NCBI RefSeq assembly: GCF_024223415.1
Contig: NZ_CP100500.1
Length of the DNA stretch: 64,000 nucleotides
Origin: Escherichia coli
GTDB lineage: Bacteria > Pseudomonadota > Gammaproteobacteria > Enterobacterales > Enterobacteriaceae
Direction: 5' to 3' (one strand)
In this document: piece by piece, positions 1 through 64,000 of the stretch
Position numbering within the stretch: the first letter of the stretch is position 1
How the letters are laid out: every line of letters begins with the position of its first letter
Made by a program: the position numbers and the translations under genes
The notes under the pieces: model-generated
Told to the model about the DNA's origin: nothing
Databases searched by the model: none
What the model saw: the letters and a program-made list of their open reading frames with translations, nothing else

Positions 1-737
1 TGCTGAACACACTTTCGCAGCAGGCGTTTGGTGAACGCTGGCTATCGACGCAGGAAAGTAACGCGTTGTTCCTGGCTGCCCGTACGATTCAGGATTTACC
101 AGGTAAATGGCAGGCGCAAACCTCTTTCTCAACTGAGCCGCTGACAGGCGAGAAAGCGCAAAACAGCAATCTGAATAGCGATCAACTTGCCACCTTGCAG
201 GTGACCAACAGTGGCGAGCAGCCGTTATGGCTGCGTGTGGATGCCAGCGGTTATCCGCAATCCGCACCTTTACCGGCGAACAATGTGCTGCAAATTGAGC
301 GTCATATTCTTGGTACTGATGGTAAGAGCAAATCGCTGGACTCGTTACGTAGCGGCGATCTGGTGCTGGTCTGGTTGCAGGTAAAAGCCAGTAACAGCGT
401 GCCGGATGCGTTAGTCGTGGATCTGCTGCCTGCGGGTCTGGAACTGGAAAACCAGAATCTGGCGAACGGTAGCGCCAGCCTGGAGCAAAGTGGTGGCGAA
501 GTGCAGAACTTACTGAACCAGATGCAGCAGGCGAGTATTAAGCACATTGAGTTCCGTGACGATCGCTTTGTGGCGGCGGTTGCCGTTGATGAATACCAAC
601 CGGTAACGCTGGTGTATCTGGCGCGGGCGGTGACGCCGGGAACGTATCAGGTACCGCAACCGATGGTGGAATCAATGTATGTTCCCCAATGGCGGGCGAC
701 CGGCGCGGCTGAAGATTTGCTGATTGTCAGACCGTAA
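1..737 (+). CDS. yfhM: C-terminal portion of alpha-2-macroglobulin family lipoprotein YfhM; 5' end lies outside the window
   Basis: Open frame runs from the window edge to the stop at 735-737; the C-terminal sequence is recognised as YfhM and pbpC follows immediately, as in the yfhM-pbpC operon. Confidence 0.8.
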   Translation, partial: LNTLSQQAFGERWLSTQESNALFLAARTIQDLPGKWQAQTSFSTEPLTGEKAQNSNLNSDQLATLQVTNSGEQPLWLRVDASGYPQSAPLPANNVLQIERHILGTDGKSKSLDSLRSGDLVLVWLQVKASNSVPDALVVDLLPAGLELENQNLANGSASLEQSGGEVQNLLNQMQQASIKHIEFRDDRFVAAVAVDEYQPVTLVYLARAVTPGTYQVPQPMVESMYVPQWRATGAAEDLLIVRP

Positions 738-3050
738 ATGCCTCGCTTGTTAACCAAACGCGGCTGCTGGATAACGCTGGCAGCTGCGCCCTTTCTCCTT
801 TTTCTTGCAGCGTGGGGAGCAGATAAACTCTGGCCTCTACCGCTGCATGAAGTCAATCCCGCACGAGTGGTCGTGGCGCAGGATGGTACGCCGCTCTGGC
901 GCTTCGCCGATGCTGACGGCATCTGGCGTTATCCTGTAACAATCGAAGATGTTTCTCCACGTTACCTTGAAGCGCTGATCAATTATGAAGATCGCTGGTT
1001 CTGGAAGCATCCGGGGGTGAATCCATTCTCGGTGGCGCGCGCAGCATGGCAAGATCTCACTTCGGGACGGGTTATTTCCGGTGGCAGCACGCTCACTATG
1101 CAGGTTGCTCGTCTGCTTGATCCTCACCCCAAAACATTTGGCGGCAAAATTCGCCAGCTCTGGCGCGCGTTGCAACTGGAGTGGCATTTGTCTAAGCGTG
1201 AAATTCTGACCTTGTATCTTAACCGCGCTCCGTTTGGCGGTACGTTGCAGGGGATCGGTGCGGCAAGTTGGGCTTATCTCGGAAAGTCGCCTGCGAATTT
1301 AAGCTATTCCGAGGCGGCAATGCTGGCGGTTTTGCCGCAAGCGCCCAGCCGTCTTCGCCCGGATCGTTGGCCGGAGCGTGCCGAAGCCGCGCGTAATAAA
1401 GTGCTCGAACGGATGGCCGTGCAAGGTGTGTGGTCCCGTGAGCAGGTAAAAGAGTCAAGGGAAGAACCCATCTGGCTGGCACCCCGACAAATGCCGCAAC
1501 TTGCACCGCTGTTTTCGCGCATGATGCTCGGTAAAAGCAAAAGCGACAAAATCGTTACTACGCTGGATGCCGGTCTTCAACGACGTCTGGAAGAACTGGC
1601 GCAAAACTGGAAAGGACGTTTACCACCGCGCAGCTCACTGGCGATGATCGTGGTTGATCATACCGATATGCGTGTTCGCGGCTGGGTGGGATCGGTAGAT
1701 CTCAACGATGATTCACGCTTTGGTCATGTTGATATGGTCAATGCGATCCGATCGCCAGGGTCGGTGCTCAAACCGTTTGTTTACGGTCTGGCGCTGGATG
1801 AAGGCTTGATCCACCCGGCATCACTGCTGCAAGACGTCCCCCGGCGCACCGGTGATTATCGACCAGGTAACTTTGATAGCGGTTTTCATGGCCCGATCAG
1901 CATGAGCGAGGCGCTGGTGCGCTCGCTGAATTTACCTGCTGTGCAGGTACTGGAAGCCTATGGACCGAAACGGTTTGCGGCAAAGTTACGCAATGTTGGA
2001 TTGCCGTTATATTTGCCCAACGGTGCTGCGCCGAATCTTTCGCTCATTCTCGGCGGCGCTGGTGCAAAACTGGAAGATATGGCGGCAGCGTATACCGCGT
2101 TTGCTCGCCACGGCAAGGCAGGCAAATTGCGCTTACAGCCTGACGATCCGCTGCTTGAACGGCCTTTAATATCGTCGGGGGCTGCGTGGATCATTCGCCG
2201 GATTATGGCTGATGAAGCGCAACCCTTGCCGGATGGTGCCTTGCCGCGTGTCGCTCCACTGGCATGGAAAACGGGCACCAGCTATGGCTATCGTGACGCC
2301 TGGGCGATTGGGGTTAACGCTCGCTATGTCATTGGGATCTGGACTGGCAGACCGGACGGCACGCCCGTTGTTGGTCAGTTTGGTTTTGCCAGCGCCGTAC
2401 CATTGTTGAATCAGGTCAATAATATCTTACTGTCGCGCAGTGCTAATCTGCCGGAAGACCCGCGCCCGAACTCAGTCACTCGTGGCGTTATCTGCTGGCC
2501 GGGCGGACAGTCTTTGCCGGAAGGTGACGGTAACTGTCGCCGCCGCCTGGCAACCTGGCTGCTGGACGGGAGTCAGCCGCCAACTCTATTACTGCCGGAG
2601 CAGGAAGGCATTAATGGCATTCGTTTCCCCATCTGGCTGGATGAAAATGGCAAACGTGTTGCCGCTGATTGCCCGCAAGCGCGACAAGAAATGATAAATG
2701 TCTGGCCGCTACCGCTGGAACCCTGGTTGCCCGCATCAGAACGTCGCGCTGTGCGCTTACCACCGGCCTCGACAATTTGCCCGCCATACGGTCACGATGC
2801 CCAGCTCCCGCTGCAGCTGACAGGCGTTCGCGATGGCGAGATTATTAAACGTTTACCGGGCGCAGCGGAAGCGACTTTGCCGTTGCAATCAAGTGGAGGG
2901 GCAGGTGAACGCTGGTGGTTTCTGAATGGCGAACCGTTAACTGAACGCGGGCGCAACGTGACCCTGCATTTGACGGATAAAGGTGATTATCAATTGCTGG
3001 TGATGGATGACGTAGGGCAAATCGCGTCAGTACATTTTTCATTTCAGTGA
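738..3050 (+). CDS. pbpC: Penicillin-binding protein 1C (peptidoglycan glycosyltransferase)
   Basis: 770-aa ORF with ATG at 738 directly after the yfhM stop; length and sequence match PbpC. Confidence 0.9.
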   Translation: MPRLLTKRGCWITLAAAPFLLFLAAWGADKLWPLPLHEVNPARVVVAQDGTPLWRFADADGIWRYPVTIEDVSPRYLEALINYEDRWFWKHPGVNPFSVARAAWQDLTSGRVISGGSTLTMQVARLLDPHPKTFGGKIRQLWRALQLEWHLSKREILTLYLNRAPFGGTLQGIGAASWAYLGKSPANLSYSEAAMLAVLPQAPSRLRPDRWPERAEAARNKVLERMAVQGVWSREQVKESREEPIWLAPRQMPQLAPLFSRMMLGKSKSDKIVTTLDAGLQRRLEELAQNWKGRLPPRSSLAMIVVDHTDMRVRGWVGSVDLNDDSRFGHVDMVNAIRSPGSVLKPFVYGLALDEGLIHPASLLQDVPRRTGDYRPGNFDSGFHGPISMSEALVRSLNLPAVQVLEAYGPKRFAAKLRNVGLPLYLPNGAAPNLSLILGGAGAKLEDMAAAYTAFARHGKAGKLRLQPDDPLLERPLISSGAAWIIRRIMADEAQPLPDGALPRVAPLAWKTGTSYGYRDAWAIGVNARYVIGIWTGRPDGTPVVGQFGFASAVPLLNQVNNILLSRSANLPEDPRPNSVTRGVICWPGGQSLPEGDGNCRRRLATWLLDGSQPPTLLLPEQEGINGIRFPIWLDENGKRVAADCPQARQEMINVWPLPLEPWLPASERRAVRLPPASTICPPYGHDAQLPLQLTGVRDGEIIKRLPGAAEATLPLQSSGGAGERWWFLNGEPLTERGRNVTLHLTDKGDYQLLVMDDVGQIASVHFSFQ

Positions 3051-3144
3051 AATATACAAAATATTTATTAATCTAATTATGGTATTTATATTTGGAATGC
3101 ATTAATAATTTAATAATCTCACGTTTTTTTAAACGACTAATTAT

Positions 3145-3158
3145 TTGATTGTTATCAG
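3145..3158 (+). promoter_or_regulatory. Putative FNR binding site TTGAT-tgtt-ATCAg upstream of the DmsA-like operon
   Basis: 9 of 10 matches to the FNR consensus TTGATnnnnATCAA, centred about 62 nt upstream of the ATG at 3214 in an AT-rich intergenic region. Confidence 0.5.
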
Positions 3159-3213
3159 CATTGTTCTCGAATAAATACGTGAATATTTATTTTTTCATTT
3201 TCGGGAACGCAAG

Positions 3214-5595
3214 ATGGATACGCCAGACGAAAAGGAACGCATTACATTTCCGCAAGTATCACGACGTAGTTTTTTACAAGCGACTTCCGCGCTTATCACT
3301 TTGCCTTTTATTTCTTCTACCGCAAAGGCGCAATCCCCAGATGCGTCGCCAGAAGTTACAGCTCCAGTAGCTGATAAAGTCGTGCCCACCTGTAGCACAT
3401 TTGACTGCGGTGGTAAGTGCGATATTCGGGCGCATATGCGCGACGGCGTGGTGACGCAAATTACCACACTTCCCGATAACGAACTCGATTCACAAATGCC
3501 GATTATGCGCGCCTGTGTTCGTGGTCGCGGCTATCGTAAATTTGTTTATCATCCTGACCGTTTGAAATATCCGATGAAGCGGGTAGGTAAACGAGGGGAG
3601 GGAAGATTTGAGCGTATCTCATGGGATGAGGCGACGACCTTAATTGCCGATAAACTGAAAAGGATCACGCAACAATATGGCCCGGCTTCACGTTATGTCC
3701 ATGTCGGGACGGCTGTTTCTGGTGGAACATTTTCTGGCGATGCGATGGCGCGTCGGCTGTTAAATTTAACCGGTGGTTATCTTGAATATTATCACTCAGT
3801 TAGTCTGGGTAATACTGCGGCCGCCACGCCTTACACGTATGGCGTGGCGGCCAGCGGTAACTCGATGGATACTCTTCTGGATACCAAACTGGTGATCCTC
3901 TGGGGGCATAACCCAACGGAAACCATATTCGGTCACACCAATTACTATTTTCAAAAAATGAAGCAAAACGGTACACGTTTTATCGTGGTGGATCCGCGCT
4001 ATTCCGACACCGTATCTTCACTTGCCGATCAGTGGATCCCGCTGTTGCCGACCACGGACAATGCGTTGATGGACGCGATGATGTACGTCATTATCAGCGA
4101 GAATCTCCACGATAAGACATTTATCGACACATATATTCTCGGTTTTGATGAAAACTCTATGCCAGAAGGCGTACCAGCCAACGAATCGTTGGTTGCCTAC
4201 CTTTTTGGCGCAAAAGATGGGATACACAAAACGCCGGAATGGGCAGAAAAAATTACCCACGTTCCAGCACAATCCATTCGTCAACTGGCACGCGATTACG
4301 CCACTACAAAACCCGCAGCGTTGATTCAGGGATGGGGGCCACAGCGACATATTTGCGGCGAACGCACCGCCCGAGGTTCAACTTTACTGGCCTCGATTAC
4401 CGGTAACGTCGGCATCAAAGGTGGCTGGGCGGCAGGTTACGGCGGTAGTTCTAATCGTAAATTCTGCGTTGGACCAGATATGCCAGAAAATCCGGTACAA
4501 GCGAAAATCTCGATTATGAACTGGATGCAGGCGGCGGATGATGCTTCTAAAGTTACGCCGCAAGATGGGCTTAAAGGTGTCGATAAACTCGACAGTAATA
4601 TCCGCCTGCTGTTCTCACTGGCAGGTAATTATCTGGCGAACCAGAACCCGGACGTCCACCAGGCCGCGAAGCTCCTTGAAGACGAATCTAAAATAGAATT
4701 CATCGTACTCAGCGATCTGTTCATGACTCCGAGCGCGAAATATGCCGATGTGTTGCTGCCGGAAACCAGCTTTATGGAACGCTGGAATATCGGCGAAACA
4801 TGGGGAACTGCGAGCTATCTTATTCTGTCAGAAAAACTGATTGAGCCGGATTTTGAACGTCGCACCGATTATGACTGGTTGCGTGACGTGGCGAAAAAAC
4901 TGGGTGTCGAAGCCGAGTTCAGTCAAGGACGTGATGAGAAGCAATGGATCGAGCATATCTGGGAGCAAACTCGTCTGGCGATGCCGGATGAAAATTTGCC
5001 GGACTTCGCGACCCTGCAAAAAACACGTCGACATCTTTTCAAAAGCGCGCCGCACATCGCTTTCGAAGCAAATATTCGCGATCCGCAGAATAATCCTTTC
5101 CCGACGCCTTCCGGCAAAATTGAGATCTTCTCTAAGCGTCTTTTTGATATGCAAGATCCAGAAATTCCCGCGCTTTCGCACTATGTCCCTGCCTTTGAAG
5201 GGCCAGAAGATAAACTGACGGCGAAATACCCGCTGCAGCTCATCACCTGGAAAGGGAAAAACCGTGCTAATTCCACCCAGTATGCTAACCCGTGGCTGCA
5301 AGAAGTTCAGACGCAAAAACTCTGGCTGAATCCGCAAGATGCAAAACAGCGCGGGATTAGCGAAGGAGATAGCGTAAAAATTTATAACGATCGTGGTGTG
5401 AGCATTATCCCGGTGGAAATAACCCCCCGTATCATCCCTGGCGTAGTTGCTATGCAGGCGGGGGCATGGTGGCAACCGGATGCACAAGGTATCGATCGCG
5501 GAGGCTGTGCCAATGTACTGAGTTCGACCCGCATTACGGCGCTGGCGAAAGGGAATTCGCATCAAACAATGCTGGTGGAGGTTGAGAAAGCATGA
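3214..5595 (+). CDS. Tat-exported molybdopterin oxidoreductase catalytic subunit, DMSO reductase family (DmsA/YnfE-like), substrate unknown
   Basis: 793-aa ORF with twin-arginine motif SRRSFLQ near the N-terminus, then a CxxxxCxxxC...C cysteine cluster typical of DmsA-type FeS sites; stop overlaps the next start (ATGA at 5592-5595). Confidence 0.85.
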   Translation: MDTPDEKERITFPQVSRRSFLQATSALITLPFISSTAKAQSPDASPEVTAPVADKVVPTCSTFDCGGKCDIRAHMRDGVVTQITTLPDNELDSQMPIMRACVRGRGYRKFVYHPDRLKYPMKRVGKRGEGRFERISWDEATTLIADKLKRITQQYGPASRYVHVGTAVSGGTFSGDAMARRLLNLTGGYLEYYHSVSLGNTAAATPYTYGVAASGNSMDTLLDTKLVILWGHNPTETIFGHTNYYFQKMKQNGTRFIVVDPRYSDTVSSLADQWIPLLPTTDNALMDAMMYVIISENLHDKTFIDTYILGFDENSMPEGVPANESLVAYLFGAKDGIHKTPEWAEKITHVPAQSIRQLARDYATTKPAALIQGWGPQRHICGERTARGSTLLASITGNVGIKGGWAAGYGGSSNRKFCVGPDMPENPVQAKISIMNWMQAADDASKVTPQDGLKGVDKLDSNIRLLFSLAGNYLANQNPDVHQAAKLLEDESKIEFIVLSDLFMTPSAKYADVLLPETSFMERWNIGETWGTASYLILSEKLIEPDFERRTDYDWLRDVAKKLGVEAEFSQGRDEKQWIEHIWEQTRLAMPDENLPDFATLQKTRRHLFKSAPHIAFEANIRDPQNNPFPTPSGKIEIFSKRLFDMQDPEIPALSHYVPAFEGPEDKLTAKYPLQLITWKGKNRANSTQYANPWLQEVQTQKLWLNPQDAKQRGISEGDSVKIYNDRGVSIIPVEITPRIIPGVVAMQAGAWWQPDAQGIDRGGCANVLSSTRITALAKGNSHQTMLVEVEKA

Positions 5596-6221
5596 GCCAA
5601 TTTAAAGAATTTGCATCTGTCAGCGACAAACAATTAGGGTTCTTTATTGACTCTTCGCGTTGTTCGGGCTGTAAAGCGTGTCAGGTGGCCTGTAAAGACA
5701 AAAACAACCTTGAGGTTGGGCGACGTTTTCGCCGCGTGTATGAAGTGAACGGCGGTGGCTTCATCGCCACTGGAGAGGGCGGTGTGAGTCATAATGTCTT
5801 TGCTTATACCCTTTCTGTTTCCTGTAACCATTGCGCGGATCCGATCTGTACCAAAAATTGCCCGACGATAGCGATGCATAAGCGTCCCGGAGACGGCATT
5901 GTGCGCGTGAATACTGATAAGTGCGTCGGTTGCGGTTACTGCGCCTGGTCCTGTCCTTACGGCGCACCACAAATGAATGAGCAGACCGGGCAGATGTCGA
6001 AATGCGATTTCTGTATTGATCTGCAAGCTAAAGGAGAACAACCCATTTGCGTGGCAACGTGCCCGTTGGGGGCGATTAAGTTCGGCCCTATTGATGAGTT
6101 GCGTGAAAAGTATGGCGATGTCAGTGATGTGAAAGGTTTACCTGATTCGTCGATTACGCAGCCAAATCTGGTGATTAAACCGCATCAGGGCGCGGAAAAG
6201 GAGGCGTCACATCATGCATGA
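5592..6221 (+). CDS. Four-cluster 4Fe-4S ferredoxin electron-transfer subunit (DmsB-like)
   Basis: 209-aa ORF with several CxxCxxCxxxCP motifs; translationally coupled to both neighbours. Confidence 0.85.
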   Translation: MSQFKEFASVSDKQLGFFIDSSRCSGCKACQVACKDKNNLEVGRRFRRVYEVNGGGFIATGEGGVSHNVFAYTLSVSCNHCADPICTKNCPTIAMHKRPGDGIVRVNTDKCVGCGYCAWSCPYGAPQMNEQTGQMSKCDFCIDLQAKGEQPICVATCPLGAIKFGPIDELREKYGDVSDVKGLPDSSITQPNLVIKPHQGAEKEASHHA

Positions 6222-7035
6222 ATTACCGTTAATGGCTTTTACGCTGTTGTTACAGGCATCGGTCGGTATGACGTTGTGGCTGGCGTTTCTTCATCGTCAT
6301 ATTTTAATCACCTCCAGCGCCCGCCCGGTTATGCGGCCGCCATTACTGTTGGCTTTTTTGGCAGGTGCCGTAGGGTTACTAATTTCTACCTTACATCTGG
6401 GTTATCCACTTAATGCGATGCATGCGCTAAGCCACTTTTCCAGTTCATGGCTGAGTCGGGAAATTATCTTTGGTGCGCTGTATCTGGCGCTATTGGGTTT
6501 ATCCACATTACTGGTCATGTTACGCAAAGGCGGCTGGCAACTCCTGCTTATGCTAGCGGCAGTGGTCGGGATTGTTGATGTTTTCTGCATGGCGCAAGTT
6601 TACATCCATACGTCGATTATCACCTGGCAGCATTACAACACACTGATTATGTTCTTAGGTACAGTGGGAATTCTCGGTTCAGCGCTGGTAGCAGTGTTTC
6701 GTATTAGCGGAATTTTGCCGCAGATTGATGCCCTGCGTAATGGATGCGTGTTGGTGATCGCTCTCCTGGTTCTGTTGCGTTTGTTGGTTCAGCCGTTGTG
6801 GATAGGGGATTTAACGGCAAATGCGATGCAGATAGCCACATTGCCACATGCGCCATTAGCGATGCTGGGACAGTTAAAACCCATACTGACACTAAGCTGG
6901 GGAATTTCCGTCATTGGGATGATGTTCTTTGCTGTCGGTGGTTGTAAAAAGAATATCCCGGCGGCGTTATTCGGTAGCGTAATGCTAGTGGGGAGTGAAG
7001 TTATGCTGCGTTTTGTCTTTTTTAGTATCGGCTAA
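6214..7035 (+). CDS. Polytopic membrane anchor subunit (DmsC-like)
   Basis: 273-aa highly hydrophobic ORF, overlaps the upstream gene by 8 nt and the downstream gene by 1 nt (TAATG); position matches the DmsC role. Confidence 0.7.
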   Translation: MHELPLMAFTLLLQASVGMTLWLAFLHRHILITSSARPVMRPPLLLAFLAGAVGLLISTLHLGYPLNAMHALSHFSSSWLSREIIFGALYLALLGLSTLLVMLRKGGWQLLLMLAAVVGIVDVFCMAQVYIHTSIITWQHYNTLIMFLGTVGILGSALVAVFRISGILPQIDALRNGCVLVIALLVLLRLLVQPLWIGDLTANAMQIATLPHAPLAMLGQLKPILTLSWGISVIGMMFFAVGGCKKNIPAALFGSVMLVGSEVMLRFVFFSIG

Positions 7036-7889
7036 TGTTAAGTCATAACATAACGATTGGCGCGGAATGCGCGCGCCAACGCTTTCGTTTTGCAACATGT
7101 CATGCCTGTGTCGAGGCTTGCCCGGCACAGGCGCTAACGCTGACAGAAGAGGGCATAGCGGTCGACGCGGAACAATGTATTGAGTGTGCGGTTTGCCAGT
7201 TTATTTGTCCGCAAGAGGCTATTCGTGGCGTTAATTCCCCTTTACGTTATTTTCGCAATCACACCCTGGTCGCACCTTTCACCACTATTGCGCCGACGCT
7301 GGAAGAACTTTTGCTATGGCATAAAGAGCAGGGGATCACAGCGATCGCGATTGATCTGAGTCAGGCGAAGGCATGGGAGCGCGCATTATTGCTGTTAAAC
7401 GAACGCTTACGGCAATATGGCGAGGAAGGCTGGTCTGTGGTATCTCCACATACCAGTGAGGTGAATGTTTCCCGGCGTCGTTTGTTCCATGTGCAGCGTG
7501 CGGATGTTCAGATGATACAAATACAACCAGGATTACGTCGGTTACATTATTTTTGGCCCCAGATTAGTGATGCTCGCCCGATGATGGATCCTCAAAAGTG
7601 TCAGCTTTGCGGTGCATGCTGGCGGGCCTGCGAGCAACAGGTCTTTTCGCTTAACGAAGGCCATTTACAAATCAATGATGCCTTGTGTAACGGATGCCAA
7701 AATTGTATTGCTGTTTGTTTTCATCAGGCAATGACCGTTGAATTGACAATTCTACCTGCAAAAATTGTGAATCTTCATGCTAATCGCAAAGTCTGTAAAA
7801 CCTGTCAAAAATCCTTTCTTACTTTTCAGCAAAATGCGCAAAATTGTCTTTATTGCCAACGTCATCGCTATGGGATGAGAGCACCATAA
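7035..7889 (+). CDS. Cytoplasmic ferredoxin-like protein with four Cys clusters and a C-terminal CxxC...CxxC pair
   Basis: 284-aa ORF without signal peptide; motifs CHACVEACP, CIECAVCQFICP, CQLCGACWRAC, CNGCQNCIAVC and a terminal CKTC...CLYC; coupled to the anchor gene. Confidence 0.7.
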   Translation: MLSHNITIGAECARQRFRFATCHACVEACPAQALTLTEEGIAVDAEQCIECAVCQFICPQEAIRGVNSPLRYFRNHTLVAPFTTIAPTLEELLLWHKEQGITAIAIDLSQAKAWERALLLLNERLRQYGEEGWSVVSPHTSEVNVSRRRLFHVQRADVQMIQIQPGLRRLHYFWPQISDARPMMDPQKCQLCGACWRACEQQVFSLNEGHLQINDALCNGCQNCIAVCFHQAMTVELTILPAKIVNLHANRKVCKTCQKSFLTFQQNAQNCLYCQRHRYGMRAP

Positions 7890-8029
7890 AAGTCGAGTTG
7901 TTGCTAAAACTCATTTTATTTTAAAAAAATGTTACCTTCATCAATAGTCAACGGCCCTGTTGCTCATTATAATCCGCGCCATCTCGTACGCTGGTACAGA
8001 CAACAACAGAACAATTTACAGAGGTAAAA

Positions 8030-8461
8030 ATGGCTATTGAACGTACTTTTTCCATCATCAAACCGAACGCGGTAGCAAAAAACGTCATTGGTAATATCTT
8101 TGCGCGCTTTGAAGCTGCAGGGTTCAAAATTGTCGGCACCAAAATGCTGCACCTGACCGTTGAACAGGCACGTGGCTTTTATGCTGAACACGATGGAAAA
8201 CCGTTCTTTGATGGTCTGGTTGAATTCATGACCTCTGGCCCGATCGTGGTTTCCGTGCTGGAAGGTGAAAACGCCGTTCAGCGTCACCGCGATCTGCTGG
8301 GCGCGACCAATCCGGCAAACGCACTGGCCGGTACTCTGCGCGCTGATTACGCTGACAGCCTGACCGAAAACGGTACCCACGGTTCTGACTCCGTCGAATC
8401 TGCCGCTCGCGAAATCGCTTATTTCTTCGGCGAAGGCGAAGTGTGCCCGCGCACCCGTTAA
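8030..8461 (+). CDS. ndk: Nucleoside diphosphate kinase
   Basis: 143-aa ORF beginning [15 protein letters not shown], recognised as Ndk. Confidence 0.95.
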
Positions 8462-8522
8462 TAATTTCGTAAATGCCGCGTGCAAACGTGGCATCCGTGC
8501 GCCAGAATTTGTACAATGCAGC

Positions 8523-8563
8523 GCCCCCGGACGAGCAGCCGCTCACCGGGGCGTTTCTTTTTT
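8523..8563 (+). terminator. Putative rho-independent terminator downstream of ndk
   Basis: Inverted repeat CCCCCGG...CCGGGG followed by TTTCTTTTTT. Confidence 0.5.
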
Positions 8564-8610
8564 CAACCCTCCAGGGGCCATAACGTGTAATAACGAGGCC
8601 GGAATAGCAT

Positions 8611-9765
8611 ATGTCTGAACAATTAGTCACACCTGAAAACGTCACCACCAAAGATGGAAAAATCAACCTGCTGGATCTCAATCGTCAGCAGATGCGGGAG
8701 TTTTTTAAAGATTTAGGTGAAAAACCCTTCCGCGCCGATCAGGTGATGAAGTGGATGTATCACTATTGCTGCGACAATTTTGATGAGATGACTGACATCA
8801 ACAAAGTGTTGCGCGGCAAGCTGAAAGAGGTGGCGGAAATCCGCGCACCGGAAGTGGTTGAAGAACAGCGTTCATCTGACGGCACCATTAAATGGGCGAT
8901 TGCCGTGGGTGACCAGCGTGTCGAAACGGTGTACATCCCGGAAGACGACCGCGCTACGCTCTGCGTCTCTTCGCAGGTGGGGTGTGCGCTGGAGTGTAAA
9001 TTCTGTTCCACCGCCCAGCAGGGCTTTAACCGCAACCTGCGGGTGTCGGAAATTATCGGCCAGGTGTGGCGTGCGGCGAAAATCGTCGGCGCAGCAAAAG
9101 TCACCGGTCAGCGCCCAATCACTAACGTAGTGATGATGGGCATGGGCGAGCCGCTGCTCAACCTGAACAACGTCGTTCCGGCGATGGAAATCATGCTTGA
9201 TGATTTCGGTTTTGGCCTGTCTAAACGTCGCGTGACGCTTTCCACTTCCGGTGTAGTTCCAGCGCTGGATAAACTGGGCGATATGATCGATGTTGCGCTG
9301 GCAATTTCCCTGCACGCGCCGAACGACGAAATTCGTGACGAAATTGTGCCGATCAACAAAAAGTACAATATCGAAACGTTCCTTGCTGCGGTGCGCCGTT
9401 ATCTGGAGAAATCCAACGCCAATCAGGGCCGAGTCACTATTGAATACGTGATGCTTGACCACGTTAACGACGGCACTGAACACGCTCACCAACTGGCGGA
9501 ACTGCTGAAAGATACGCCGTGTAAGATCAACCTGATCCCGTGGAACCCGTTCCCGGGCGCACCGTATGGACGCAGCTCGAACAGCCGTATCGACCGTTTC
9601 TCAAAAGTGCTGATGAGCTACGGTTTCACCACTATTGTGCGTAAAACGCGTGGTGATGATATCGATGCTGCCTGTGGTCAGTTGGCGGGCGATGTTATCG
9701 ACCGTACGAAACGTACCCTGCGTAAACGGATGCAGGGTGAAGCCATCGACATTAAAGCGGTCTGA
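8611..9765 (+). CDS. rlmN: 23S rRNA m2A2503 / tRNA m2A37 radical SAM methyltransferase
   Basis: 384-aa ORF recognised as RlmN (YfgB), with the CxxxCxxC radical SAM motif. Confidence 0.95.
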
Positions 9766-9769
9766 TAGC

Positions 9770-9811
9770 CATTACGCCACGGTTACTTTATGTACCGTGG
9801 CGTAATGTTTT
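9770..9811 (+). terminator. Rho-independent terminator after rlmN
   Basis: Perfect 14-bp inverted repeat (cattacgccacggt / accgtggcgtaatg) followed by TTTT. Confidence 0.7.
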
Positions 9812-10049
9812 ATGAATGAAGTATTAAGTTGCAATTGTCTGGTCAATATTAACGGTGCGTTTTTGCTGACTTTAAGGCAGTATGTAACGATGCAACAGTA
9901 AGTTAGCCTTAGTGAATGTGGGCTTTGTCACGAGCACACAGACGGTCTTATACTGTATGATAACGGTTAACTTAACGGATGTTTCGCGGTGTGGGTGAGC
10001 ATGATGGTTCACCGGCATCTCAATTCTCATTTAAACGTACCTGCAGCGA

Positions 10050-11063
10050 ATGAATACTGAAGCCACGCACGACCAAAATGAAGCACTTACTACCGGCGCT
10101 CGCCTGCGTAATGCTCGCGAACAACTAGGACTTAGTCAGCAGGCCGTTGCCGAGCGACTTTGCCTGAAGGTTTCCACGGTACGCGACATTGAAGAAGATA
10201 AGGCACCCGCCGATCTTGCTTCAACATTCCTGCGCGGATATATCCGCTCTTATGCGCGTCTGGTACATATTCCAGAAGAAGAACTGCTGCCAGGGCTGGA
10301 AAAGCAGGCTCCACTACGGGCTGCAAAAGTTGCGCCGATGCAGAGTTTTTCCCTCGGTAAACGCCGCAAAAAACGCGACGGCTGGCTGATGACCTTCACC
10401 TGGCTGGTGTTGTTTGTGGTTATCGGCCTGAGCGGTGCCTGGTGGTGGCAAGACCACAAAGCTCAGCAGGAAGAGATCACCACTATGGCCGATCAATCTT
10501 CGGCGGAACTGAGCAGTAATAGCGAGCAGGGGCAGAGTGTTCCGTTAAATACGTCGACAACTACAGACCCGGCTACAACGTCCACGCCGCCAGCGTCTGT
10601 GGATACTACCGCAACCAACACGCAAACACCTGCCGTAACTGCGCCAGCACCAGCTGTTGATCCGCAACAGAATGCGGTTGTTTCGCCTTCGCAGGCAAAT
10701 GTTGATACCGCCGCGACCCCGGCACCAACGGCAACAACAACGCCAGATGGTGCTGCGCCGTTGCCAACCGATCAGGCTGGCGTGACCACGCCGGCGGCTG
10801 ATCCGAATGCGCTGGTGATGAACTTTACTGCCGATTGCTGGCTGGAGGTCACTGATGCTACCGGTAAAAAATTGTTTAGCGGTATGCAGCGTAAAGACGG
10901 TAATTTGAACTTAACCGGCCAGGCACCGTACAAACTGAAAATTGGTGCGCCAGCCGCAGTACAGATCCAGTATCAAGGGAAACCTGTCGATCTGAGTCGT
11001 TTTATCAGAACTAACCAGGTTGCGCGTCTGACCCTCAATGCCGAACAATCACCGGCGCAGTAA
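10050..11063 (+). CDS. rodZ: Cytoskeleton protein RodZ (HTH, single TM, Pro/Thr/Ala-rich periplasmic linker)
   Basis: 337-aa ORF with N-terminal XRE-type HTH, a hydrophobic segment and a low-complexity linker; lies between rlmN and ispG. Confidence 0.9.
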
Positions 11064-11089
11064 CAGACGGGTAACGCGGGAGATTTTTC

Positions 11090-12208
11090 ATGCATAACCA
11101 GGCTCCAATTCAACGTAGAAAATCAACACGTATTTACGTTGGGAATGTGCCGATTGGCGATGGTGCTCCCATCGCCGTACAGTCCATGACCAATACGCGT
11201 ACGACAGATGTCGAAGCAACGGTCAATCAAATCAAGGCGCTGGAACGCGTTGGCGCTGATATCGTCCGTGTCTCCGTACCGACGATGGACGCGGCAGAAG
11301 CGTTCAAACTCATCAAACAGCAGGTTAACGTGCCGCTGGTGGCTGACATCCACTTCGACTATCGCATTGCGCTGAAAGTAGCGGAATACGGCGTCGATTG
11401 TCTGCGTATTAACCCTGGCAATATCGGTAATGAAGAGCGTATTCGCATGGTGGTTGACTGTGCGCGCGATAAAAACATTCCGATCCGTATTGGCGTTAAC
11501 GCCGGATCGCTGGAAAAAGATCTGCAAGAAAAGTATGGCGAACCGACGCCGCAGGCGTTGCTGGAATCCGCCATGCGCCATGTTGATCATCTCGATCGCC
11601 TGAACTTCGATCAGTTCAAAGTCAGCGTGAAAGCGTCTGACGTCTTCCTCGCTGTTGAGTCTTATCGTTTGCTGGCAAAACAAATCGATCAGCCGCTGCA
11701 TCTGGGGATCACCGAAGCGGGTGGCGCGCGCAGCGGGGCAGTAAAATCCGCCATTGGTTTAGGTCTGCTGCTGTCTGAAGGCATCGGCGACACGCTGCGC
11801 GTATCACTGGCGGCCGATCCGGTCGAAGAGATCAAAGTCGGTTTCGATATTTTGAAATCGCTGCGTATCCGTTCGCGAGGGATCAACTTCATCGCCTGCC
11901 CGACCTGTTCGCGTCAGGAATTTGATGTTATCGGTACGGTTAACGCGCTGGAGCAACGCCTGGAAGATATCATCACTCCGATGGACGTTTCGATTATCGG
12001 CTGCGTGGTGAATGGCCCAGGTGAGGCGCTGGTTTCTACACTCGGCGTCACCGGCGGCAACAAGAAAAGCGGCCTCTATGAAGATGGCGTGCGCAAAGAC
12101 CGTCTGGACAACAACGATATGATCGACCAGCTGGAAGCACGCATTCGTGCGAAAGCCAGTCAGCTGGACGAAGCGCGTCGAATTGACGTTCAGCAGGTTG
12201 AAAAATAA
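11090..12208 (+). CDS. ispG: 4-hydroxy-3-methylbut-2-enyl diphosphate synthase
   Basis: 372-aa ORF recognised as IspG (GcpE). Confidence 0.95.
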
Positions 12209-12318
12209 TAACGTGATGGGAAGCGCCTCGCTTCCCGTGTATGATTGAACCCGCATAGCTCCCGAAACATTGAGGGAAGCGTTGAGGGTTCATTTTTATA
12301 TTCAGAAAGAGAATAAAC

Positions 12319-13593
12319 GTGGCAAAAAACATTCAAGCCATTCGCGGCATGAACGATTACCTGCCTGGCGAAACGGCCATCTGGCAGCGCATTGAAGGCA
12401 CACTGAAAAACGTGCTCGGCAGCTACGGTTACAGTGAAATCCGCTTGCCGATTGTAGAGCAGACCCCGCTATTCAAACGTGCGATTGGTGAAGTCACCGA
12501 CGTGGTTGAAAAAGAGATGTACACCTTTGAGGATCGCAATGGCGACAGCCTGACTCTGCGCCCTGAAGGGACGGCGGGCTGTGTACGCGCCGGCATCGAG
12601 CATGGTCTTCTGTACAATCAGGAACAGCGTCTGTGGTATATCGGGCCGATGTTCCGTCACGAGCGTCCGCAGAAAGGGCGTTATCGTCAGTTCCATCAGT
12701 TGGGCTGCGAAGTTTTCGGTCTGCAAGGTCCGGATATCGACGCTGAACTGATTATGCTCACCGCCCGCTGGTGGCGCGCGCTGGGTATTTCCGAGCACGT
12801 AACTCTTGAGCTGAATTCTATCGGTTCGCTGGAAGCACGCGCCAATTACCGCGATGCGCTGGTGGCATTCCTTGAGCAGCATAAAGAAAAGCTGGACGAA
12901 GACTGCAAACGCCGCATGTACACTAACCCGCTGCGCGTGCTGGATTCAAAAAATCCGGAAGTGCAGGCGCTTCTCAACGACGCTCCGGCATTAGGTGATT
13001 ATCTGGACGAGGAATCTCGTGAGCATTTTGCCGGTCTGTGCAAACTGCTTGAGAGCGCGGGGATCGCTTACACCGTAAACCAGCGTCTGGTGCGTGGTCT
13101 GGATTACTATAACCGTACCGTTTTCGAGTGGGTGACTAACAGTCTCGGCTCCCAGGGCACCGTGTGTGCAGGCGGTCGTTATGACGGTCTTGTGGAACAA
13201 CTGGGCGGCCGTGCAACACCGGCTGTCGGTTTTGCGATGGGCCTCGAACGTCTTGTATTGTTAGTACAGGCCGTTAATCCGGAATTTAAAGCCGATCCTG
13301 TTGTCGATATATACCTGGTGGCTTCAGGTGCTGATACACAATCTGCGGCTATGGCATTAGCTGAGCGTCTGCGTGATGAATTACCGGGCGTGAAATTGAT
13401 GACCAACCACGGCGGCGGCAACTTTAAGAAACAGTTTGCCCGTGCTGATAAATGGGGTGCCCGCGTTGCTGTGGTGCTGGGTGAGTCTGAAGTGGCTAAC
13501 GGCACAGCAGTAGTGAAGGATTTGCGCTCTGGTGAGCAAACGGCAGTTGCGCAGGATAGCGTAGCCGCGCATTTGCGCACGTTACTGGGTTAA
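12319..13593 (+). CDS. hisS: Histidine--tRNA ligase
   Basis: 424-aa ORF starting at GTG 12319 ([10 protein letters not shown]), recognised as HisS. Confidence 0.95.
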
Positions 13594-13610
13594 GGAAGGA
13601 GAAGGACAGC

Positions 13611-14231
13611 GTGGAAATTTACGAGAACGAAAACGACCAGGTAGAAGCGGTTAAACGCTTTTTTGCTGAAAATGGCAAAGCACTGGCTGTTGGGGTGATT
13701 TTGGGCGTTGGCGCACTGATTGGCTGGCGCTACTGGAACAGCCATCAGGTTGATTCTGCACGCTCCGCTTCTCTTGCCTATCAAAATGCGGTTACCGCAG
13801 TGAGCGAAGGCAAACCGGATAGCATCCCGGCGGCGGAAAAATTTGCTGCTGAAAATAAAAATACTTATGGTGCGCTGGCTTCTTTGGAACTTGCGCAGCA
13901 ATTTGTTGACAAAAATGAACTAGAGAAAGCTGCCGCCCAGTTACAACAGGGGCTGGCAGACACGAGCGATGAAAATCTCAAAGCCGTGATAAATCTGCGT
14001 CTTGCTCGCGTTCAGGTACAGCTCAAGCAGGCTGATGCCGCGCTGAAAACCCTTGATACCATCAAAGGTGAAGGGTGGGCTGCCATTGTTGCCGACCTGC
14101 GTGGTGAAGCATTGCTGAGCAAAGGTGATAAGCAAGGTGCGCGTAGTGCATGGGAAGCAGGCGTGAAAAGCGATGTTACTCCGGCACTGAGCGAAATGAT
14201 GCAGATGAAAATTAATAATTTGTCCATCTGA
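13611..14231 (+). CDS. yfgM: Inner-membrane anchored TPR-like protein YfgM
   Basis: 206-aa ORF starting at GTG; sequence and position between hisS and bamB. Confidence 0.9.
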   Translation: MEIYENENDQVEAVKRFFAENGKALAVGVILGVGALIGWRYWNSHQVDSARSASLAYQNAVTAVSEGKPDSIPAAEKFAAENKNTYGALASLELAQQFVDKNELEKAAAQLQQGLADTSDENLKAVINLRLARVQVQLKQADAALKTLDTIKGEGWAAIVADLRGEALLSKGDKQGARSAWEAGVKSDVTPALSEMMQMKINNLSI

Positions 14232-14241
14232 GAGGGACCCG

Positions 14242-15420
14242 ATGCAATTGCGTAAATTACTGCTGCCAGGACTGCTTTCCGTTACCCTTTTAAGCGGCTG
14301 TTCGCTGTTTAACAGCGAAGAAGATGTGGTAAAGATGTCCCCATTGCCAACCGTTGAAAACCAGTTTACGCCGACCACGGCGTGGAGCACTTCCGTTGGT
14401 AGCGGCATTGGCAACTTCTATTCCAATCTTCATCCGGCACTGGCGGACAACGTTGTCTATGCAGCGGACCGCGCTGGTTTAGTAAAAGCGCTGAATGCGG
14501 ATGATGGCAAAGAAATCTGGTCTGTCAGCCTGGCCGAGAAAGATGGCTGGTTCTCTAAAGAGCCTGCATTACTTTCTGGCGGTGTGACCGTGTCTGGTGG
14601 ACATGTCTACATTGGCAGCGAAAAGGCGCAGGTTTACGCGCTGAATACCAGCGATGGTACTGTGGCATGGCAAACTAAAGTCGCGGGTGAAGCACTTTCG
14701 CGCCCGGTGGTCAGCGACGGTCTGGTGTTAATCCACACCAGTAACGGTCAGTTACAAGCGCTGAACGAAGCTGACGGCGCTGTCAAATGGACAGTTAACC
14801 TCGATATGCCTTCGCTCTCTTTGCGTGGTGAGTCTGCGCCGGCAACGGCTTTTGGTGCGGCCGTCGTGGGGGGCGATAATGGTCGCGTCAGCGCAGTGCT
14901 GATGGAACAGGGCCAGATGATTTGGCAGCAGCGTATTTCCCAGGCGACCGGTTCTACCGAAATTGACCGTCTGAGCGATGTTGACACGACTCCCGTCGTT
15001 GTTAACGGCGTTGTTTTCGCGCTGGCCTATAATGGTAACCTGACGGCGCTTGATCTGCGCAGTGGTCAGATTATGTGGAAACGCGAACTGGGTTCGGTGA
15101 ATGATTTCATCGTCGACGGCAATCGCATCTATCTGGTCGATCAAAATGACCGGGTGATGGCGTTGACCATTGATGGCGGCGTTACGCTGTGGACACAAAG
15201 CGATCTGCTGCATCGCCTGCTGACTTCTCCGGTGCTGTATAATGGCAACCTGGTGGTCGGTGACAGTGAAGGTTATTTGCACTGGATTAACGTCGAAGAT
15301 GGTCGTTTCGTTGCCCAGCAAAAAGTTGATAGTTCCGGTTTCCAGACTGAACCGGTTGCCGCTGACGGCAAACTGCTGATCCAGGCAAAAGACGGAACCG
15401 TGTACTCTATTACACGTTAA
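14242..15420 (+). CDS. bamB: Outer membrane protein assembly factor BamB (lipoprotein)
   Basis: 392-aa ORF with lipoprotein signal (LLSGC) and repeated beta-propeller-like segments. Confidence 0.95.
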   Translation: MQLRKLLLPGLLSVTLLSGCSLFNSEEDVVKMSPLPTVENQFTPTTAWSTSVGSGIGNFYSNLHPALADNVVYAADRAGLVKALNADDGKEIWSVSLAEKDGWFSKEPALLSGGVTVSGGHVYIGSEKAQVYALNTSDGTVAWQTKVAGEALSRPVVSDGLVLIHTSNGQLQALNEADGAVKWTVNLDMPSLSLRGESAPATAFGAAVVGGDNGRVSAVLMEQGQMIWQQRISQATGSTEIDRLSDVDTTPVVVNGVVFALAYNGNLTALDLRSGQIMWKRELGSVNDFIVDGNRIYLVDQNDRVMALTIDGGVTLWTQSDLLHRLLTSPVLYNGNLVVGDSEGYLHWINVEDGRFVAQQKVDSSGFQTEPVAADGKLLIQAKDGTVYSITR

Positions 15421-15442
15421 TCGTCTCTGTCGTTCACTTTGA

Positions 15443-15478
15443 AAACGGCTCCTGGACAGGGGCCGTTTTCCTGTTTTT
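15443..15478 (+). terminator. Putative rho-independent terminator after bamB
   Basis: Hairpin cggctcctg / caggggccg followed by TTTTCCTGTTTTT. Confidence 0.55.
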
Positions 15479-15537
15479 AACAACGACGCGAATATAGCGT
15501 GCGTTGTCTGATGATTTATAAAAATGAGGCTTTAAAC

Positions 15538-17010
15538 ATGGTACCTGTGGTCGCGCTTGTCGGGCGCCCTAACGTAGGAAAATCCACGTTATTTAACCGT
15601 CTAACTCGCACCCGAGATGCGCTGGTTGCGGATTTCCCGGGTCTGACTCGTGACCGTAAGTACGGTCGTGCGGAAATTGAAGGCCGTGAGTTTATCTGTA
15701 TTGATACCGGCGGGATTGATGGCACAGAAGACGGTGTAGAAACCCGCATGGCGGAACAGTCGCTGCTGGCGATTGAAGAAGCGGACGTCGTACTGTTTAT
15801 GGTGGATGCGCGCGCGGGCCTGATGCCGGCAGATGAAGCGATTGCCAAACATCTGCGCTCCCGTGAAAAACCTACCTTCCTGGTGGCAAACAAAACTGAC
15901 GGTCTGGATCCCGATCAGGCAGTGGTTGATTTCTACTCGCTTGGTTTAGGTGAAATCTACCCGATCGCCGCGTCTCACGGTCGTGGCGTATTAAGTCTGC
16001 TGGAGCATGTGCTACTGCCGTGGATGGAAGATCTCGCACCGCAAGAGGAAGTCGACGAAGACGCTGAATACTGGGCGCAATTTGAAGCGGAAGAGAACGG
16101 CGAAGAAGAAGAGGAAGACGACTTCGACCCGCAAAGTCTGCCGATCAAACTGGCGATTGTGGGTCGTCCGAACGTAGGTAAGTCTACACTCACTAACCGT
16201 ATTCTTGGTGAAGAGCGCGTTGTTGTTTATGACATGCCTGGTACGACGCGTGACAGTATCTACATTCCAATGGAACGCGATGGACGTGAGTATGTGCTCA
16301 TTGACACCGCTGGCGTACGTAAACGCGGCAAAATCACCGATGCTGTAGAGAAATTCTCCGTAATCAAAACGTTGCAGGCCATTGAAGACGCCAACGTGGT
16401 GATGTTAGTGATTGATGCGCGCGAAGGTATTTCCGATCAGGATCTCTCGCTGCTAGGCTTTATTCTCAATAGTGGGCGCTCACTTGTCATTGTGGTGAAT
16501 AAGTGGGATGGCCTGAGCCAGGAAGTGAAAGAGCAGGTGAAAGAAACGCTGGACTTCCGTCTGGGCTTTATCGATTTTGCTCGTGTGCACTTTATCTCTG
16601 CCTTGCACGGCAGTGGTGTTGGTAACTTGTTTGAATCAGTACGTGAAGCGTATGACAGCTCCACCCGTCGTGTGGGGACCTCTATGCTGACGCGCATCAT
16701 GACGATGGCTGTTGAAGATCACCAACCGCCGCTTGTACGCGGTCGTCGTGTGAAGCTGAAATATGCCCACGCCGGTGGTTATAATCCGCCGATTGTGGTG
16801 ATTCACGGTAATCAGGTGAAAGACCTGCCTGATTCCTACAAGCGTTACTTGATGAACTACTTCCGCAAATCGCTGGACGTAATGGGATCGCCGATTCGTA
16901 TTCAGTTCAAAGAAGGGGAAAACCCGTATGCGAACAAGCGTAACACCCTGACGCCAACCCAGATGCGTAAACGTAAGCGTCTGATGAAGCACATCAAGAA
17001 AAATAAATAA
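15538..17010 (+). CDS. der: Ribosome-associated double-GTPase Der (EngA)
   Basis: Two GTPase domains with P-loops GRPNVGKST; start placed at the ATG at 15538 (490 aa) rather than the upstream in-frame ATG of the ORF track. Confidence 0.9.
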
Positions 17011-17078
17011 TTATCCGTAAGTATTTTATCTGCCATTCCCTCTATGAATGTAGAGGGGTGGCTACCGGAGGAATTCAT

Positions 17079-18691
<1,613 letters not shown>

Positions 18692-18773
18692 TTATTCAGT
18701 CGATAGTAACCCGCCCTCCGGGGATAGCAAGCATTTTTTGCAAAAAGGGGTAGATGCAATCGGTTACGCTCTG

Positions 18774-18779
18774 TATAAT
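18774..18779 (+). promoter_or_regulatory. Candidate -10 hexamer (TATAAT) of the guaBA promoter
   Basis: Perfect TATAAT about 45 nt upstream of the guaB ATG; the -35 element is not convincingly placed. Confidence 0.4.
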
Positions 18780-18822
18780 GCCGCGGCAATATTTATTAAC
18801 CACTCTGGTCGAGATATTGCCC

Positions 18823-20289
18823 ATGCTACGTATCGCTAAAGAAGCTCTGACGTTTGACGACGTTCTCCTCGTTCCTGCTCATTCTACCGTTCTGCCGAAT
18901 ACTGCTGACCTCAGCACCCAGCTGACGAAAACTATTCGTCTGAATATCCCTATGCTTTCCGCAGCAATGGATACCGTAACGGAAGCGCGCCTGGCTATTG
19001 CTCTGGCTCAGGAAGGCGGTATCGGCTTTATCCACAAAAACATGTCCATTGAACGCCAGGCAGAAGAAGTTCGCCGTGTGAAAAAACACGAATCTGGTGT
19101 GGTGACTGATCCGCAGACTGTTCTGCCAACCACGACGCTGCGCGAAGTGAAAGAACTGACCGAGCGTAACGGTTTTGCGGGCTATCCGGTCGTTACCGAA
19201 GAAAACGAACTGGTGGGTATTATCACCGGTCGTGACGTGCGTTTTGTTACCGACCTGAACCAGCCGGTTAGCGTTTACATGACGCCGAAAGAGCGTCTGG
19301 TCACCGTGCGTGAAGGTGAAGCCCGTGAAGTGGTGCTGGCAAAAATGCACGAAAAACGCGTTGAAAAAGCGCTGGTGGTTGATGACGAATTCCACCTGAT
19401 CGGCATGATCACCGTGAAAGATTTCCAGAAAGCGGAACGTAAACCGAACGCCTGTAAAGACGAGCAAGGCCGTCTGCGTGTTGGTGCTGCAGTTGGCGCA
19501 GGTGCGGGTAACGAAGAGCGTGTTGACGCGCTGGTTGCCGCTGGCGTTGACGTTCTGCTGATCGACTCCTCCCACGGTCACTCAGAAGGCGTTTTGCAGC
19601 GTATCCGTGAAACCCGTGCTAAATATCCGGATCTGCAAATCATCGGCGGCAACGTGGCAACAGCTGCAGGTGCACGCGCTCTGGCAGAAGCTGGTTGCAG
19701 CGCGGTTAAAGTCGGTATCGGCCCTGGTTCTATCTGTACGACTCGTATCGTTACTGGCGTAGGTGTTCCGCAGATCACTGCCGTTGCTGACGCAGTTGAA
19801 GCCCTGGAAGGCACCGGTATTCCGGTTATCGCAGATGGTGGTATTCGCTTCTCCGGCGACATCGCCAAAGCTATCGCCGCTGGCGCAAGCGCGGTGATGG
19901 TAGGTTCCATGCTGGCGGGTACTGAAGAATCTCCGGGTGAAATCGAACTCTACCAGGGCCGTTCTTACAAATCTTACCGTGGTATGGGTTCCCTGGGCGC
20001 GATGTCCAAAGGTTCCTCTGACCGTTATTTCCAGAGCGATAACGCTGCCGACAAACTGGTGCCGGAAGGTATCGAAGGTCGCGTAGCTTATAAAGGTCGC
20101 CTGAAAGAGATCATTCACCAGCAGATGGGCGGCCTGCGCTCCTGTATGGGTCTGACCGGCTGTGGTACTATCGACGAACTGCGTACTAAAGCGGAGTTTG
20201 TACGTATCAGCGGTGCGGGCATTCAGGAAAGCCACGTTCACGACGTGACCATTACTAAAGAGTCCCCGAACTACCGTCTGGGCTCCTGA
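18823..20289 (+). CDS. guaB: IMP dehydrogenase
   Basis: 488-aa product starting [21 protein letters not shown]; the ORF-track start at 18754 is an upstream in-frame extension. Confidence 0.95.
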
Positions 20290-20357
20290 TTCTCTTCGCC
20301 CGACTTCATGTCGGGCGATTTATATTATCTGTTTCACTTGCCTCGGAATAAGCGTCA

Positions 20358-21935
20358 ATGACGGAAAACATTCATAAGCATCGCATCCTCATTCTGGACT
20401 TCGGTTCTCAGTACACTCAACTGGTTGCGCGCCGCGTGCGTGAGCTGGGTGTTTACTGCGAACTGTGGGCGTGGGATGTGACAGAAGCACAAATTCGTGA
20501 CTTCAATCCAAGCGGCATTATTCTTTCCGGCGGCCCGGAAAGTACTACTGAAGAAAACAGTCCGCGTGCGCCGCAGTATGTCTTTGAAGCAGGCGTACCG
20601 GTATTCGGCGTTTGCTATGGCATGCAGACCATGGCAATGCAGTTGGGCGGTCACGTTGAAGCCTCTAACGAACGTGAATTTGGCTACGCGCAGGTTGAAG
20701 TCGTAAACGACAGCGCACTGGTTCGCGGTATCGAAGATGCGCTGACCGCAGACGGTAAACCGCTGCTCGATGTCTGGATGAGCCACGGCGATAAAGTTAC
20801 CGCTATCCCGTCCGACTTCATCACCGTAGCCAGCACCGAAAGCTGCCCGTTTGCCATTATGGCTAACGAAGAAAAACGCTTCTATGGCGTACAGTTCCAC
20901 CCGGAAGTGACTCACACCCGCCAGGGTATGCGCATGCTGGAGCGTTTTGTGCGTGATATCTGCCAGTGTGAAGCCCTGTGGACGCCAGCGAAAATTATCG
21001 ACGATGCTGTAGCTCGCATCCGCGAGCAGGTAGGCGACGATAAAGTCATCCTCGGCCTCTCTGGTGGTGTGGATTCCTCCGTAACCGCAATGCTGCTGCA
21101 CCGCGCTATCGGTAAAAACCTGACTTGCGTATTCGTCGACAACGGCCTGCTGCGTCTCAACGAAGCAGAGCAGGTTCTGGATATGTTTGGCGATCACTTT
21201 GGTCTGAACATTGTTCACGTACCGGCAGAAGATCGCTTCCTGTCAGCGCTGGCTGGCGAAAACGATCCGGAAGCAAAACGTAAAATCATCGGTCGCGTTT
21301 TCGTTGAAGTATTCGATGAAGAAGCGCTGAAACTGGAAGACGTGAAGTGGCTGGCGCAGGGCACCATCTACCCTGACGTTATCGAATCTGCGGCGTCTGC
21401 AACCGGTAAAGCACACGTCATCAAATCTCACCACAACGTGGGCGGCCTGCCGAAAGAGATGAAGATGGGCCTGGTTGAACCGCTGAAAGAGCTGTTCAAA
21501 GACGAAGTGCGTAAGATTGGTCTGGAGCTGGGCCTGCCGTACGACATGCTGTACCGTCATCCGTTCCCGGGACCAGGCCTTGGCGTTCGTGTTCTGGGTG
21601 AAGTGAAGAAAGAGTACTGTGACCTGCTGCGCCGTGCTGACGCCATCTTCATTGAAGAACTGCGTAAAGCGGACCTGTACGATAAAGTCAGCCAGGCGTT
21701 CACCGTCTTCCTGCCAGTACGTTCCGTTGGCGTAATGGGCGATGGTCGTAAGTATGACTGGGTTGTCTCTCTGCGTGCTGTCGAAACCATCGACTTTATG
21801 ACCGCACACTGGGCGCATCTGCCGTACGATTTCCTCGGTCGCGTTTCCAACCGCATTATCAATGAAGTGAACGGTATTTCCCGCGTGGTGTATGACATCA
21901 GCGGCAAGCCGCCAGCTACCATTGAGTGGGAATGA
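20358..21935 (+). CDS. guaA: GMP synthase (glutamine-hydrolysing)
   Basis: 525-aa ORF recognised as GuaA. Confidence 0.95.
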
Positions 21936-21957
21936 TTTGACCCTGCACTATGAATGA

Positions 21958-21990
21958 ACAAAACCCTCTGTTACTACAGAGGGTTTTTTA
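21958..21990. terminator. Bidirectional rho-independent terminator between guaA and yfgI
   Basis: Perfect hairpin aaaccctctg / cagagggttt flanked by an A-run upstream and T-run downstream. Confidence 0.7.
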
Positions 21991-22027
21991 TCTTCAAGAA
22001 TTATAGGCTTGAAGTTACTAACATCGA

Positions 22028-22567
22028 TTAATTAAACCAGCTGTCCGATTTGTTCTCTTCTGCTTTGCCCACGCTTTTCATCAGATCGCGACCGCCTTCA
22101 GTCATATTTCTGTTGGCGTCAGCTTCAGATTGCACCACATCGGTTTGCGCAGCTTTGTGCTTCAGTTCCTGATCGATAAATTCGTTTTCTCGCTTAACGC
22201 GGGCTTCTTCTTTTGCCAGCGCCAGTTTTTGTTTCTGAATCTCTAAGCTGCGTAGCTCATCTTCATAACTTTGATCGCGTTTTTTGTCCGCAGTGGCTTC
22301 GGCGTCCAGTTTATCCTGACGAGCTTTCTTATTTGCCGCTGCCGTTGCCGCTCTTTTGTTAGCGGCAGCCTGGGCATTTGCGCGACGTTGCTTCTCTTGC
22401 TGGATTTCCCTGTTGCGCTCCGCGACCCATTCGTCATGCTGCCTTTGCTCTTCATTTTTACCTTGCTGTTCCGCTTCTGCGACAGCAGAGAGTTGATCCT
22501 GCAATGATGAGGCGATAGCCGGATAGCTTAAGGAGGCCAAGATGGCGCAAAGAAAAACTTTCTTCAT
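22028..22567 (-). CDS. yfgI: Periplasmic coiled-coil protein YfgI
   Basis: 179-aa ORF with signal peptide and charged Ala/Gln/Lys/Glu-rich body; position next to guaA. Confidence 0.85.
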   Translation of the reverse strand: MKKVFLCAILASLSYPAIASSLQDQLSAVAEAEQQGKNEEQRQHDEWVAERNREIQQEKQRRANAQAAANKRAATAAANKKARQDKLDAEATADKKRDQSYEDELRSLEIQKQKLALAKEEARVKRENEFIDQELKHKAAQTDVVQSEADANRNMTEGGRDLMKSVGKAEENKSDSWFN

Positions 22568-22582
22568 GACTCCTCCTGATTA

Positions 22583-23101
22583 TTAGCTCTTTTCAGGACA
22601 TTTGGTATTTGGCTGAATACGCGTTTCGTTATACGTCGTGGTAATAACAACGGCTAAACCTGTCGTAAACTGGCACTCTTTACCCACCTGAGTAGAGGTA
22701 TACACTTTGGTGCCTTCCTTATACGTTAAAGAAACACCTTCCACTAAGGTTTTATCATTCACCATAGAACCCGCTGCCGCGCCTACAGCTCCGCCGCCAA
22801 CTGCACCTGCCGTCGTTCCGGAATTGCTGCCAGACCCGACGTTGTGGCCGATAACACCGCCAGCGACTGCGCCAATAAGCGCGCCGAAGGCTTGTGCGTT
22901 CCGTTTATTTTGGGAGTTGTCTACGGCAACTTTTGCGGGAAGAATGGAAATAATATTAACGGTTTTAGTTTCTTGTTTGGTATTCAGTTGATCGGTTTGA
23001 TAAACATCGGCAGCATGATCGTCAGCATTTGACTGGCATCCTGCCAGAGTGAATGACGCTAACATTGCCACAGGTAGAAGACATTTTTTAAATTTCATCA
23101 C
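22583..23101 (-). CDS. yfgH: Outer membrane lipoprotein YfgH (glycine-zipper)
   Basis: 172-aa ORF with lipoprotein signal (LAGC) and Gly-rich GxxxG tract. Confidence 0.85.
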   Translation of the reverse strand: MMKFKKCLLPVAMLASFTLAGCQSNADDHAADVYQTDQLNTKQETKTVNIISILPAKVAVDNSQNKRNAQAFGALIGAVAGGVIGHNVGSGSNSGTTAGAVGGGAVGAAAGSMVNDKTLVEGVSLTYKEGTKVYTSTQVGKECQFTTGLAVVITTTYNETRIQPNTKCPEKS

Positions 23102-23411
23102 TATTCCTTGTTATACACATTACGAAAAATAAGACATTTAAGATCATCAAAAGAGGAAAGTAAATGTATTGCGTATAAAGGGATAGATTAAATTTATTAA
23201 AATTCACGCAGGGAATAATTTATAAAAATATATCATTACAACATATATATTAATTTTATATTTATTTCGCAGCCAAACAGGATAAACATCAGTCAGGACA
23301 AAGACGTAAAATTTAAGATGAAAGAATATCTGCCGCTTTGATAATCCCAAAGAGCAAAAGCATCCGACAGCGAAGTGCCGTTATGTTCTGTGAAAGTGGA
23401 GAAGGTAACCG

Positions 23412-23603
23412 CTAACGTTGTACCGGTGATTCGACGGAGAGTGTGGATTGCTGAGCTTCTTTTTTGCTCTGATGGTGCTGCCAGGCACCGACGGACGAGT
23501 AGATAAAACGGCCAAAGAAGAAGATAAAGCTGATGAGCAGTACGATACGGGTCATGCGACTGTTAAATCGGTGTCGTTTTCGCATACTGGTTGCCTGACT
23601 CAC
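23412..23603 (-). CDS. yfgG: Small membrane protein YfgG
   Basis: 63-aa ORF with one hydrophobic segment, at the conserved position between yfgH and pdeF. Confidence 0.7.
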   Translation of the reverse strand: MSQATSMRKRHRFNSRMTRIVLLISFIFFFGRFIYSSVGAWQHHQSKKEAQQSTLSVESPVQR

Positions 23604-23813
23604 AAAAGGTTCCTTGAAGTATGTCCCACGCTGTGGACGGTACTTACATTAAGGCACAACAGGACAAAATGGTCAATTCTTCGTTATGTAAAAAAGCGTC
23701 AGTGGATACATATTTTAATGTTATGGAAGTTAATTTAATTATTTACAATGATGATGTAATAATGATGAATTAACATGATAAACGTAATAATTCATTAATC
23801 AGGGTTATTTTGT

Positions 23814-23827
23814 TTGATATATATCAA
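23814..23827 (+). promoter_or_regulatory. FNR consensus site TTGAT-atat-ATCAA upstream of pdeF
   Basis: 10 of 10 match to TTGATnnnnATCAA, about 135 nt upstream of the pdeF ATG. Confidence 0.55.
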
Positions 23828-23954
23828 TTGGAACTTTCATATGACACTTAGAATCAATGCTCTCTATAGTGATGAATAATCATCATTCGAAGTCAGGTGG
23901 GATGCCTGTCTGAATACACCTCCTTCAGGATGTGGGGGATTCTGCTGAGCATCT

Positions 23955-26198
23955 ATGAAACTGAATGCAAATTATATAAAAATACGTGATAAATGGTGGG
24001 GGCTTCCGCTGTTCCTGCCTTCTTTAATCTTGCCCGTTTTCGCCCACATTAATACTTTCGCGCATATTTCTTCCGGTGAGGTTTTTCTCTTTTATCTGCC
24101 TTTGGCACTGATGATCAGCATGATGATGTTTTTCAGCTGGGCGGCATTGCCAGGGATCGCCTTAGGGATTTTTGTCCGCAAATATGCAGAGCTTGGTTTT
24201 TACGAAACGCTCTCATTAACGGCTAATTTTATTATCATTATCATTCTCTGTTGGGGCGGTTACAGGGTCTTTACTCCCCGGCGTAACAACGTTTCACATG
24301 GTAATACCCGTTTAATTTCCCAGCGTATATTCTGGCAGATTGTGTTTCCTGCAACGCTGTTTCTGATACTTTTCCAGTTTGCTGCGTTTGTAGGATTACT
24401 GGCGAGCAGAGAAAATCTGGTCGGCGTCATGCCTTTTAACCTCGGGACCTTAATCAATTATCAGGCCTTACTGGTGGGCAATCTGATTGGTGTCCCGCTG
24501 TGCTACTTCATCATTCGGGTAGTTCGAAATCCGTTTTATTTACGTAGTTATTATTCGCAATTAAAACAGCAGGTTGATGTCAAAGTCACCAAAAAAGAGT
24601 TCGCGCTCTGGCTACTGGCATTAGGTGCTTTACTATTGCTGTTATGCATGCCGTTAAATGAAAAAAGCACAATTTTTAGTACCAATTATACCTTGTCATT
24701 ATTGCTGCCCCTGATGATGTGGGGAGCGATGCGCTATGGTTATAAGCTGATTTCACTGCTCTGGGCGGTCGTGTTGATGATCAGCATCCACAGCTATCAA
24801 AATTACATTCCCATTTATCCTGGCTATACCACGCAGCTGACCATAACCTCCTCAAGTTATCTGGTATTCTCTTTTATTGTCAATTATATGGCTGTACTGG
24901 CAACCCGTCAGAGAGCGGTAGTCAGACGTATTCAACGGCTTGCGTATGTGGACCCGGTGGTTCATCTGCCAAATGTTCGCGCCCTGAATCGCGCGTTGCG
25001 TGATGCCCCCTGGTCTGCGCTTTGTTATTTACGCATCCCTGGCATGGAAATGCTGGTTAAAAACTATGGCATCATGCTGCGGATTCAATACAAGCAAAAA
25101 CTTTCTCACTGGCTGTCACCATTGCTGGAACCGGGTGAAGATGTTTATCAGCTTTCGGGTAACGATCTCGCGCTGCGACTGAATACAGAATCGCACCAGG
25201 AGCGCATTACCGCACTGGATAGCCATCTCAAGCAATTTCGTTTCTTTTGGGATGGCATGCCGATGCAACCGCAGATTGGCGTCAGTTACTGCTATGTGCG
25301 CTCGCCAGTGAATCATATCTACCTGCTGCTGGGAGAGCTAAATACGGTCGCCGAACTTTCCATCGTGACCAACGCCCCGGAAAATATGCAGCGTCGCGGG
25401 GCAATGTATTTGCAACGCGAATTGAAAGATAAAGTCGCGATGATGAATCGACTACAGCAGGCGCTGGAACACAACCATTTTTTCCTGATGGCCCAGCCGA
25501 TTACCGGTATGCGTGGTGATGTTTACCATGAAATTCTTCTGCGCATGAAAGGTGAGAATGATGAACTGATCGGCCCCGATAGCTTCTTGCCGGTCGCGCA
25601 CGAATTTGGTTTATCGTCGAGTATCGACATGTGGGTCATTGAGCATACGCTGCAATTTATGGCTGAAAACAGAGCGAAGATGCCCGCTCACCGTTTTGCT
25701 ATTAATCTGTCTCCAACCTCGGTATGCCAGGCTCGTTTTCCTGTTGAAGTCAGTCAGCTGCTGGCTAAATATCAGATTGAAGCGTGGCAACTTATTTTTG
25801 AAGTCACCGAAAGTAATGCTCTGACCAATGTTAAGCAGGCGCAAATCACCTTGCAGCATCTTCAGGAATTAGGCTGCCAGATTGCGATTGATGATTTCGG
25901 CACCGGCTACGCCAGCTATGCGCGGCTTAAAAATGTGAATGCCGATCTGCTTAAAATTGACGGCAGTTTTATCCGCAATATTGTGTCAAATAGTCTGGAT
26001 TATCAGATAGTGGCATCGATTTGCCACCTGGCGCGAATGAAGAAAATGCGGGTAGTGGCAGAGTACGTTGAAAACGAAGAGATCCGCGAGGCGGTGCTCT
26101 CTTTGGGGATCGATTATATGCAGGGTTATCTTATTGGTAAGCCGCAGCCGTTAATTGATACGTTGAATGAAATCGAACCCATTCGCGAAAGTGCCTGA
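23955..26198 (+). CDS. pdeF: Cyclic di-GMP phosphodiesterase PdeF (YfgF), MASE1-GGDEF(degenerate)-EAL
   Basis: 747-aa ORF with multi-TM N-terminal half and C-terminal EAL-type region. Confidence 0.9.
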   Translation: MKLNANYIKIRDKWWGLPLFLPSLILPVFAHINTFAHISSGEVFLFYLPLALMISMMMFFSWAALPGIALGIFVRKYAELGFYETLSLTANFIIIIILCWGGYRVFTPRRNNVSHGNTRLISQRIFWQIVFPATLFLILFQFAAFVGLLASRENLVGVMPFNLGTLINYQALLVGNLIGVPLCYFIIRVVRNPFYLRSYYSQLKQQVDVKVTKKEFALWLLALGALLLLLCMPLNEKSTIFSTNYTLSLLLPLMMWGAMRYGYKLISLLWAVVLMISIHSYQNYIPIYPGYTTQLTITSSSYLVFSFIVNYMAVLATRQRAVVRRIQRLAYVDPVVHLPNVRALNRALRDAPWSALCYLRIPGMEMLVKNYGIMLRIQYKQKLSHWLSPLLEPGEDVYQLSGNDLALRLNTESHQERITALDSHLKQFRFFWDGMPMQPQIGVSYCYVRSPVNHIYLLLGELNTVAELSIVTNAPENMQRRGAMYLQRELKDKVAMMNRLQQALEHNHFFLMAQPITGMRGDVYHEILLRMKGENDELIGPDSFLPVAHEFGLSSSIDMWVIEHTLQFMAENRAKMPAHRFAINLSPTSVCQARFPVEVSQLLAKYQIEAWQLIFEVTESNALTNVKQAQITLQHLQELGCQIAIDDFGTGYASYARLKNVNADLLKIDGSFIRNIVSNSLDYQIVASICHLARMKKMRVVAEYVENEEIREAVLSLGIDYMQGYLIGKPQPLIDTLNEIEPIRESA

Positions 26199-26203
26199 AT
26201 AAT

Positions 26204-26230
26204 GCGGGCCGACATTTCTCGTCGGCCCGC
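26204..26230. terminator. GC-rich hairpin between convergent pdeF and ppx (possible bidirectional terminator)
   Basis: Perfect 10-bp stem gcgggccgac / gtcggcccgc with 7-nt loop; flanking U-tracts are weak. Confidence 0.4.
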
Positions 26231-26236
26231 AAAGCA

Positions 26237-29849
<3,613 letters not shown>

Positions 29850-29975
29850 TACCACTTTTACTCCGTTTTATTCACGGGACACTGCCTGGATATTATGGCG
29901 AGCAATATTGGCAGATGTCCAACTATGCCAGAAAAGGGGGAAAAAAACTGCTGGAGCTTGCGATTTACAGGTGAA

Positions 29976-30004
29976 TTGAAAAACGCCAGCGGCAGAGCTG
30001 GCGC
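29976..30004 (-). terminator. Rho-independent terminator after purN (minus strand)
   Basis: Hairpin cgccagc / gctggcg followed on the minus strand by a U-run (forward A-run). Confidence 0.5.
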
Positions 30005-30020
30005 TTTAACTACGGGGGCA

Positions 30021-30658
30021 TTACTCGTCGGCAGCGTAGCCCTGCGGCGGCAGACGTTGACCATCCAGCCACGCGGCGTTTTCGTGCATTTTCAGACGAC
30101 CATCGGCAAACCAGCTAATCACCAGTGGATAAATGGCGTGTTCCTGGGTTTGCACGCGGGCGGTGACGTCATCTTCCGTATCACCAGCAAATACCGGGAC
30201 TTTCGCCTGTAAAATAACCGGGCCACCGTCCAGTTCATCGGTGACGAAATGCACCGATGTACCGTGCTCTTCATCGCCATTTTCCAGCGCTTGACGATGG
30301 GTGTGTAATCCGGGATATTTCGGCAGCAGAGAAGGGTGAATGTTCAGCAAACGCCCGGCATAGTGGGAGACAAACGCCGGGCTGAGAATGCGCATAAAAC
30401 CAGCCAGCACGACCACATCGGGTGCGTACATGTCGATTTCATGAATCAACTCCCGGTCATAGGCTTCACGACTGTCAAACGCGCTGGCGATGAGCGTATG
30501 CGTTGCAATACCCGCCTGGCGGGCGCGTTCAAGGCCGAACGCGTCGGCCTTATTGCTGAAAACTGCCCGTACGGTGCCTTTAATTTTGTTGGTTTTACAG
30601 GCGTCAATAATTGCCTGTAAATTACTTCCGTTGCGGGAAATAAGCACCACAATATTCA

Positions 30659-30659
<1 letters not shown>
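30021..30659 (-). CDS. purN: Phosphoribosylglycinamide formyltransferase 1
   Basis: 212-aa ORF recognised as PurN; start overlaps the purM stop. Confidence 0.95.
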
Positions 30660-31714
<1,055 letters not shown>

Positions 31715-31761
31715 TTACTTGCGGTAGAAAAATAAAATTCGGCGCAATTCTAACAGGGAAA

Positions 31762-31774
31762 GCAAACGTTTGCG
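31762..31774 (-). promoter_or_regulatory. PurR operator of purMN (GCAAACGTTTGCG)
   Basis: Perfect palindromic core of the PurR box consensus, about 65 nt upstream of the purM start. Confidence 0.6.
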
Positions 31775-32020
31775 AGACTGCTTTACACAACCTTTTTGCA
31801 CGTCTTTTCCCCAGGCGCGCGGCGAAAGAAGACTTGTGCCAGGGCAAAGGTTAGTTTTCGGATGGAATAATCTTCTTTCATAACCATTTGAATATAAAAT
31901 AACTTTATCTCAAACCGTTATCATTTTGACTAAAGTCAACGAAAATAATATTGCCGCCTTGAAGAAAGGAGGTATAATCCGTCGATTTTTTTTGTGGCTG
32001 CCCCTCAAAGGAGAAAGAGT

Positions 32021-32647
32021 ATGAAGATCGTGGAAGTCAAACACCCACTCGTCAAACACAAGCTGGGACTGATGCGTGAGCAAGATATCAGCACCAAGCG
32101 CTTTCGCGAACTCGCTTCCGAAGTGGGTAGCCTGCTGACTTACGAAGCGACCGCCGACCTCGAAACGGAAAAAGTAACTATCGAAGGCTGGAACGGCCCG
32201 GTAGAAATCGACCAGATCAAAGGTAAGAAAATTACCGTTGTGCCAATTCTGCGTGCGGGTCTGGGGATGATGGACGGTGTGCTGGAAAACGTTCCGAGCG
32301 CGCGCATCAGCGTTGTCGGTATGTACCGTAATGAAGAAACGCTGGAGCCGGTACCGTACTTCCAGAAACTGGTTTCTAACATCGATGAGCGTATGGCGCT
32401 GATCGTTGACCCAATGCTGGCAACCGGTGGTTCCGTTATTGCGACCATCGACCTGCTGAAAAAAGCGGGCTGCAGCAGCATCAAAGTTCTGGTGCTGGTA
32501 GCTGCGCCAGAAGGTATCGCTGCGCTGGAAAAAGCGCACCCGGACGTCGAACTGTATACCGCATCGATTGATCAGGGACTGAACGAGCACGGATACATTA
32601 TTCCGGGCCTCGGCGATGCCGGTGACAAAATCTTTGGTACGAAATAA
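32021..32647 (+). CDS. upp: Uracil phosphoribosyltransferase
   Basis: 208-aa product from [16 protein letters not shown]; the ORF-track start is 9 codons upstream. Confidence 0.95.
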
Positions 32648-32732
32648 AGAATAAAAATAATTAAAGCCGACTTTAAGAGTCGGCTTTTTTTTGAGTAAAG
32701 CGCCTATAACACATAATACAGAGGATAATACT

Positions 32733-34022
32733 ATGACGCGCCGTGCTATCGGGGTGAGTGAAAGACCGCCACTTTTACAGACAATCCCGCTTAGTTTGCA
32801 ACATTTGTTCGCCATGTTTGGTGCAACCGTCCTGGTGCCCGTCTTATTTCATATTAACCCGGCGACTGTACTGTTATTTAACGGTATTGGAACGCTGCTG
32901 TATCTCTTCATCTGTAAAGGGAAAATTCCGGCTTATCTTGGTTCCAGCTTTGCCTTTATTTCACCGGTATTGTTACTGTTGCCGTTAGGGTATGAAGTCG
33001 CGCTGGGCGGCTTTATTATGTGCGGCGTGCTGTTCTGCCTGGTTTCTTTTATCGTGAAGAAAGCGGGGACCGGCTGGCTGGACGTGCTGTTTCCACCTGC
33101 GGCAATGGGCGCAATCATTGCCGTCATCGGTCTGGAGCTGGCGGGCGTAGCTGCCGGTATGGCGGGTTTACTCCCGGCTGAAGGGCAAACGCCAGACTCC
33201 AAAACCATCATCATCTCTATTACCACCCTGGCGGTCACGGTTTTAGGTTCCGTGCTGTTTCGTGGTTTCCTGGCAATTATCCCGATTTTAATTGGCGTGC
33301 TGGTGGGGTACGCGCTCTCTTTCGCAATGGGAATTGTCGATACCACGCCGATTATTAATGCTCACTGGTTTGCGCTGCCAACCCTCTATACGCCGCGCTT
33401 CGAGTGGTTTGCCATTCTGACTATTCTGCCAGCGGCGTTAGTGGTTATTGCCGAACACGTAGGGCACCTGGTAGTAACGGCTAATATCGTCAAAAAAGAT
33501 CTGCTGCGCGATCCAGGTCTGCACCGTTCGATGTTTGCTAACGGCCTGTCGACCGTGATCTCCGGCTTCTTTGGCTCCACGCCAAACACCACCTACGGGG
33601 AAAACATTGGCGTGATGGCGATCACCCGTGTTTACAGTACCTGGGTTATCGGCGGGGCGGCGATTTTCGCTATCCTGCTTTCCTGCGTCGGTAAACTGGC
33701 TGCTGCTATCCAGATGATCCCATTGCCGGTGATGGGTGGTGTTTCGCTGCTGCTTTACGGTGTCATCGGTGCTTCTGGTATTCGTGTGTTGATCGAATCG
33801 AAAGTGGATTACAACAAAGCACAGAACCTGATCCTGACTTCCGTGATTTTGATCATCGGCGTCAGTGGCGCGAAGGTAAACATCGGCGCGGCGGAGTTGA
33901 AAGGTATGGCGCTGGCGACCATCGTCGGTATCGGCTTAAGTTTGATTTTCAAACTGATCAGTGTGCTGCGCCCTGAAGAAGTGGTGCTGGACGCAGAAGA
34001 CGCGGATATAACAGACAAATAA
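32733..34022 (+). CDS. uraA: Uracil:proton symporter
   Basis: 429-aa polytopic membrane protein from [16 protein letters not shown]; upp-uraA operon. Confidence 0.9.
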
Positions 34023-34116
34023 TGTACCGACCGGGCAGTGTTGCTGCCCGGTTCAAACATCATGGCATTCTGTGGTAAACTTCTCGCGATTTTGTGAAAT
34101 CCTGGTTGAGGTATCT

Positions 34117-34818
34117 CTGAACACACCGGCACAGCTCTCTTTGCCACTTTATCTTCCTGACGACGAAACCTTTGCAAGTTTCTGGCCGGGGGATAACTCC
34201 TCTTTACTGGCCGCGCTGCAAAACGTGCTGCGTCAGGAACATAGCGGTTACATCTATCTCTGGGCACGCGAAGGCGCGGGGCGCAGCCATCTGCTGCACG
34301 CGGCTTGCGCGGAATTGTCGCAGCGTGGCGATGCGGTGGGCTATGTCCCACTGGATAAACGCACCTGGTTTGTTCCGGAAGTGCTCGACGGTATGGAGCA
34401 TTTGTCGCTGGTCTGTATCGACAACATTGAGTGTATTGCAGGTGATGAGTTGTGGGAGATGGCGATTTTCGATCTCTACAATCGAATTCTGGAATCGGGC
34501 AAAACACGGTTGTTGATCACCGGTGATCGTCCACCGCGGCAGTTGAATCTGGGATTACCGGATCTCGCGTCGCGACTCGACTGGGGGCAGATCTACAAAT
34601 TGCAGCCACTTTCTGATGAAGATAAGTTGCAGGCGCTACAGTTACGCGCGCGTTTGCGTGGTTTTGAACTGCCGGAAGATGTGGGGCGTTTCTTGCTGAA
34701 GCGGCTCGACAGAGAAATGCGCACGCTATTTATGACGTTGGATCAGTTGGATCGTGCGTCGATTACCGCGCAACGTAAGCTGACCATTCCGTTTGTGAAA
34801 GAAATTCTGAAGTTGTAG
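34117..34818 (+). CDS. hda: DnaA-inactivating AAA+ protein Hda, initiating at CUG
   Basis: AAA+ ORF; a CTG codon at 34117 with GAGG Shine-Dalgarno about 8 nt upstream gives a 233-aa product beginning (M)[13 protein letters not shown]. Confidence 0.8.
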
Positions 34819-34830
34819 ATAAGGTGTTTA

Positions 34831-34911
34831 TTGTCGGATGCGGCGCGAACGCCTTATCCGAACTACGCGAAGTTAATCCATAGAATTCGTAGGCCGGATA
34901 AGACGTGGCAA
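34831..34911. repeat. REP/BIME palindromic units, the second interrupted by the IS element (remainder at 36344-36362)
   Basis: gtcggatgcggcgcgaacgccttatccgaactac and gtaggccggataagacgtggcaa match the enterobacterial REP consensus family. Confidence 0.6.
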
Positions 34912-35438
34912 TGAACTGCACCCCAAATGTTGGACATAATCTGACATCTGAAGGTGCAGTTTATGAAACATTCATTTGAAGTAAAACTTGCCGCTGTAAA
35001 TCATTACCTGGCCGGTCATGCAGGCATCATTTCTACGGCAAAACTCTTTCAACTTTCTCACACCAGCCTCTCACACTGGATTAATCTTTTTCTTCTTCAC
35101 GGTCCTCAGGCACTGGATTGCAGACACAAGCGTAGCTATTCTCCTGAAGATAAACTTTGCGTGGTTCTTTATGCTCTCGGGCATTCTGAGTCTCTACCCC
35201 GGGTAGCTGCCCGGTTTAACATTCCCAGCCACAACATGGTTAAAAACTGGATAAAAGGCTACCGCAAATCTGGTAATGAGGCCTTTATCAGGCGCAGGAA
35301 GGAGAAAAGCATGACCCGTTCTGATGATACCCATGAAAACGAGGCAAACATGACGCCGGAAGAGATGAAGAATGAGCTGCGTTATCTTCGCGCAGAAAAT
35401 GCATATCTGAAAGCCATGCAGGAGCATCTCCTGGAAAA

Positions 35439-36343
<905 letters not shown>

Positions 36344-36391
36344 GCAAGCGTCGCATCCGGCAATGTGCTTCAACTAGCGATGGCGCACATC

Positions 36392-36751
36392 TTAACCCAC
36401 GATTTCCAGTACCTGCTCCGGTGGACGACCAATTCGCGCTTTGCCATTCGCGACCACAATCGGGCGCTCCATCAGCTTCGGATTATCCACCATTGCCTGA
36501 ATCAGCGCCTCTTCGCTAAGCGAACTGTCAGCCAGGTTCAGTTCTTTATAAAGATCCTCTTTCTGGCGCATCAATTCACGGGCGCTATTCATCCCCAGCA
36601 TTTTCAGCAAATCGCGCAGCGTTGCCGCATCGGCGGGTGTCTCAAGGTAGAGCACCACTTCTGGCTCCACGCCGTTTTCTTTCAGCAGGTTCAGCGTTTC
36701 CCGGCTCTTTGAACAGCGTGGGTTATGGTAGATTTTTACCTGTTTGGTCAT
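36392..36751 (-). CDS. yfgD: ArsC/Spx-family thioredoxin-fold protein YfgD
   Basis: 119-aa ORF with N-terminal CSKS motif. Confidence 0.9.
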   Translation of the reverse strand: MTKQVKIYHNPRCSKSRETLNLLKENGVEPEVVLYLETPADAATLRDLLKMLGMNSARELMRQKEDLYKELNLADSSLSEEALIQAMVDNPKLMERPIVVANGKARIGRPPEQVLEIVG

Positions 36752-36771
36752 TGTTCTTCCTTTAATGCGAA

Positions 36772-38235
36772 TTACATCTTGGTATAAGGCTTAAAGCGTT
36801 CCTGCAGCTGGCGCAACTGGTCGATGCGCGCATCGTAACGCGCTTGTTGCAGGCTGCCTAATTTCACCTGCGAACTGGCGCTACTCAACAGCGAAATGGC
36901 CTGATCGAGTCGCCCGGCGAGCGCATAACCTTCTGCTCGCGCAGCCAGTTCCTGATCGCGGTTATTTAGCGCGGCTTCCGCCTGTGCCAGCAAATCCCAG
37001 CCGTTGCTGTCATCTTTATTATTAAAGGTGTAGCGATTCAGAATATTGGCCGCTTCTTGTGGTTGACCGCCTTGCAGATAAGCGTTCGCCAGGTTGAGCT
37101 GCAACACCGGATTGGTGCGTAAATCGCGGGCATTTTTCAGACGATTGATCGCCTCATTGGCTTTGTTTTGCCCAAGATCAATATCGGTAGCCAGATCGAG
37201 ATACCATGCGTTGCCAGGTTCTGCCGCCAGTAACGGTTGCAGCGTTTTTCGCGCCTCGTCGTATTTATTGGCTTCCATCGCCTGTAAAGCACGACCATAT
37301 TGCGCCGCTCGTTGCTGACGAACGTTTCCTTTCGCCCATTCATCCAGCAAATCACTGGTGAGCTGGTTACGTCCGGAATTATACATCCCCAGTGTGCGCG
37401 CTTTCGCCAGATAGAAATCTTCCGACGACTGCACCACCATCGGGCGCATCTGATTAGCACGGTTGCGGGCATCTGCCAGACGACTTTCCGGCAACGGGTG
37501 AGTCAGTAAAATTTCCGGCGGGCGCGAGGAGTAACGCGCCTGATCGAGTAATTTTTCGAGGAAGGTTGGCATCGCCTGCGGATCGAATCCCGAGCGTTGC
37601 AGCACCTGAATACCAATGCGGTCCGCTTCCTGTTCATTTTGCTGGGTGAAACTGATCATCCCCTGACGCGTTCCCGCCAGTGTACCGGTCAGCGCCGCCA
37701 TCCCCGCCTGCGGACTGGCCATCGCCAGTAAAATAGAACCTAACGCGCCGACCCAGGTCAGCGGCGCGCTGCGCTGCTGATCTTCCATCGCTCGCGCCAG
37801 GTGACGTTGGGTGACGTGGGAGATTTCGTGCGCCATAACTGAAGCCAGTTGACTTTCGTTATCGGAATAACGGAACAGGGCAGAGTGCAGCACCACGTTG
37901 CCGCCAAAGAAAGCAAAGGCGTTAATTTCGTCGTTGTTGATCAGAAAAAAATGAAACGGTGTCTTAACCGAATTGGCATGCGAAACCAGACGCATCCCCA
38001 GCGAATTAATATATTGCGTTAACAGCGGGTCATTAATTAACGGCGCGCTGCCGCGTAGCTGGCGGACATAATAGTCGCCCATCTGCATTTCCTGACCAAT
38101 GGAAAGCGTGCTTCCTGCGGAGGTTCCCATATCCGGCAAGGTGTCTGCGCTGTCGGCAAATGCCGGGGCTACCTGACCAATGGTCATAGCAGCAATGAGG
38201 GTTGCAACCAGGTTTTTTTTCAACTGCCTGAACAT
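36772..38235 (-). CDS. bepA: Periplasmic M48 metalloprotease/chaperone BepA with TPR domain
   Basis: 487-aa ORF with signal peptide, HEISH zinc motif and TPR-like C-terminal half. Confidence 0.9.
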
Positions 38236-38447
38236 AACCTCTATCCTGTATTTCTGAAGATAGTCATTTGACCGATACTGTGAAATATCGTTCCCACCGC
38301 GCCGCCTTTGAGTGTAACGGCGAAGATTAGCCCACTCAAATGACTTTTCAGTTTCCTGAATCCGTCATAAAAAGCGAAGTCTTTTTTGTGACATTTCGAT
38401 ACAATTGCGGATCGCAATCCCGCTCTTGAGGTTCAGGGAAGGTCTTT

Positions 38448-39509
38448 ATGCTCGAAATGTTGATGCAATGGTATCGCCGCCGTTTTAGCGACCCGGAAGC
38501 GATTGCCTTGCTGGTTATTTTAGTTGCCGGATTTGGCATTATCTTTTTCTTTAGTGGCCTGCTTGCTCCGTTGCTGGTGGCTATTGTGCTGGCCTATTTG
38601 CTGGAATGGCCAACCGTGCGCCTGCAATCTATTGGCTGCTCCCGCCGCTGGGCGACGTCGATTGTATTGGTGGTTTTTGTCGGTATATTGCTACTGATGG
38701 CGTTCGTGGTACTGCCTATCGCCTGGCAACAGGGCATCTACTTAATCCGCGATATGCCGGGGATGCTCAATAAGCTTTCTGACTTTGCCGCCACGTTGCC
38801 GCGCCGCTATCCGGCGTTAATGGATGCGGGCATTATTGATGCAATGGCCGAAAATATGCGCAGTCGGATGCTGACCATGGGCGATTCGGTGGTGAAAATT
38901 TCCCTCGCCTCGCTGGTCGGTTTGCTGACCATAGCCGTCTATCTGGTGCTGGTACCATTGATGGTCTTCTTCCTGCTGAAAGACAAAGAGCAGATGCTGA
39001 ACGCCGTTCGTCGGGTGCTGCCGCGTAACCGTGGGCTGGCAGGACAGGTGTGGAAGGAGATGAATCAACAAATCACCAACTATATCCGCGGCAAAGTGCT
39101 GGAGATGATCGTGGTGGGGATCGCCACCTGGCTGGGGTTCTTGCTCTTTGGGCTGAACTATTCGCTGCTGCTGGCGGTGCTGGTCGGCTTCTCGGTACTT
39201 ATTCCGTACATTGGCGCATTTGTGGTGACCATTCCTGTGGTTGGCGTGGCGCTATTCCAGTTTGGTGCAGGCACGGAATTCTGGAGCTGCTTCGCAGTGT
39301 ATCTGATTATTCAGGCGCTGGACGGTAATCTGTTAGTACCGGTGTTGTTCTCCGAAGCGGTTAACCTGCATCCGCTGGTGATTATTTTATCGGTGGTGAT
39401 CTTCGGTGGTTTGTGGGGATTCTGGGGCGTATTCTTCGCCATTCCATTGGCGACGCTGATCAAAGCCGTGATCCACGCCTGGCCCGATGGTCAAATAGCG
39501 CAAGAATAA
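38448..39509 (+). CDS. perM: AI-2E-family permease PerM (YfgO)
   Basis: 353-aa polytopic membrane protein, divergent from bepA. Confidence 0.9.
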   Translation: MLEMLMQWYRRRFSDPEAIALLVILVAGFGIIFFFSGLLAPLLVAIVLAYLLEWPTVRLQSIGCSRRWATSIVLVVFVGILLLMAFVVLPIAWQQGIYLIRDMPGMLNKLSDFAATLPRRYPALMDAGIIDAMAENMRSRMLTMGDSVVKISLASLVGLLTIAVYLVLVPLMVFFLLKDKEQMLNAVRRVLPRNRGLAGQVWKEMNQQITNYIRGKVLEMIVVGIATWLGFLLFGLNYSLLLAVLVGFSVLIPYIGAFVVTIPVVGVALFQFGAGTEFWSCFAVYLIIQALDGNLLVPVLFSEAVNLHPLVIILSVVIFGGLWGFWGVFFAIPLATLIKAVIHAWPDGQIAQE

Positions 39510-39515
39510 TCTTCA

Positions 39516-39547
39516 GCCCGACGAACTGTTTCGCCGGGCTGATTTTT
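39516..39547. terminator. Bidirectional terminator between perM and focB
   Basis: Hairpin gcccgacgaa / ttcgccgggc followed by TGATTTTT. Confidence 0.5.
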
Positions 39548-40395
39548 CAGGATTCCTGACGTAAATAAATAGCCCGATAACATATACTCACCAGCACTGC
39601 ACCGCCGATAATATTACCCAGCATCACCGGGAGCAGATTGGCGGTAATAAAATGGCTTACCGTCAGTGCCGGAAAATTGTCTGCGCTACTGTGCGCCAGT
39701 TGCCAGAAGGAGGTAGGGGCGAAATGGCGAATGGCAATGGCGAACGGAATCACAAACAAATTGGCGATACAGTGCTCAAAGCCACTGGCGACAAACAGGG
39801 TGATGGGCAAAATCATGGCGACGATTTTGTCGCATAACGAACGCCCGCAATAACTCATCCACAGCGCCAGGCAAACCATCAGATTGCACATAATGCCGAG
39901 GCTGACAGATTCAGTAAATGTATGATGCATTTTGCCCTCGGCGCAGTGTAAAACCGCGACTCCCCACATCGCGTTTTCACTCATCACCAGCCCGGAAAAC
40001 CAGATTAACAAACTGAAACAGGCAATACCTGCCAGATTACCGCAGGCCACCAGAAGTGCGTTAATCAGCCAAGTTCGCCAACTAATAAGGCCCCGACTTT
40101 TTGCCATCACCGTCATTACCGACGAGGTGAACAGGCTGGTGCCGCAAACCGCCAGCAAAATAAAGCCGAGTGTAAAGCAAAGGCCGCCCACCAGATGGGT
40201 TAATGCCTGTGAAGACGGGGCATCGGCGATAACGGAAAGGTAAAAAGTAAATCCGATCGCCATAAACACGCCAGCGGACATCGCCATTAAAAAGACCGAC
40301 ACTTTACTGCGGGCAATTTTATGGGCGGCAATCCGTTCAGCGATTGCCGCTTTTCTGGCGCTCAACTGCAAGTCGAAAGAGAGTTTGTTTCTCAT
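39547..40395 (-). CDS. focB: Formate channel FocB
   Basis: 282-aa FNT-family membrane protein, last gene of the hyf locus. Confidence 0.9.
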   Translation of the reverse strand: MRNKLSFDLQLSARKAAIAERIAAHKIARSKVSVFLMAMSAGVFMAIGFTFYLSVIADAPSSQALTHLVGGLCFTLGFILLAVCGTSLFTSSVMTVMAKSRGLISWRTWLINALLVACGNLAGIACFSLLIWFSGLVMSENAMWGVAVLHCAEGKMHHTFTESVSLGIMCNLMVCLALWMSYCGRSLCDKIVAMILPITLFVASGFEHCIANLFVIPFAIAIRHFAPTSFWQLAHSSADNFPALTVSHFITANLLPVMLGNIIGGAVLVSICYRAIYLRQES

Positions 40396-40416
40396 GCATA
40401 CTCCTGCAAAAACAGA

Positions 40417-42429
40417 TTACAACACCTCGCGAACCGAGATCCCCAGCCGCTGCATTCGTGACAGCAGCGTGGTGCGCTTCATCCCTAATCGCGTCGCTGC
40501 GCCACGGGGCCCGGCAACAATGCCATTGGTTTCTCGCAATACCTGAACAATGCGCTGACGTTCTTCTTCGTCATTCTCTGGCGTCGTCGGGTGCAGTAAC
40601 TGCGCCATTGAACTGCGAAGCGCTGAATCTTCATTTAGCGTCGGCAGTAAACGGCTTTGTCGGACATTAAGATGTAAATTCAGACTGTTACCGCGAGTCA
40701 GTAGTACCGCTCGCTCAATCACGTTTTCCAGCTCGCGCACGTTGCCCGGCCAGTCCCACGACATCAACTGGCGTAGCGCCTCGGTCGGGATGGCGTCAAT
40801 TGCGCGATTCATATGGCGCGCCATTTTTTGCGTGAAATGCTTTGCTAAAAGAGGGATATCTTCCGGACGGTCGCGCAGTGGCGGCAGTTCCAGTGGGAAG
40901 ACATTCAGGCGATAAAAGAGATCGCTGCGAAACTGGCGATCTTCAACCATTTGCCACAAATCACGGTTGGTGGCGGCAATGACTCTGACATTTACCGGGA
41001 TCGTTCTACTCCCGCCGAGACGCTCAATTTCCCGTTCCTGCAATACGCGCAGCAGTTTAGGCTGAAGTTCTAACGGCAGATCGCCAATTTCATCGAGAAA
41101 CAACGTGCCGCCATCGGCAATTTCAAAACGACCACGATGGGTATTAATCGCACCAGTAAATGCCCCTTTGTCATGACCGAATAACTCACTTTCCAGAAGA
41201 CTGGCGGGGATGGCAGCGCAGTTGATTTTGACCAGCGGCTTGTCGCGTCGTGGGCTAAGTTGATGGATCGCTCTGGCGATCACCTCTTTGCCGGTTCCGG
41301 TTTCACCACAAATCAACACCGTACTGTCGCTCTTCGCCACAATATCTACCTGCTGGAGCAAATCTTCCATTGCCTGGCTTTGATAGATAATGTCACCGAC
41401 GCCCAGATTCGAAAGGAGCTGCTCGCTAAGCTGGTGGTTTTCTTGCTGCAAGCTTTCCTGCAAATCGGTCATGCTGCGCCAGGCATCGGCATTGCCAACG
41501 GCAATAGCGATGCGATCGGCAATATGTTGTAGTAGCTGGCAGTTTTCCTCACTAAAGAGAGTGGAAGATGTATGCGCCAGCAACAATGCACCCGGTGTAT
41601 GGTTGCCAAAGGTGAGCGGTATAAGGAGCGCAGATTCGCAGCCGTTAGATGCAAGTAAGTGTAATAACGGGTCGCGTTGCCAGAGAAACAGATCGTCTGC
41701 ACGGTGCGTCAAGGTCGGTTGTCGGGTTTGTAGCGTTTGTGTCAGCAATACACTTTCGCCAGGCATACTGCGTGGCAGACATGCACAATCTGAGGCGGAA
41801 AAAACGCTGCACCACAGGCTGAACTTCTCGTTCTTTCGATGATCGCCCAGTACCATACAGACTGAAGCCAGACCGAAAAAATGATGGATCTCACGAGCGA
41901 CGTCAGCGATCAGATCGTCGAGATCAAGATGTGACAACACTGCATTAGTGATATCCACCAGTACCCGATGATGATCGCGATCTTTCTCCAGCAAACGCAG
42001 CGCCACCTGCTGTTCTTCATCATTGAGCCATGATTGCAGAACCGGGGTGATTATCCGCGCCAGCCAGTTAAACAGTGTGCAATCCTGGGGAGTAAAACGG
42101 CTGCCGTGAGTGCGAATAAAGCGTAGCTCCGCCATTCCACTACTGCCGAGAAGGACGGCGTGACGCGAATAATCGACCATCTCGCCCTGATACTCTGTTG
42201 TTGCCGTCACATCGCTGCCATCATCATGGTAGCGGTAATAGAAGTTGCTTTTGAGAACATGCAGTTCAATAAGTTGTACCGGGCTGAACGGCGGCGGCAG
42301 CGGGATGAAGGCGCGTAATAAAGACGCCTTGCCGTGTTTCTGCGCTAACCGCTCCGCGAGCATTCCGTTTACCGCTTCAATTGTTATTCCTTGTGGCGGG
42401 GCAAACATCGCCTCGTCTGACATAGCCAT
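40417..42429 (-). CDS. hyfR: Sigma-54-dependent transcriptional activator HyfR
   Basis: 670-aa product with GAF-like N-terminus, AAA+ sigma-54 interaction domain (GETGTGKE) and C-terminal HTH. Confidence 0.9.
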
Positions 42430-42458
42430 CAACAGTCCTTATTAATGAGAAATCCTTC

Positions 42459-42872
42459 TCACGCAATTTTTCTGGCCATCAGATAGATGGCCGGTTCCTG
42501 CACAATTTCATCCAACAGATGAATGAATTGAATGCTACGCGCCTGCCACGCCGACGTCGCGTCATCTGCCAGTGGCGCGAATGCCCGGGTCAACAGGGCG
42601 GTGTGGCTGGCGTCAATAACAATCTCACCAAAGGTCATCACCCCCAGCATCTTACGTCGGGCTTGCTTCTCTTCGACCTGTGCAAGCCAATCTTCGTATT
42701 CCGTCTGTGGGCAGCGGAAGGCGACATTCAGACAATCAATCACGCCAACGTGATGACCGATAGCCAACGAGTAATACATTACCTGGGAGCTGTGTTCCGG
42801 CATCTCGTCGCTACTGGCGATAAATTTTTTTCGCAGCGTCCAGAAAACAATTTCCCCGCACTCTTCAGTCAT
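42459..42872 (-). CDS. hyfJ: Hydrogenase-4 maturation/assembly protein HyfJ (HycH-like)
   Basis: 137-aa product from [11 protein letters not shown]; overlaps the hyfI stop by 8 nt. Confidence 0.85.
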
Positions 42873-43623
42873 GTAACCCCCGGAGTACGCGAAAGAGTTG
42901 CTGAACGATACTATTGAGACGTGGATCATCGGCATCGCGCAACCAGGTGTTAACCCGATTTCCTGTAGGATCGTCGCTTAAATGGCGCAGGAGCCGATCG
43001 CAAATTTCTCGCCCCTGACGATAGCCCGCCAGCCGCCGCGCTTCTCGCTCAATGGCGATACGCTGTGATGGCGGGATCTGCGGCCACAACGGTTGCATAG
43101 TCACCCCGGTGGGATCGCGATAATCCACCGCGTGAATCTTCTGTTGCAGCAAACCGAGCGCCACGGCGAAACCGTGAATGGTGGCGGCCGGTGTTGGCGG
43201 GCAGCCGGGGATCCAAACATCAATGGGGACAATGGTGTCGCTGCCGCCCCAGACGCTGTAGAGATCGTGGAAAATACCGCCGCCGACACCGCACGCGCCG
43301 TAGGAAACACAGATTTTATGATCGGGGGCAGACTCATACGCCCGAAGTGCAGGCATACGCATCGCCCGGGTGACTGCGCCAGTAAATAACAAAATATCGG
43401 CGTGACGCGGTGATGAAACAACCTTAATGCCAAAACGTTCTGCGTCGAATACGGGTGTGATGGCGGCAAAAATTTCGATTTCACAGGCGTTGCAGCCGCC
43501 GCAATCGACGCGATAAACGTAGGCTGAGCGACGGATATCCTGTAGCAAATGCCGCTTCATCTTTTGCGTTTGCTCGTCCAGCGTGATGGGCTGGCTGACA
43601 TGTTGTGTAAGCACTGGACTCAT
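42865..43623 (-). CDS. hyfI: Hydrogenase-4 small subunit (NuoB-like)
   Basis: 252-aa ORF with NuoB-type Cys motifs. Confidence 0.9.
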
Positions 43624-44165
43624 AGCTGCTCCTTAGCCACCAGCGGTACATCTGTATCGTCGTTGATCAGCGTCGCGCGTTGTTTGCACTCCGGGCAGAC
43701 GCTCGCTTGCGCCCGCAACATTTCGCGGTTTTGTGGCGCATTTTGTTGCTGTGCCAACAATTCAGCAGCCAGTGCGACGGTTTTTTGCGGGGCAAACGGG
43801 CGTTCGCAACGGCTGCAACGTTGTAGATGGAACGTCGCGCGGGTATAGAGATCGGCTTTATTGGTGACGGTCAGTTCAAAGTTATTGGTAAGCTGAATGG
43901 CTCTGGTCGGGCACACTTCTTCACAACGTCCGCAGTAAATACAACGCCCCAGATAGAGCTGCCAGGTGCGCGAATTTTGCTGGTCGTCGGTCTGGATAGT
44001 CAGCGCATTTGCCGGACAAGCACAGGCGCAGGCACCACAGGCAATACATTGGCTGGGCATCAGGTCCGGTTTCCCGCGAAAGCCTGGGCTGACCTCCAGT
44101 GGCGCGAAGGGATATTTCACCGTCGCGGTTCCGGCGCGCATAATAGTTTTCAGTAACTTCAGCAT
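43620..44165 (-). CDS. hyfH: Hydrogenase-4 ferredoxin-type subunit
   Basis: 181-aa ORF with two CxxCxxCxxxCP motifs. Confidence 0.9.
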
Positions 44166-44174
44166 CTTCTGTCC

Positions 44175-45890
44175 TTACTTCAGCGGCGAACGGTTACGAT
44201 CAATGCCGTAGCGTTCGATCTCTTTATACGGCACGGTTTTTGACTGGCGCTTGCGCACATCAACCAGCGTCACACGGTCGGTACAGGAGTAGCAGGGATC
44301 AAGGCTACCGATAATCAGCGGTGCGTCAGAAACGGTATTGCCGCGTAGCATGTAACGCAGCACCGGCCAGTTGGCGTAGGTGGCGGCACGACAGCGCCAG
44401 CGGAACAATTTTTGATTATCACCGAGCATGCTCCAGTGCACGTCTTCACCGCGTGGCGCTTCAACAAAGCCGAGTGCGAATGCGTGAGGTTTATAGCTAA
44501 AGCCTTCGGTCAGCAGCGGGGTATCCGGCATGTTGTCGAGGGCAAATTCCAGCATTGCCAGCGAATCAAACGTCTCTTTGACACGGACCATCACGCGGGA
44601 GAAGACATCGCCGCCGGTAAAGGTAAACAGTGTTTTTGGAATATTGCCGTAGTCGGCGTAGGGGTGATCAAAGCGCAAATCACGGGCAAAACCACTGCCG
44701 CGGATCAGCGGTCCTACGGGGCTATAATCACGGGCGATTTGTCGGTCGAGAATGCCAATGCCCTGAGTGCGTTGTTCCATATTCGGCGTGGCAAGCAGCA
44801 TTTCTACCAGCTCCGACACGTCGGCGCGCATCTCGCGCACCAGTTTCAGCGTTTGCAGACGTTGCTCTTTGAGAATATCGCGGCGAACACCACCAATCAG
44901 ATTCAGACCGTAGGTTTTACGCGACCCGGTCAGCAATTCCGCCATTGTCATCGACTTTTCCCGCACGCGGAAAAATTGCATAAAGCCGGTATCAAATCCA
45001 ACAAAATGGCAGGAGAGGCCAAGGTTGAGCAAATGACTGTGTAGCCGTTCGACTTCCAGCAGAATCGAGCGAATGGTATGCGCTCGTTGCGGCACCTCAA
45101 TCCCCAGTGCATTTTCAACCGAGTTGGTATAGGCCACACTGTGGGCAAAACCGCAAATCCCACACACGCGGTCCGATAAGAAGGTCACTTCGTTGTAGCC
45201 CATCCGCGTTTCTGCCAGTTTCTCCATGCCGCGATGGACATAAAACAGGCGGTAATCAGCATCGACAATTTGCTCGCCATCCACAAACAAGCGGAAGTGA
45301 CCCGGTTCATCGGAGGTGATATGCAGCGGGCCGACAGGGATCACCCGCGCATCGCTGTTGCCCTCATTGATAAACGGATACGTTTCGGAATCAGTCGTCG
45401 GTTCAGGGCGCAGTCGATAATCCATCGCATCTTTGCGCAGCGGATGCATATCTTCCGGCCAGTCATCGGGCAACACCAGGCGACGCTGATCCGGCAGGCC
45501 AACCGGAATCAGCCCGTACATATCGCGAATTTCTCGCTCGCCCCAGACCGCGGCAGGGACGCGCGGTGTGACTGACGGAAACTCCCGACTGTCGGCATCG
45601 ACCAGTGCCTTCACCACGATCCAGCATTTTTCGGCCCCTTCCATAGAAAGGGCATAATAAACCGCGTAATGACCGTTAAGTGTCCGCTCGTCGTTGCCAA
45701 ACAGGACCGGAAGCCAGCCATCATGTTGATAATAAAGATACTGTACAACGTCAGGCAGCAGATTGATTTTCACCGTAATGGTGACCTGTTCAGGCGTTTG
45801 TCGCTCTTCATCCAGCACCGCGCCGGGGAACTGCGTTTTCAGGGCGGCGAGAATCGCTTCGCCACGATTTGACGATGAATTAACGTTCAC
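44175..45890 (-). CDS. hyfG: Hydrogenase-4 large (NiFe) subunit
   Basis: NuoC/NuoD-like fusion with C-terminal DPCxxC; start placed at the GTG at 45890 preceded by GGAGA; the ORF-track ATG at 45935 has no Shine-Dalgarno. Confidence 0.85.
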
Positions 45891-47460
45891 TGTGTTTCTC
45901 CGAAACAGATGCGGTGCCTGAAGGCAAAAAATCATGCCAGGTGCTACGTTGTGCAGGCAGGTCGTGCGTCCCTGAGAGGACTATAGTGGAAGCGCCCGCC
46001 AGGATCCTGATGACAGGTTGTGGAATATGCGTTCCCATCGCCAGCATCATGACCAGCAGAATCACCATTGGCGAGGTGGTCAACCAGCCGAGATCACCCC
46101 GGTTAACGGCCTGCGGCGGTTTCGCCATTAACACCCGCGCAGCCATCCGTACCAGGCCCGCCAGCACCAGCGTTAACAGCAATAACAGCATGACGATAAT
46201 CAGCAGGTGATTACGCGCCAGTCCGGCGGTAACGGTCATAAATTCGCTAAGAAAAATGTTGAAGGGCGGCATCCCGGCCAGCGCCAGCGCACCGCCGCCA
46301 AACAGCACGGCGGTAAATGGCATGATTTTGAGCATCCCGCAGACGACGTTGAGATCGCGCGTGCCGTACTTGAGCAGTACATTGCCGGAACCGCAGAACA
46401 GCAGCGTTTTTGCCAGACTGTGGTTTAAGGTGTGCAGCAGCGCGGCAAAAATTCCCAGCGGCCCGCCAATGCCTAGCGCCACCGCGACCAGTCCCATGTT
46501 CTCCACGCTGGAGTACGCCAGCAGACGCTTAATGTCCCGCTGTACCAGAATGAAAAATGCCGCCACGGCAACCGACAACATGCCGAAGATGAGCAACAAC
46601 CGGTTGGGGAAATCGCTGCCGATGGCCTGGCAAATAATGATGTAATAGCGAATCAGCACCAACAGCGCGCAGTTCAGCAATACGGCGGAGAGTAGGGCGC
46701 TGACCGGACTCGGCGCTTCACTGTGAGCATCCGGCAGCCAGGCGTGCATGGGAAATAGCCCGGTTTTGGTACCAAAGCCAATTAGCACAAACACAAAGGC
46801 CAACAGCATTAATGTTGGGTCAAGCAAGGACGATTGCTTAAGAACCTCGCTCCAGAATATCGCCATTTCTGCCTGCGGCATAACGCTGGCGGCGTTGGCG
46901 TATACCAGCACGGTACCGAACAGACCAAAAGCGACACCAACAGTACAAATAATGATGTACTTCCATGCTGCTTCCAGCGATGAACGCTGACCGTAAATGC
47001 CTACCAGAAACGCCGAGCTTAAGGTGGTGGCTTCGATCGCCGCCCACATCACAATCAGGTTATTGCTGGTAACAACCAGCAGCATGGTGAACAAAAACAG
47101 ATGGAAGAAACCGTAGTAATCGCACAGCGTAACGGGTGAAAGCTCGCCGTGAGCCACTTCATGACGCATGTAGCCAATCGAGTAAACACCGGTGAGAAAG
47201 CCAATCACACCAAGAATGGCGAGGAACAAACCGCCCAGACCATCAATATGAAGCCACAGTCCCGCAGCGAATATTTCTCCTGCATCAGCGGCAGTTTGGA
47301 CCACCCAGAGTGCCAGAATCAGCAGCAGTGTGATCCCTAAGCAATGTAATACGGTCACCGTGCGAGTCGCAGAGTGCCCCCGTTTCCGGCAGGCAAAACA
47401 GAGCAGCGAAAAAAGCAGCGGCGTGAGCAGGAGTAAAGCGAACATCACAGAATAACTCAT
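45880..47460 (-). CDS. hyfF: Hydrogenase-4 membrane subunit HyfF (NuoL/M/N antiporter-like)
   Basis: 526-aa polytopic ORF. Confidence 0.9.
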
Positions 47461-47464
47461 CTCA

Positions 47465-48115
47465 TTATCCCTTCAGCGCGGTCAAGTTGTTCACGTCCAG
47501 CGTGCCGTGGGTACGCCATATTTTTCTTGCCAGTAACACCATCACAATGACGGCGAAGATGGCGTCGGTAGCGATACCTATTTCCACCAGTTCCGGTGCT
47601 CGCCAGGCAAGAAGCGCCAGCACCAGATGGGAGCCGTTTTCCATCAGGCAGTAACCAAAAATTTGCCGCAGGATATTGCGCTGGCTGACAATGCACAGCA
47701 GGCCAAGCAGAAAATGACCTAACGCCACCGCCAGCGCCGGTTTCAGCCCGGTAGCCATCGGTAGCTTCACGGGCTGAACGACAAATGCGCAAAGCAGGAC
47801 AATTAACGCCGCGAGCAGTGCCATCATTGCCGGACCGAATAACGCTTTTTCCGGGATGTTCTGGGGAATATTTCGTGCAGCGTAAGTCATGATTAACGGT
47901 ACCAGCAGCACTTTGGTGATAAAGGCGCTGGCGGACCAGATCAGCAGTTGCTCTGCGGCGAACAGGCACGAGAGAGTGGCGAAAATAGACACCAGCACCA
48001 GCGACTGGCAGACGTAAAATCCGCATGACAGGCGATAGCTTTTGACGCTAATCACAAACAGCGATGTCAGCATCATCAGTCCCGCCAGATTATTTACGAT
48101 CGTAGAACCGGTCAT
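47465..48115 (-). CDS. hyfE: Hydrogenase-4 membrane subunit HyfE
   Basis: 216-aa hydrophobic ORF. Confidence 0.9.
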
Positions 48116-48126
48116 TCATCATCTCC

Positions 48127-49566
48127 TTACTGCAACCAGGTCGCGGCGATTACGCTGGAAATCAGCGACATCACAATCAGTACAATCAGCACCAGGCGCA
48201 TTGACCCTGGCAGCGGTGCGGCATCGGCGACGGCCTCGCTCGGTTTGCCCGGCACGACGCGACCAAACCAGCGAATAAACCAGGCGAAACTGGCGACCGA
48301 TTCAATCATCAGCAGAATCATGGCGGGCAGCAGGATCCAGTACTCCACTGACAACGCAAAACCGGCGGCAAACAGCGGGAATTTACTGAAGAAGCCGTTG
48401 AACGGCGGCACACCGGTAATCGCCAGCGCTGCCACGCAGAAACCCACGCCTGGCAACGGCAGGGTGTGCAATACGCCACGCAGACGCGGCAACAAGCGCG
48501 TGCCGCAGCTGTAACTCAGCGCACCTGCTACAAGGAAAAACAGGCTTTTAGCGAACGCGTGGTTGACGATGTAGGCGATGCTACCCTCCAGCGCCAGCCG
48601 CGAGCCGAAGATGGAGAGCGACAAGCCGAAGAACATCCAGCCAAGTTGAGTGATGGTCGACCAGGCCAGCAACCGCTTCATATCCTGCTGTGGCAAATAC
48701 ATCAGAAATCCATAAAGAATGGTGACCAGGGCCATGACCATGCCAACGCCGCCAATCACATGCGGGATATTGCCACCGTCGATAATGGCGCGGGCAAAAA
48801 TGTAAACGCCCACTTTCACCATCGATGCGGCGTGGAGATAGGCGCTGATCGGTGTTGGCGCTTCCATTGCGTCCGGTAGCCACGCTTGCATCGGTAGTTG
48901 GGCCGATTTCCCCCACGCGGCAAACAGGATGCCGCCATAAACCAGATAACGTGCGTCGCCGTGTAACTCGCTCATCGCGCTAAGCGCAAACGTTCCGGTC
49001 TGCAAAAACAGCGTGGCGGCGGCAAGATACAATCCCAGCGAACCGATATGGGTGATAAGTAACGCTTTTAGTGCTGAACGCTGCGCTTTATCGCTCTGGT
49101 AATAACTGATCAACGCCCAGGAGCAGCCGCCCGTAATTTCAAAAAACAACAACTGACCGAGCAGCGTCGAGGAGAGTACCAGTCCCGCCATCGCGCCGAT
49201 AAAAACCAGCAAAAATGCGTAATAACGATTCGTACCGTTATGCGGGTGTTCGCGATTTTTATCCGTCAGATAACCCGTGGAGTAGATCGTGACCAGCAAA
49301 CCGAGAAACACCACCACAAACAGAATCAGCGTACTCACGCGATCAATGAGCAGGCCAAACAACGCCACATCCCCCACGTTGACCAACGTCAACGTGACGG
49401 CAACTTTATCGGCCTGATAAAACGCGGAGATCAGTGACAACATGCACAGCGTGGTCAGCGCGGCGAACAAAACCCCCCATTCGGCGGCCCGACGTTGTGG
49501 CGAAAACGAAACGACCAGTGCGCCGATAAAAGGCATCATTAACGTCGTCAGAGCAAGATTTTCCAT
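48127..49566 (-). CDS. hyfD: Hydrogenase-4 membrane subunit HyfD (antiporter-like)
   Basis: 479-aa polytopic ORF. Confidence 0.9.
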   Translation of the reverse strand: MENLALTTLMMPFIGALVVSFSPQRRAAEWGVLFAALTTLCMLSLISAFYQADKVAVTLTLVNVGDVALFGLLIDRVSTLILFVVVFLGLLVTIYSTGYLTDKNREHPHNGTNRYYAFLLVFIGAMAGLVLSSTLLGQLLFFEITGGCSWALISYYQSDKAQRSALKALLITHIGSLGLYLAAATLFLQTGTFALSAMSELHGDARYLVYGGILFAAWGKSAQLPMQAWLPDAMEAPTPISAYLHAASMVKVGVYIFARAIIDGGNIPHVIGGVGMVMALVTILYGFLMYLPQQDMKRLLAWSTITQLGWMFFGLSLSIFGSRLALEGSIAYIVNHAFAKSLFFLVAGALSYSCGTRLLPRLRGVLHTLPLPGVGFCVAALAITGVPPFNGFFSKFPLFAAGFALSVEYWILLPAMILLMIESVASFAWFIRWFGRVVPGKPSEAVADAAPLPGSMRLVLIVLIVMSLISSVIAATWLQ

Positions 49567-49582
49567 ATTCCGTCAGTGCTCC

Positions 49583-50530
49583 TTACAGACCGGTTAACCA
49601 GAAGACCCATGCAAGCGCAGCAAGGCTGAAGCCAAGCCAGGTCACATGGTGAATGAGTAAAAAACGCCCGCGTGCCAGCGTGTTTTCTGCGATAGAGGCC
49701 AGAACAAAAATCAGCAAAACCTTGAGCAGCGTAACGACAAGTGAAGTCAGCAGGCAGGCGAGAGAAAGTTCTTGCGCGCGCCCAAAGGGCAGAAACAGGG
49801 CCACAAACAGTGCTGCCATCACGACCTGTTTCAGCCCCAGCCCCCATTTCGCTAGCGCCAGCCCGGCACCGGAATATTCTGTCAGCGGGCCTTCCTGTAA
49901 TTCCTGTTCTGCTTCAGCAACATCAAAGGGAATTTTTCCCATCTCAATGAAGCAGGCAAAACCACAGGCCAGTAACGCCAGTACGGTGGTTAGCGGCGAG
50001 TTCCAGCCCGTTGCCAGCGTATTGCTGATCATCTCGATATGCGTGGAACCTGCTATCAGCGCCAATACCAGCAGTGAGAGAATGAGCATGGGTTCGACCA
50101 GAATGCCGAGCGTCAACTCGCGACTGGCACCGACTCCCGCAAACGGGCTTCCGGTATCCAGCCCTGAAAGAGCAAAGAAAAAACGAAACAGGGCAAGAAG
50201 ATAGATAAGGGTGATCAGATCGCCGCCGCCCGCAAAAGGGGAAACGGTAATAAATAGTGGTAGGGCCATCGCCAGCACCAGCATGCTGCTGATTAATACC
50301 CACGGCATCAGGCGGAACATCAGACCTGAAGATGTCGGCGCAACTTCCTGCCGTTTAAACAGTTTGTGGATATCGCGATAATCCTGCCAGATCCCCGGTC
50401 CGCGGCGGGAGTGCATTCGCGCGCGTATCTGCCGGGAAATACCCGTAAAAAGTGGGGTTAGCATCAGCAGAATCACGGCCTGTGCTAACTCAAAAATGAC
50501 CAGATATCCGTCGCAAAGAGTTTGTCTCAT
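49583..50530 (-). CDS. hyfC: Hydrogenase-4 membrane subunit HyfC (NuoH-like)
   Basis: 315-aa product from MRQTLCDGYLV; the ORF track extends 7 codons upstream. Confidence 0.9.
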   Translation of the reverse strand: MRQTLCDGYLVIFELAQAVILLMLTPLFTGISRQIRARMHSRRGPGIWQDYRDIHKLFKRQEVAPTSSGLMFRLMPWVLISSMLVLAMALPLFITVSPFAGGGDLITLIYLLALFRFFFALSGLDTGSPFAGVGASRELTLGILVEPMLILSLLVLALIAGSTHIEMISNTLATGWNSPLTTVLALLACGFACFIEMGKIPFDVAEAEQELQEGPLTEYSGAGLALAKWGLGLKQVVMAALFVALFLPFGRAQELSLACLLTSLVVTLLKVLLIFVLASIAENTLARGRFLLIHHVTWLGFSLAALAWVFWLTGL

Positions 50531-50540
50531 GGTGATTTCC

Positions 50541-52559
50541 TTAGACGGCAATAGCGATTAGCAGCACAACCAGTGCGGCGACCACATACAGGCAATAGAG
50601 ACGAAAGTCGCCGCTTTGCAGATGCTGTATTTCTTTGGCCAGCCGTTGGGTGGCGCTCACGATGGGGCGGATCACCCGCTCATCCCAGAAGGGTTCTGTG
50701 CTCTGAGCCCTGGCGGTGACGTGCGCAAGACCTTTATTTAGCCTCAGCGTAGGGTCGAGCTGTTGTCGTAGACGAAATAGCGCAGAGAAGACCACACGCA
50801 GCGGCTGCATCACGCCATTGCCTGACGGGGCCATCGCATTTTCCCAGCCGTAGCCGCATGCCCAGGCATCTCCTGTGCGACGAAACGCTGCGCGGCGCGA
50901 ACGACACCACAGCCAGTAAAGGCCAGGCAGCAAAGGCATCGCCAGTAGTAACAGCAACAGTAATGAGGGGGTGACCTGTGTATGAAACGTGCCGGGTACA
51001 AGTGCTATTCCGCTGGCGACAGTGACGGGAGGGGTATTGGTAAACGCATGGGCAATATGCATTATCTTCGGTGCCAGCCAACTGGCACTAAGCGCAATTA
51101 ATACGCAGAGTGCCGCGAGCAGTAGCATGGCGACGATCATCGTATTTGGCACTTCCTGTGCCTCTTCAGCGTGTGTACTGCGCGGCGCACCACAGAAAGT
51201 AATACCGTACATTTTGACGAAGCACATTACTGCCAGCCCACCAGTGACTGCCAGCATCACCATAGCAATAGGACCCGCAAGTTGTAGCGCTACGGCTTCC
51301 ACACGACTTAGTGAGAACAGCGACTGCCAGGTGTACCATTCGCTGATAAAACCATTCAGCGGAGGAAGGGCTGATATCGCGAGGCAACCAATCAGGCATG
51401 CTGCGGCTGTCCACGGCATCCGTTTTGCCAGTGCCCCCATTTTTTCCATGTCGTGGGTATGCAAACGCGAAATAATCGCACCCGCGCCGAGAAATAGCAG
51501 CCCTTTGAACAGCGCATGGTTGAGCAGATGAAACAGTGCGCCGAGCAGTCCAACCACGGTGAGCAGCGGGTCGTGCAGTGACAGACCGACCATCGCCACA
51601 CCGACTGCCAGCAAAATAATGCCGACGTTTTCGACGGTACTCCAGGCCAGCAGCCGTTTGATATCCTGTTCCGCCAGCGCATATAGCACGCCCAGGAGCG
51701 CGGAGATTGCGCCGATCGCCATCACCAGAATGCCCCACCACAGAGGCAAACCCGTTTGCGCCAGCAGATCCATCGCTACTTTCAGGATGCCGAAAATACC
51801 GATTTTGACCATTACGCCAGACATCAACGCCGAAGCGTGCGATGGTGCGGCAGGGTGAGCGCGCGGCAACCAGCTGTGCAACGGCATCATCCCGGCTTTC
51901 GCGCCAAAACCGAAAAAGGCCAGCAGGAACACCGCCGACGCCAGCCCCGGAGAAAGTGAAAGCGTGCGGAAACTGGCAAAATCTAGGCTGCCGCTTTCGC
52001 GCCCCATCAGCAAGAAGGCGATCATAATCAGCACCGATCCGGCGTGGGCGATAAAAAAGTAGAGCATGCCAGCGTTGATCGACGTTTTATCCTGCCTGGC
52101 AATGACCAGAAACCAGGAAGACAGCGACATCATTTCAAACAGCACGATGAACCAAAAAGCGTTGTCCATCACCAGCAGGGCAACCATCGATGCGATGAAA
52201 ATATTCATAAAGAAGCCCATCGCCGCCGCGCCTTTGCCCTCGTATTCGCGCATATAAGTCAATGAATAGAGCGAACAAACCACCACCAGCAAGGAGATAA
52301 CCAGCACCATAAATGCCGAGAGGCTATCCATTCGCAGGGTTAAATCGGCAAAGTCAAAAGGGGTGGCAAAACGGGCGACTAAAGTTACGCCTGCATGTAA
52401 TTGCGTAATTCCGCTGATGATGCCAATCACGCCGCCCACCAGCGATGTGATGCCGGAAAGCTTAATAGCCAGTCTGTCCAGACCGAGTAAAAACAGCGAA
52501 GCCAGACTGGCAAACAGATAGAGGATCAGCGACCAGGTTAATAATTGCAGGGCATCCAT
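50541..52559 (-). CDS. hyfB: Hydrogenase-4 membrane subunit HyfB (antiporter-like)
   Basis: 672-aa polytopic ORF; start overlaps the hyfA stop. Confidence 0.9.
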   Translation of the reverse strand: MDALQLLTWSLILYLFASLASLFLLGLDRLAIKLSGITSLVGGVIGIISGITQLHAGVTLVARFATPFDFADLTLRMDSLSAFMVLVISLLVVVCSLYSLTYMREYEGKGAAAMGFFMNIFIASMVALLVMDNAFWFIVLFEMMSLSSWFLVIARQDKTSINAGMLYFFIAHAGSVLIMIAFLLMGRESGSLDFASFRTLSLSPGLASAVFLLAFFGFGAKAGMMPLHSWLPRAHPAAPSHASALMSGVMVKIGIFGILKVAMDLLAQTGLPLWWGILVMAIGAISALLGVLYALAEQDIKRLLAWSTVENVGIILLAVGVAMVGLSLHDPLLTVVGLLGALFHLLNHALFKGLLFLGAGAIISRLHTHDMEKMGALAKRMPWTAAACLIGCLAISALPPLNGFISEWYTWQSLFSLSRVEAVALQLAGPIAMVMLAVTGGLAVMCFVKMYGITFCGAPRSTHAEEAQEVPNTMIVAMLLLAALCVLIALSASWLAPKIMHIAHAFTNTPPVTVASGIALVPGTFHTQVTPSLLLLLLLAMPLLPGLYWLWCRSRRAAFRRTGDAWACGYGWENAMAPSGNGVMQPLRVVFSALFRLRQQLDPTLRLNKGLAHVTARAQSTEPFWDERVIRPIVSATQRLAKEIQHLQSGDFRLYCLYVVAALVVLLIAIAV

Positions 52560-53176
52560 TAGCGTTGCTCCTGAGTGAGGGAAAGGGGATCCTCCCCGCC
52601 ATTGGCAAACCAGCTTGCGGCAAGGCGCTGTTTTTCTTTCATCTGACGTTGCAGGCTATCGTCGGTGATCAGCCGTAACGCCTGATTCGGGCAAGCGCGA
52701 ACGCAGGCCGGACCTTCTGGCAAGAAATCACACAGGTCGCATTTCACCGCGACGGTCTGGACACCCGGTTCCCAGCGCAGCAAAGCATGTTGTGTTGGCG
52801 CGTTTTCTTCGCCGTCTTTGAGTGAGCCTTCAGCCTGAAAAACATATTGCGCAGGGGCATTCACCGGACGGCTTCCTGAAGCGCTGATTGCGCCAAATGG
52901 GCAGACCACGGCGCAAAGCTTGCAGCCAATACAGAGGCTTTCGTTGAGTTGGATCGCATCATCCCTCTGGGAGATGGCATTGACCGGGCAGACCTGCAGG
53001 CAAGGGGCTTCCTCACAGTGATGACACACGACAGGGGCAGTGAGTGTTGACGTCTTCGCCAGGGCCAGGCGCGGGTGTTGCTGTAAACCTTGCGTTTTAT
53101 GCACGTCCGAACAGGCAGCGAGACAGGTATTACATCCTGTACACCACAGTGGTTCGGCCACCACAAAGCGGTTCAT
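52559..53176 (-). CDS. hyfA: Hydrogenase-4 ferredoxin-type subunit HyfA
   Basis: 205-aa product from MNRFVVAEPLWCTGC with multiple 4Fe-4S motifs; the ORF track extends 13 codons upstream. Confidence 0.9.
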   Translation of the reverse strand: MNRFVVAEPLWCTGCNTCLAACSDVHKTQGLQQHPRLALAKTSTLTAPVVCHHCEEAPCLQVCPVNAISQRDDAIQLNESLCIGCKLCAVVCPFGAISASGSRPVNAPAQYVFQAEGSLKDGEENAPTQHALLRWEPGVQTVAVKCDLCDFLPEGPACVRACPNQALRLITDDSLQRQMKEKQRLAASWFANGGEDPLSLTQEQR

Positions 53177-53428
53177 GTCGGCTCCTTGAAAATGATATGA
53201 AACATTGCATTTCATATTGCATAAAGGATGCTAGTCTGATTAATTTAATATATTCAATAAGTTATGAGTTAACTGGATTCTGAGCGGTACAAAAATGATG
53301 GTCATTAACGTTCAGCAAAAAATGGATTCGACACCCGTGTCGCAGGGGAAAGTGAGAATGTGATCTTGGTCACGAGAAGTGAGGTGTGCTGACCACAAGC
53401 GCAGCCAGCACGGAATGGAGCAAAGTAA

Positions 53429-53899
53429 TCAGGCGTGTTCTTTCAGCCAGTTCAGCACAACGTCGTGGTGATTGCTGGTTTTGAAATCGTCAAAGACATG
53501 TTCGATTTTGCCATCAGCGTCAATCAGGAAGCTGATGCGATGAATACCATCGTAGGTTTTGCCCATGAAGGACTTTTCCCCCCAGACGCCGAATTGTTCG
53601 CACACCTGGTGGTCCTCATCAGACAGGAGCGTAAAGTTAAGCAGCTCTTTTTCCGCAAAACGGGAGAGTTTTTCGGGTTTATCGGTGCTGATACCCAGCA
53701 CATCAACGCCCGCTTTTTTCAACTCATCCATGTTATCGCGTAAGCCGCAGGCCTGTACGGTACAGCCGGGGGTCATGGCTTTCGGGTAGAAATAAACCAG
53801 AACACGCTGTCCCTGGAAGTCGGTCAAATTAACTTGTTCTCCGTCTTGATCCGGCAAGCTAAATTTCGGTGCGGTATCACCGGCTTTCAGTGGATTCAT
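53429..53899 (-). CDS. bcp: Thiol peroxidase Bcp (peroxiredoxin)
   Basis: 156-aa ORF with the peroxiredoxin active-site region (AMTPGCT). Confidence 0.95.
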   Translation of the reverse strand: MNPLKAGDTAPKFSLPDQDGEQVNLTDFQGQRVLVYFYPKAMTPGCTVQACGLRDNMDELKKAGVDVLGISTDKPEKLSRFAEKELLNFTLLSDEDHQVCEQFGVWGEKSFMGKTYDGIHRISFLIDADGKIEHVFDDFKTSNHHDVVLNWLKEHA

Positions 53900-54471
53900 T
53901 ACTTAACTCCATCCTGTTCATCATGTTGGGAATAATTGACGACGTTAATACTGCCTTGTGCATTGAGTTCTGTACATAGGGCTTTGAACGCTTGCTCAAT
54001 ATTTGCTGCGTCCGCAGATGCGGGGCTGTGGGCGGTGATCTGAATATGCAACTGCGCAGCCCGTTCATTTTCAGCAGGTTGCGTGCGCGACACCAGCTCC
54101 GCAATGTTCATATGATGCGCGTCGAAAAGTGCTGTGAAGCGTTCAATTAAATGCGGGGAGTCTGCCACATCGACCTGAACCCAGACAGATGCTGGCATTG
54201 GCGGACGCGGACGCGCCGTCGTGCGCTTCATCACGATTAAAAGATCCAGTTCTGCACCTTTCAACGGTAACGTTGATTCAATCAGAGTGATGGCATTCCA
54301 TGAACCGGAAAGCAGCATGATAAACGTGAACTCTTCTCCCAGCATCGCCAGGCGACTGTCTTCAATATTACAGCCGCAACTACTGACATGACGGGTGATG
54401 GTGTTCACAATTCCAGGGCGATCGGCACCCAACGCAGTGATCACCAGATAATGTTGCGATGACAGTGTCAA
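53899..54471 (-). CDS. gcvR: Glycine cleavage system transcriptional repressor GcvR, TTG start
   Basis: 190-aa product reading (M)TLSSQHYLVITALGADRPGIV from a TTG at 54469-54471 with AAGGA about 9 nt upstream; stop overlaps the bcp start. Confidence 0.85.
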   Translation of the reverse strand: MTLSSQHYLVITALGADRPGIVNTITRHVSSCGCNIEDSRLAMLGEEFTFIMLLSGSWNAITLIESTLPLKGAELDLLIVMKRTTARPRPPMPASVWVQVDVADSPHLIERFTALFDAHHMNIAELVSRTQPAENERAAQLHIQITAHSPASADAANIEQAFKALCTELNAQGSINVVNYSQHDEQDGVK

Positions 54472-54616
54472 ACTGGTTATTCCTTTAAGGGGTGAGTTGT
54501 TCTTAAGGAAAGCATAAAAAAAACATGCATACAACAATCAGAACGGTTCTGTCTGCTTGCTTTTAATGCCATACCAAACGTACCATTGAGACACTTGTTT
54601 GCACAGAGGATGGCCC

Positions 54617-55495
54617 ATGTTCACGGGAAGTATTGTCGCGATTGTTACTCCGATGGATGAAAAAGGTAATGTCTGTCGGGCTAGCTTGAAAAAACTGATT
54701 GATTATCATGTCGCCAGCGGTACTTCGGCGATCGTTTCTGTTGGCACCACTGGCGAGTCCGCTACCTTAAATCATGACGAACATGCTGATGTGGTGATGA
54801 TGACGCTGGAGCTGGCTGACGGGCGCATTCCGGTGATTGCCGGGACCGGTGCTAACGCTACTGCGGAAGCCATTAGCCTGACGCAGCGCTTCAATGACAG
54901 TGGTATCGTCGGCTGCCTGACGGTAACCCCTTACTACAATCGTCCGTCGCAAGAAGGTTTGTATCAGCATTTCAAAGCCATCGCTGAGCATACTGACCTG
55001 CCGCAAATTCTGTATAATGTGCCGTCCCGTACTGGCTGCGATCTGCTCCCGGAAACGGTGGGCCGTCTGGCGAAAGTAAAAAATATTATCGGAATCAAAG
55101 AGGCAACAGGGAACTTAACGCGTGTAAACCAGATCAAAGAGCTGGTTTCAGATGATTTTGTTCTGCTGAGCGGCGATGATGCGAGCGCGCTGGACTTCAT
55201 GCAATTAGGCGGTCATGGGGTTATTTCCGTTACGGCTAACGTCGCAGCGCGTGATATGGCCCAGATGTGCAAACTGGCAGCAGAAGGGCATTTTGCCGAG
55301 GCACGCGTTATTAATCAGCGTCTGATGCCATTACACAACAAACTATTTGTCGAACCCAATCCAATCCCGGTGAAATGGGCATGTAAGGAACTGGGTCTTG
55401 TGGCGACCGATACGCTGCGCCTGCCAATGACACCAATCACCGACAGTGGTCGTGAGACGGTCAGAGCGGCGCTTAAGCATGCCGGTTTGCTGTAA
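54617..55495 (+). CDS. dapA: 4-hydroxy-tetrahydrodipicolinate synthase
   Basis: 292-aa product from [17 protein letters not shown] with GAGGA Shine-Dalgarno. Confidence 0.95.
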
Positions 55496-55511
55496 AGTTT
55501 AGGGAGATTTG

Positions 55512-56546
55512 ATGGCTTACTCTGTTCAAAAGTCGCGCCTGGCAAAGGTTGCGGGTGTTTCGCTTGTTTTATTACTCGCTGCCTGTAGTTCTGACTCACG
55601 CTATAAGCGTCAGGTCAGTGGTGATGAAGCCTACCTGGAAGCGGCACCGCTTGCGGAGCTTCATGCCCCGGCTGGAATGATTTTGCCGGTGACCTCCGGT
55701 GATTATGCAATCCCGGTGACCAACGGTAGTGGTGCTGTCGGTAAGGCGCTGGACATTCGTCCACCAGCCCAGCCGCTGGCACTAGTTTCTGGCGCGCGTA
55801 CCCAGTTCACGGGCGATACCGCTTCATTGCTGGTGGAAAATGGTCGTGGCAATACTCTGTGGCCGCAGGTGGTTAGCGTGCTGCAGGCGAAAAACTACAC
55901 CATCACCCAACGTGATGATGCTGGTCAGACACTGACCACCGATTGGGTACAATGGAACCGTCTGGACGAAGACGAGCAGTATCGTGGTCGTTATCAAATC
56001 TCTGTTAAGCCGCAGGGTTATCAGCAGGCGGTTACGGTTAAACTGCTGAACCTGGAACAGGCGGGCAAACCGGTTGCAGACGCGGCTTCCATGCAGCGTT
56101 ACAGCACGGAGATGATGAACGTTATTTCCGCTGGTCTGGATAAATCTGCCACTGACGCCGCGAACGCTGCGCAAAATCGTGCCTCCACCACTATGGACGT
56201 ACAAAGTGCAGCTGATGACACCGGTTTACCAATGCTGGTCGTACGCGGGCCGTTCAATGTGGTTTGGCAACGTCTGCCAGCGGCGCTGGAAAAAGTGGGC
56301 ATGAAAGTGACCGACAGCACCCGTTCGCAGGGCAACATGGCCGTAACTTATAAGCCGCTGTCTGACAGCGACTGGCAGGAACTGGGCGCGAGCGATCCAG
56401 GCCTGGCATCCGGTGACTATAAACTGCAGGTTGGCGATTTAGATAACCGCAGCAGCCTACAGTTCATCGATCCGAAAGGTCATACTCTGACTCAGAGTCA
56501 GAACGACGCGCTGGTAGCTGTCTTCCAGGCTGCGTTTAGCAAGTAA
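55512..56546 (+). CDS. bamC: Outer membrane protein assembly factor BamC (lipoprotein)
   Basis: 344-aa product from [27 protein letters not shown] (lipobox). Confidence 0.9.
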
Positions 56547-56552
56547 AAATAC

Positions 56553-56580
56553 AGGGCTGGAATCATCCGGCCCTTTTTTC
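56553..56580 (+). terminator. Rho-independent terminator after bamC
   Basis: Hairpin agggctgg / ccggccct followed by TTTTTT. Confidence 0.6.
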
Positions 56581-56589
56581 TGATATGAT

Positions 56590-56605
56590 ACGCAAACGTG
56601 TGCGT
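56590..56605 (+). promoter_or_regulatory. PurR operator (ACGCAAACGTGTGCGT) upstream of purC
   Basis: 16-bp near-palindrome matching the PurR box consensus, about 155 nt upstream of the purC ATG. Confidence 0.55.
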
Positions 56606-56651
56606 CGGCAGGAAAACGCGATTTTAGCGGTAATTCGCACGAAATTTGTTT

Positions 56652-56706
<55 letters not shown>

Positions 56707-56758
56707 ACCAGACAGCAAAAGATTTTAAAACGTTAATTCACACCCAGGAGTGATAAAG

Positions 56759-57472
56759 ATGCAAAAGCAAGCTGAGTTGTATCGTGGTAAAGCGAAAACC
56801 GTATACAGCACGGAAAACCCGGACCTGTTGGTGCTCGAATTCCGCAATGATACGTCAGCAGGGGATGGCGCGCGCATTGAGCAGTTTGATCGCAAAGGTA
56901 TGGTGAACAACAAGTTCAACTACTTCATTATGAGCAAACTGGCTGAAGCGGGTATCCCGACTCAAATGGAGCGTCTGCTCTCCGATACCGAATGTCTGGT
57001 GAAAAAGCTGGATATGGTACCGGTTGAGTGTGTCGTGCGTAACCGTGCTGCTGGCTCTCTGGTGAAACGTCTTGGAATCGAAGAAGGTATTGAGCTGAAC
57101 CCGCCGCTGTTCGATCTGTTCCTGAAAAACGACGCCATGCACGATCCGATGGTCAACGAATCTTACTGCGAAACCTTTGGCTGGGTAAGCAAAGAGAACC
57201 TGGCACGCATGAAAGAGCTGACCTACAAAGCGAACGACGTGCTGAAAAAACTGTTCGATGATGCTGGTCTGATTCTGGTCGACTTCAAGCTGGAGTTTGG
57301 TCTGTACAAAGGCGAAGTGGTACTGGGTGATGAGTTCTCCCCGGACGGTAGCCGCCTGTGGGACAAAGAAACGCTGGAGAAAATGGACAAAGACCGTTTC
57401 CGCCAGAGCCTCGGTGGCCTGATCGAGGCCTATGAAGCCGTCGCCCGCCGCCTGGGTGTACAGCTGGACTGA
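56759..57472 (+). CDS. purC: SAICAR synthetase
   Basis: 237-aa product from [16 protein letters not shown]. Confidence 0.95.
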
Positions 57473-57494
57473 TTTTTCTGGTTGCTTGTTTATT

Positions 57495-57516
57495 TAGCCG
57501 GAGGGTACTCCGGCTA
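57495..57516 (+). terminator. Hairpin downstream of purC (weak terminator candidate)
   Basis: Perfect 9-bp stem tagccggag / ctccggcta with a 4-nt loop; no clear U-tract follows. Confidence 0.35.
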
Positions 57517-57587
57517 AATGTCTTCGATACCCCCGCTACAATACTTCGCATTATCTCCCTTTGACAGGAAAGTAATAACAGGCCAAT

Positions 57588-57599
57588 ATGTATATACAT
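57588..57599 (+). promoter_or_regulatory. Perfect 12-bp palindrome ATGTATATACAT in the vapBC promoter region (putative VapB operator)
   Basis: Palindrome lies between a TTGACA hexamer (57561-57566) and the vapB Shine-Dalgarno/ATG. Confidence 0.4.
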
Positions 57600-57626
57600 G
57601 ACGTATATCCCAAAAAAGGGGGGGCT

Positions 57627-57854
57627 ATGGAAACTACTGTATTTTTAAGTAATCGCAGTCAGGCCGTCAGATTACCGAAAGCGGTCGCTCTGCCAGAGGA
57701 TGTTAAGAAAGTAGAAATTATTGCGATTGGTCGTACAAGAATCATCACTCCCGCCGGTGAGTCCTGGGACAGTTGGTTTGATGGCGAAAATGTGAGTGCG
57801 GATTTTATGGATATCCGTGATCAACCCGCAATGCAGGAAAGGGAATCATTCTGA
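57627..57854 (+). CDS. vapB: VapB antitoxin (AbrB/SpoVT-type DNA-binding fold)
   Basis: 75-aa product from METTVFLSNRSQAVRLPKAV with a strong GGGGG Shine-Dalgarno; stop overlaps the vapC start (TGATG). Confidence 0.8.
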   Translation: METTVFLSNRSQAVRLPKAVALPEDVKKVEIIAIGRTRIITPAGESWDSWFDGENVSADFMDIRDQPAMQERESF

Positions 57855-58252
57855 TGCTGAAATTCATGCTGGATACCAATATCTGTATTTTCACTATTAA
57901 GAATAAACCAGTACATGTCAGAGAGCGGTTTAACCTGAATTCTGGCCGGATGTGTATAAGTTCTGTAACATTGATGGAGCTTATCTATGGGGCAGAAAAA
58001 AGTCAGATGCCAGAACGCAATTTGGCGGTGATTGAAGGTTTCGTATCTCGTTTGGAAGTGCTTGATTATGATAGTGCTGCTGCGACGCATACTGGGCAAA
58101 TCAGGGCCGAGCTTGCCCGGCAGGGAAGGCCTGTTGGACCTTTTGACCAGATGATAGCGGGACATGCTCGCAGTCGCGGTTTGATTGTGGTTACCAACAA
58201 TACCCGAGAGTTTGAGCGAGTGGCGGGAATCAGACTAGAAGATTGGAGCTAA
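57854..58252 (+). CDS. vapC: VapC PIN-domain ribonuclease toxin
   Basis: 132-aa ORF starting MLKFMLDTNICIF with conserved acidic PIN residues; closely resembles the enteric VapC/MvpT family as I recall it. Confidence 0.85.
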   Translation: MLKFMLDTNICIFTIKNKPVHVRERFNLNSGRMCISSVTLMELIYGAEKSQMPERNLAVIEGFVSRLEVLDYDSAAATHTGQIRAELARQGRPVGPFDQMIAGHARSRGLIVVTNNTREFERVAGIRLEDWS

Positions 58253-58398
58253 CATTCTCTTTTACTTCTAACATTCGTAAATTATATAACGTGGCATGAA
58301 GCCTTAATTCCTCCGCCATTTCATCCCGTTTTCCTGTGGTAATCTTCCTCTGAACCACCTACGATCATTTCTATAATGAATATATTGTTGAGGTATCT

Positions 58399-59262
58399 AT
58401 GCGTTGGCAAGGGCGACGTGAAAGTGACAATGTTGAAGACAGGCGCAATAGCTCCGGCGGTCCGTCAATGGGCGGTCCCGGTTTCCGTCTGCCGAGCGGT
58501 AAAGGCGGGCTGATTTTACTGATAGTCGTGCTGGTTGCAGGCTACTATGGCGTTGATTTAACCGGGTTGATGACCGGGCAGCCGGTTTCTCAACAGCAAT
58601 CAACGCGGTCAATTAGCCCAAATGAAGACGAAGCCGCAAAATTCACCTCGGTGATTCTGGCAACCACGGAAGACACCTGGGGACAACAGTTCGAGAAGAT
58701 GGGTAAGACCTATCAGCAACCGAAGCTGGTCATGTACCGTGGAATGACGCGTACCGGATGCGGGGCGGGCCAGTCCATAATGGGGCCGTTCTATTGCCCG
58801 GCGGATGGCACGGTTTATATCGATCTCTCCTTCTATGATGACATGAAAGACAAACTTGGCGCGGATGGCGATTTTGCCCAAGGGTACGTTATCGCCCATG
58901 AAGTCGGTCATCATGTGCAGAAACTGTTAGGCATCGAGCCGAAAGTTCGTCAACTGCAACAAAACGCGACGCAGGCGGAAGTGAACCGCTTATCTGTGCG
59001 TATGGAACTCCAGGCCGACTGTTTTGCCGGTGTCTGGGGGCATAGTATGCAGCAGCAAGGCGTTCTGGAAACCGGCGATCTGGAAGAGGCGCTGAACGCT
59101 GCGCAGGCCATCGGCGATGACCGTTTACAACAGCAAAGTCAGGGGCGAGTAGTACCAGACAGTTTCACTCATGGCACTTCTCAGCAACGCTACAGCTGGT
59201 TTAAACGTGGTTTCGACAGCGGCGATCCGGCACAATGCAATACTTTTGGTAAAAGCATTTAA
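58399..59262 (+). CDS. ypfJ: Predicted zinc metalloprotease-family membrane protein YpfJ
   Basis: 287-aa ORF with HEVGHH motif and an N-terminal hydrophobic segment. Confidence 0.9.
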
Positions 59263-59276
59263 CTTCCGGGGCAGGG

Positions 59277-61292
59277 ATGGCTGAACTGACTGCGCTTCAC
59301 ACATTAACAGCGCAAATGAAACGTGAAGGGATCCGCCGCTTGCTGGTGTTGAGCGGGGAAGAGGGTTGGTGTTTTGATCATGCGCTTAAGTTACGTGATG
59401 CCTTATCTGGCGACTGGCTGTGGATTTCGCCGCAGCCAGATGCTGAAAACCACTGTTCTCCCTCGGCACTACAAACTTTACTTGGGCGCGAGTTCCGGCA
59501 TGCGGTATTCGACGCCCGCCACGGCTTTGATGCCGCTGCCTTTGCCGCACTTAGCGGAACGTTGAAAGCGGGAAGCTGGCTGGTTTTGTTACTCCCTGTA
59601 TGGGAAGAGTGGGAAAACCAACCTGATGCCGACTCGCTGCGCTGGAGTGATTGCCCTGACCCTATTGCGACGCCGCATTTTGTCCAGCATTTCAAACGCG
59701 TACTTACGGCGGATAACGACGCTATCCTCTGGCGGCAAAACCAGCCGTTCTCGTTGGCGCATTTTACTCCCCGTACTGACTGGCACCCCGCGACCGGCGC
59801 ACCACAACCAGAACAACAGCAACTCTTACAGCAGCTACTGACCATGCCGTCGGGCGTGGCAGCGGTAACTGCTGCGCGTGGGCGCGGTAAATCGGCGCTG
59901 GCAGGGCAACTCATTTCTCGTATTGCGGGTAGTGCGATTGTCACTGCGCCCGCAAAAGCGGCAACGGATGTACTGGCACAATTTGCGGGCGAGAAGTTTC
60001 GCTTTATTGCGCCGGATGCCTTGTTAGCCAGCGATGAGCAAGCCGACTGGCTGGTGGTCGATGAAGCCGCAGCCATACCTGCGCCGTTGTTGCATCAACT
60101 GGTATCGCGTTTTCCTCGAACGTTGTTAACCACTACGGTGCAGGGCTACGAAGGCACCGGACGTGGTTTTTTGCTGAAATTTTGCGCTCGCTTTCCGCAT
60201 TTACACCGTTTTGAACTGCAACAGCCGATCCGCTGGGCACAGGGATGCCCGCTGGAAAAAATGGTTAGTAATGCACTGGTTTTTGACGATGAAAACTTCA
60301 CCCATACACCACAAGGCAATATTGTCATTTCCGCATTTGAACAGACGTTATGGCGAATCGAGCCAGAAACGCCGTTAAAGGTTTATCAGTTATTGTCTGG
60401 TGCGCACTACCGGACTTCGCCGCTGGATTTACGCCGCATGATGGATGCACCAGGGCAACATTTTTTACAGGCGGCTGGCGAAAACGAGATTGCCGGAGCG
60501 CTGTGGCTGGTGGATGAGGGTGGATTATCTCAAGAACTCAGTCAGGCGGTATGGGCAGGTTTTCGTCGCCCGCGGGGTAATCTGGTGGCCCAGTCGCTGG
60601 CGGCGCACGGCAGCAATCCACTGGCGGCGACATTGCGTGGACGGCGGGTCAGCCGGATAGCAGTTCATCCGGCTCGTCAGCGGGAAGGCACAGGGCGGCA
60701 ACTTATTGCTGGTGCTTTGCAATATACGCAAGACCTCGACTATCTTTCGGTAAGTTTTGGTTACACCGGGGAGTTATGGCGTTTCTGGCAACGCTGCGGT
60801 TTTGTGCTGGTGCGAATGGGTAATCATCGTGAAGCCAGCAGCGGTTGCTATACGGCGATGGCGCTGTTACCGATGAGTGATGCGGGTAAACAGCTGGCTG
60901 AACGTGAGCATTACCGTTTACGTCGCGATGCGCAAGCTCTCGCGCAGTGGAATGGCGAAACACTCCCTGTTGATCCACTAAACAATGCCGTCCTTTCTGA
61001 CGACGACTGGCTTGAACTGGCCGGTTTTGCTTTCGCTCATCGTCCGCTATTAACGTCGTTAGGTTGCTTATTGCGTCTGCTACAAACCAGTGAACTGGCA
61101 TTACCGGCGCTGCGTGGGCGTTTACAGAAAAACGTCAGCGACGCGCAGTTATGTACCACACTTAAACTTTCAGGCCGCAAGATGTTACTGGTCCGTCAGC
61201 GGGAAGAGGCCGCGCATGCGCTGTTCGCACTTAATGATGTTCGCACTGAGCGTCTGCGCGATCGCATAACGCAATGGCAATTTTTTCACTGA
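59277..61292 (+). CDS. tmcA: tRNA(Met) cytidine acetyltransferase
   Basis: 671-aa ORF with helicase-like P-loop region (GRGKSA) and C-terminal GNAT-type domain. Confidence 0.9.
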   Translation: MAELTALHTLTAQMKREGIRRLLVLSGEEGWCFDHALKLRDALSGDWLWISPQPDAENHCSPSALQTLLGREFRHAVFDARHGFDAAAFAALSGTLKAGSWLVLLLPVWEEWENQPDADSLRWSDCPDPIATPHFVQHFKRVLTADNDAILWRQNQPFSLAHFTPRTDWHPATGAPQPEQQQLLQQLLTMPSGVAAVTAARGRGKSALAGQLISRIAGSAIVTAPAKAATDVLAQFAGEKFRFIAPDALLASDEQADWLVVDEAAAIPAPLLHQLVSRFPRTLLTTTVQGYEGTGRGFLLKFCARFPHLHRFELQQPIRWAQGCPLEKMVSNALVFDDENFTHTPQGNIVISAFEQTLWRIEPETPLKVYQLLSGAHYRTSPLDLRRMMDAPGQHFLQAAGENEIAGALWLVDEGGLSQELSQAVWAGFRRPRGNLVAQSLAAHGSNPLAATLRGRRVSRIAVHPARQREGTGRQLIAGALQYTQDLDYLSVSFGYTGELWRFWQRCGFVLVRMGNHREASSGCYTAMALLPMSDAGKQLAEREHYRLRRDAQALAQWNGETLPVDPLNNAVLSDDDWLELAGFAFAHRPLLTSLGCLLRLLQTSELALPALRGRLQKNVSDAQLCTTLKLSGRKMLLVRQREEAAHALFALNDVRTERLRDRITQWQFFH

Positions 61293-61365
61293 CTCCTTCA
61301 ATTTTCTCCCATGGTCATTGTGAGTCAGCGGCGTAAAATTAATGACATCAGTTAAGGAGTTCGCC

Positions 61366-62064
61366 ATGAAACATGACCATTTTGTTGTTCAAAGCCCGGA
61401 TAAACCTGCGCAACAGTTGTTACTGCTTTTCCACGGTGTCGGGGATAACCCGGTGGCAATGGGGGAAATAGGCAGCTGGTTTGCACCGCTGTTTCCTGAT
61501 GCGCTGGTGGTGAGTGTCGGTGGCGCGGAGCCGAGCGGTAATCCGGCGGGGCGTCAGTGGTTTTCAGTGCAGGGTATTACGGAAGATAATCGCCAGGCGC
61601 GTGTGGATGCGATCATGCCGACGTTTATTGAAACGGTGCGCTACTGGCAGAAACAGAGCGGAGTAGGGGCTAACGCCACGGCGCTAATCGGTTTCTCTCA
61701 AGGCGCGATTATGGCGCTGGAGAGCATTAAAGCCGAACCGGGCCTTGCTTCGCGCGTCATTGCCTTTAACGGACGCTATGCGAGCCTGCCGGAAACCGCG
61801 TCTACAGCAACGACAATTCACCTGATTCATGGCGGTGAAGATCCGGTTATCGATCTGGCGCATGCGGTTGCGGCGCAGGAAGCGTTAATTAGTGCCGGTG
61901 GTGACGTGACGCTGGATATCGTGGAGGATTTAGGCCATGCGATCGACAATCGCAGTATGCAATTTGCCCTGGATCACTTGCGTTATACCATTCCGAAACA
62001 TTATTTCGACGAAGCGCTAAGCGGCGGTAAGCCTGGCGATGATGATGTGATTGAAATGATGTAA
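61366..62064 (+). CDS. ypfH: Esterase YpfH (alpha/beta hydrolase)
   Basis: 232-aa product from MKHDHFVVQSP with GFSQG nucleophile elbow. Confidence 0.9.
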   Translation: MKHDHFVVQSPDKPAQQLLLLFHGVGDNPVAMGEIGSWFAPLFPDALVVSVGGAEPSGNPAGRQWFSVQGITEDNRQARVDAIMPTFIETVRYWQKQSGVGANATALIGFSQGAIMALESIKAEPGLASRVIAFNGRYASLPETASTATTIHLIHGGEDPVIDLAHAVAAQEALISAGGDVTLDIVEDLGHAIDNRSMQFALDHLRYTIPKHYFDEALSGGKPGDDDVIEMM

Positions 62065-62070
62065 TAATAG

Positions 62071-62140
62071 CCGGGTAGGCCTGATAAGACCGTATCAGGC
62101 ATCATGGCCGGATGCGGCGTGAACGCCTTATCCGGCCACT
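62071..62140. repeat. BIME with two REP palindromic units between ypfH and ypfN
   Basis: gtaggcctgataagaccgtatcaggc and ggccggatgcggcgtgaacgccttatccggcc. Confidence 0.6.
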
Positions 62141-62144
62141 CAGC

Positions 62145-62345
62145 TTACTTCTTCGGTTGATCCTTTTTCGGCCAGTCGTCGTCATCGTCCCACTTATCGT
62201 TGAAATCACGATGCGGGGGAAGCTCCGGCTTGTTGGCGAGAAATTTCTTATGGTAGACGCGCTTGAGATCTTTAATCACGTTCAGCAGGACGCCTACCAA
62301 AAAGACAATCACCAGAATCCACCAATATTTAGCCAGCCAGTCCAT
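62145..62345 (-). CDS. ypfN: Small inner-membrane protein YpfN
   Basis: 66-aa product from [21 protein letters not shown]. Confidence 0.8.
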
Positions 62346-62372
62346 GCTTATTTCCTCTTGCAGAACCACTCA

Positions 62373-63500
62373 TCACGCGACGAGCTGTTCCATGATACGT
62401 TGATACATACGGGCAAGTAGCTGCAGGTCGGCAGCGTTCACACATTCATTAATTTTATGAATAGTGGCATTGACCGGCCCGAGTTCCACCACCTGCGCCC
62501 CCATGCGGGCAATAAAGCGCCCGTCGGACGTTCCGCCTGTGGTCAGTAGCTGCGGTTTAATTTCATTATAGTGCTCAACCGCGTTAACGACTGCATCCAC
62601 CAGTTTACCGCGCGCGGTCAAAAATGGCTGCCCGGAAAGCCACCAGTCCACCGTATAACGCAGTTGATGTTTTTCAAGCAGGGCAAGCACCTGTGCTTTG
62701 ATCATCTCATCAGTCAGTTCGGTACTGAAGCGGAAGTTAAACTGCACAAACAGTTCACCCGGAATAACGTTGTTACTGCCCGTTCCCGCCTGAATATTGG
62801 CAATCTGCATACTGGTCGCCGGGAAGAATTCATTGCCCTGATCCCACTCAATAGCCACTAATTCATTAAGGAAAGGTGCTGCGCGATGTACCGGATTGTC
62901 AGCCAGATGTGGGTAGGCCACATGCCCCTGAACGCCATGAATGGTTAGGTTGCAGGTTAACGATCCGCGACGACCATTTTTCACCACATCACCAACCACT
63001 TCGATACTCGACGGTTCGCCGACCAGGCAGTAATCGAGACGCTCATTACGCGCCATTAACGCTTCGACGACTTTTACCGTACCGTTGTGGGCACTAGCTT
63101 CTTCATCAGAGGTGATCAGAAATGCCAGTCGCCCCGTATGGTTGGGATGTTGTGCGACAAAACGTTCTGCTGCTACCACCATTGCCGCCAGCGAGCCTTT
63201 CATATCTGCCGCACCGCGCCCGAATAACATGCCGTCACGAATGGTCGGTTCAAACGGCGGATTGATCCAACGGTCGGCGTCGCCAGGCGGCACCACGTCG
63301 GTATGCCCGGCAAAGGCCAACGTTTCACCTTGCCCACGCCATGCCCAAAAATTCTGCGTATCGGCAAAATCCATGCGTTCAACGGTAAAACCGATCGCCT
63401 GCAAACGTTCAATCAACAAAGCCTGGCATCCTGCGTCATCAGGACTCAGGGAAGGGCGGCGAATAAGCTGTTGTGTCAGCTCAATAACCGGGCACGACAT
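62373..63500 (-). CDS. dapE: Succinyl-diaminopimelate desuccinylase
   Basis: 375-aa M20-family ORF recognised as DapE. Confidence 0.95.
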
Positions 63501-63503
63501 AGA

Positions 63504-63878
<375 letters not shown>

Positions 63879-64000
63879 TTATGAGAATAAATACTCATTT
63901 AAGAGTGAAAACATTTTGCCTGCAAATGATTATCAGGAAATATAACATTATCGAAGTATTCAAATTAACAACTATTAAATAATATTAAACATTTTTAACG

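Follow-up and report, generated by a model that had tools for sequence, protein, structure and literature searches.

An accessory DmsABC-type molybdoenzyme operon with a cytoplasmic polyferredoxin gene, located between pbpC and ndk in Escherichia coli

In the window analysed here, a stretch of 64,000 nucleotides from Escherichia coli (contig NZ_CP100500.1), the interval between pbpC and ndk contains four translationally coupled genes in the list of open reading frames (positions 3214-7889), which we refer to as genes A, B, C and D. The overlaps between consecutive genes have been checked on the sequence: ATGA for A/B (5592-5595), 8 nt for B/C (6214-6221) and TAATG for C/D (7033-7037). The features of the locus are the following:

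738-3050: pbpC, the upstream neighbour of the operon
3027-3050, + strand: left junction of the presence/absence polymorphism, the last eight codons of pbpC
3051-3213, + strand: operon promoter region, AT-rich and missing in K-12
3145-3158, + strand: FNR-type box TTGATtgttATCAg, with 9 of 10 consensus positions matched and its centre 62 nt upstream of the start codon of A
3214-5595, + strand: gene A, Mo-bisPGD catalytic subunit, 793 aa, ortholog of Salmonella STM2530/STM14_3103 ("Psr1A")
3214-3330, + strand: Tat signal peptide of A, read from the sequence: S16-R-R-S-F-L-Q, a hydrophobic region and A37-K-A39
3391-3516, + strand: ligand motif of the FS0 [4Fe-4S] cluster of A, C60-x4-C65-x3-C69 ... 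C101
3802-3804, + strand: codon of Ser197 of A, the predicted Mo ligand, aligned with Ser205 of DmsA (Ser176 in the old numbering) in an invariant column
5592-6221, + strand: gene B, four-cluster electron-transfer subunit, 209 aa
6214-7035, + strand: gene C, haem-less, DmsC-type membrane anchor and quinol-oxidising subunit, 273 aa
7035-7889, + strand: gene D, cytoplasmic polyferredoxin, 284 aa
7470-7487, + strand: internal twin-arginine-like motif of D, S146-R-R-R-L-F151, in a disordered linker
7898-8029, + strand: ndk upstream region common to K-12, 100% identical to K-12 DH1
8030-8461: ndk, the downstream neighbour of the operon

The initial annotation had described a coupled operon of a Tat-signal molybdopterin subunit, a four-cluster ferredoxin, a membrane anchor and an additional cytoplasmic ferredoxin-like protein, all of it missing from K-12, and each of these points is borne out by the analysis. 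In K-12 (DH1), pbpC is followed by a 148-bp spacer and ndk, without the four genes; positions 7898-8029 are the only part of the interval that has a match in DH1, and the right junction is located at 7897/7898, 8 nt past the stop codon of D. A sigma-70-like site (7945-7973, 10 of 12 matches) is located inside this shared region. At the left junction, the last eight codons of pbpC are 76.5% identical to DH1, compared with 98.5% for the rest of the gene, and the C-terminal tail of PbpC reads IASVHFSFQ* in the window and IATVKFVMQ* in K-12. The promoter region that follows has a GC content of about 0.40 (0.55-0.58 in pbpC), and matches neither K-12 nor any Rfam family. Within Escherichia, the four genes are under purifying selection, with dN/dS values of 0-0.17 in most comparisons; the value of 0.42 for gene D against O157 rests on very few substitutions. 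Genes A-D are real genes and not chance open reading frames.

Gene A is a member of the DmsA/YnfE subfamily (TIGR02166, 1125 bits, cut-off 778) and is located outside the DmsA, YnfE and YnfF clades: its scores against the DmsA, YnfF and YnfE models are 706, 693 and 670 bits, less than half of the cut-offs (1600-1675), and its identities to K-12 DmsA, YnfE and YnfF are 44, 42 and 43%, compared with 77-89% to its Enterobacterales orthologs. The signal peptide, for which a cleavage site is predicted, carries the SRRSFLQ motif at residues 16-22, and its SRR and LPF positions are common to DmsA, YnfE, YnfF and the orthologs. All 11 orthologs with a recovered N-terminus share the FS0 stretch TCSTFDCGGKCDIRAH without change; its cysteine spacing is Cx4Cx3C, whereas DmsA, YnfE and YnfF have Cx3Cx3C, and the same spacing (C4XC3XC) distinguishes the Psr1A clade in a 2025 preprint (PMC12636705). 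Around the Mo-ligand serine, A has SLGN, whereas DmsA, YnfE and YnfF have SSAQ or STAQ, and clade-specific deletions occur near the active-site loops of A. The molybdopterin-binding body, including the ligand serine, is under strong purifying selection (dN/dS 0.04-0.13).

Gene B contains 16 cysteines in four ferredoxin-type groups, scores 266 bits against the DmsB equivalog TIGR02951 (cut-off 214) and is 58% identical to DmsB/YnfG. Gene C matches the Pfam family DmsC (PF04976, E 1.5e-23) at an identity of 26% to K-12 DmsC; it has about eight hydrophobic segments, consistent with the eight helices of DmsC, and the quinol-site residues His65 and Glu87 of DmsC are kept as H61 and E83. Among the orthologs, C (41-62% identity) and D (32-55%) are less conserved than A and B (77-89%).

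The fold of the gene D product is without known relatives. The protein has a novel alpha/beta domain in the middle, two ferredoxin domains of the 2x[4Fe-4S] type and, at its C-terminus, a CxxC...CxxC knuckle; a Gallibacterium (Pasteurellaceae) protein matches the model of D structurally, with a TM score of 0.69. Twenty cysteines are invariant in the family alignment, and no signal peptide, TM segment or hydrophobic segment is read on the sequence of D. In the internal twin-arginine-like motif, which lies in a region of pLDDT <50 (residues 142-154), a 21-sequence family alignment has an invariant R147 and retains R148 in at least 90% of its sequences; the consensus of a 66-sequence alignment is SRRxL, and distant D-like proteins carry SRRSLL (locus L025), SRRALF (L027) and SKREFL (L026). 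The gene follows A-B-C as the fourth gene in no fewer than four distinct genomic contexts, and the family always adjoins DmsABC/Psr-type operons, where DmsD/TorD or TatA genes are often present too. In Enterobacterales, D is translationally coupled to C, an arrangement likewise consistent with a structural partner in stoichiometric amount.

As the initial annotation had noted, the operon has no gene of the TorD/DmsD family. In loci L010 and L011, a DmsD equivalog comes after D, so that D is no substitute for the chaperone.

Of 12 orthologous loci, 10 have an FNR-type box with at most two mismatches 57-62 nt upstream of the start of A, and the boxes of Salmonella and Enterobacter are perfect; L008 and L010, two of the orthologous loci compared, have no recognisable box. 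The FNR pattern by itself is not significant in the window (4 hits, 2.45 expected). The Salmonella ortholog is reported to be strongly FNR-activated (PMC12636705), and the E. coli operon would be under the same control.

The closest known system is STM2530-STM2527 of Salmonella enterica (STM14_3103-3100, "Psr1ABC" and an unnamed fourth gene), which has the same gene order and pbpC-ndk position; the comparison has been made through the loci of S. enterica subsp. arizonae and diarizonae and through papers on the S. Typhimurium genes. The earlier suggestion of homologous loci at this position is confirmed in Salmonella and in O157:H7, while its description of them as uncharacterised holds in part: two preprints address the Salmonella ortholog, and our literature search found no published experiment on the E. 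coli genes, nor on gene D from any organism. The Salmonella A and B are 83-84% and 86-87% identical to those of the window, both A proteins are about 43-44% identical to E. coli DmsA, and both loci have the Cx4Cx3C FS0 motif, the serine ligand and an FNR box some 60 nt before the start of A, but C (51%) and D (38-40%) are far more diverged. In the 2025 preprint, STM2530 is renamed Psr1A and presented as a Mo-independent "periplasmic sulfate reductase". A DMSO reductase has been considered and rejected: STM2530 supplied in trans failed to restore DMSO-dependent growth (2022 preprint, which names lack of expression or another substrate preference as possible causes), and respiration of DMSO and MetSO is normal in Salmonella deletion strains (PMC12636705). 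DMSO respiration, the function of E. coli DmsABC, is thus not supported by the Salmonella ortholog.

E. coli DmsABC resembles the operon in its three subunits, the Tat signal on A, the serine Mo ligand, the 16-Cys B subunit, the haem-less anchor with a His/Glu quinol site and the FNR-type promoter, but differs in the sequence and FS0 spacing of A, its Mo-ligand neighbours and several loops that are deleted in the window, in the low identity of C, and in the extra gene D. E. coli YnfEFGH-DmsD and the selenate reductase SrnABCD of E. cloacae belong to the same TIGR02166 subfamily, and their operons of four or five genes encode A-, B- and C-type subunits (YnfE and YnfF at 42-43% identity to A), but their accessory gene encodes the chaperone DmsD, whereas that of the window encodes a polyferredoxin; Srn has the signal SRRTLVK and a fourth gene 69% identical to DmsD (Srn paper). 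With NapF, D shares the character of a cytoplasmic multi-[4Fe-4S] protein encoded with a Tat-exported Mo-bisPGD enzyme, and a non-exporting twin-arginine-like motif (N-terminal SRRGIL in NapF, internal SRRRLF in D); NapF is reportedly needed for Fe-S assembly in NapA. However, NapF has 164 aa and D has 284 aa, with the extra alpha/beta domain and 4-Cys knuckle, and in the profile comparison only 47 ferredoxin columns align, so that D is at best a functional analogue of NapF and not a family member. The dmsABCDE operon of Haemophilus influenzae carries a DmsD gene and a gene for DmsE, an Fe-S protein interpreted as acting in maturation and described as a putative NapF-like chaperone; it parallels the ABCD and DmsD arrangement of L010 and L011, with DmsE as a putative counterpart of D, and its catalytic subunit is described as DmsA, not as Psr1A-type.

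When 5426 complete E. coli genomes are searched with the island interior, 380 of them (about 7%) carry the operon, always on the chromosome and in single copy; the carriers are mostly O157:H7/O55:H7, and K-12 is a non-carrier. The same four genes occupy the same slot in at least seven genera, shared by Citrobacter, Pseudocitrobacter, Enterobacter, Lelliottia, Huaxiibacter, Salmonella arizonae/diarizonae and other Escherichia. The initial annotation had called the genes inserted; the genes are indeed extra with respect to K-12, but the direction is probably wrong. A horizontally acquired island, gained by a minority of E. coli in their pbpC-ndk spacer, would be consistent with this patchy spread, with the AT-rich spacers and the locally diverged end of pbpC, and horizontal acquisition has also been proposed for the Salmonella genes (2022 preprint); against Escherichia sp. 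E1V33, the synonymous divergence of the island (0.02-0.09) is far below that of the adjacent pbpC (0.31), which indicates recent lateral exchange within Escherichia. We nevertheless regard such an acquisition as doubtful, since position and gene order are constant across the genera and the island has diverged as its flanks have (DNA identity of A+B 79% in Citrobacter, with 77-78% for the flanking yfhM and pbpC, and 76.5% in Salmonella, with 74.5-76.5% for the flanking genes), no integrase, IS, tRNA, flanking repeat or mobility gene occurs at the locus, the coding part has a GC content usual for E. coli (0.48-0.52), and an IS1-mediated loss of the operon is in progress in one strain. An ancestral locus that has been lost by most E. 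coli is therefore more likely than an inserted island.

As to the reaction, a redundant DmsABC/YnfEFGH isoenzyme, i.e. a broad S-/N-oxide or selenate/tellurate reductase expressed in other conditions, is suggested by the subfamily of A, the subunit architecture, the serine ligand, the DmsB equivalog and the DmsC quinol-site residues, and the causes offered for the negative DMSO result would leave room for it; it is unlikely in view of that result itself, the normal DMSO and MetSO respiration of the deletion strains, the altered neighbours and deleted loops of the active site, the low scores of A against the three clade models, and the YnfE-type nature of Srn, with its DmsD-like fourth gene, outside the family of A. 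Less likely again would be a genuine periplasmic sulfate reductase, in which Psr1ABC would use the FS0 [4Fe-4S] cluster of A, and not Mo, to turn sulfate into sulfite, feeding sulfur assimilation. The E0' values are about -516 mV for SO4(2-)/HSO3(-), -74 mV for menaquinone and -360 mV for benzyl viologen. With these values, reduction of unactivated sulfate by quinol would be uphill by about +85 kJ/mol, and the quinol-driven reaction is thermodynamically implausible; the sole published activity claim for the ortholog is discounted on these grounds, and not on data. In its favour, the 2025 preprint reports that benzyl-viologen:sulfate activity is lost from membranes when the four dmsA paralogs are all missing and is intermediate with single paralogs, and that Ser-to-Gly variants of Psr1A/2A/3A remain active (PMC12636705); in addition, A has exactly the C4XC3XC motif of the Psr1A clade. 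On the other side, the EPR, the moa deletion and the deltaAsn66 and R105A variants concern Psr3 (YnfE-type) and not Psr1, STM14_3103 contributes less to fitness than the other paralogs, the preprint is not peer-reviewed (PMC12636705), and the purifying selection on the ligand serine and the molybdopterin-binding body is hard to explain without the use of Mo. In our judgement the substrate is not sulfate but a specific oxyanion or S-/N-oxide.

For gene D, a structural or electron-input subunit docked on the cytoplasmic face of C, linking a cytoplasmic redox partner and not acting in maturation, is very unlikely. The TAATG coupling to C in E. coli, Citrobacter and other loci, the parallel fast evolution of C and D, the resemblance of four classical ferredoxin-type clusters to an electron wire, and a 560-aa apparent C-D fusion annotated in Cronobacter condimenti would fit such a subunit, but the fusion may be a frameshift artefact. 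DmsC-type anchors are without haem, and their quinol site (His65/Glu87 in DmsC) is on the periplasmic side, and electrons have no path across the membrane; in addition, distant operons place D away from the anchor, beside TorD/DmsD-like chaperone, radical-SAM or TatA genes. Complementation in Salmonella with STM14_3103-3101 (A-B-C) alone reportedly worked (PMC12636705), and D is thus not strictly required under those conditions. Gene D is probably a NapF-like maturation factor, a role that is suggested by analogy and gene neighbourhood, with H. influenzae dmsABCDE as a precedent, since D has no more than a 47-column ferredoxin segment in common with NapF.

Taken together, the locus is probably an FNR-activated ortholog of the STM2530-2527 operon, encoding a respiratory or redox enzyme of DmsABC architecture and a dedicated cytoplasmic accessory protein. 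In anaerobiosis, FNR would switch on transcription; while still in the cytoplasm, pre-A would be loaded with Mo-bisPGD and the FS0 cluster, pair with B and be exported with it by Tat, and C would tether the A-B pair at the periplasmic face of the membrane. By analogy with the DmsABC paradigm, menaquinol would be oxidised by C at the His61/Glu83 site, and electrons would travel along the four clusters in B and then FS0 of A to reach the molybdenum centre, where a periplasmic oxo-substrate, other than DMSO or methionine sulfoxide, would be reduced. Prior to the export of A-B, the cytoplasmic D would most likely act on them as an Fe-S maturation or proofreading factor of the NapF/DmsE kind, with its disordered twin-arginine-like motif as a possible handle for DmsD or a Tat receptor, and DmsD would be provided in trans by the ynf operon. 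The pbpC-ndk operon would be ancestral to the Enterobacteriaceae, lost in most E. coli and occasionally re-exchanged by homologous recombination.

The four-gene block between pbpC and ndk, described in the initial annotation as an accessory DmsABC-type molybdoenzyme operon with an extra ferredoxin, is located at 3214-7889 of the window; its genes are referred to as A (the catalytic Mo-bisPGD subunit), B (the four-cluster ferredoxin subunit), C (the DmsC-type anchor) and D (a cytoplasmic polyferredoxin). The features of the locus are the following:

66-737, tail of yfhM, upstream of pbpC
738-3050, pbpC, preceding the four-gene block
3214-5595, plus strand, gene A, ORF of 793 aa
5592-6221, plus strand, gene B, ORF of 209 aa
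6214-7035, plus strand, gene C, ORF of 273 aa
7035-7889, plus strand, gene D, ORF of 284 aa
8030-8461, ndk, after D and followed by rlmN, rodZ and ispG

The overlaps that had been reported between consecutive genes (ATGA, 8 nt and TAATG, respectively) are exact when read on the sequence, and the four genes are indeed missing from K-12: in the reference strain DH1, pbpC is followed by 148 bp and then by ndk, only positions 7898-8029 of the interval are common to both genomes, and the final eight codons of pbpC are locally diverged. A 17-nt direct repeat (82% identity) occurs at the end of pbpC (3035-3051, TTTTTCATTTCAGTGAA) and just upstream of the start of A (3191-3207, TTTTTCATTTTCGGGAA), probably by chance. 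The RefSeq labels of the four products are generic, i.e. DMSO/selenate-family reductase A and B subunits, DMSO reductase anchor family protein and 4Fe-4S dicluster protein.

The queried interval is 100% identical to that of E. coli strain NCTC10444, and a search with the interior of the island has located it in 380 of the 5426 complete E. coli genomes, in each case as a single, chromosomal copy; the majority of the carriers are O157:H7 and O55:H7 strains, while the rest are scattered livestock and human isolates. One strain among the E. coli searched has only an IS1-truncated remnant: in ZF8-1 (NZ_CP178597.1, 1271118-1272429), about 11% of the island is left, with a fragment of D located beside an IS1A transposase, which has the appearance of an IS-mediated deletion that is still under way.

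Subunit A belongs to the DmsA/YnfE subfamily (TIGR02166; 1124.9 bits against a cut-off of 777.7, with residues 15-793 of 793 covered), but it lies outside DmsA, YnfE and YnfF themselves: its identity to the three K-12 proteins is 44, 42 and 43%, respectively, and its scores are under half of each protein-specific cut-off (706/1600 bits for DmsA NF011566, 670/1675 for YnfE NF041885 and 693/1650 for YnfF NF041884). The Tat signal that had been noticed (S16-R-R-S-F-L-Q, followed by a hydrophobic stretch and A-K-A) aligns with the leaders of DmsA, YnfE and YnfF, and the N-terminal cysteine cluster is also present, its four cysteines having the spacing C60-x4-C65-x3-C69...C101 at FS0, the N-terminal [4Fe-4S] cluster. 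This Cx4Cx3C spacing, invariant among the orthologs with a recovered N-terminus, differs from the Cx3Cx3C...C spacing of K-12 DmsA, YnfE and YnfF, which we take to be type II. Ser197 of A is located in an invariant alignment column with the Mo-ligand serine of DmsA (Ser205; Ser176 in the old numbering); the ligand is followed by SLGN or SMGN in A and in the orthologs with a recovered N-terminus, as opposed to SSAQ or STAQ, and the clade of A also has specific loop deletions. In a Citrobacter-like metagenome contig (L005, 5167-7561), two ORFs (236 and 545 aa) take the place of A, reflecting either a pseudogene or an assembly error.

The other two subunits complete a DmsABC-type enzyme. Subunit B scores 265.6 bits against the DmsB equivalog TIGR02951 (cut-off 214.1) and has 16 cysteines in four groups (24/27/30/34, 78/81/86/90, 111/114/117/121 and 138/141/153/157). 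Subunit C matches Pfam DmsC (PF04976; E 1.5e-23, residues 1-270) and has about eight hydrophobic segments; no NCBIfam model matched it. Its residues H61 and E83 are invariant with His65 and Glu87 of DmsC, which are known for their part in menaquinol oxidation. By homology with the well-established DmsABC paradigm, A-B-C would thus be a haem-less reductase of three subunits that faces the periplasm and oxidises menaquinol.

Position, gene order and motif identify STM2530-STM2527 (STM14_3103-3100) as the Salmonella ortholog of the operon. The C4XC3XC motif has been highlighted for the clade of its catalytic subunit, Psr1A (PMC12636705), and the operon of the window shares with the Salmonella Psr1 clade this FS0 motif, the synteny with pbpC and ndk, the four-gene organisation described for Salmonella (bioRxiv 10.1101/2022.11.29.517730) and the FNR site. 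The operon is the E. coli member of a known, poorly understood enzyme lineage, and thus not a new kind of system.

The comparison of related genomes has shown that pbpC and ndk also flank A-B-C-D in Citrobacter freundii, Pseudocitrobacter, an Enterobacter species, Lelliottia, Huaxiibacter, Salmonella enterica subsp. arizonae and diarizonae, and two other Escherichia species. The block has a different location in further Enterobacterales, namely Enterobacillus, Chimaeribacter and several metagenomic contigs. Across the orthologs, A is 77-89% and B 81-89% identical to the protein of the window, as opposed to only 41-62% for C and 32-55% for D; purifying selection acts on all four genes. The DNA of A and B has diverged to the same extent as that of the flanking yfhM and pbpC: identity is 79% to Citrobacter, next to 77-78% for the flanks, and 76.5% to Salmonella, next to 74.5-76.5%. 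As mobile-element signatures, neither IS nor integrase was found at the island, and the repeats are only short and weak. Since the block occupies the same slot across genera, diverges like its flanks and bears no signature of mobility, the pattern fits an ancestral Enterobacteriaceae locus that would have been lost by most E. coli, rather than an insertion. The initial annotation, which describes a real locus and is otherwise essentially right in its reading, had the block "inserted" between pbpC and ndk, and this direction of the event is probably not the right one. The synteny also contradicts the suggestion that Salmonella gained the operon after its split from Escherichia (bioRxiv 10.1101/2022.11.29.517730). 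Separately, the four island genes of Escherichia sp. E1V33 (L014, 2703-9852) show a synonymous divergence of 0.02-0.09 from those of the window, as opposed to 0.31 for the adjacent pbpC, which implies that the island has recently been exchanged by recombination between Escherichia lineages.

The centre of an FNR-type box (TTGATtgttATCAg, 3145-3158) falls 62 nt before the start codon of A. The pattern occurs four times in the window, where 2.45 occurrences are expected, a count that is not significant alone, so that we have rejected the significance of the box from the window alone and rely on its conserved position: of 12 orthologous loci, 10 have a box with at most two mismatches 57-62 nt upstream of the start of A, and those of Salmonella and Enterobacter have no mismatch. 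The Salmonella orthologs are reported to be among the most FNR-activated loci (2025 preprint PMC12636705), and this reported activation, together with the conserved position of the box, makes a class II FNR promoter likely for the E. coli operon, as predicted from sequence. A perfect FNR consensus (TTGATATATATCAA) also occurs away from the island, at 23814-23827. No RNA family was matched at the island, and a Moco or other riboswitch in the leader was rejected, with no Rfam match at E<=1.

With regard to the substrate, STM2530 supplied in trans failed to rescue DMSO-dependent growth under anaerobic conditions (bioRxiv 10.1101/2022.11.29.517730), and an STM14_3103 deletion strain respired DMSO and methionine sulfoxide normally (2025 Research Square preprint PMC12636705). 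In the latter work, where the gene is renamed psr1A, Psr1, Psr2 and Psr3 are proposed to be molybdenum-independent enzymes that convert sulfate into sulfite at FS0 (PMC12636705). We treat such Mo-free sulfate reduction by Psr1 as a rival and not as the best explanation, since its mechanistic experiments concern Psr3 and not Psr1, its source lacks peer review, the molybdopterin-binding body and the Mo-ligand serine of A are very strongly conserved, against a molybdenum-free reading, and the thermodynamics are adverse. The standard potentials are approximately -516 mV for sulfate/bisulfite and -74 mV for menaquinone, from which the reduction of sulfate by menaquinol is uphill by approximately 85 kJ/mol. 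Identity with the newly identified E. cloacae selenate reductase SrnABCD was rejected, Srn being of the YnfE type with a DmsD-like fourth gene. A 2025 survey of the S-/N-oxide reductases of E. coli, conducted in a uropathogenic strain, covers seven enzymes, and O157 is absent from its text.

The fourth gene, D, had been described as an additional cytoplasmic ferredoxin-like protein, in agreement with its Fer4 matches, which are generic only, and with the lack of a signal peptide and of any hydrophobic segment. The alignment of 66 family members (22-71% identity) contains 20 invariant cysteines: C12...C22xxC25xxxC29P and C48xxC51xxC54xxxC58P in the first half, C189xxC192xxC195xxxC199 and C218xxC221xxC224xxxC228 in the second half, and a C-terminal knuckle, C254xxC257...C271xxC274. 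In the AlphaFold model (pLDDT 83, pTM 0.79), a ferredoxin domain is followed by a small alpha/beta domain (residues 66-140, where ELLxWH is invariant), a disordered linker (142-154), a second ferredoxin domain and a beta-ribbon. A twin-arginine-like motif is conserved in the linker: it reads S146-R-R-R-L-F in E. coli, SRRSLL or SRRALF in members that are distant, and SKREFL in one of the Bacillus type. A family HMM search of 1.84 billion representatives returned 81 proteins at E<=1e-30, approximately 14 of them close and another 50 or so more distant but full-length (283-311 aa); by structure and cluster look-ups, the family occurs in many Enterobacterales, Gallibacterium, Uliginosibacterium and Bacillaceae. 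A word-indexed profile search, run to see whether H. influenzae DmsE is a member, returned no Pasteurellaceae, and PHROGs gave only DmsA and ferredoxin matches. Everywhere seen, the members are named only "ferredoxin" or "4Fe-4S binding protein". In O157:H7 EDL933, D is annotated as 192 aa only (AFDB Q8XAA2), and a 560-aa protein of Cronobacter condimenti (AFDB K8A6I6) resembles a fusion of C and D, perhaps produced artefactually by a frameshift where stop and start overlap.

All the contexts examined place D in a DmsABC/Psr-type operon; in at least four different neighbourhoods, it comes fourth, behind A-B-C. The operon of the window has no DmsD/TorD-like chaperone, as noted initially, and D has no match to PF02613 (Nitrate_red_del). 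In one group of Enterobacterales contigs, a DmsD equivalog follows D (L010, 8874-9476; L011, 7055-7657; and L008, approximately 8870-9550, interrupted by Ns), the fifth gene of L010 and L011 scoring 176 bits against the DmsD cut-off of 162 and being 40% identical to K-12 DmsD. Two further loci contain D-like proteins: in L025 (5750-12728), a distant one is followed by a 446-aa radical-SAM protein that fits no particular NCBIfam family, then by a TorD-like chaperone and then by a DmsABC-like trio, while in the Bacillus-type L026 (3022-9121), a Mo subunit with an Hx3Cx3C FS0, an Fe-S subunit, an NrfD-type anchor and a TorD-like chaperone precede a D-like protein that directly adjoins TatA. D is thus neither a substitute for DmsD, which co-occurs with it in L010 and L011, nor specific to the Cx4C FS0 motif, its partners in L025 and L026 having Cx3Cx3C and Hx3Cx3C motifs; both candidate roles were rejected.

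On the best-supported reading, D would act in the cytoplasm in maturation or proofreading, as an analogue of NapF, whose non-exporting SRRGIL motif resembles the twin-arginine-like motif of D. The link is one of analogy and not of membership: homology to NapF (TIGR00402) was rejected, because hhalign aligns only 47 columns, corresponding to one ferredoxin half-domain, and napF is absent among the best 25 of the 63 generic Fe-S matches for D. The postulated "DmsE" of H. influenzae dmsABCDE is a possible parallel. It is also possible that D is a structural subunit docked to the anchor, as its translational coupling to C and the fast, parallel divergence of C and D would suggest, but a haem-less anchor offers such a subunit no transmembrane electron path. 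Both Salmonella studies leave the D family undiscussed (bioRxiv 10.1101/2022.11.29.517730, PMC12636705), and the complementing plasmid of the 2025 work carried STM14_3103-3101 only (PMC12636705). We tentatively propose, as a rather unlikely reading, that the D family may comprise unrecognised, widespread cytoplasmic Fe-S biogenesis factors dedicated to Tat-exported DmsABC/Psr-type molybdoenzymes, ranging over Enterobacterales, Pasteurellaceae, Betaproteobacteria and Bacillaceae, with the 20 invariant cysteines, a middle domain that has no known fold relative and the internal twin-arginine-like motif. In that case, the disordered SRRxLF motif would offer DmsD/TorD or TatBC a decoy or a handle, through which export is coupled to the insertion of clusters or to redox proofreading. 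As a separate part of this reading, the substrate of the Cx4Cx3C enzyme may lie outside the known S-/N-oxide and selenate set.

The locus is moderately interesting for its true substrate, the contested sulfate claim and the unnamed family of D. Enterohaemorrhagic E. coli O157:H7 and O55:H7 keep a strongly conserved respiratory-type enzyme, predicted to be under anaerobic control, that K-12 does without; this retention, together with the frameshifts that make the ortholog a pseudogene in the extraintestinal serovars Typhi and Paratyphi A (bioRxiv 10.1101/2022.11.29.517730), suggests that the enzyme is of use in the gut or in animal reservoirs. The sulfate claim in print is at odds with basic thermodynamics. 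With the operon of E. coli, the contested substrate can be tested in a second, genetically tractable system. The family of D, broad, unnamed and tied to molybdoenzyme operons, could reveal a missing step of Fe-S/Tat maturation.

Follow-up and report, generated by a model that had tools for sequence, protein, structure and literature searches.

In an accessory region of an Escherichia coli chromosome, an inverted repeat at window positions 3145 to 3158 is likely to be the FNR site of an activator-dependent sigma-70 promoter of class II, which would drive the four-gene DmsABC-like operon lying at 3214 to 7889. The term 'window' refers throughout to the 64,000-nucleotide stretch of contig NZ_CP100500.1 (NCBI RefSeq assembly GCF_024223415.1) that was analysed, and all positions are counted from its first base. 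We infer the transcription start, the binding of FNR in E. coli and the activation itself from the sequence and its comparison with relatives. The FNR box is probably real but ordinary, and the mechanism would be a textbook one. Under anoxia, the inverted repeat would be the target of [4Fe-4S]-FNR dimers; its centre would lie at about -41.5 from a start near 3193, and the repeat would overlap the place of the missing -35 element. Bound FNR would recruit RNA polymerase to a weak -10 hexamer (GAATAT), and the resulting mRNA would have a leader of about 21 nt and encode the whole operon. The features concerned are collected in Table 1.

Table 1. Positions in the window of the FNR box, the predicted promoter elements, the operon and the surrounding segment
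Feature	Position	Strand	Basis
FNR box, inverted repeat TTGATTGTTATCAG	3145..3158	.	Sequence read, rebuilt-matrix score, ortholog position, E. coli invariance
AT-rich spacer 5' of box	3051..3144	.	21-29% G+C; unconserved between genera
-10 hexamer GAATAT, predicted	3181..3186	+	22 nt past box; -11A and -7T kept; box-anchored ortholog profile
Transcription start zone, putative	3192..3197 (best guess 3193)	+	Inferred from -10 hexamer position
Ribosome-binding site GGGAA	3203..3207	+	About 7 nt 5' of ATG; aligns with AAGGAA in orthologs
DmsA-like catalytic subunit, twin-arginine signal, DMSO/selenate reductase family A	3214..5595	+	TIGR02166, PGAP; ortholog of Salmonella STM2530
DmsB-like 4Fe-4S subunit	5592..6221	+	TIGR02951, 265.6 bits versus cut-off 214.1
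DmsC-like membrane anchor	6214..7035	+	PGAP 'dimethyl sulfoxide reductase anchor subunit family protein'
4Fe-4S dicluster protein, fourth gene	7035..7889	+	Specific to this operon type; fast-evolving
Segment missing from K-12 between pbpC and ndk, about 4.9 kb	3032..7897	+	Alignment with K-12; holds promoter and four genes

The box is composed of TTGAT (3145-3149), a spacer, tgtt (3150-3153), and ATCAG (3154-3158). It matches the consensus TTGAT-N4-ATCAA at nine of the ten defined positions, the sole mismatch being the outermost base. G3147 and C3156 of the two half-sites are both kept, as is expected of an inverted repeat recognised by FNR. The centre of the box (3151.5) lies 62.5 nt 5' of the A of the ATG at 3214, which is the same start codon as that given in the PGAP annotation of identical E. 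coli genomes. The spacer between pbpC and the operon (3051-3213) is 163 nt long and contains 22% G+C. A previous reading, made from the letters of the window without database searches (the sequence-only reading), had described TTGAT-tgtt-ATCAg in an AT-rich leader, centred about 62 nt before the ATG, and was accurate in each of these particulars.

For a calibrated score, the FNR PatSer matrix of Myers 2013 (PMC3688515) was rebuilt by regression on the 146 site/score pairs in Table S6 of that study (maximum residual 0.006). The rebuilt matrix reproduces the published p-values, and the published precision-recall cut-off is a score of 12.18 (ln p -10.75). The box scores 10.38 (ln p about -9.5) and thus falls under this stringent threshold. 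It ranks 19th in the window, where 18 other positions score as high or higher; the total of 19 positions at or above 10.38 compares with 5-10 expected by chance. The earlier description 'near-consensus' is overstated in view of this calibrated score, which is also the lowest among the boxes of syntenic relatives. Two other measures were set aside. A first weight matrix, derived from 63 ChIP-positive above-threshold sites, gave the site 8.86; it over-penalised the G at position 14 and was replaced by the rebuilt PatSer matrix. A simple count of consensus sites with at most one mismatch (four in the window versus 2.45 expected) is uninformative as a test of the site.

A calibrated matrix scan was the check that the sequence-only reading had itself proposed. 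As positive controls, it recovers the ChIP-bound pdeF(yfgF)/yfgG (16.08) and guaB/xseA (12.94) sites, both inside the window, but it leaves the site itself sub-threshold. The first of these known Myers 2013 sites is a perfect FNR box, TTGATATATATCAA, at 23814-23827 and the second is the box GTGAGCGAGATCAA at 18662-18675. A further sub-threshold FNR-like sequence, TTGATCTGAGTCAG (7351-7364; score 11.93), is located in coding sequence within the fourth gene of the operon and outscores the promoter site.

Binding does not require a score above the matrix threshold, nor does such a score guarantee it, given that many genuine ChIP peaks fall under the cut-off. For example, real peaks with weak matrix matches include dmsA (ln p -10.34), nikA (-9.55) and frdA (-5.15; Myers 2013, PMC3688515). 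At dcuC/pagP, FNR binds in vivo to a site with the mirror-image mismatch, CTGATTAAAATCAA (CTGAT...; PMC3688515, Table S6). The same study lists many predicted sites that lack an FNR peak and coincide with regions occupied by H-NS, IHF or Fis (PMC3688515), and masking of this type could apply to the AT-rich spacer of the operon.

The main support comes from comparison with orthologous promoters. We assembled 80 loci encoding relatives of the A subunit (67-99% identity) from species-representative genomes and used 22,091 windows from the same 80 loci as a control. The box zone covered the 35 nt that place the centre of a box 45.5-80.5 nt 5' of the start codon. Of the 80 loci, 43 have a box in this zone with a score of 12.18 or more, versus 0.24% of the control windows; at a score of at least 10.38, the figures are 52 of 80 and 0.80%. 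The genera represented include Salmonella, Enterobacter, Citrobacter, Leclercia, Lelliottia, Siccibacter, Franconibacter, Photorhabdus, Proteus, Morganella, Budvicia and Limnobaculum, among others. Some of the loci carrying a box share the pbpC-ndk context and many are found at other genomic places. Perfect boxes are present in Salmonella (TTGATAAATATCAA), Enterobacter (TTGATAATTATCAA), Budvicia (TTGATTGTTATCAA) and Proteus (TTGATATACATCAA).

Aligning the promoters on the box gives a profile whose information content is about 0-0.3 bit except in the box and in an xAxAAT island located 23-28 nt past it, which corresponds to -12 to -7. Apart from the box and this -10-like hexamer, nothing in the orthologous promoters is conserved: the box recurs between unconserved flanks, as a phylogenetic footprint. 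An xAxxxT hexamer starting 21-22 nt past the box is found in 52 of 58 distinct promoters, control pairs of offsets giving 6.1 on average, and in the same promoters the distance from box to ATG ranges from 55.5 to 76.5 nt. The fixed spacing to the hexamer together with the variable distance to the ATG therefore ties the box to the -10 element rather than to the start codon. A spacing of 21-22 nt would put the centre of the box at -40.5 or -41.5, which is class II geometry. The comparison, together with the literature on the Salmonella ortholog, supports two predictions of the sequence-only reading, an FNR site and a class II arrangement with a short 5' untranslated region (UTR), the latter being predicted here at about 21 nt for the operon. 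Across Enterobacterales, these promoter sequences show a putative FNR class II layout that is ancient and an integral part of the operon.

The same comparison bears on whether the E. coli match is simply a chance product of the AT-rich spacer with no regulatory role. Within the window such an origin is conceivable, given the number of equally good positions described above, a consensus count that is not above expectation and the 4.6% of dinucleotide shuffles of the spacer that equal or beat 10.38. It is nevertheless extremely improbable, since dozens of orthologous promoters from other genera, with unrelated flanks, have this motif at the same distance from a -10-like hexamer, and the E. coli box matches theirs in both position and spacing. 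As judged from the sequences, the site barely exceeds chance within one genome and clearly does so across species.

Other elements around the E. coli box are consistent with an activator-dependent promoter. The predicted -10 hexamer matches TATAAT at only three of six positions, and a simple scan of positions 2900-3400 detected no self-sufficient sigma-70 promoter (at least 9 of 12 positions), as would suit a promoter whose -35 element is weak or missing. The -35 region holds the FNR box in place of a hexamer, and the lack of a stand-alone sigma-70 promoter is expected where an activator replaces the -35 contact. No Rfam match (riboswitch or leader RNA) was obtained in positions 2800-3600 at E <= 1. 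The promoter contains no NarL heptamer (TACYYMT) and therefore gives no sign of nitrate control. The spacer 5' of the box could contain an alpha-CTD contact region or bind H-NS. In sequence, conservation and architecture, the predicted promoter has the properties of an FNR class II promoter, although it fails the stringent matrix cut-off.

A different reader of the site (CRP or YeiL, both of the CRP/FNR family), or FNR acting as a repressor or with a geometry other than class II, is very improbable. CRP and FNR sites do resemble each other in their core, and the E. coli site is not a perfect match. However, the half-sites are TTGA and, on the other strand, CTGA, not the GTGA preferred by CRP, and CRP was rejected as the reader for this reason. 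Moreover, the orthologs converge on a perfect TTGAT-N4-ATCAA, and the fixed spacing of 21-22 nt between box and hexamer is that of an activating class II promoter. Repression is also at odds with the Salmonella ortholog, which is reported (PMC12636705) as activated and not repressed by FNR.

The operon that FNR would control is of the DmsABC type: the A subunit exceeds its family cut-off (TIGR02166, 1124.9 bits versus 777.7) and is followed, in A-B-C order, by a ferredoxin-like B subunit and a membrane anchor, the latter having no NCBIfam match. The equivalog models for DmsA, YnfE and YnfF score the A subunit at 706, 670 and 694 bits, respectively, all under their cut-offs of 1600-1675, and the substrate therefore cannot be assigned from them. 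None of the four ORFs is interrupted, and the annotation gives each as a full-length gene. Their start and stop codons overlap, which implies a single transcript. The gene order is pbpC (738-3050), the four-gene operon, then ndk and rlmN.

In K-12, pbpC directly precedes ndk, and the segment from about 3032 to about 7897, including the whole promoter, is absent. K-12, which served for the published FNR ChIP-seq, is without the operon. Among complete E. coli genomes, 379-380 of 5426 (about 7%) carry it, including those of the O157:H7 and O55:H7 lineage; the operon can for this reason be called accessory, the term already used in the sequence-only reading. The left junction of the segment (3027-3050) falls inside the last few codons of pbpC and the right junction is at about 7897, so the C-terminal tail of PbpC in genomes carrying the operon differs from that in K-12.

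Identity between the E. coli and Salmonella proteins is about 84% for A, 87% for B, about 51% for C (the anchor) and 38% for D (the product of the fourth gene), the last two diverging much faster than A and B. A mosaic origin of the operon was considered (positions 6214-7889 compared with seven ortholog loci) and rejected, as the same difference in rate is seen in every pair of species. No relevant literature on the operon was found by searching with Z/ECs locus tags or for the pbpC-ndk-DMSO reductase context.

The promoter belongs to a well-known kind: it is akin to the FNR promoters of narG, dmsA and ynfE and orthologous to that of STM2530. The FNR site of narG is at -41.5, in a class II FNR-activated promoter. 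The narG/ydhY site, TTGATCGTTATCAA, shares 12 of 14 bases with the site in the window, including three of the four spacer bases (TGTT versus CGTT), and, like it, is located 5' of a molybdoenzyme or respiratory operon. The window site has T rather than C at position 6 and G rather than A at position 14; these two changes account for its score of 10.38 versus 14.78 for the narG/ydhY site. Unlike narG, the window promoter is without a NarL heptamer. Both the narG and the ydhY sites of K-12 are ChIP-bound (PMC3688515, Table S6).

The dmsABC and ynfEFGH operons are paralogous DMSO/selenate reductase operons with the same A-B-anchor order as the operon in the window. The P1 promoter of dmsA is of class II, with FNR at -41.5. 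Both dmsA and ynfE promoters have FNR ChIP peaks and imperfect boxes: that of ynfE, TTGATATGGATTAA, scores 13.01, and the best match at dmsA, with the ln p given above, is sub-threshold. Unlike these two operons, the operon in the window is accessory, includes a fourth 4Fe-4S gene and has an A subunit below the equivalog cut-offs. Its promoter is unrelated in sequence to theirs outside the box.

The true ortholog is Salmonella enterica STM2530-STM2527 (STM14_3103-3100; 'psr1' in a 2025 preprint), which occupies the same pbpC-operon-ndk context and whose A subunit is 83-84% identical to that in the window (two Salmonella loci compared). Its promoter has the same layout, with the centre of the box 60.5 nt before the ATG and a -10 hexamer 22 nt past the box. 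The Salmonella box is perfect (TTGATAAATATCAA; 14.9) and is accompanied by the hexamer GAGAAT, in contrast to the nine-of-ten box (10.38) and GAATAT of E. coli. The 2025 preprint (PMC12636705), which cites Fink 2007, counts STM2530/STM14_3103 with the most strongly FNR-activated loci. The supplement on the Salmonella ArcA regulon contains no entries for STM2527-2530.

The function of this ortholog is under debate. One study reported no DMSO phenotype (bioRxiv 10.1101/2022.11.29.517730), whereas a preprint that has not been peer-reviewed claims periplasmic sulfate reduction (PMC12636705). The present analysis provides a concrete predicted control region (the box, the -10 hexamer and a start near 3193) for an uncharacterised operon of respiratory type, which is accessory and occurs in E. 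coli O157:H7, O55:H7 and certain other lineages. The ancient FNR layout also suggests where its function should be sought, namely under anoxia with active FNR.

The Escherichia copy differs from the others in its weakness. Among the loci in the pbpC-ndk context, the E. coli box has the lowest score (10.38 versus 12.2-14.9), and that of a cryptic, sister Escherichia clade, TTGATTGTTGTCAG, is weaker still (9.14). E. coli has ATCAG where its relatives have ATCAA, and GAATAT as the -10 hexamer where they have GAGAAT or GAAAAT. With both elements weakened, E. coli probably expresses the operon at a lower level, or under stricter anaerobiosis, than these relatives do. The stretch from box to ATG is invariant among the E. 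coli variants sampled, and all polymorphisms lie 5' of the box. These, recorded around 3134-3140, comprise a T-run of variable length, a few SNPs and, in strain 100181, a deletion of 9 bp.

This weakness raises the question of whether the box is a decayed relic of an ancestral FNR site, the operon being silent or transcribed only by read-through from yfhM-pbpC. The low scores in both Escherichia groups and the divergent -10 hexamer would agree with such decay. So would the absence of the operon from about 93% of complete E. coli genomes, which fits weak selection, and, for read-through, our failure to find a terminator-like site between pbpC and the operon. We nevertheless regard a relic as unlikely. 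The four genes have intact reading frames and are all annotated as full-length; the key G and C of both half-sites, together with -11A and -7T of the hexamer, are retained; and variation in the sampled E. coli genomes gathers just upstream of a region, from box to ATG, that does not vary. In addition, the sites bound by FNR in K-12 include weaker matrix matches, as the ln p values for dmsA, nikA and frdA illustrate.

The weakest box in the group and the poorer -10 hexamer, in an operon that most E. coli genomes have lost, do leave room for attenuation or decay in this lineage. We offer, more tentatively, a further possibility, in which the Escherichia copy would be an FNR promoter that has been attenuated, either deliberately or progressively. 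With a box and a -10 hexamer both weaker than those of every syntenic relative, and a spacer of 78% A+T, it might fire only at maximal FNR activity or once silencing of the H-NS type has been lifted; alternatively, it might represent decay just before the gene loss observed in about 93% of E. coli genomes. The reading that we prefer is still that of an FNR-dependent class II promoter serving the operon.

Several observations made during the comparison concern the orthologous loci themselves. Fourteen loci from Proteus, Providencia and Morganella lack a box; they constitute a distinct group of paralogs, with A subunits 67-69% identical to that in the window. No FNR-like box was found within 300 nt of the start codon in these paralogs and the fourth gene is also missing; the regulation of this paralog operon therefore evidently differs. 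A contig labelled 'Chryseobacterium sp. 18061' is the same as a Citrobacter sp. 18056 contig in its promoter, gene coordinates and protein identities, and is probably from a mislabelled or contaminated assembly. Finally, in seven loci from Enterobacter and Salmonella arizonae, an in-frame ATG occurs about 27 nt upstream of the start codon, where it overlaps the -10 hexamer (GAGAATG...). It would add the residues MRFYLKERA to the protein and sits 5' of the predicted transcription start, and is thus a likely trap for start-codon annotation.

Follow-up and report, generated by a model that had tools for sequence, protein, structure and literature searches.

A fourth gene in an optional dmsABC-like operon of Escherichia coli, predicted to encode a cytoplasmic multi-cluster iron-sulfur protein with an internal twin-arginine motif

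The gene directly following dmsC in a dmsABC-like operon of Escherichia coli, here called X, encodes a protein whose 20 cysteines are arranged as four ferredoxin-type [4Fe-4S] motifs followed by a CKTC...CLYC pair. By analogy, and at roughly even odds (a probability of about 0.5), this protein may be a functional analogue of NapF, accessory to the building of the enzyme and maturing DmsA and DmsB before their export. All 20 cysteines are invariant across 61 homologues with only about 25% identity, so that, judged on sequence, the cysteine pattern is far beyond chance. Two further features, a conserved internal Tat-consensus motif and a central domain without a fold match, are newly noticed here, having both been missed in the original prediction.

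The gene, its operon and its promoter

The window analysed is a stretch of 64,000 nucleotides of E. coli DNA, in which X is the last of four co-directional, overlapping genes (Table 1). The ORF list, the translation and a RefSeq entry all agree with the 284-aa frame originally proposed at 7035-7889; the product is identical to WP_000948588.1, annotated as a "4Fe-4S dicluster domain-containing protein". There is no Met within residues 2-158 that could serve as an alternative start, and no ORF of 60 aa or more overlaps the gene on the opposite strand across 7035..7889. The gene is under purifying selection: compared with two Escherichia relatives, its dN/dS is 0.11-0.17. A sequence scan found no N-terminal signal peptide in X, as had been claimed, and no membrane segment is present (Kyte-Doolittle maximum 1.42 over a 19-residue span); from these two absences, X is predicted to be a cytoplasmic protein.

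The stop codon of dmsC and the start codon of X share one base (TAATG at 7033-7037), the dmsA/dmsB and dmsB/dmsC junctions overlap too, and no terminator-like site lies inside the operon junctions, all of which bears out the earlier description of X as a fourth operon gene. All 17 enterobacterial loci, and Proteus, show the order A-B-C-X, and dmsABC-X is predicted to form a single transcription unit. The dmsA-like product stays under the DmsA, YnfE and YnfF exception cutoffs associated with TIGR02166. X is the fastest-evolving member of the operon: its mean identity is 41%, and those of A, B and C are 82%, 87% and 50%.

A candidate FNR box lies upstream of dmsA. Across the whole window the FNR-like pattern occurs 4 times where 2.45 would be expected, which is no enrichment; the box is retained only because its position is conserved in orthologous promoters: 10 of the 18 orthologous upstream regions have one with 0-1 mismatch at this offset (-61 to -74), and perfect TTGAT-N4-ATCAA sites lie upstream of the orthologous operons in Salmonella, Enterobacter and Proteus.

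Table 1. Features of the dmsABC-X operon and of gene X, in window coordinates
Feature	Position	Strand	Details
FNR-like box (candidate) TTGATtgttATCAg	3145..3158	+	centred ~63 bp upstream of dmsA start codon
dmsA-like catalytic subunit, 793 aa	3214..5595	+	Tat motif SRRSFLQ; TIGR02166 1124.9 bits, above cutoff
dmsB-like four-cluster Fe-S subunit, 209 aa	5592..6221	+	TIGR02951 265.6 bits (cutoff 214.1)
dmsC-like membrane anchor, 273 aa	6214..7035	+	PF04976 DmsC 84.4 bits
gene X	7035..7889 (stop codon included)	+	284 aa, ATG start; ORF and translation
N-terminal 2x[4Fe-4S] ferredoxin-like domain	7062..7232	+	residues ~10-66; Pfam Fer4/Fer4_7 at 20-64; Cys 12, 22, 25, 29, 48, 51, 54, 58 invariant in 61 sequences
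central alpha/beta domain	7233..7454	+	residues ~67-140; conserved E-L-L-x-W-H patch, residues 91-96
internal Tat-consensus-like motif S146-R-R-R-L-F151	7470..7487	+	flexible linker
C-terminal 2x[4Fe-4S] ferredoxin-like domain	7572..7742	+	residues ~180-236; Cys 189, 192, 195, 199, 218, 221, 224, 228
C-terminal four-cysteine beta-ribbon	7764..7886	+	C254xxC257...C271xxC274, then H277-x2-G-M-R

Domains of X and its internal twin-arginine motif

The cysteines of X lie at residues 12, 22, 25, 29 / 48, 51, 54, 58 / 189, 192, 195, 199 / 218, 221, 224, 228 / 254, 257, 271, 274, in keeping with the four ferredoxin-like clusters and terminal CKTC...CLYC pair first described from the sequence; the first of the motifs is atypical (C-x9-C-x2-C-x3-CP), all its cysteines being invariant. 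The original prediction had proposed a domain search and a structure prediction. Pfam recognises only Fer4-type domains, at residues 20-65 and 183-235, with scores above the Fer4-clan cutoffs (PF00037, 46.4 bits against a cutoff of 21.1; PF12838, 46.2 against 27; PF14697, 37.1 against 35), and no DmsB-type four-cluster model, neither Fer4_11 (PF13247) nor TIGR02951, appears among the listed models. The AlphaFold2 model is confident (pLDDT 92.7, pTM 0.89); no match covers the architecture as a whole, the TM-score normalised to X being at most 0.29. The central domain, of about 75 residues, belongs to no known family and has no fold match either. In the terminal ribbon, the four cysteines of CxxC-x13-CxxC are invariant in the 61 sequences, and H277, G280 and M281 are so within the enterobacterial subfamily; the model places beta strands at residues 244-263, and Pfam matches to zinc-site families are below threshold only (HypA, 13.6 bits; RING finger, 15.6 bits).

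The best-conserved non-cysteine feature of X in the 61 sequences is the internal motif SRRRLF (residues 146-151), which fits the Tat consensus S/T-R-R-x-F-L-K. The column counts are S31/A10/T6, R51/K7, R59, any residue, L/F/W 58 and L/F 56, giving a family consensus of (S/T/A)-R-R-x-(L/F/W)-(L/F) with R148 present in 59 of 61 sequences; a longer sister group of X, with proteins of 330-360 aa, carries the more canonical LSRRQFLR. The linker in which the motif lies has a pLDDT of about 64 in the full model, and of less than 50 when the domain is modelled in isolation. X does not have the architecture of a Tat signal peptide: the motif begins at residue 146 of 284 and is not followed by a hydrophobic h-region, the mean Kyte-Doolittle value of the next 27 residues being -0.36, as against +0.70 in the DmsA signal. 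Placed internally and lacking a hydrophobic region, it cannot by itself direct export. The notion of remnant Tat signals in proteins that are not exported has been described (Ize et al. 2009, as cited in PMC4464133).

The motif was also considered as a mimic of the cognate DmsA signal peptide, an idea rejected after a permutation test on 13 loci was not significant (BLOSUM score, p=0.065; identities, p=0.31). A striking motif/signal pair, KLSRRGFI and KLSRRGFF, is seen in Mesobacillus only.

Gene neighbourhoods and possible functions

The X family is small and unnamed, with about 76 representatives among 1.84 billion proteins, and has members in E. coli, Salmonella, Proteus and Bacillota; a search for related loci with a narrow X alignment returned Enterobacterales only. 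The operon is optional in E. coli, where the dmsA-dmsB-dmsC-X island, lying between pbpC and ndk and syntenic with Salmonella STM2530-STM2527, is found in 379 of 5,426 complete genomes. At every one of the 21 related loci with readable flanks (17 enterobacterial and 4 more distant; two further distant members lay on contigs too short to show their neighbours), X lies beside a molybdopterin oxidoreductase and its Fe-S subunit, the oxidoreductases being of the Tat-exported type. The proposed tie to Dms-type operons is thus upheld by co-occurrence, and a common stand-alone ferredoxin is not supported.

The membrane partner at these loci varies, being DmsC, NrfD, c-type cytochromes or none, and the linkage of X tracks the A and B subunits rather than this partner. 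The Paraferrimonas locus reads dmsA-dmsB-X-dmsD, without dmsC; two more distant ones read X-radical SAM-TorD-A-B-DmsC and cyt c-A-B-TorD-cyt c-X', and in Mesobacillus X is divergent from TorD-PhsA-like-B-NrfD. At least seven loci have a TorD/DmsD-family gene (PF02613) beside X or no more than two genes away, and one locus has a radical SAM gene next to it; the PF02613 protein at locus L004 is 40% identical to E. coli DmsD. These adjoining maturation genes were counted in favour of a maturation role for X, as were its invariant cysteines and the purifying selection on it.

Among the functions first suggested for X, that of a maturation factor fits best, but its replacing a missing DmsD-type chaperone is not supported: dmsD is present in 5,418 of the 5,426 complete E. 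coli genomes, and PF02613 genes occur near X. Pfam finds no match to PF02613 (Nitrate_red_del) in X itself. Since X has no signal and DmsA has a canonical Tat signal, X and the enzyme would share a compartment only before export. As a maturation factor, X would be translated in step with DmsC from an FNR-type anaerobic promoter, its two ferredoxin-like domains binding up to four [4Fe-4S] clusters and its Cys4 ribbon holding one more metal, structural Zn or rubredoxin-type Fe. It would then dock on the cytoplasmic DmsA precursor and on DmsB, and deliver, insert or reductively stabilise their clusters, whether FS0 of DmsA, the four of DmsB or both. The flexible internal SRRxLF may be a remnant Tat-signal-like handle, recognised by machinery that binds twin-arginine peptides, whether a DmsD/TorD-family chaperone or TatBC; such recognition would couple cluster loading to export proofreading, and X would remain in the cytoplasm when DmsAB is exported. 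Against a maturation role, the canonical E. coli DmsABC matures without an X-like protein, and the fast evolution of X would fit just as well a role that is dispensable and under loose constraint. The orthologous S. Typhimurium STM2530 enzyme gave no DMSO-dependent phenotype (bioRxiv 10.1101/2022.11.29.517730).

Maturation could also take a more specific form, which is put forward tentatively and is rather unlikely: X might represent a new class of Tat-proofreading factor, with SRRxLF a pseudo-signal to which a DmsD/TorD-type chaperone, or TatBC, binds either in competition with the DmsA signal or in relay with it, so that export would follow only after X had loaded or checked the clusters of DmsA and DmsB; the central domain and Cys4 ribbon would then be client-binding. 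If so, X would in effect be an Fe-S donor that carries a decoy signal peptide within it.

A cytoplasmic electron donor or acceptor, the other function first suggested, seems unlikely, given that DmsA has a Tat motif and that the membrane partners of X differ or are absent. X would here be an electron-transfer subunit on the cytoplasmic face, docked on DmsC or another anchor and forming a four-cluster wire between the membrane complex and a donor or acceptor in the cytoplasm. The four [4Fe-4S] motifs in two ferredoxin domains do resemble HycF, FwdF and RnfB, and dmsC and X are translationally coupled; both also evolve fast, with correlated divergences (r=0.86), but this is not above the A-C correlation (0.90) and is therefore mostly phylogeny. 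DmsC-type anchors, moreover, have no haem or other transmembrane electron carrier, the DmsAB active site is on the opposite side, and neither X nor the adjoining genes contain a flavin or NAD(P)-binding domain. To judge from the title of a paper cited in PMC10609526, the membrane attachment of NapF in W. succinogenes depends on NapH; X, found with varied anchors or with none at all, has no constant membrane partner.

It is very unlikely that X is instead exported with DmsAB as a Tat "hitchhiker", serving as an extra periplasmic redox subunit, for example for electron entry in operons lacking DmsC. DmsB, itself without a signal, does hitchhike on DmsA, and in Paraferrimonas X takes the position of dmsC; in Enterobacterales, however, DmsB would already be fed by the DmsC that is present, X offers neither a membrane segment nor a quinol site with which to replace an anchor, and its twin-arginine motif, being internal and without a hydrophobic region, cannot direct export. 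In several loci the gene is clustered with those for the chaperone or the radical SAM protein and not with the structural ones, and anchor-less operons without X are also known (PMC4464133).

The least probable of the readings weighed here makes X a redox- or oxygen-sensing regulator, its Fe-S clusters sensing and its Cys4 ribbon binding nucleic acid or protein so as to control the expression or stability of the operon products. O2-labile [4Fe-4S] clusters do serve as sensors in FNR, zinc ribbons often bind nucleic acids, and fast evolution outside the ligands is common in regulators; yet Pfam and NCBIfam profile searches detect no DNA-binding domain in X, its 16 cluster-ligand cysteines far exceed what a sensor needs, the conserved FNR-type box upstream of dmsA already explains regulation, and the last, translationally coupled gene of a structural operon is an atypical position for a regulator.

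How Fe-S clusters are inserted into Tat-exported molybdoenzymes, and how this is coupled to export proofreading, is an open question, for which NapF is the only dedicated factor proposed, in a role that is disputed (PMC10609526). With X there is a second family linked to these enzymes, independent of NapF and different in structure, with an internal RR motif that offers a mutable handle and so makes the idea of a handoff to a chaperone directly testable. There is a bearing, too, on Salmonella, whose third "DMSO reductase" (STM2530-2527) is unexplained and, in the extraintestinal serovars Typhi and Paratyphi A, disrupted; if this enzyme needs its accessory gene and cognate subunits, dmsA by itself may not complement. 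In practical terms the importance is moderate, X being already annotated generically and its function assigned by analogy only.

Comparison with known systems

NapF is the closest parallel. According to PMC10609526 (citing Olmo-Mira 2004 and Nilavongse 2006), it is cytoplasmic, has four [4Fe-4S] motifs, binds NapA and is needed for NapA Fe-S assembly. X shares with it the four [4Fe-4S]-type cysteine motifs, a cytoplasmic location (predicted for X, known for NapF) and a gene within the operon that encodes a Tat-exported Mo-bisPGD enzyme with one [4Fe-4S] cluster in its catalytic subunit. Both also have an S-R-R-x-hydrophobic motif, N-terminal in E. coli NapF (ASRRGIL) and internal in X (SRRRLF). 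Nilavongse is said to have found, in 2006, that the double-arginine motif is not essential to NapF function. X is considerably longer (284 aa, as against 164), its ferredoxin domains are split by the unclassified alpha/beta domain of about 75 residues, it has the invariant Cys4 ribbon in addition, and it serves DmsA/YnfE-type or PhsA-type enzymes where NapF serves NapA. It fails the NapF model and so is not a NapF member: TIGR00402 (cutoff 102.2 bits) is absent from the 25 best-scoring models both for X, where the lowest listed has 30.7 bits, and for its C-terminal half, where the lowest has 18.6 bits, whereas E. coli NapF, as a control, scores 248 bits; BLASTP between the two gives 28 bits, a generic Fer4 similarity only.

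The dmsABCDE operon of H. influenzae includes a "dmsE" that its authors describe as NapF-homologous and group with dmsD as chaperones (PMC8340005). Like X, DmsE is encoded by an accessory Fe-S protein gene of a dms operon; the order differs, with D-E after ABC in H. influenzae and X directly after C here, and there were no Pasteurellaceae proteins among the matches of the X homology searches, which recovered no link to DmsE. Closer to E. coli, "a fourth gene" has been noted in the STM2530-STM2527 operon (bioRxiv 10.1101/2022.11.29.517730), and S. Typhimurium STM2527 is, by synteny, very probably the ortholog of X. The arrangement pbpC-dmsABC-X-ndk is also found in S. enterica subsp. arizonae and subsp. 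diarizonae, whose proteins are about 38-40% identical to X (83% for DmsA).

The best sequence and structure matches of X are to single 2x[4Fe-4S] domains only of the polyferredoxins and ferredoxin-like subunits FwdF, MvhB, HycF and RnfB. These are electron wires in cytoplasmic complexes and lack the central domain, RR motif and Cys4 ribbon of X. FdhE, a cytoplasmic accessory protein of Tat-exported formate dehydrogenases, binds their catalytic subunits, and its CxxC pairs form a rubredoxin-like iron site; unlike X, it has no ferredoxin domains, and no FdhE family match is listed for X in Pfam. DmsD, TorD and NarJ (PF02613), an unrelated all-helical family without cofactors whose members coexist with X, are like it cytoplasmic accessory factors of the same enzyme class, with genes that often adjoin it, and their binding of twin-arginine leader peptides makes them a candidate receptor for the X motif.

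Gene X and the dmsABC-X island

The original prediction placed a fourth gene in this operon, and what it described is there: a 284-aa ORF with four ferredoxin-type motifs, a CxxC...CxxC end and no signal peptide, here called X (RefSeq WP_000948588.1, "4Fe-4S dicluster domain-containing protein"). [quoted passage not shown] Each of the four block genes overlaps the next, the dmsC stop and the X start having one base in common in TAATG. A site scan showed no terminator-like site between X and the genes upstream; in silico, the overlaps and this lack of an internal terminator-like site speak against separate transcription of X. An ORF scan of the window found no overlapping ORF of 60 aa or more on the opposite strand of X.

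Features of the dmsABC-X island and of protein X
Feature	Position	Strand	Remarks
pbpC	738-3050		island flank
dmsABC-X island	3051-7889
FNR-type box	3145-3158		TTGATtgttATCAg; ~63 bp upstream of dmsA start codon
dmsA-like	3214-5595		first gene of four-gene block
dmsB-like	5592-6221		second gene of four-gene block
dmsC-like	6214-7035		third gene of four-gene block
X	7035-7889	+	ORF, ATG start, 284 aa
ndk	8030-8461		island flank
X, N-terminal ferredoxin-like domain			AlphaFold2 model
X, central alpha/beta domain	residues ~67-140		AlphaFold2 model
X, linker	residues ~141-156		AlphaFold2 model; lower confidence, pLDDT ~64
X, C-terminal ferredoxin-like domain			AlphaFold2 model
X, beta-ribbon with last four Cys			AlphaFold2 model

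In 10 of 18 orthologous promoters (loci L002, L008, L009, L012-L017 and L023), an FNR-type box (TTGAT-N4-ATCAA, 0-1 mismatch) stands ~61-74 bp 5' of the dmsA start, and this kept offset suggests anaerobic, FNR-dependent expression. The pattern by itself is not enriched within the window. Away from the dms island, a perfect FNR consensus, TTGATATATATCAA, lies at 23814-23827. The X-ndk gap contains a sigma-70-like promoter match (7945-7973, TAGTCA-17-TATAAT, 10/12) and no terminator-like site was seen after X, so that ndk transcripts may start at a promoter of its own as well as run on from the island.

The block is accessory, with a match over at least 80% of the region in 379 of 5,426 complete E. 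coli genomes (~7%); in the remainder, pbpC directly abuts ndk. Its G+C content (~0.49) is below that of the flanks (~0.55), and the pbpC-dmsABC-X-ndk synteny is also found in Salmonella enterica subsp. arizonae and subsp. diarizonae, Enterobacter, Lelliottia, Pseudocitrobacter and Huaxiibacter. Taken together, this fits an ancestral block since lost from most E. coli better than a recent insertion. In Pseudocitrobacter faecalis DSM 27453 the alignment of the dmsA orthologue (L011, 3166-5537) breaks into two overlapping parts that lie in different frames, which suggests a frameshift (a pseudogene, or else an error of assembly), with dmsB, dmsC and X all intact there. The S. Typhimurium counterpart of the block is STM2530-STM2527, an operon for which a preprint mentions "a fourth gene" and reports that a DMSO-dependent phenotype was absent for STM2530 (bioRxiv 10.1101/2022.11.29.517730).

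Protein X and its relatives

Sixteen of the 20 cysteines of X make up four ferredoxin-type motifs, the first of them atypical (C12-x9-C22-x2-C25-x3-C29-P), and the final four form C254xxC257...C271xxC274. Pfam and NCBIfam detected only generic Fer4 domains (residues 20-65 and 183-235), with no specific family model reached, and there is neither a signal peptide nor a membrane segment (maximum KD over 19 residues, 1.42). The AlphaFold2 model, for which 61 aligned sequences were used, has high confidence (pLDDT 92.7, pTM 0.89); it gives the order Fer4, unclassified alpha/beta domain, RR linker, Fer4 and Cys4 ribbon, an architecture covered by no curated model and no solved structure.

Only 14 full-length relatives (32-98% identity, 282-291 aa) came out of a word-indexed search covering 5.8 billion proteins; when 1.84 billion representatives were searched exhaustively with a profile, 76 had E < 1e-30. 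They come from Enterobacterales, Proteus, Photobacterium, Paraferrimonas and Mesobacillus/Bacillota, and their database names are unspecific throughout ("4Fe-4S binding protein" or "ferredoxin", for example); the family is widespread within a narrow niche. All 20 cysteines and L92 are invariant in the alignment (61 sequences, ~25% identity to X). X is under purifying selection (dN/dS 0.11-0.17, versus 0.06-0.10 for dmsABC) and is clearly a functional accessory Fe-S protein. Over greater distances X has changed fastest among the four genes: averaged pairwise across 12 operons, identity is 82% for A, 87% for B, 50% for C and 41% for X (A, B and C being the products of the three dms-like genes). 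The operon is sharply split in rate, A and B (3214-6221) being slow and C and X (6214-7889) fast, despite kept synteny.

A sister group of 330-435 aa (P0101, P0105-P0107, P0113, P0114, P0117, P0119, P0130 and P0163 from the profile search, and L025 5607-6659) has in common with X both ferredoxin domains, an internal SRRxFL motif and the Cys4 tail. Its central domain is bigger, with added conserved Cys/His (...PC-x-H...H-x-DC-x2-C...) that are possibly another metal site, and a C-terminal LFQV is conserved. In L025 the gene lies beside cytochrome-c-linked DmsA-like genes and msrB.

The internal twin-arginine motif

The best-conserved stretch of X outside its cysteines is S-R-R-R-L-F at residues 146-151 (over 61 sequences: S31/A10/T6; R51/K7; R59; variable; L/F/W 58; L/F 56), which agrees with the twin-arginine (Tat) consensus S/T-R-R-x-F-L and was not seen in the original prediction. 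A working Tat signal is ruled out because the motif is mid-protein, has no upstream Met for an alternative start, and is followed by a polar segment (mean KD after RR, -0.36, versus +0.70 in DmsA). The motif falls in the least confident region of the model, as would be expected of an exposed peptide-like element. In sister-group proteins of 330-360 aa it is more canonical than in X (LSRRQFLR, LSRRNFLK). Mimicry of the signal of the cognate catalytic subunit was not significant in a permutation test over 13 loci (p=0.065 and p=0.31). In Mesobacillus jeotgali (L022, CP025025.1), the PhsA-like catalytic subunit (5660-7852, minus strand) has the Tat motif KLSRRGFIKAS, and the X homologue next to it (9001-9915, plus strand) has a nearly identical internal motif, KLSRRGFFTKLS, the cores being KLSRRGFI and KLSRRGFF; this is one striking instance of possible signal mimicry, and it does not generalise statistically.

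Neighbourhoods, role and known systems

Every X locus with readable flanks has a Tat-signal molybdopterin oxidoreductase and its four-cluster Fe-S subunit alongside, which in silico tells against X being a common stand-alone ferredoxin; the other genes vary. The order dmsA-dmsB-dmsC-X holds in 17/17 enterobacterial loci, at no fewer than four different chromosomal sites, and in Proteus. Paraferrimonas sedimenticola has dmsA-dmsB-X-dmsD, with dmsC absent; the distant locus L020 has X-radical SAM-TorD family-DmsA-like (861 aa)-B-DmsC; in M. jeotgali X is divergent from TorD family-PhsA-like-B-NrfD; and the sister-group locus reads multihaem cytochrome-A-B-TorD family-cytochrome c-X', X' being the homologue of X. 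With A and B shared and the anchor varied, X goes with the exported A/B pair and with maturation genes, not with one quinol-oxidising anchor. A DmsD/TorD-family gene (PF02613 chaperones) lies directly 3' of X in L004/L005, L007 and L018, the L004 protein being 40% identical to E. coli DmsD. In L006, a cut-down copy after X (8874-9326, 151/200 residues alignable, not called as a gene) may be decaying. The 446-aa radical SAM protein between X and the TorD-family gene of L020 (6634-7974) matches an HxsC-type maturase model weakly (43 bits, far under cutoff) and could be one more enzyme that matures or modifies the reductase of this locus.

Of the roles originally offered for X, a part as electron donor or acceptor in the cytoplasm is improbable, since DmsC is not known to have a transmembrane redox cofactor and the anchor type is varied or absent. 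Maturation factor is favoured, given the chaperone co-location and lack of an export signal; the suggestion that X replaces a missing DmsD is contradicted, as a search found dmsD in 5,418 of 5,426 E. coli genomes and its homologues adjoin X relatives. The mature enzyme being periplasmic or membrane-bound, X and the enzyme would meet only before export, which together with the co-located DmsD/TorD-type chaperones points to a role in biogenesis of the exported enzyme. X would mature or proofread the Fe-S clusters of DmsA/DmsB in the cytoplasm, ahead of export and in the manner of NapF, a reading whose mechanistic steps are all inferred and to which a probability of about one half is given. More speculative, and rather doubtful, is that its internal motif might serve as a remnant-signal handle for a twin-arginine-binding chaperone or TatBC; remnant Tat signals on non-exported proteins are an existing concept, as PMC4464133 notes in citing Ize et al. 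2009.

Going by the Pfam and NCBIfam matches listed for it, X is neither a TorD/DmsD protein nor a DmsB-type subunit nor an FdhE. The closest known system is NapF, the accessory Fe-S protein of periplasmic nitrate reductase, which is cytoplasmic, has four [4Fe-4S] motifs, binds NapA and in Rhodobacter is needed for NapA Fe-S assembly (PMC10609526), though the weight of its role differs among organisms (PMC10609526; PMC4159696). E. coli NapF (K-12 sequence) begins ASRRGIL, before its cysteine motifs. X is not a member of that family: TIGR00402, against which a true NapF scores 248 bits, was outside the best 25 models for X and for its C-terminal half, and BLASTP of X against NapF gave 28-bit matches in the ferredoxin motifs only. 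The H. influenzae "dmsE" is NapF-homologous and was classed by its authors with dmsD as chaperones (PMC8340005); homology searches for the X family recovered no Pasteurellaceae member by which to link the two. Two features are new, the twin-arginine motif inside the protein and its orphan central domain; they make the role of X experimentally tractable, and with these additions X is best classed as a variant on the NapF theme.

Follow-up and report, generated by a model that had tools for sequence, protein, structure and literature searches.

An AT-rich stretch at the border of a DmsABC-like operon and ndk in Escherichia coli: the tail of the fourth operon gene and the conserved ndk upstream region

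In Salmonella Typhimurium, a third dmsABC-like operon, STM2530-STM2527, encodes DmsA-, DmsB-, and DmsC-like proteins and carries a fourth gene; no role was found for STM2530 in DMSO-dependent growth, and STM2530-2527 was suggested to have been gained after the split from Escherichia (bioRxiv 10.1101/2022.11.29.517730). An operon of the same four-gene architecture, referred to here as ABCD, is present between pbpC and ndk in the 64-kb stretch of E. coli DNA analyzed in this study (the window). A literature search by EDL933 and Sakai locus tags and by gene names returned nothing informative except the Salmonella preprint. In the DmsABC and YnfEFGH systems of E. coli, the accessory protein is a DmsD/YnfI-type chaperone without an Fe-S cluster. 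The product of the fourth window gene, a 284-aa Fe-S protein, is unlike it. A further point of comparison is provided by the strain-specific O157:H7 segments absent from K-12, which are known as O-islands. Like these, the 4.85-kb segment of the window occupies a fixed chromosomal site in EDL933 and other O157:H7 and O55:H7 strains and is absent from K-12, but it lacks mobile-island hallmarks and is syntenic across genera. A more fitting description of this O157:H7-type DmsABC-like operon, whose Fe-S fourth gene is unusual, is that of an ancestral enterobacterial operon since lost, most likely by deletion, from most E. coli.

The DmsABC-like operon and its site

Gene A (3214-5595, + strand) encodes a catalytic molybdopterin subunit of the DmsA/YnfE subfamily that scored 1124.9 bits against TIGR02166 (cut-off 777.7), and its N-terminus, reading ...PQVSRRSFLQATSALITLPF..., contains the twin-arginine signal SRRSFLQ. 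Gene B (5592-6221, +) encodes a DmsB-type 4-cluster Fe-S subunit (TIGR02951, 265.6 bits; cut-off 214.1), and gene C (6214-7035, +) a DmsC-type membrane anchor (Pfam PF04976 DmsC, 84.4 bits; cut-off 22.3), so that all three resemble the subunits of E. coli DmsABC and YnfEFGH. Against the models for DmsA, YnfF, and YnfE themselves, A scored 706, 694, and 670, respectively, far below the cut-offs of 1600, 1650, and 1675, and it is therefore a separate paralogue. Judged by the subunit models, ABCD is a DmsABC-like operon of the DMSO/selenate reductase family. The upstream region (3051-3213, +) is very AT-rich (GC 0.22) and holds an FNR-type box, TTGATTGTTATCAG (3145-3158), in which TTGAT-N4-nTCA was invariant in 7 loci from at least 5 genera. 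Gene coordinates were remapped from the annotation of NCTC10444, since this record and the window are set apart by an IS insertion and by 1 nt in the length of a homopolymer.

Gene D (7035-7889, +), annotated in RefSeq as "4Fe-4S dicluster domain-containing protein," comprises two ferredoxin-type dicluster domains, a middle domain, and a C-terminal Cys4 motif. Only Fer4-type domains were matched in a Pfam search, and neither an N-terminal signal nor a twin-arginine motif was evident in the protein. The CxxCxxCxxxC(P) pairs (C48/51/54/58, and C189/192/195/199 with C218/221/224/228) were invariant in 13 homologues. Of the C-terminal 2x[4Fe-4S] ferredoxin domain, which is predicted from Fer4-family matches and cysteine motifs, the distal half is encoded by the last 85 codons (7635-7889), together with an invariant CxxC...CxxCxxHxxGM(R) motif, and the Cys pattern of this part was retained in the 13 homologues down to 32% identity. 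The structure model of D had a pLDDT of 76, with PDB matches (HycF and FwdF) only to the ferredoxin parts.

The order yfhM-pbpC-ABCD-ndk-rlmN-rodZ was found to be kept in Citrobacter, Pseudocitrobacter, Enterobacter sp., Lelliottia, and Huaxiibacter, as well as in two Salmonella subspecies (arizonae and diarizonae) and two other Escherichia lineages; the survey of genome contigs relied on a single peptide pattern and returned 10 loci. In Salmonella arizonae and diarizonae, the operon occupies the same pbpC-ndk slot, with identities to the window proteins of 83% for A, 86 to 87% for B, 51% for C, and 38 to 40% for D. Compared with Citrobacter, A and B were 88 to 89% identical at the amino acid level and pbpC 86%. 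Since site and order are the same across genera and A and B have diverged like pbpC, the site is taken to be ancestral and the operon-less allele to be likely a deletion; on these grounds, together with the lack of mobility genes and flanking repeats and the ordinary codon usage described below, the operon is judged not to be foreign DNA. Synteny also argues for an operon already present in the common ancestor of Salmonella and Escherichia and against a gain after the split, and such ancestral presence would correct the history suggested for STM2530-2527.

Among complete E. coli genomes, the operon was detected in 379 of 5,426 (7%), mainly O157:H7 and O55:H7 strains, and always on the chromosome in a single copy. 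The same 970-nt pbpC-ndk span was present in each of 26 operon-less genomes picked from across the ranking. In strain ZF8-1, IS1 has deleted a segment reaching from early in A to within D, and this deletion was counted as support for ongoing operon loss. As to the direction of the indel within the species, we infer that the operon-less allele is most likely derived, by deletion. Sequence diversity within the species was 0.5 to 3.3% for the operon and 0.2 to 2.4% for its flanks. Between pbpC and ndk, only reductase subunits A to D were found, with no mobility genes and no tRNA or att sequences at the operon borders. A repeat search over 2900-8200 detected no repeats bracketing 3051-7897, the sole pair near both ends (I1; 3108-3133 and 7920-7945) being a 73% A/T-tract match. 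Genes A, B, and C had GC values of 0.48 to 0.50 and GC3 values of 0.50 to 0.52, and codon usage was typical of the window for both A (scaled chi-square 0.076, among the most typical) and B (0.177). Thus, of the features of a mobile island, a patchy distribution was observed, while mobility genes, repeats, atypical composition, and absence or relocation in relatives were not.

Composition of the stretch and the operon boundary

The hand-counted GC values of the preliminary description were accurate, with 0.317, 0.350, and 0.383 for the 60-nt lines at 7741, 7801, and 7861 and 0.550 for the line at 5401. The GC content of 7740-7920 was 0.354, compared with a mean of 0.518 for the 64-kb window (standard deviation 0.054 in 181-nt windows), and only 1.2% of all 181-nt windows were as low or lower. 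The trough was found to be wider than first noted, extending over about 470 nt (7635-8104; GC 0.381). Several other intergenic regions in the window were equally low or lower, among them 2908-3330 (minimum 0.215) and 22914-24007 (minimum 0.20). The AT-rich stretch is ordinary and of little importance in itself. It consists of two adjacent but unrelated low-GC segments, the tail of gene D (7635-7889) and the ndk upstream region (7898-8029), which are separated by the presence/absence boundary of the operon (7890-7897); on the right, the trough ends in a shoulder made up of the first 25 codons of ndk (GC 0.40).

This right-hand boundary is an operon-specific 8-nt spacer, AAGTCGAG (7890-7897); the match to K-12 and UTI89 picks up again at 7898, which is 8 nt beyond the stop codon of D. 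In place of 3051-7897, K-12 carries 16 nt (TCTGTTTTGTCCCTGA). On the left, the operon-linked difference extends to the last 8 codons of pbpC (3027-3050, +), which are haplotype-specific and differ from K-12 at 12 of 24 nt; elsewhere in its last 851 nt, pbpC is >99% identical. The same pbpC tail haplotype was found in Escherichia sp. E1V33 and MOD1-EC7003. The 50% divergence of these 24 nt and the mosaic divergence of E1V33 also fit allele transfer between Escherichia lineages by homologous recombination.

The preliminary description had regarded the composition drop as consistent with a junction of horizontal acquisition. Alignment with operon-less genomes, the check it proposed, did place the right boundary inside the interval, but the AT-richness was not found to mark horizontally acquired DNA. 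Sliding GC and codon-usage analysis, proposed likewise, confirmed the local drop and found the GC of A to C and the codon usage of A and B to be ordinary, with only the D tail atypical. Where a strain-specific segment ends, a local fall in GC does not by itself point to foreign DNA; of the present dip, one half is core sequence, a conserved predicted promoter, and the other would have evolved in place.

The tail of gene D and the ndk upstream region

The last 85 codons of D (7635-7889, +) had a GC content of 0.380 and a GC3 of 0.29 to 0.31, compared with 0.517 and 0.49 in the first 200 codons, and GC1 and GC2 were also lower (0.49 and 0.35 versus 0.60 and 0.46). The low GC exceeds what chance would give: with a GC3 of 0.306, the tail was the lowest of 13,961 in-frame 85-codon windows from the 55 annotated genes of the window. 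Its drop relative to the gene body was the largest among 45 genes (dGC3 -0.182, dGC -0.128), the other genes averaging 0.000 +/- 0.050 and -0.002 +/- 0.031, respectively. In a simulation, the amino acids of the tail predicted a GC of 0.451 against an operon mean of 0.499, and the observed value was 0.385 (P = 0.0003). Amino acid content explains about 40% of the drop; what remains is due to an AT-biased choice among synonymous codons (P about 0.0003), a feature peculiar to Escherichia. Where four orthologues had the same amino acid, the codons had a GC3 of 0.29 in E. coli and 0.45 to 0.58 in the others.

The drop in tail GC was strongest in Escherichia, being common to all E. coli carriers examined and both other Escherichia lineages. 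Several orthologues displayed a smaller drop, and it was absent in Salmonella, Enterobacter sp. RIT418, Enterobacillus, and Chimaeribacter; the Salmonella tail differs in not being AT-rich, with GC values of 0.59 to 0.60 and GC3 values of 0.60 to 0.65. The FYMINK fraction of the tail was 0.28 in Escherichia and 0.11 to 0.15 in Salmonella, Enterobacter, Lelliottia, Huaxiibacter, and Chimaeribacter; over the body of the gene it was uniform. The richness in Lys, Asn, and Gln is specific to Escherichia and would thus seem to follow from AT pressure on the DNA, not to cause it. Pseudogene decay of D was rejected on dN/dS values of 0.10 to 0.14 overall and 0.07 to 0.10 in the tail, the latter indicating purifying selection. 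We infer that the shift reflects unselected AT-biased drift at synonymous and tolerant sites, although such mutational drift does not explain its confinement to the last ~250 nt of one gene.

The second segment (7898-8029, +; GC 0.364), a predicted promoter and leader, is 100% identical to K-12 and is core sequence: all 5,425 E. coli genomes that matched have it, whether they carry the operon or not. It was also conserved in six other genera, the invariant blocks, as compared in 10 sequences representing 7 genera, beginning precisely at TGTTGC, and the spacer between D and ndk was AT-rich in every genus examined (GC 0.35 to 0.41). The segment contains a sigma-70-type promoter-like site, TAGTCA-17 nt-TATAAT (7945-7973, +), followed by a GC-rich CCGCGCC. 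This site agrees with the consensus at 10 of 12 positions, a match that is weak alone, as the consensus scan returned 2 sites in the region versus 1.6 expected. Across the 10 sequences, TATAAT and the downstream CCGCGCC were invariant and ATAG(T/G)CAA was conserved. Upstream of the -35 hexamer lies an A/T-tract block, AAAACTCATTTTATTTTAAAAAAA (7906-7929, +), which is nearly invariant across genera and appears to resemble an UP element. A GC-rich discriminator and a Shine-Dalgarno sequence are among the elements of the segment, and the consensus match together with the conservation suggests that 7898-8029 serves as the ndk promoter. In its hexamers, 17-nt spacing, A/T block, and cross-genus conservation, the region is similar to AT-rich sigma-70 promoters with upstream A/T tracts; the conserved upstream block is, however, longer than a canonical UP element. 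The gene for nucleoside-diphosphate kinase, ndk, follows at 8030-8461 (+), as supported by Pfam (NDK, 3.4e-56) and the RefSeq annotation.

No intrinsic terminator (GC-rich hairpin and T run) was found between the D stop codon and ndk in 7890-8029; a sole terminator-like match, at 7624-7644, lies inside D and was dismissed, the count being at chance level. The predicted folding of 7860-8035 was no more stable than that of shuffled sequences (z = 0.48), and an Rfam search of 2900-8700 at E <= 1 returned no structured RNA match. A small open reading frame of 32 codons ending just before ndk (7929-8027) was rejected as a gene, as the frame ends elsewhere in Citrobacter and conservation tracks the promoter blocks and not the codons.

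Origin of the AT-rich stretch

Composition, boundaries, synteny, selection on D, and lineage specificity were all directly observed. The stretch is probably best understood as an ndk promoter and leader and an in situ AT-shifted D tail that meet at the edge of an ancestral operon's deletion polymorphism. Both shifts in the tail, in amino acids and in synonymous codons, would have arisen in situ on the Escherichia branch in a protein under purifying selection. A single deletion is the most likely origin of the operon-less majority of E. coli, and it would have stopped exactly at the conserved ndk regulatory block, cuts into the ndk promoter presumably being selected against; the boundary would coincide with the AT-rich zone because the deletion stopped there.

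The preliminary description had also allowed that the low GC could simply reflect a Cys/Lys/Asn-rich C-terminus. This held in part, as the amino acids do lower the predicted GC, GC1 and GC2 fall in the tail, and several orthologues display a smaller drop. As a sufficient explanation it was refuted by the GC3 and simulation results, and amino acid composition as the whole cause is extremely unlikely: the observed GC lies far under the amino acid prediction, GC3 at conserved-amino-acid codons is lower than in the orthologues, the Cys residues are also invariant in GC-rich lineages with tail GC values of 0.60 to 0.66, and the enrichment in Lys, Asn, Gln, and Ile is specific to Escherichia. Import of the 3' end of D as a mosaic segment from an AT-richer donor is scarcely credible. 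The abrupt drop in GC3 near codon 200 and a dS versus L004 that is highest in the tail (2.0) would suit it, but relatives rank alike for tail and body (MOD1 > L004 > L009/Citrobacter > the rest), identity to L004 is 68% in the tail versus 73% in the body, and the low GC is found in every E. coli carrier as well as in the two other Escherichia lineages; a mosaic origin was rejected on the identity ranking. It is also distinctly unlikely that the AT-richness of the tail was selected at the DNA or RNA level, as an H-NS-type nucleoid-protein site or as a Rho-dependent termination or insulation zone before the ndk promoter. Such selection would account for a shift that is highly localized, extreme, and fixed in all Escherichia carriers examined, and it is consistent with the missing intrinsic terminator, the AT-richness of the opposite operon end, and a rut-like 78-nt window from 7908 (C/G = 2.33, top 0.4% of the + strand). 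That C-rich window, however, lies in the core region, outside the tail; in E. coli lacking the operon, the end of pbpC that precedes the same ndk promoter has a normal GC, and the Salmonella and Enterobacter orthologues have no AT tail. The H-NS high-affinity motif TCGATAAATT, allowing <=2 mismatches, was matched neither in the D tail nor in 3000-3220, its single match being at 8013 on the minus strand. The A/T tracts have no helical phasing: DNA curvature was rejected, as AA/TT periodicity had its sole peak at 9.0 nt and not at 10 to 11 nt; being a multiple of the codon period, this peak is a codon artefact. One doubtful form of this idea is that the tail and the C-rich, G-poor block upstream of ndk might act together as a Rho or nucleoid-protein zone insulating a constitutive ndk promoter from read-through of an anaerobic operon, a need that would vanish in lineages with the operon deleted.

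With respect to the operon as a whole, the reading of the AT-rich stretch as the compositional scar of a horizontally acquired island between pbpC and ndk is very unlikely, having been largely refuted by synteny. It would agree with the operon's occurrence in only 7% of complete E. coli genomes, the presence/absence boundary at 7890-7897, the AT-richness of the variable segment at both ends (GC 0.22 at 3051-3213 and 0.38 at 7635-7889), and operon gene GC3 values of 0.43 to 0.52, in the lower half of the local range. Against it, at least seven genera have the operon at this position and in this order, the divergence of A and B resembles that of flanking core genes, no integrase, transposase, tRNA, or flanking repeat was found, A has one of the most typical codon usages of the window, core DNA also present in operon-less strains makes up half of the trough, and the AT shift of the tail arose inside Escherichia and was not imported. 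A re-acquisition is unlikely as well. In this scenario, the operon would have been lost in the E. coli ancestor and have come back into carriers such as the O157:H7 lineage through homologous recombination with a sister Escherichia lineage, the crossovers lying in the pbpC tail and the ndk upstream block and the interval being the recombinational junction. The divergent last 24 nt of pbpC, operon-linked in E. coli, E1V33, and MOD1-EC7003, the mosaic divergence of E1V33 (0 to 5.6% over the operon versus blocks of up to 15% in yfhM/pbpC), and the 100% identity of the right flank to K-12 from 7898 on are in keeping with this. The donor would be a close relative with the operon at the same site, and re-acquisition would therefore leave the AT-richness unexplained. 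In three divergent E. coli carriers, moreover, the diversity of the operon equals that of its flanks, which fits long residence.

Extent of the AT-rich trough

The stretch from 7740 to 7920 had been flagged in a preliminary description as AT rich and as a possible horizontal-acquisition junction. The underlying counts were borne out, with GC contents of 0.317, 0.350, and 0.383 in the 60-nt lines compared with 0.550 in a control line at 5401. The interval had a GC content of 0.354 (window mean, 0.518), with only 1.2% of 181-nt windows equally low, and the trough was wider than first described, spanning about 7635 to 8104 at a GC content of 0.381. On its left lie the last 85 codons of gene D (7635 to 7889; the D tail), whose GC3 was the lowest among 13,961 85-codon windows from 55 annotated genes. 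Among 45 genes, D also showed the largest drop between tail and body (first 200 codons), with z scores near -3.6 (GC3) and -4.1 (GC). The AT richness was confirmed and is statistically unusual.

Gene D (7035 to 7889), encoding a 4Fe-4S dicluster protein of 284 aa, is the last gene of a DmsABC-like operon on the plus strand. It is preceded by genes for a DmsA/YnfE-subfamily molybdoenzyme with a twin-arginine signal (A, 3214 to 5595), a DmsB-type Fe-S subunit (B, 5592 to 6221), and a DmsC-type membrane anchor (C, 6214 to 7035). Upstream are the 3' end of yfhM (alpha2-macroglobulin, last position 737) and pbpC (penicillin-binding protein 1C, 738 to 3050); downstream are ndk (nucleoside-diphosphate kinase, 8030 to 8461) and the core genes rlmN, rodZ, and ispG. 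The chromosome of E. coli NCTC10444 was 100% identical over 2700 to 8500; across the full 64 kb, 13 substitutions, a single homopolymer length difference, and a 1.4-kb insertion separated it from the window, which is E. coli chromosomal DNA and thus stems from a very close relative.

Operon boundary and origin

Alignment to the operon-less strains K-12 MC4100 and UTI89 did place a boundary within the flagged interval. In both strains, 3051 to 7897 (4,847 nt) was replaced by 16 nt, and identity restarted at 7898 (TTGTTGCTAAAA...), 8 nt past the D stop codon, continuing as a perfect K-12 match as far as the ndk start codon (8030). The interval therefore straddles 150 nt of D coding sequence (GC, 0.367), an operon-specific spacer of 8 nt, and the opening 23 nt (GC, 0.217) of the core region that precedes ndk in every E. 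coli (132 nt; GC, 0.364). At the other edge, 12 of 24 nt in the last eight pbpC codons (3027 to 3050) differed between operon-bearing and operon-less E. coli, with the remaining pbpC >99% identical. Both versions had equal length and the xVxFxxQ* pattern of Citrobacter, and two old pbpC-end haplotypes seem to coexist, linked to operon presence or absence. In E. coli NCTC9100 (NZ_LR134239.1), just the final 49 nt of the 2700 to 8500 query matched, and a larger deletion or rearrangement may have removed the pbpC end and ndk.

The operon was carried by 379 of 5,426 complete E. coli genomes, mostly O157:H7 and O55:H7 with scattered animal and environmental isolates, always as a single chromosomal copy. 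The order yfhM-pbpC-ABCD-ndk-rlmN-rodZ was also found in Citrobacter freundii, Pseudocitrobacter faecalis, Enterobacter sp., Lelliottia sp., Huaxiibacter chinensis, Salmonella enterica subsp. arizonae and diarizonae, and two further Escherichia lineages. Compared with Citrobacter, A (88.5% identity) and B (89.5%) diverged in step with the flanking pbpC (86.2%) and rlmN (93.6%); the faster genes C and D had amino acid identities of 62% and 52%. Among divergent E. coli carriers, operon diversity of 0.5 to 3.3% matched the 0.2 to 2.4% of flanking genes. A search of the locus for mobility genes and bracketing repeats found none, and composition spoke against acquisition as well, with ordinary GC in A, B, and C and ordinary codon usage in A and B. 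In 26/26 operon-less genomes drawn from across the ranking, the pbpC-ndk span measured 970 nt, which would fit a single deletion allele. Synteny, codivergence, the lack of mobility signs, and the uniform span together argue that the operon is most likely ancestral at this site in Enterobacteriaceae and its absence derived. The deletion stops exactly where the conserved ndk regulatory block begins, as expected if damage to the ndk promoter is selected against. A separate and recent operon loss is the IS1-associated deletion in E. coli ZF8-1 (NZ_CP178597.1), where IS1A (3152 to 4326 of that locus) has taken the place of everything between about codon 36 of A and about codon 180 of D, so that only the final 315 nt of D remain.

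A different history within E. coli, in which the operon was lost and homologous recombination with a sister lineage of Escherichia later restored it, would account for the 50% divergence between the two haplotypes over the last 24 nt of pbpC and for the mosaic divergence from Escherichia sp. E1V33, and was considered improbable next to ancestral presence with deletion. Under either history, the AT richness is no signature of foreign DNA. Of the proposed acquisition junction, the boundary thus stands, but a foreign-DNA scar is opposed by the synteny, the codivergence, and the absence of mobility genes and repeats.

The ndk upstream region and the D tail

The ndk upstream region was aligned for 10 sequences representing seven genera, among them the operon-less K-12. 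Conservation started exactly at TGTTGC and comprised an A/T-tract block (7906 to 7929), an ATAG(T/G)CAA block, the invariant TTATAATCCGCGCC, the block AACAACAGAAC, and an AGAGGT Shine-Dalgarno sequence. A consensus scan matched TAGTCA-17-TATAAT at 7945 to 7973 in 10 of 12 positions, and the D-ndk spacer was AT rich (GC, 0.35 to 0.41) in all genera examined. Because of these blocks, the consensus match, and the AT-rich spacer, we infer a promoter function for the right half of the trough, which would represent the ndk regulatory region. The D-ndk gap was also searched for intrinsic terminators, Rfam families, and unusually stable folds, and none was found. Between 7908 and 7985 lies the region's most C-rich, G-poor stretch of 78 nt, whose C/G ratio of 2.33 falls in the top 0.4% for the plus strand of the window; it resembles a rut site, overlaps the conserved putative ndk promoter, and is also present without the operon.

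The left half encodes genuine protein sequence under constraint. The dN/dS of the D tail was 0.07 to 0.10, and in protein D the ferredoxin dicluster cysteines (C189/192/195/199 and C218/221/224/228) and the C-terminal motif C254-x2-C257...F261...C271-x2-C274-x2-H277-x2-G280-M281 did not vary among 13 homologues with identities as low as 32%. The preliminary description had offered a Cys/Lys/Asn-rich C terminus as an alternative cause of the low GC, which holds in part. Against an operon reference of 0.499, a GC content of 0.451 was expected from the tail amino acid sequence with operon codon usage, and 0.385 was observed, a value reached in 3 of 10,000 simulations; roughly 40% of the drop is thus attributable to amino acid content, with synonymous codon choice responsible for the remainder. 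GC3 was about 0.29 to 0.31 in the tail versus 0.49 in the body, and at tail codons with identical amino acids in four orthologues it was 0.29 in E. coli versus 0.45 to 0.58 in the other three.

Across 14 orthologous loci, the drop was strongest in E. coli and two other Escherichia lineages (tail GC3, 0.31 to 0.33), intermediate in a 71%-identical relative (L004), Pseudocitrobacter, Lelliottia, and Huaxiibacter, small in Citrobacter and locus L009, and absent in Salmonella, Enterobacter sp. RIT418, Enterobacillus, and Chimaeribacter. Tail FYMINK was 0.28 in E. coli versus 0.11 to 0.13 in Salmonella, and GARP was 0.19 versus 0.29, with usage in the body uniform across lineages. The joint shift of synonymous and nonsynonymous sites suggests that the pressure acted on the DNA rather than the protein. 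A low-GC tail (0.376 to 0.388) was common to all E. coli carriers examined. Tail and body ranked the relatives identically, so there was no sign of mosaic import of the tail; by these comparisons, the AT shift is peculiar to Escherichia and evolved in situ. Phased A-tracts and an H-NS consensus site were looked for in the tail and not found. What underlies the trough is a set of annotated genes plus an unremarkable promoter region; the part left over is a localized synonymous AT shift at one gene end.

Synonymous divergence from L004 climbed steadily along 738 to 7889 (pbpC, 0.58; A, 0.89; B, 1.02; C, 1.51; D, 1.36; D tail, 2.0); no comparable gradient was seen against Escherichia sp. MOD1-EC7003. 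C and D outpace A and B in evolution, yet with dN/dS of about 0.1.

Operon relatives and other features of the window

A, B, and C passed family-level models of the DMSO/selenate reductase family. A fell well under the curated cutoffs for DmsA, YnfE, and YnfF and is therefore a separate paralogue. Among described systems, Salmonella STM2530-STM2527 is the closest; no role in DMSO-dependent growth was found for it, and its acquisition after divergence was suggested (bioRxiv 10.1101/2022.11.29.517730); the synteny found here argues against such an acquisition. Within 3051 to 3213 (GC, 0.22), an FNR-type box (TTGATTGTTATCAG, 3145 to 3158) lies about 56 nt 5' of the A start codon. Its TTGAT-N4-nTCA pattern was invariant in seven orthologous loci, with a perfect box (TTGATAAATATCAA) in Salmonella arizonae, and this conservation suggests anaerobic, FNR-dependent expression. 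No sigma-70 consensus promoter was found around the box in 3051 to 3213.

Protein D fell into no named family past generic Fer4 domains, and its predicted model (pLDDT 76) matched solved structures via ferredoxin modules only (e.g., HycF and the FwdF polyferredoxin). A profile search gave 76 cluster representatives at E <= 1e-30. D and its homologues (P0001 to P0166) make up a family whose members are about 285 aa long. They carry as many as four [4Fe-4S] motifs, the C-terminal Cys4-His motif, and between these a conserved domain (EELLLWH...W...LN...W...RR) that no Pfam model covers; no N-terminal signal or twin-arginine motif was evident in the family. D is encoded next to a Tat-exported DmsAB-type enzyme.

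The insertion missing in NCTC10444 (1,432 bp, 34912 to 36343, between hda and arsC) carries two overlapping open reading frames (176 and 240 aa) resembling IS3-family orfA/orfB transposase. The T run 5' of upp (31986 to 31993), a tract where the upp promoter undergoes UTP-sensitive reiterative transcription, reads T8 in the window versus T9 in NCTC10444, and a homopolymer sequencing error in one assembly may be responsible. The NCTC10444 record annotates hyfF (about 45883 to 47460) as an incomplete pseudogene. Other strong low-GC segments were the yfgH-yfgG-pdeF intergenic area (22914 to 24135; minimum, 0.20), the window end near acrD (63709 to 64000; down to 0.238), and 57786 to 58442 (minimum, 0.38), close to a vapBC toxin-antitoxin pair whose GC3 (0.41 to 0.46) was among the lowest in the window and whose codon usage was the most atypical.

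Follow-up and report, generated by a model that had tools for sequence, protein, structure and literature searches.

The stretch at positions 10530-10830 of the 64,000-nucleotide piece of Escherichia coli DNA analysed here (the window, from contig NZ_CP100500.1) encodes a protein segment that looks repetitive, and it raises a simple question: is the DNA itself repetitive, and does its length change from strain to strain in a way that would make it a strain-typing marker? The original prediction, which placed the stretch in the periplasmic linker of RodZ, had suggested both.

Identity, composition and conservation of the RodZ linker

The rodZ gene is located between rlmN and ispG. Its parts and its neighbors in the window are as follows.

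8030-8461: ndk
8611-9765: rlmN
10050-11063, + strand: rodZ coding sequence, 337 aa plus stop (ORF call, PRK10856, Pfam)
10050-10379, + strand: cytoplasmic part with the helix-turn-helix (HTH) domain and the basic juxtamembrane stretch KRRKKR, about aa 1-110
10380-10517, + strand: transmembrane (TM) helix (about aa 111-133), running on as a juxtamembrane helix to ~aa 156
10518-10808, + strand: Thr/Ala/Pro-rich linker proper, about aa 157-253, predicted to be disordered (AlphaFold2, composition)
10809-11036, + strand: folded C-terminal beta domain RodZ_C, aa 254-329 (Pfam PF13464, AlphaFold2)
11090-12208: ispG
12319-13593: hisS

The assignment to RodZ held. The ORF at 10050-11063 matched the NCBIfam equivalog PRK10856 with 610.4 bits (cut-off 208) over aa 1-333 of 337. 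An XRE-type HTH was found at the N terminus (Pfam HTH_25, aa 18-79, 53 bits), identical to the K-12 version, and RodZ_C at the C terminus (PF13464, aa 256-328, 85.5 bits versus a cut-off of 23.9); KRRKKR at aa 104-109 is followed by a hydrophobic stretch forming a single TM helix. Positions 10530-10830 are in frame with rodZ, correspond to aa 161-261 and contain the peptide quoted in the original prediction. The flagged stretch encodes most of the periplasmic linker of RodZ, which lies between the TM/juxtamembrane helix (aa 111-156) and RodZ_C (aa 254-329). The published domain limits of the E. coli protein, which binds MreB and is required for rod shape (PMC6946637, PMC6052060), are a cytoplasmic part of ~aa 1-111, a TM helix at ~aa 112-133 and a periplasmic remainder (PMC6946637). 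In a PDB sequence search, chain k of 6s0k matched RodZ aa 106-134, that is, the TM segment; besides this fragment only distant HTH proteins were returned, and no entry matched the linker or RodZ_C. No other ORF of at least 60 aa overlaps 10530-10830 on either strand, and an Rfam search of the 64-kb window found no family in or near the linker stretch. The sole gathering-level Rfam match in the window was the small RNA sroE (RF00371, 114.6 bits) at 12208-12299 (+), between ispG and hisS.

The description of the linker as Pro/Thr/Ala-rich and of low complexity was equally well founded. Across the 101 residues encoded by 10530-10830, Thr (23), Ala (20) and Pro (16) make up 58%, the maximum over 3,240 101-aa windows drawn from all long ORFs within the 64-kb window (median 19%, 99th percentile 35%), and every top-ranked window in that control comes from the RodZ linker itself. 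Sequence entropy is 2.5-2.9 bits in the linker versus 3.4-3.9 bits in the folded parts. Thr, Ala, Pro and Ser abound in the segment, which is acidic, nearly free of Lys and Arg, and devoid of aromatic residues and Cys. AlphaFold2, run on a 93-sequence alignment, assigned no secondary structure (no DSSP elements) to about aa 157-250, with a pLDDT of 38-46. The same model contains HTH helices at aa 15-71 (pLDDT 56-79, as 10-residue block means), one long helix at aa 111-156 that comprises the TM segment and the periplasmic juxtamembrane region (pLDDT 84-92 in the TM part) and a seven-strand beta domain with one short helix at aa 254-329 (pLDDT 88-96). With its biased composition, predicted lack of structure and drifting sequence, the segment fits an intrinsically disordered low-complexity linker. 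Such a region has already been described in the literature: the periplasmic part of RodZ begins with disordered regions and ends in a folded domain of nine strands (PMC6946637).

Conservation was assessed across Enterobacterales with rodZ sequences drawn from 120 species-representative genomes through a degenerate DNA pattern for the HTH peptide TVRDIEEDK, which yielded 92 complete proteins. Among 93 Enterobacterales, the linker, measured from the end of the TM helix to the start of RodZ_C, spans 105-136 aa with 26 distinct lengths (SD 6.1). The cytoplasmic part spans 107-113 aa (SD 0.6), the TM helix 23-24 aa (SD 0.15) and the C-terminal domain 76-82 aa (SD 2.5). The mean frequency of the top residue per position is 0.55 in the linker and 0.84-0.91 elsewhere. 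The Pro, Thr, Ala and Ser fraction of the linker is 0.43-0.65 in every species, with Lys and Arg at 1%, Asp and Glu at 10.5%, and aromatics plus Cys below 0.01%. Across species, the composition and approximate length of the linker are kept, and its sequence is not. The HTH pattern also occurred at the far end (5160-5186) of a 5.2-kb contig, URUI01000105.1, from a metagenome-assembled genome named 'uncultured Collinsella sp.'; this reflects either contamination or chance.

Preceding the linker, the juxtamembrane segment aa 131-149 is conserved in the 93 species, with W131-W133, H136 and Q140 invariant. The K-12 protein differs from that of the window at H136R, T229A and A250V; Arg136 (window 10455-10457) was seen in the rodZ of the K-12 derivative JW5503, and all other sampled E. 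coli proteins carry His136. Within the linker, three short islands stand out among the 93 species.

10533-10547, + strand: QS[IV]PL, aa 162-166 (Q162 in 91/93 species, P165 in 86/93, L166 in 88/93)
10671-10706, + strand: NAVV[SA]PSQA[NP]VD, aa 208-219 (V211 in 91/93, P213 in 91/93, S214 in 88/93, Q215 in 92/93)
10761-10769, + strand: LPT, aa 238-240 (P239 invariant)

Because it contains these islands, the linker is not a featureless spacer. The second island is also nearly invariant within E. coli, S212P aside. Between species, alignment gaps cluster at aa 155-158, 184-187 and 221-232.

Length classes and polymorphism within E. coli

rodZ is a single-copy gene in 5,425 of 5,426 complete E. coli genomes; one genome had no match to either rodZ or ispG. 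Gene length was read from 60 genomes evenly spaced down the ranking of rodZ matches. The 1014-nt form was found in 45 (identity to the window at least 99.0%), the 1008-nt form in 12 (about 96%) and the 1011-nt form in two (about 94.6%), and one row was the broken assembly P276M. Extended to ~119 sampled complete genomes and 28 cluster members (~147 alleles), the survey returned three protein lengths only: 337, 335 and 336 aa.

P276M (NZ_CP044293.1) had been considered as a divergent allele on account of its 85%-identity rodZ. The gene, with 81-85% identity to the window, is split and frameshifted there and rlmN is a pseudogene; the genome is most likely an assembly rich in errors. In strain A22 (NZ_CP028753.1), the ispG match covers just 70% of the gene and is divided between two places.

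A search with the linker alone placed 3,682 genomes at 99% identity or above, 447 at 95-99%, 1,098 at 90-95% and 198 at 80-90%, so that 1,296 genomes fall below 95%. With the N-terminal 391 nt, the C-terminal 249 nt or ispG as the query, no genome fell below 95%, P276M aside (81%, N-terminal query). In the 60 sampled rows these identity bands map cleanly onto the three length classes, from which genome shares of ~76% (1014 nt), ~20% (1008 nt) and ~3.6% (1011 nt) may be estimated, as a projection from the sample rather than a full count. In the linker-only sample, a single identity class accounted for 29 of 60 genomes, and the Simpson diversity of identity-and-length classes was ~0.72, to be taken as a rough lower bound.

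Two small in-frame indels separate the length classes.

10521-10526, + strand: 6-bp (2-codon) indel, codons 158-159 (codon and nucleotide alignments; placement ambiguous by a few bases); present in 1014-nt alleles, missing from 1008- and 1011-nt alleles
after 10631: 3-bp insertion (GCC/GCG, Ala), in 336-aa alleles only

The 6-bp indel is the commoner of the two. It falls in the between-species gap zone at aa 155-158, 4-9 nt upstream of position 10530, where the original prediction had begun the linker. Neither site lies in a repeat context in the nucleotide alignment. The proposal that linker length varies between strains was therefore correct in that lengths differ between lineages; the variation amounts to only three lengths that arise from two small indels.

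Ten retrieved E. coli alleles were aligned with that of the window. In these 11 alleles aa 1-133, comprising the cytoplasmic part and the TM helix, are identical, and all amino acid changes but one lie within aa 136-251; the exception, A261S in the EC958 allele, is the sole change in RodZ_C. The cluster members gave a similar picture. RodZ sequences fall into two 90% protein clusters of 2,856 and 1,054 distinct sequences, and all 28 members read at full length are 337, 335 or 336 aa long. In this set, every one of the 18 columns with common polymorphism maps to aa 155-250. The rare variants number 36, of which 25 fall in the linker, where its share of the protein would predict 36% (binomial p = 5e-5). 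The P0021 protein, which has 337 aa and sits in the 335/336-aa cluster, was examined as a fourth combination of length and sequence and proved to be an ordinary K-12-like allele. The linker is the fastest-changing and most polymorphic part of rodZ within E. coli. The alignment of rodZ alleles that the original prediction had called for thus shows a linker that is not invariant, so the constancy across strains that it had named as counterevidence was not found.

In UniProt, the window protein corresponds to RODZ_ECO55, the 335-aa allele to RODZ_ECO27 and the 336-aa allele to RODZ_ECO7I. These entries are named for strains 55989 (phylogroup B1), E2348/69 (B2) and IAI39 (F), and the three allele types correspond to deep E. 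coli lineages.

Divergence blocks and their explanation

Differences between the allele types are concentrated in two blocks.

10500-10607, + strand: block A, aa 151-186; 21 substitutions and the 6-bp indel, separating the window/K-12 type from the 335/336-aa types
10614-10667, + strand: block B, aa 189-206, with the 3-bp insertion after 10631; 336-aa alleles only

Block A contains 12 amino acid replacements in 36 codons; block B has ~14 substitutions within a stretch of roughly 55 nt, the rest of the gene being of the 335-aa type. A compensated frameshift was considered as the source of the changes grouped at aa 174-183; the alignment resolves them as plain substitutions with no paired indels. 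In block A, dS is 0.46-0.53 and dN 0.18; in the folded domains dS is 0.02-0.07 and dN is 0. Between allele types, dN/dS (Nei-Gojobori) is 0.24-0.33 in the linker, with block A reaching no more than 0.39, and in the other gene segments it ranges from 0 to 0.10, being 0 in all comparisons except one. The linker values indicate relaxed purifying selection rather than positive selection. The explanation we favor, and consider very probable, is that the linker is a disordered tether under weak constraint, which would account for both the segment and its polymorphism, with three length classes and no slippage. Most positions being weakly constrained, substitutions and small in-frame indels pile up in the linker, and this accumulation explains why variation within E. 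coli is greatest in this part of rodZ.

Silent sites carry a further signal. At fourfold degenerate sites, the window differs from the 335-aa allele at 8/71 positions in the linker and 3/116 in the domains (Fisher p 0.022), from the 336-aa allele at 14/67 and 2/116 (p 2e-5) and from E. albertii at 28/66 and 22/107 (p 0.003). Between the 335-aa and 336-aa alleles the counts are 7/75 in the linker and 1/117 in the domains. Fourfold divergence within E. coli is accordingly 0.11-0.21 in the linker and 0.02-0.03 in the domains, 4-12 times higher in the linker; between Escherichia species it is 0.42-0.46 and 0.21-0.26, or about twice as high. Relaxed constraint on the protein alone does not predict raised silent divergence, so a contribution must come from recombination, old alleles or weaker codon selection. 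The candidates are short-tract recombination, old alleles, weaker selection on codon accuracy where residues are unconstrained and, for the comparisons between species, misalignment.

It is possible, at a probability that we put somewhat below even, that the divergence of the linker is mainly mosaic, with tracts imported from divergent Escherichia or retained as ancient alleles, rather than the product of drift in situ. The sharp limits of blocks A and B point in this direction, as does their silent divergence of 0.46-0.85 beside adjoining flanks at 0.00-0.07; so does the pair of 335-aa and 336-aa alleles, which are nearly identical at fourfold sites in the domains and differ in the linker. 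The states NNNQSQ, D167 and P212 of the 335-aa type are common to E. albertii and two other Escherichia species representatives, and because of this sharing block A of the window/K-12 type looks derived. Strain CS5L (NZ_CP158311.1, rodZ at 174-1184) combines a 5' half of the 336-aa type, including blocks A and B, with a 3' part of the linker that matches strain 3347558 (A250 and silent states at codons 243 and 246); its rodZ looks recombinant, that is, a mosaic allele. Two points weigh against this reading. Block B has no donor among the Escherichia sequences listed, which do not include E. fergusonii, E. marmotae or E. ruysiae, and comparisons between species, too, show roughly double the silent divergence in the linker, so part of the silent excess must be put down to the region in general or to the alignment. 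The mosaic reading adds to the explanation by a weakly constrained disordered tether and does not exclude it.

Two records, NZ_JAATUR010000003.1 and CP089930.1, are both titled Escherichia coli and serve as representatives of separate species. Their RodZ domains are nearly identical to the E. coli protein, with a silent divergence of 0.33-0.42 and strongly different linkers, and by these sequences they are probably cryptic Escherichia species.

Diversifying selection, for example through contact with a partner that itself varies or with an agent entering the periplasm from outside, would also concentrate amino acid changes in the linker, where they do cluster strongly, block A included. We regard it as highly improbable: dN/dS stays below 1 even in block A, silent and replacement changes cluster in the same blocks, composition is kept across the 93 species, and RodZ is an inner-membrane protein that is not exposed at the surface (PMC6946637).

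The claim of repetition at the nucleotide level did not survive examination. TRF at its lowest score setting found nothing in the linker except the following feature, the sole tandem-repeat call in the gene.

10720-10738, + strand: CGGCAACAA x 2.1, a 9-bp unit, TRF score 31

No E. coli indel maps to this call in the allele alignment. A search for dispersed repeats (seed 7) returned imperfect pairs of 10-15 nt and nothing more, and the longest exact direct repeat in the linker, 8 nt, equals the median of dinucleotide shuffles. Repeated 6- to 9-mers were no more frequent than in dinucleotide shuffles (of which a fraction of 0.10-1.0 attained the count observed) or in shuffles of codon order (0.39-1.0), and among all 301-nt windows of the 64-kb window the repeat content of the linker ranks at the 13% level. 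The peptide is repetitive without repetitive DNA because the codons for Thr, Ala and Pro are in each case spread roughly evenly over three or four synonyms (for Thr, ACG 7, ACA 6, ACC 6 and ACT 4, with Ala and Pro similarly spread). Since a repetitive-looking peptide is not repetitive DNA, no slippage-driven variation in length is to be expected, and the suggested proneness to length change through repeats finds no counterpart in the two indels, neither of which is the gain or loss of a repeat unit.

That the locus behaves like a variable-number tandem repeat (VNTR), with repetitive DNA, slippage and many length alleles for strain typing, can be dismissed as extremely improbable, for although gene length does differ (1014/1008/1011 nt) and the peptide looks repetitive, repeat content equals that of shuffled sequence, both indels lie outside repeats and the three lengths track allele types, not strains. 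Considered as a tandem-repeat typing locus, it has neither a tandem array of a definable unit (TRF, shuffles) nor many whole-unit length alleles (three lengths in the sampled genomes). It shares with the VNTR loci of E. coli MLVA an in-frame length polymorphism within a gene; it differs from them in having no repeat unit and only three length states, which follow allele types. Among the papers searched, none linked rodZ or yfgA to VNTR or MLVA typing. The proposed use as a strain-typing marker thus falls away, as a few alleles dominate and strains are not separable. RodZ length (337/335/336 aa), together with blocks A and B, tells three allele types apart, and rodZ length is at best a coarse marker of lineage or allele type.

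Role of the linker and relation to known systems

Pro/Ala/Thr-rich spacers are a recurring feature of periplasmic and secreted proteins, among them the proline-rich spacer of TonB, the Ala-Pro hinge of OmpA, the FtsN linker and the Pro/Thr boxes of secreted glycoside hydrolases. Like the RodZ linker, these are low-complexity extended tethers from a membrane anchor to a distal domain, which differ from species to species in length and sequence but hardly in composition; they are not homologous to it. In TonB and OmpA the spacer is a genuine array of short periodic units, (EP)n(KP)n and (AP)n, respectively; unlike these, the RodZ linker has no periodicity.

E. coli K-12 RodZ (YfgA) is the same gene and the same region, and its architecture, disorder and dispensability agree with the published description (Bendezu 2009; Ikebe 2018; review PMC6946637). 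RodZ variants 1-142 and 1-155 still yield rods, so most of the periplasmic part is dispensable for rod shape (PMC6946637). The periplasmic domain is needed for a normal number of MreB polymers and for coupling to wall synthesis (PMC6052060), and the disordered region is reported to promote RodZ dimerization or self-interaction (Ikebe 2018, as summarized in PMC6946637). The ectodomain of Bacillus subtilis RodZ, for which NMR secondary structure is available (Pereira 2015, as cited in PMC6946637), resembles that of E. coli in having a disordered stretch followed by an all-beta fold, with about nine strands compared to the seven predicted here by AlphaFold2; sequence similarity between the two linkers is not detectable. 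The region does not differ in substance from the published account of RodZ; new here are the population counts for each of the three length classes, the arrangement of the divergence in blocks and the conserved islands.

Judged from its anatomy, the linker would act as a flexible, extended and acidic tether through which RodZ_C could contact partners or peptidoglycan some way beyond the inner membrane. The polymorphism would then be a by-product of weak constraint. The short conserved islands would be the only parts of the linker with sequence-specific roles and the likely sites of sequence-specific contact, including the self-interaction reported in the literature. A more tentative extension, which we hold to be rather unlikely as a whole, is that the islands are linear motifs that dock a periplasmic partner or mediate RodZ self-interaction, with the variable tracts providing spacing and forming a recombination-tolerant hotspot. 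If this is true, the raised silent divergence and the block mosaic mark a local hotspot inside an otherwise strongly conserved core gene. The islands are in any case cheap and specific targets for mutagenesis, through which the reported self-interaction of RodZ or its contacts with partners may be located.

Follow-up and report, generated by a model that had tools for sequence, protein, structure and literature searches.

The window, a 64-kb stretch of Escherichia coli DNA, carries on its forward strand pdeF, also called yfgF (23955..26198, +), which encodes a 747-aa MASE1/degenerate-GGDEF/EAL c-di-GMP phosphodiesterase according to the list of open reading frames, RefSeq and Pfam (MASE1, 3.5e-70; EAL, 1.5e-70). 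We treat it as the regulated gene. The 351-bp intergenic region that separates pdeF from the divergent yfgG (23604..23954) falls to a GC content of 20–28% between 23650 and 23850, and is thus as long and as AT-rich as the first-pass annotation had described it. Within this region, TTGATATATATCAA at 23814..23827 reads TTGAT-ATAT-ATCAA, a palindromic box assigned to neither strand, which matches the FNR half-site consensus at 10/10 positions, exactly as had been claimed; its centre (23820.5) lies 134.5 nt upstream of the pdeF ATG at 23955, where a distance of about 135 nt had been given.

The 1,001-bp stretch around the box is present in 5,423 of 5,426 complete E. coli genomes, and in these 5,423 the RefSeq annotation reads yfgG, hypothetical protein, pdeF; the 81-bp core promoter is found at an identity of at least 95% in 5,403 E. 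coli genomes. The window belongs to a non-K-12 E. coli lineage and is 100% identical to SCU-316 and others over 1,001 bp. Its FNR box and -10 element are identical to those of K-12 and UM146, with differences among the three confined to the spacer and to the DNA downstream of the -10. The locus, the 14-mer, the -10 and the neighbor yfgG are also those of the K-12 yfgF promoter (Lacey, Partridge & Green 2010, Microbiology 156:2873, as relayed in PMC3718329; Myers 2013, PLoS Genet 9:e1003565), from which a single base differs over a 357-bp intergenic alignment (A/T at 23832, in the spacer); otherwise, there is no difference of substance. The hypothetical protein between the two genes is a 50-aa PGAP prediction (WP_000017552.1 and variants) at 23621..23773 (+), overlapping the yfgG promoter. 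We rejected it as a probably spurious gene, since Pfam gives no match for it, the curated K-12 annotation does not list it and the reading frame is not preserved outside Escherichia; its weak tblastn matches reflect the conserved DNA of the yfgG promoter.

An exact TTGAT-N4-ATCAA occurs once within the 64-kb window, at the box itself. In dinucleotide-preserving shuffles of the window (n = 100), which served as the chance model, the expected number is 0.09 per 64 kb, and 9 of the 100 shuffles contain at least one exact match; at up to two mismatches, the window holds 52 matches to the FNR consensus versus 31.8 expected. One exact match is therefore only mildly unlikely by chance, and the motif count by itself is weak evidence; the box draws its real support from its location, from its conservation and from ChIP. 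The counts leave some room for a chance palindrome, and the relatedness of FNR and CRP sites for a site of CRP, or of another regulator, in place of FNR. The CRP core TGTGA-N6-TCACA is not present at the box, where the core reads TTGA/TCAA, as it does in each of the 43 homologous promoters compared below, and a direct FNR signal has been recorded at this very sequence, so that we regard this reading as negligibly probable.

FNR occupancy and expression of pdeF

Published ChIP data document occupancy of the site by FNR in vivo under anaerobiosis. Myers 2013 (PMC3688515) lists a yfgF/yfgG FNR peak centered at 2627146, which was called by MOSAiCS, NCIS and CisGenome from ChIP-seq and by CMARRT from ChIP-chip (Table S5), and which an earlier FNR ChIP-chip study had missed (Table S5, column g). 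The same work places the exact TTGATATATATCAA at 2627088, at the ChIP-seq peak, as an inverted repeat TTGAT-N4-ATCAA with a PatSer score of 16.08 and without overlap with H-NS, IHF or Fis enrichment (Table S6); this score ranks near the top for bound sites, with yfiD at 17.25 and nirB and narK at 17.06. K-12 coordinates (U00096.2) were converted as window = 2650915 − K-12 coordinate, a mapping validated on three Table S6 sites (window 23827; 31939, upp/purM; 18675, guaB/xseA) and on NC_000913.3 gene coordinates. The two FNR peak summits map to 23769 and 23815, that is, on the box or within ~50 bp of it. The first-pass annotation had named published FNR ChIP data as a check on its proposal, and the exact 14-mer indeed lies under a peak that three ChIP-seq callers and ChIP-chip detect (PMC3688515). 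Two further ChIP-bound FNR sites of Table S6 fall in the window, TTGACTAAAGTCAA at 31926..31939 in the upp/purM intergenic region and GTGAGCGAGATCAA at 18662..18675 in the guaB/xseA intergenic region; both stand in Table S9, among targets whose expression in glucose minimal medium did not depend on FNR.

Expression of yfgF is maximal anaerobically and activated by FNR according to the account of Lacey 2010 given in Lacey et al. 2013 (PMC3718329), and in the RegulonDB curation FNR appears as an activator of yfgF in anaerobic conditions (PMC4207228); both sources uphold the statement, made in the first pass, that the phosphodiesterase is expressed anaerobically under FNR control. PdeF protein is undetectable in aerobic cultures, a result that its authors credit to anaerobic induction (Sarenko et al. 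2017, PMC5635695). In anaerobic glucose minimal medium, on the other hand, FNR is bound and yfgF expression shows no FNR-dependent change (Table S9, where the other known regulators of yfgF are given as "unknown"; PMC3688515). FNR-dependent expression, which the earlier proposal required, thus stands for K-12 as relayed in PMC3718329 and does not extend to that medium.

A ChIP peak without a change in expression, of which Myers 2013 reports many (PMC3688515), is also what would be seen if FNR were bound yet functionally silent, drawn to a high-affinity consensus match in AT-rich DNA. We consider this very unlikely, given the FNR-dependent anaerobic expression that PMC3718329 relates for K-12, the constraint on the promoter described below and the 4.3-fold anaerobic induction of yfgF that is uncovered by deletion of hns and stpA (Table S11, PMC3688515). 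Loss of both genes also raises the average of the FNR ChIP-chip peak significantly, from 0.35 in the wild type to 1.68 in the double mutant (Table S7, PMC3688515). H-NS/StpA therefore limit FNR occupancy and pdeF output, directly or indirectly, in keeping with the very high AT content of the DNA immediately upstream of the box. These observations show that FNR binding is necessary and, under some conditions, not sufficient for expression, and they do not contradict a class II mechanism. In the original yfgF study, expression is reported to peak in stationary phase and at 28 °C.

Geometry of the pdeF and yfgG promoters

The -10 hexamer of the pdeF promoter, TAGAAT (23849..23854, +; named as the -10 in PMC3718329), follows the FNR box after a spacer of 21 bp (23828..23848, +), which puts the transcription start at about 23862 (+) if the box centre is -41.5; this position is arithmetic from the published -41.5 and the sequence. 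The account of Lacey 2010 in PMC3718329 describes the yfgF promoter as class II and FNR-dependent, with the box at -41.5 and TAGAAT as its -10, and Myers Table S9 holds one known yfgF TSS, credited to Lacey 2010 (PMC3688515). A usable -35 hexamer is absent, the TTGGAA upstream of the -10 being only 15 bp from it, as expected for an activator-dependent promoter. A consensus scan also picks out, 16 bp further downstream than the conserved -10, a sigma70-like promoter, ATGACA-18-TATAGT (10/12; 23841..23870, +), which could, judging from its sequence, serve as a weak FNR-independent start. We rejected it as the main promoter, since its hexamers are Escherichia-specific whereas across genera TAGAAT/TAAAAT keeps a constant distance to the box.

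The textbook class II FNR-activated promoters with a consensus box at -41.5 include yfiD, nirB, narK and dmsA. Like them, the yfgF promoter has a single box, which would be centered near -41.5, and a reasonable -10, it lacks a functional -35 and it is reported to be activated anaerobically, and its PatSer score of 16.08 is comparable to those of yfiD, nirB and narK (Table S6, PMC3688515). Unlike them, it is occupied without FNR-dependent change in anaerobic glucose minimal medium, it gains occupancy and induction when hns and stpA are missing, and it has no NarL/NarP or other co-regulator listed (Table S9, "Unknown"; PMC3688515).

The divergent yfgG promoter lies at 23636..23677 (−), with a -35 TTGACC at 23677..23672, a -10 region at about 23654..23649 and a start at about 23640. 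These assignments follow a mapped TSS at 2627275, inside a region bound by RNA polymerase-sigmaS (PMC4447067; window 23640), and a very strong anaerobic sigma70 ChIP-seq peak at 2627279 (Myers Table S1, PMC3688515; window 23636); at the pdeF promoter, the same table lists no separate sigma70 peak. The -35 TTGACC and the -10 region are invariant across genera, as are the blocks GGTCAATT and ACATTAAGGCACA of this promoter. With intergenic DNA common to both genes, an FNR peak that Myers labels yfgF/yfgG, a strong anaerobic sigma70 peak on the yfgG promoter and ~2.2-fold higher yfgG expression under anaerobiosis in the wild type (Table S12, ratio 0.45; PMC3688515), the FNR site might control yfgG in addition to pdeF or instead of it. 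We judge this unlikely. With its centre ~180 bp upstream of the yfgG start, the box falls beyond the positions that are usual for class I/II activation, which makes yfgG an unlikely direct FNR target; the target named by Myers is yfgF (Table S9), while neither yfgG nor yfgF is among the FNR-dependent operons of Table S8 (PMC3688515); and the conserved feature of the site is its fixed 21-bp spacing to the pdeF -10.

The DNA between the two promoters holds further conserved AT-rich blocks at 23680..23760, e.g., ATGTAAAAA..CGTCAG, AATGTTAT and TATTYACA. ArcA input via AT-rich repeats in this interval was considered and dropped, as the supplements of an ArcA ChIP study contain no yfgF or yfgG entry; this absence also speaks against ArcA as an alternative occupant of the FNR box. 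The suspicion, voiced in the first-pass annotation, that the intergenic region may hold additional regulatory input has proved justified in three respects: the H-NS/StpA effect, the shared divergent yfgG promoter and the highly conserved leader of pdeF.

Conservation of the promoter across genera

The FNR site at pdeF has been published since 2010, with ChIP-seq support since 2013, and the box adds no new biology. What our analysis adds to the published work is the cross-genus selection on the promoter elements, together with a pointer to an apparently uncharacterised conserved leader. To compare the promoter, we assembled two sets of loci. The first was selected by protein: a PdeF scan of species-representative genomes yielded 16 loci that cover most or all of the protein, from several Escherichia (92–97% protein identity) and from Enterobacter, Phytobacter, Kluyvera and another Enterobacteriaceae genome (56–62%). 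The second came from metagenome contigs scanned with the leader motif CAGGTTGGATGCCTGYCT, so that the promoter itself was no selection criterion; 35 of the 80 metagenome loci examined are genuine pdeF leaders, in which GCATCTATG and a PdeF-like open reading frame, with very diverse N-termini, come after the motif.

A box with 0–1 mismatches is present 131–150 nt before the ATG in 14/14 protein-selected loci with upstream DNA, and likewise, with 0–1 mismatches, in 34/34 metagenome loci with enough upstream sequence. All 43 unique pdeF promoters, from at least five genera, have a -10 that starts exactly 21 bp after the box, most often TAAAAT (34), with TAGAAT in 6, TACAAT in 2 and TATAAT in 1; TTGA/TCAA and TA-AAT are invariant throughout these 43, though the promoters compared are related and the counts are not independent events. 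In an alignment of 33 sequences, 8/10 half-site positions and 5/6 positions of the -10 are invariant, versus 0/21 in the spacer, 0/4 in the box centre and 0/40 upstream. In the same alignment, the half-sites reach a mean pairwise identity of 0.92, compared with 0.40 in the spacer, whose GC content ranges from 24% to 67%.

Invariant elements at a fixed spacing, set against a scrambled spacer, are the hallmark of a working promoter that depends on an activator, and the box, the -10 and the distance between them are under strict purifying selection in Escherichia, Enterobacter, Phytobacter, Kluyvera and many uncultured relatives. FNR control of pdeF is therefore ancestral in this group, and not a K-12 peculiarity. 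The pattern is also hard to account for if FNR binding were functionally silent: half-sites, -10 and spacing stay invariant while their surroundings diverge and PdeF itself is only 56–62% identical. The half-sites tolerate the variants TTGAC and GTCAA, but the T that sets FNR apart from CRP, which prefers GTGA, never changes; conservation of TTGA/TCAA, and not of GTGA/TCAC, fits FNR rather than CRP. Salmonella is absent from the genome-scan set, as the peptide patterns did not pick it up. For Salmonella Enteritidis yfgF, an FNR box at -41.5 (TTGAC--ATCAA) and a -10 TACAAT have been reported (PMC3718329), variants that lie within the range found here in other genera; for the Salmonella locus tag STM2503, the literature searched held nothing on FNR beyond that paper.

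One E. coli strain, L73 (L003, NZ_CP033378.1), carries an IS1 of the IS1X2 family at 1734..2510, corresponding to window 23830..23838. The element sits between the FNR box and the pdeF -10 and is flanked by a 9-bp target duplication, GGTACTTTC. FNR control of pdeF has probably been lost in this strain, because the IS1 puts about 0.8 kb between the site of the activator and the core promoter.

We are almost certain that the published class II activation by FNR at -41.5 is the best explanation of the pdeF site. FNR-dependent anaerobic expression, the promoter class and in vivo occupancy come from the literature; the geometry and the strict cross-genus conservation of half-sites, -10 and 21-bp spacing come from the sequences compared here. 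Under anoxia, FNR with its [4Fe-4S] cluster would dimerise and bind TTGAT-N4-ATCAA centered at -41.5, where it would cover the position of the -35 element that the pdeF promoter lacks. From there, it would recruit and activate sigma70 RNA polymerase at the -10 TAGAAT, through activating contacts that we infer from the general class II mechanism of FNR and CRP. Transcription would start at about 23862 and yield a pdeF mRNA with a leader of ~93 nt. Oxygen would destroy the cluster, FNR would fall off and the promoter would become silent, and H-NS/StpA and growth conditions would further limit output. The site ties oxygen sensing by FNR to the turnover of c-di-GMP, by way of which it bears on motility, on the properties of the cell surface and on the tolerance of peroxide in anaerobic enterobacteria.

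The conserved pdeF leader

The only potentially new item at the locus is the 5' leader of pdeF (~93 nt; 23862..23954, +), which lies outside the FNR finding proper and is characterized here by cross-genus alignments and per-sequence folds. In the alignments, it is far more conserved than the promoter spacer. It contains a near-invariant block, GTCAGGTGGGATGCCTGTCT (23894..23913, +), and ends in an invariant GCATCT directly before the pdeF ATG (leader 3' end, +). Across genera in which PdeF is only 56–62% identical, GTCAGGTKGGATGCCTGYCT and GCATCT(ATG) remain near-invariant; in 12 protein-selected genomes, 14/18 positions of GTCAGGTKGGATGCCTGYCT and 9/9 of GCATCTATG are invariant, a count confined to these genomes since both motifs were selection criteria for the metagenome loci, where their invariance does not count.

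The near-invariant block is predicted to form a hairpin, hairpin A (CAGGU-GGGAU-GCCUG in the window, 23896..23910, +; CAGGU-KGGAU-GCCUG across genera), with GGA in its loop. Its AUG opens a 3-codon upstream open reading frame in E. coli (ATG CCT GTC TGA, 23905..23916), which is longer or otherwise terminated in other genera. A second predicted hairpin, hairpin B (CCUCC-UUCAGGAUGU-GGGGG, 23921..23940, +), has a CCC/GGG core with an extension that differs by genus and is predicted in most of the 33 sequences; a GGA is present in this segment in 33/33 of them and lies in the loop of the minimum free energy fold in 28/33. Hairpins A and B are 25–30 nt apart. In addition, GGAUGC of the near-invariant block can base-pair with the invariant GCAUCU that precedes the AUG; this pairing, which could possibly sequester the start region, is part of the minimum free energy fold of the E. 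coli leader.

Support for structure in the leader is limited. Folded as a single sequence, the E. coli leader does not stand out (z = -0.5), and mean z-scores are only -0.9 and -1.4. On the leader alignments, hairpin A is the sole structure that RNAalifold returns, with 0 compensatory pairs, and this hairpin is uninformative on covariation because it is invariant. A comparison of the leader with Rfam returns no family and only noise (E > 1). As for a possible regulator, the two GGA-loop hairpins suggest CsrA: the GGA in the loop of hairpin A is invariant, while no GGA overlaps the Shine-Dalgarno region. The supplements of E. coli CsrA CLIP-seq contain no yfgF entry, which says little because the cultures were aerobic, when pdeF is not transcribed.

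The pdeF leader is not described in the literature searched. We think it possible, though rather doubtful, that the segment at about 23894..23954, with its GGA hairpins, upstream open reading frame and GCAUCU pairing, constitutes an undescribed, genus-spanning element of post-transcriptional control. If so, the leader could gate translation of the transcript made under FNR, e.g., via CsrA or alternative pairing, and such gating would help to explain FNR occupancy without constant PdeF expression. At the other end of the leader, a further hairpin (23868..23887, +, in the predicted fold) recurs close to the 5' end in the predicted folds of nearly all taxa, each time with unrelated sequence.
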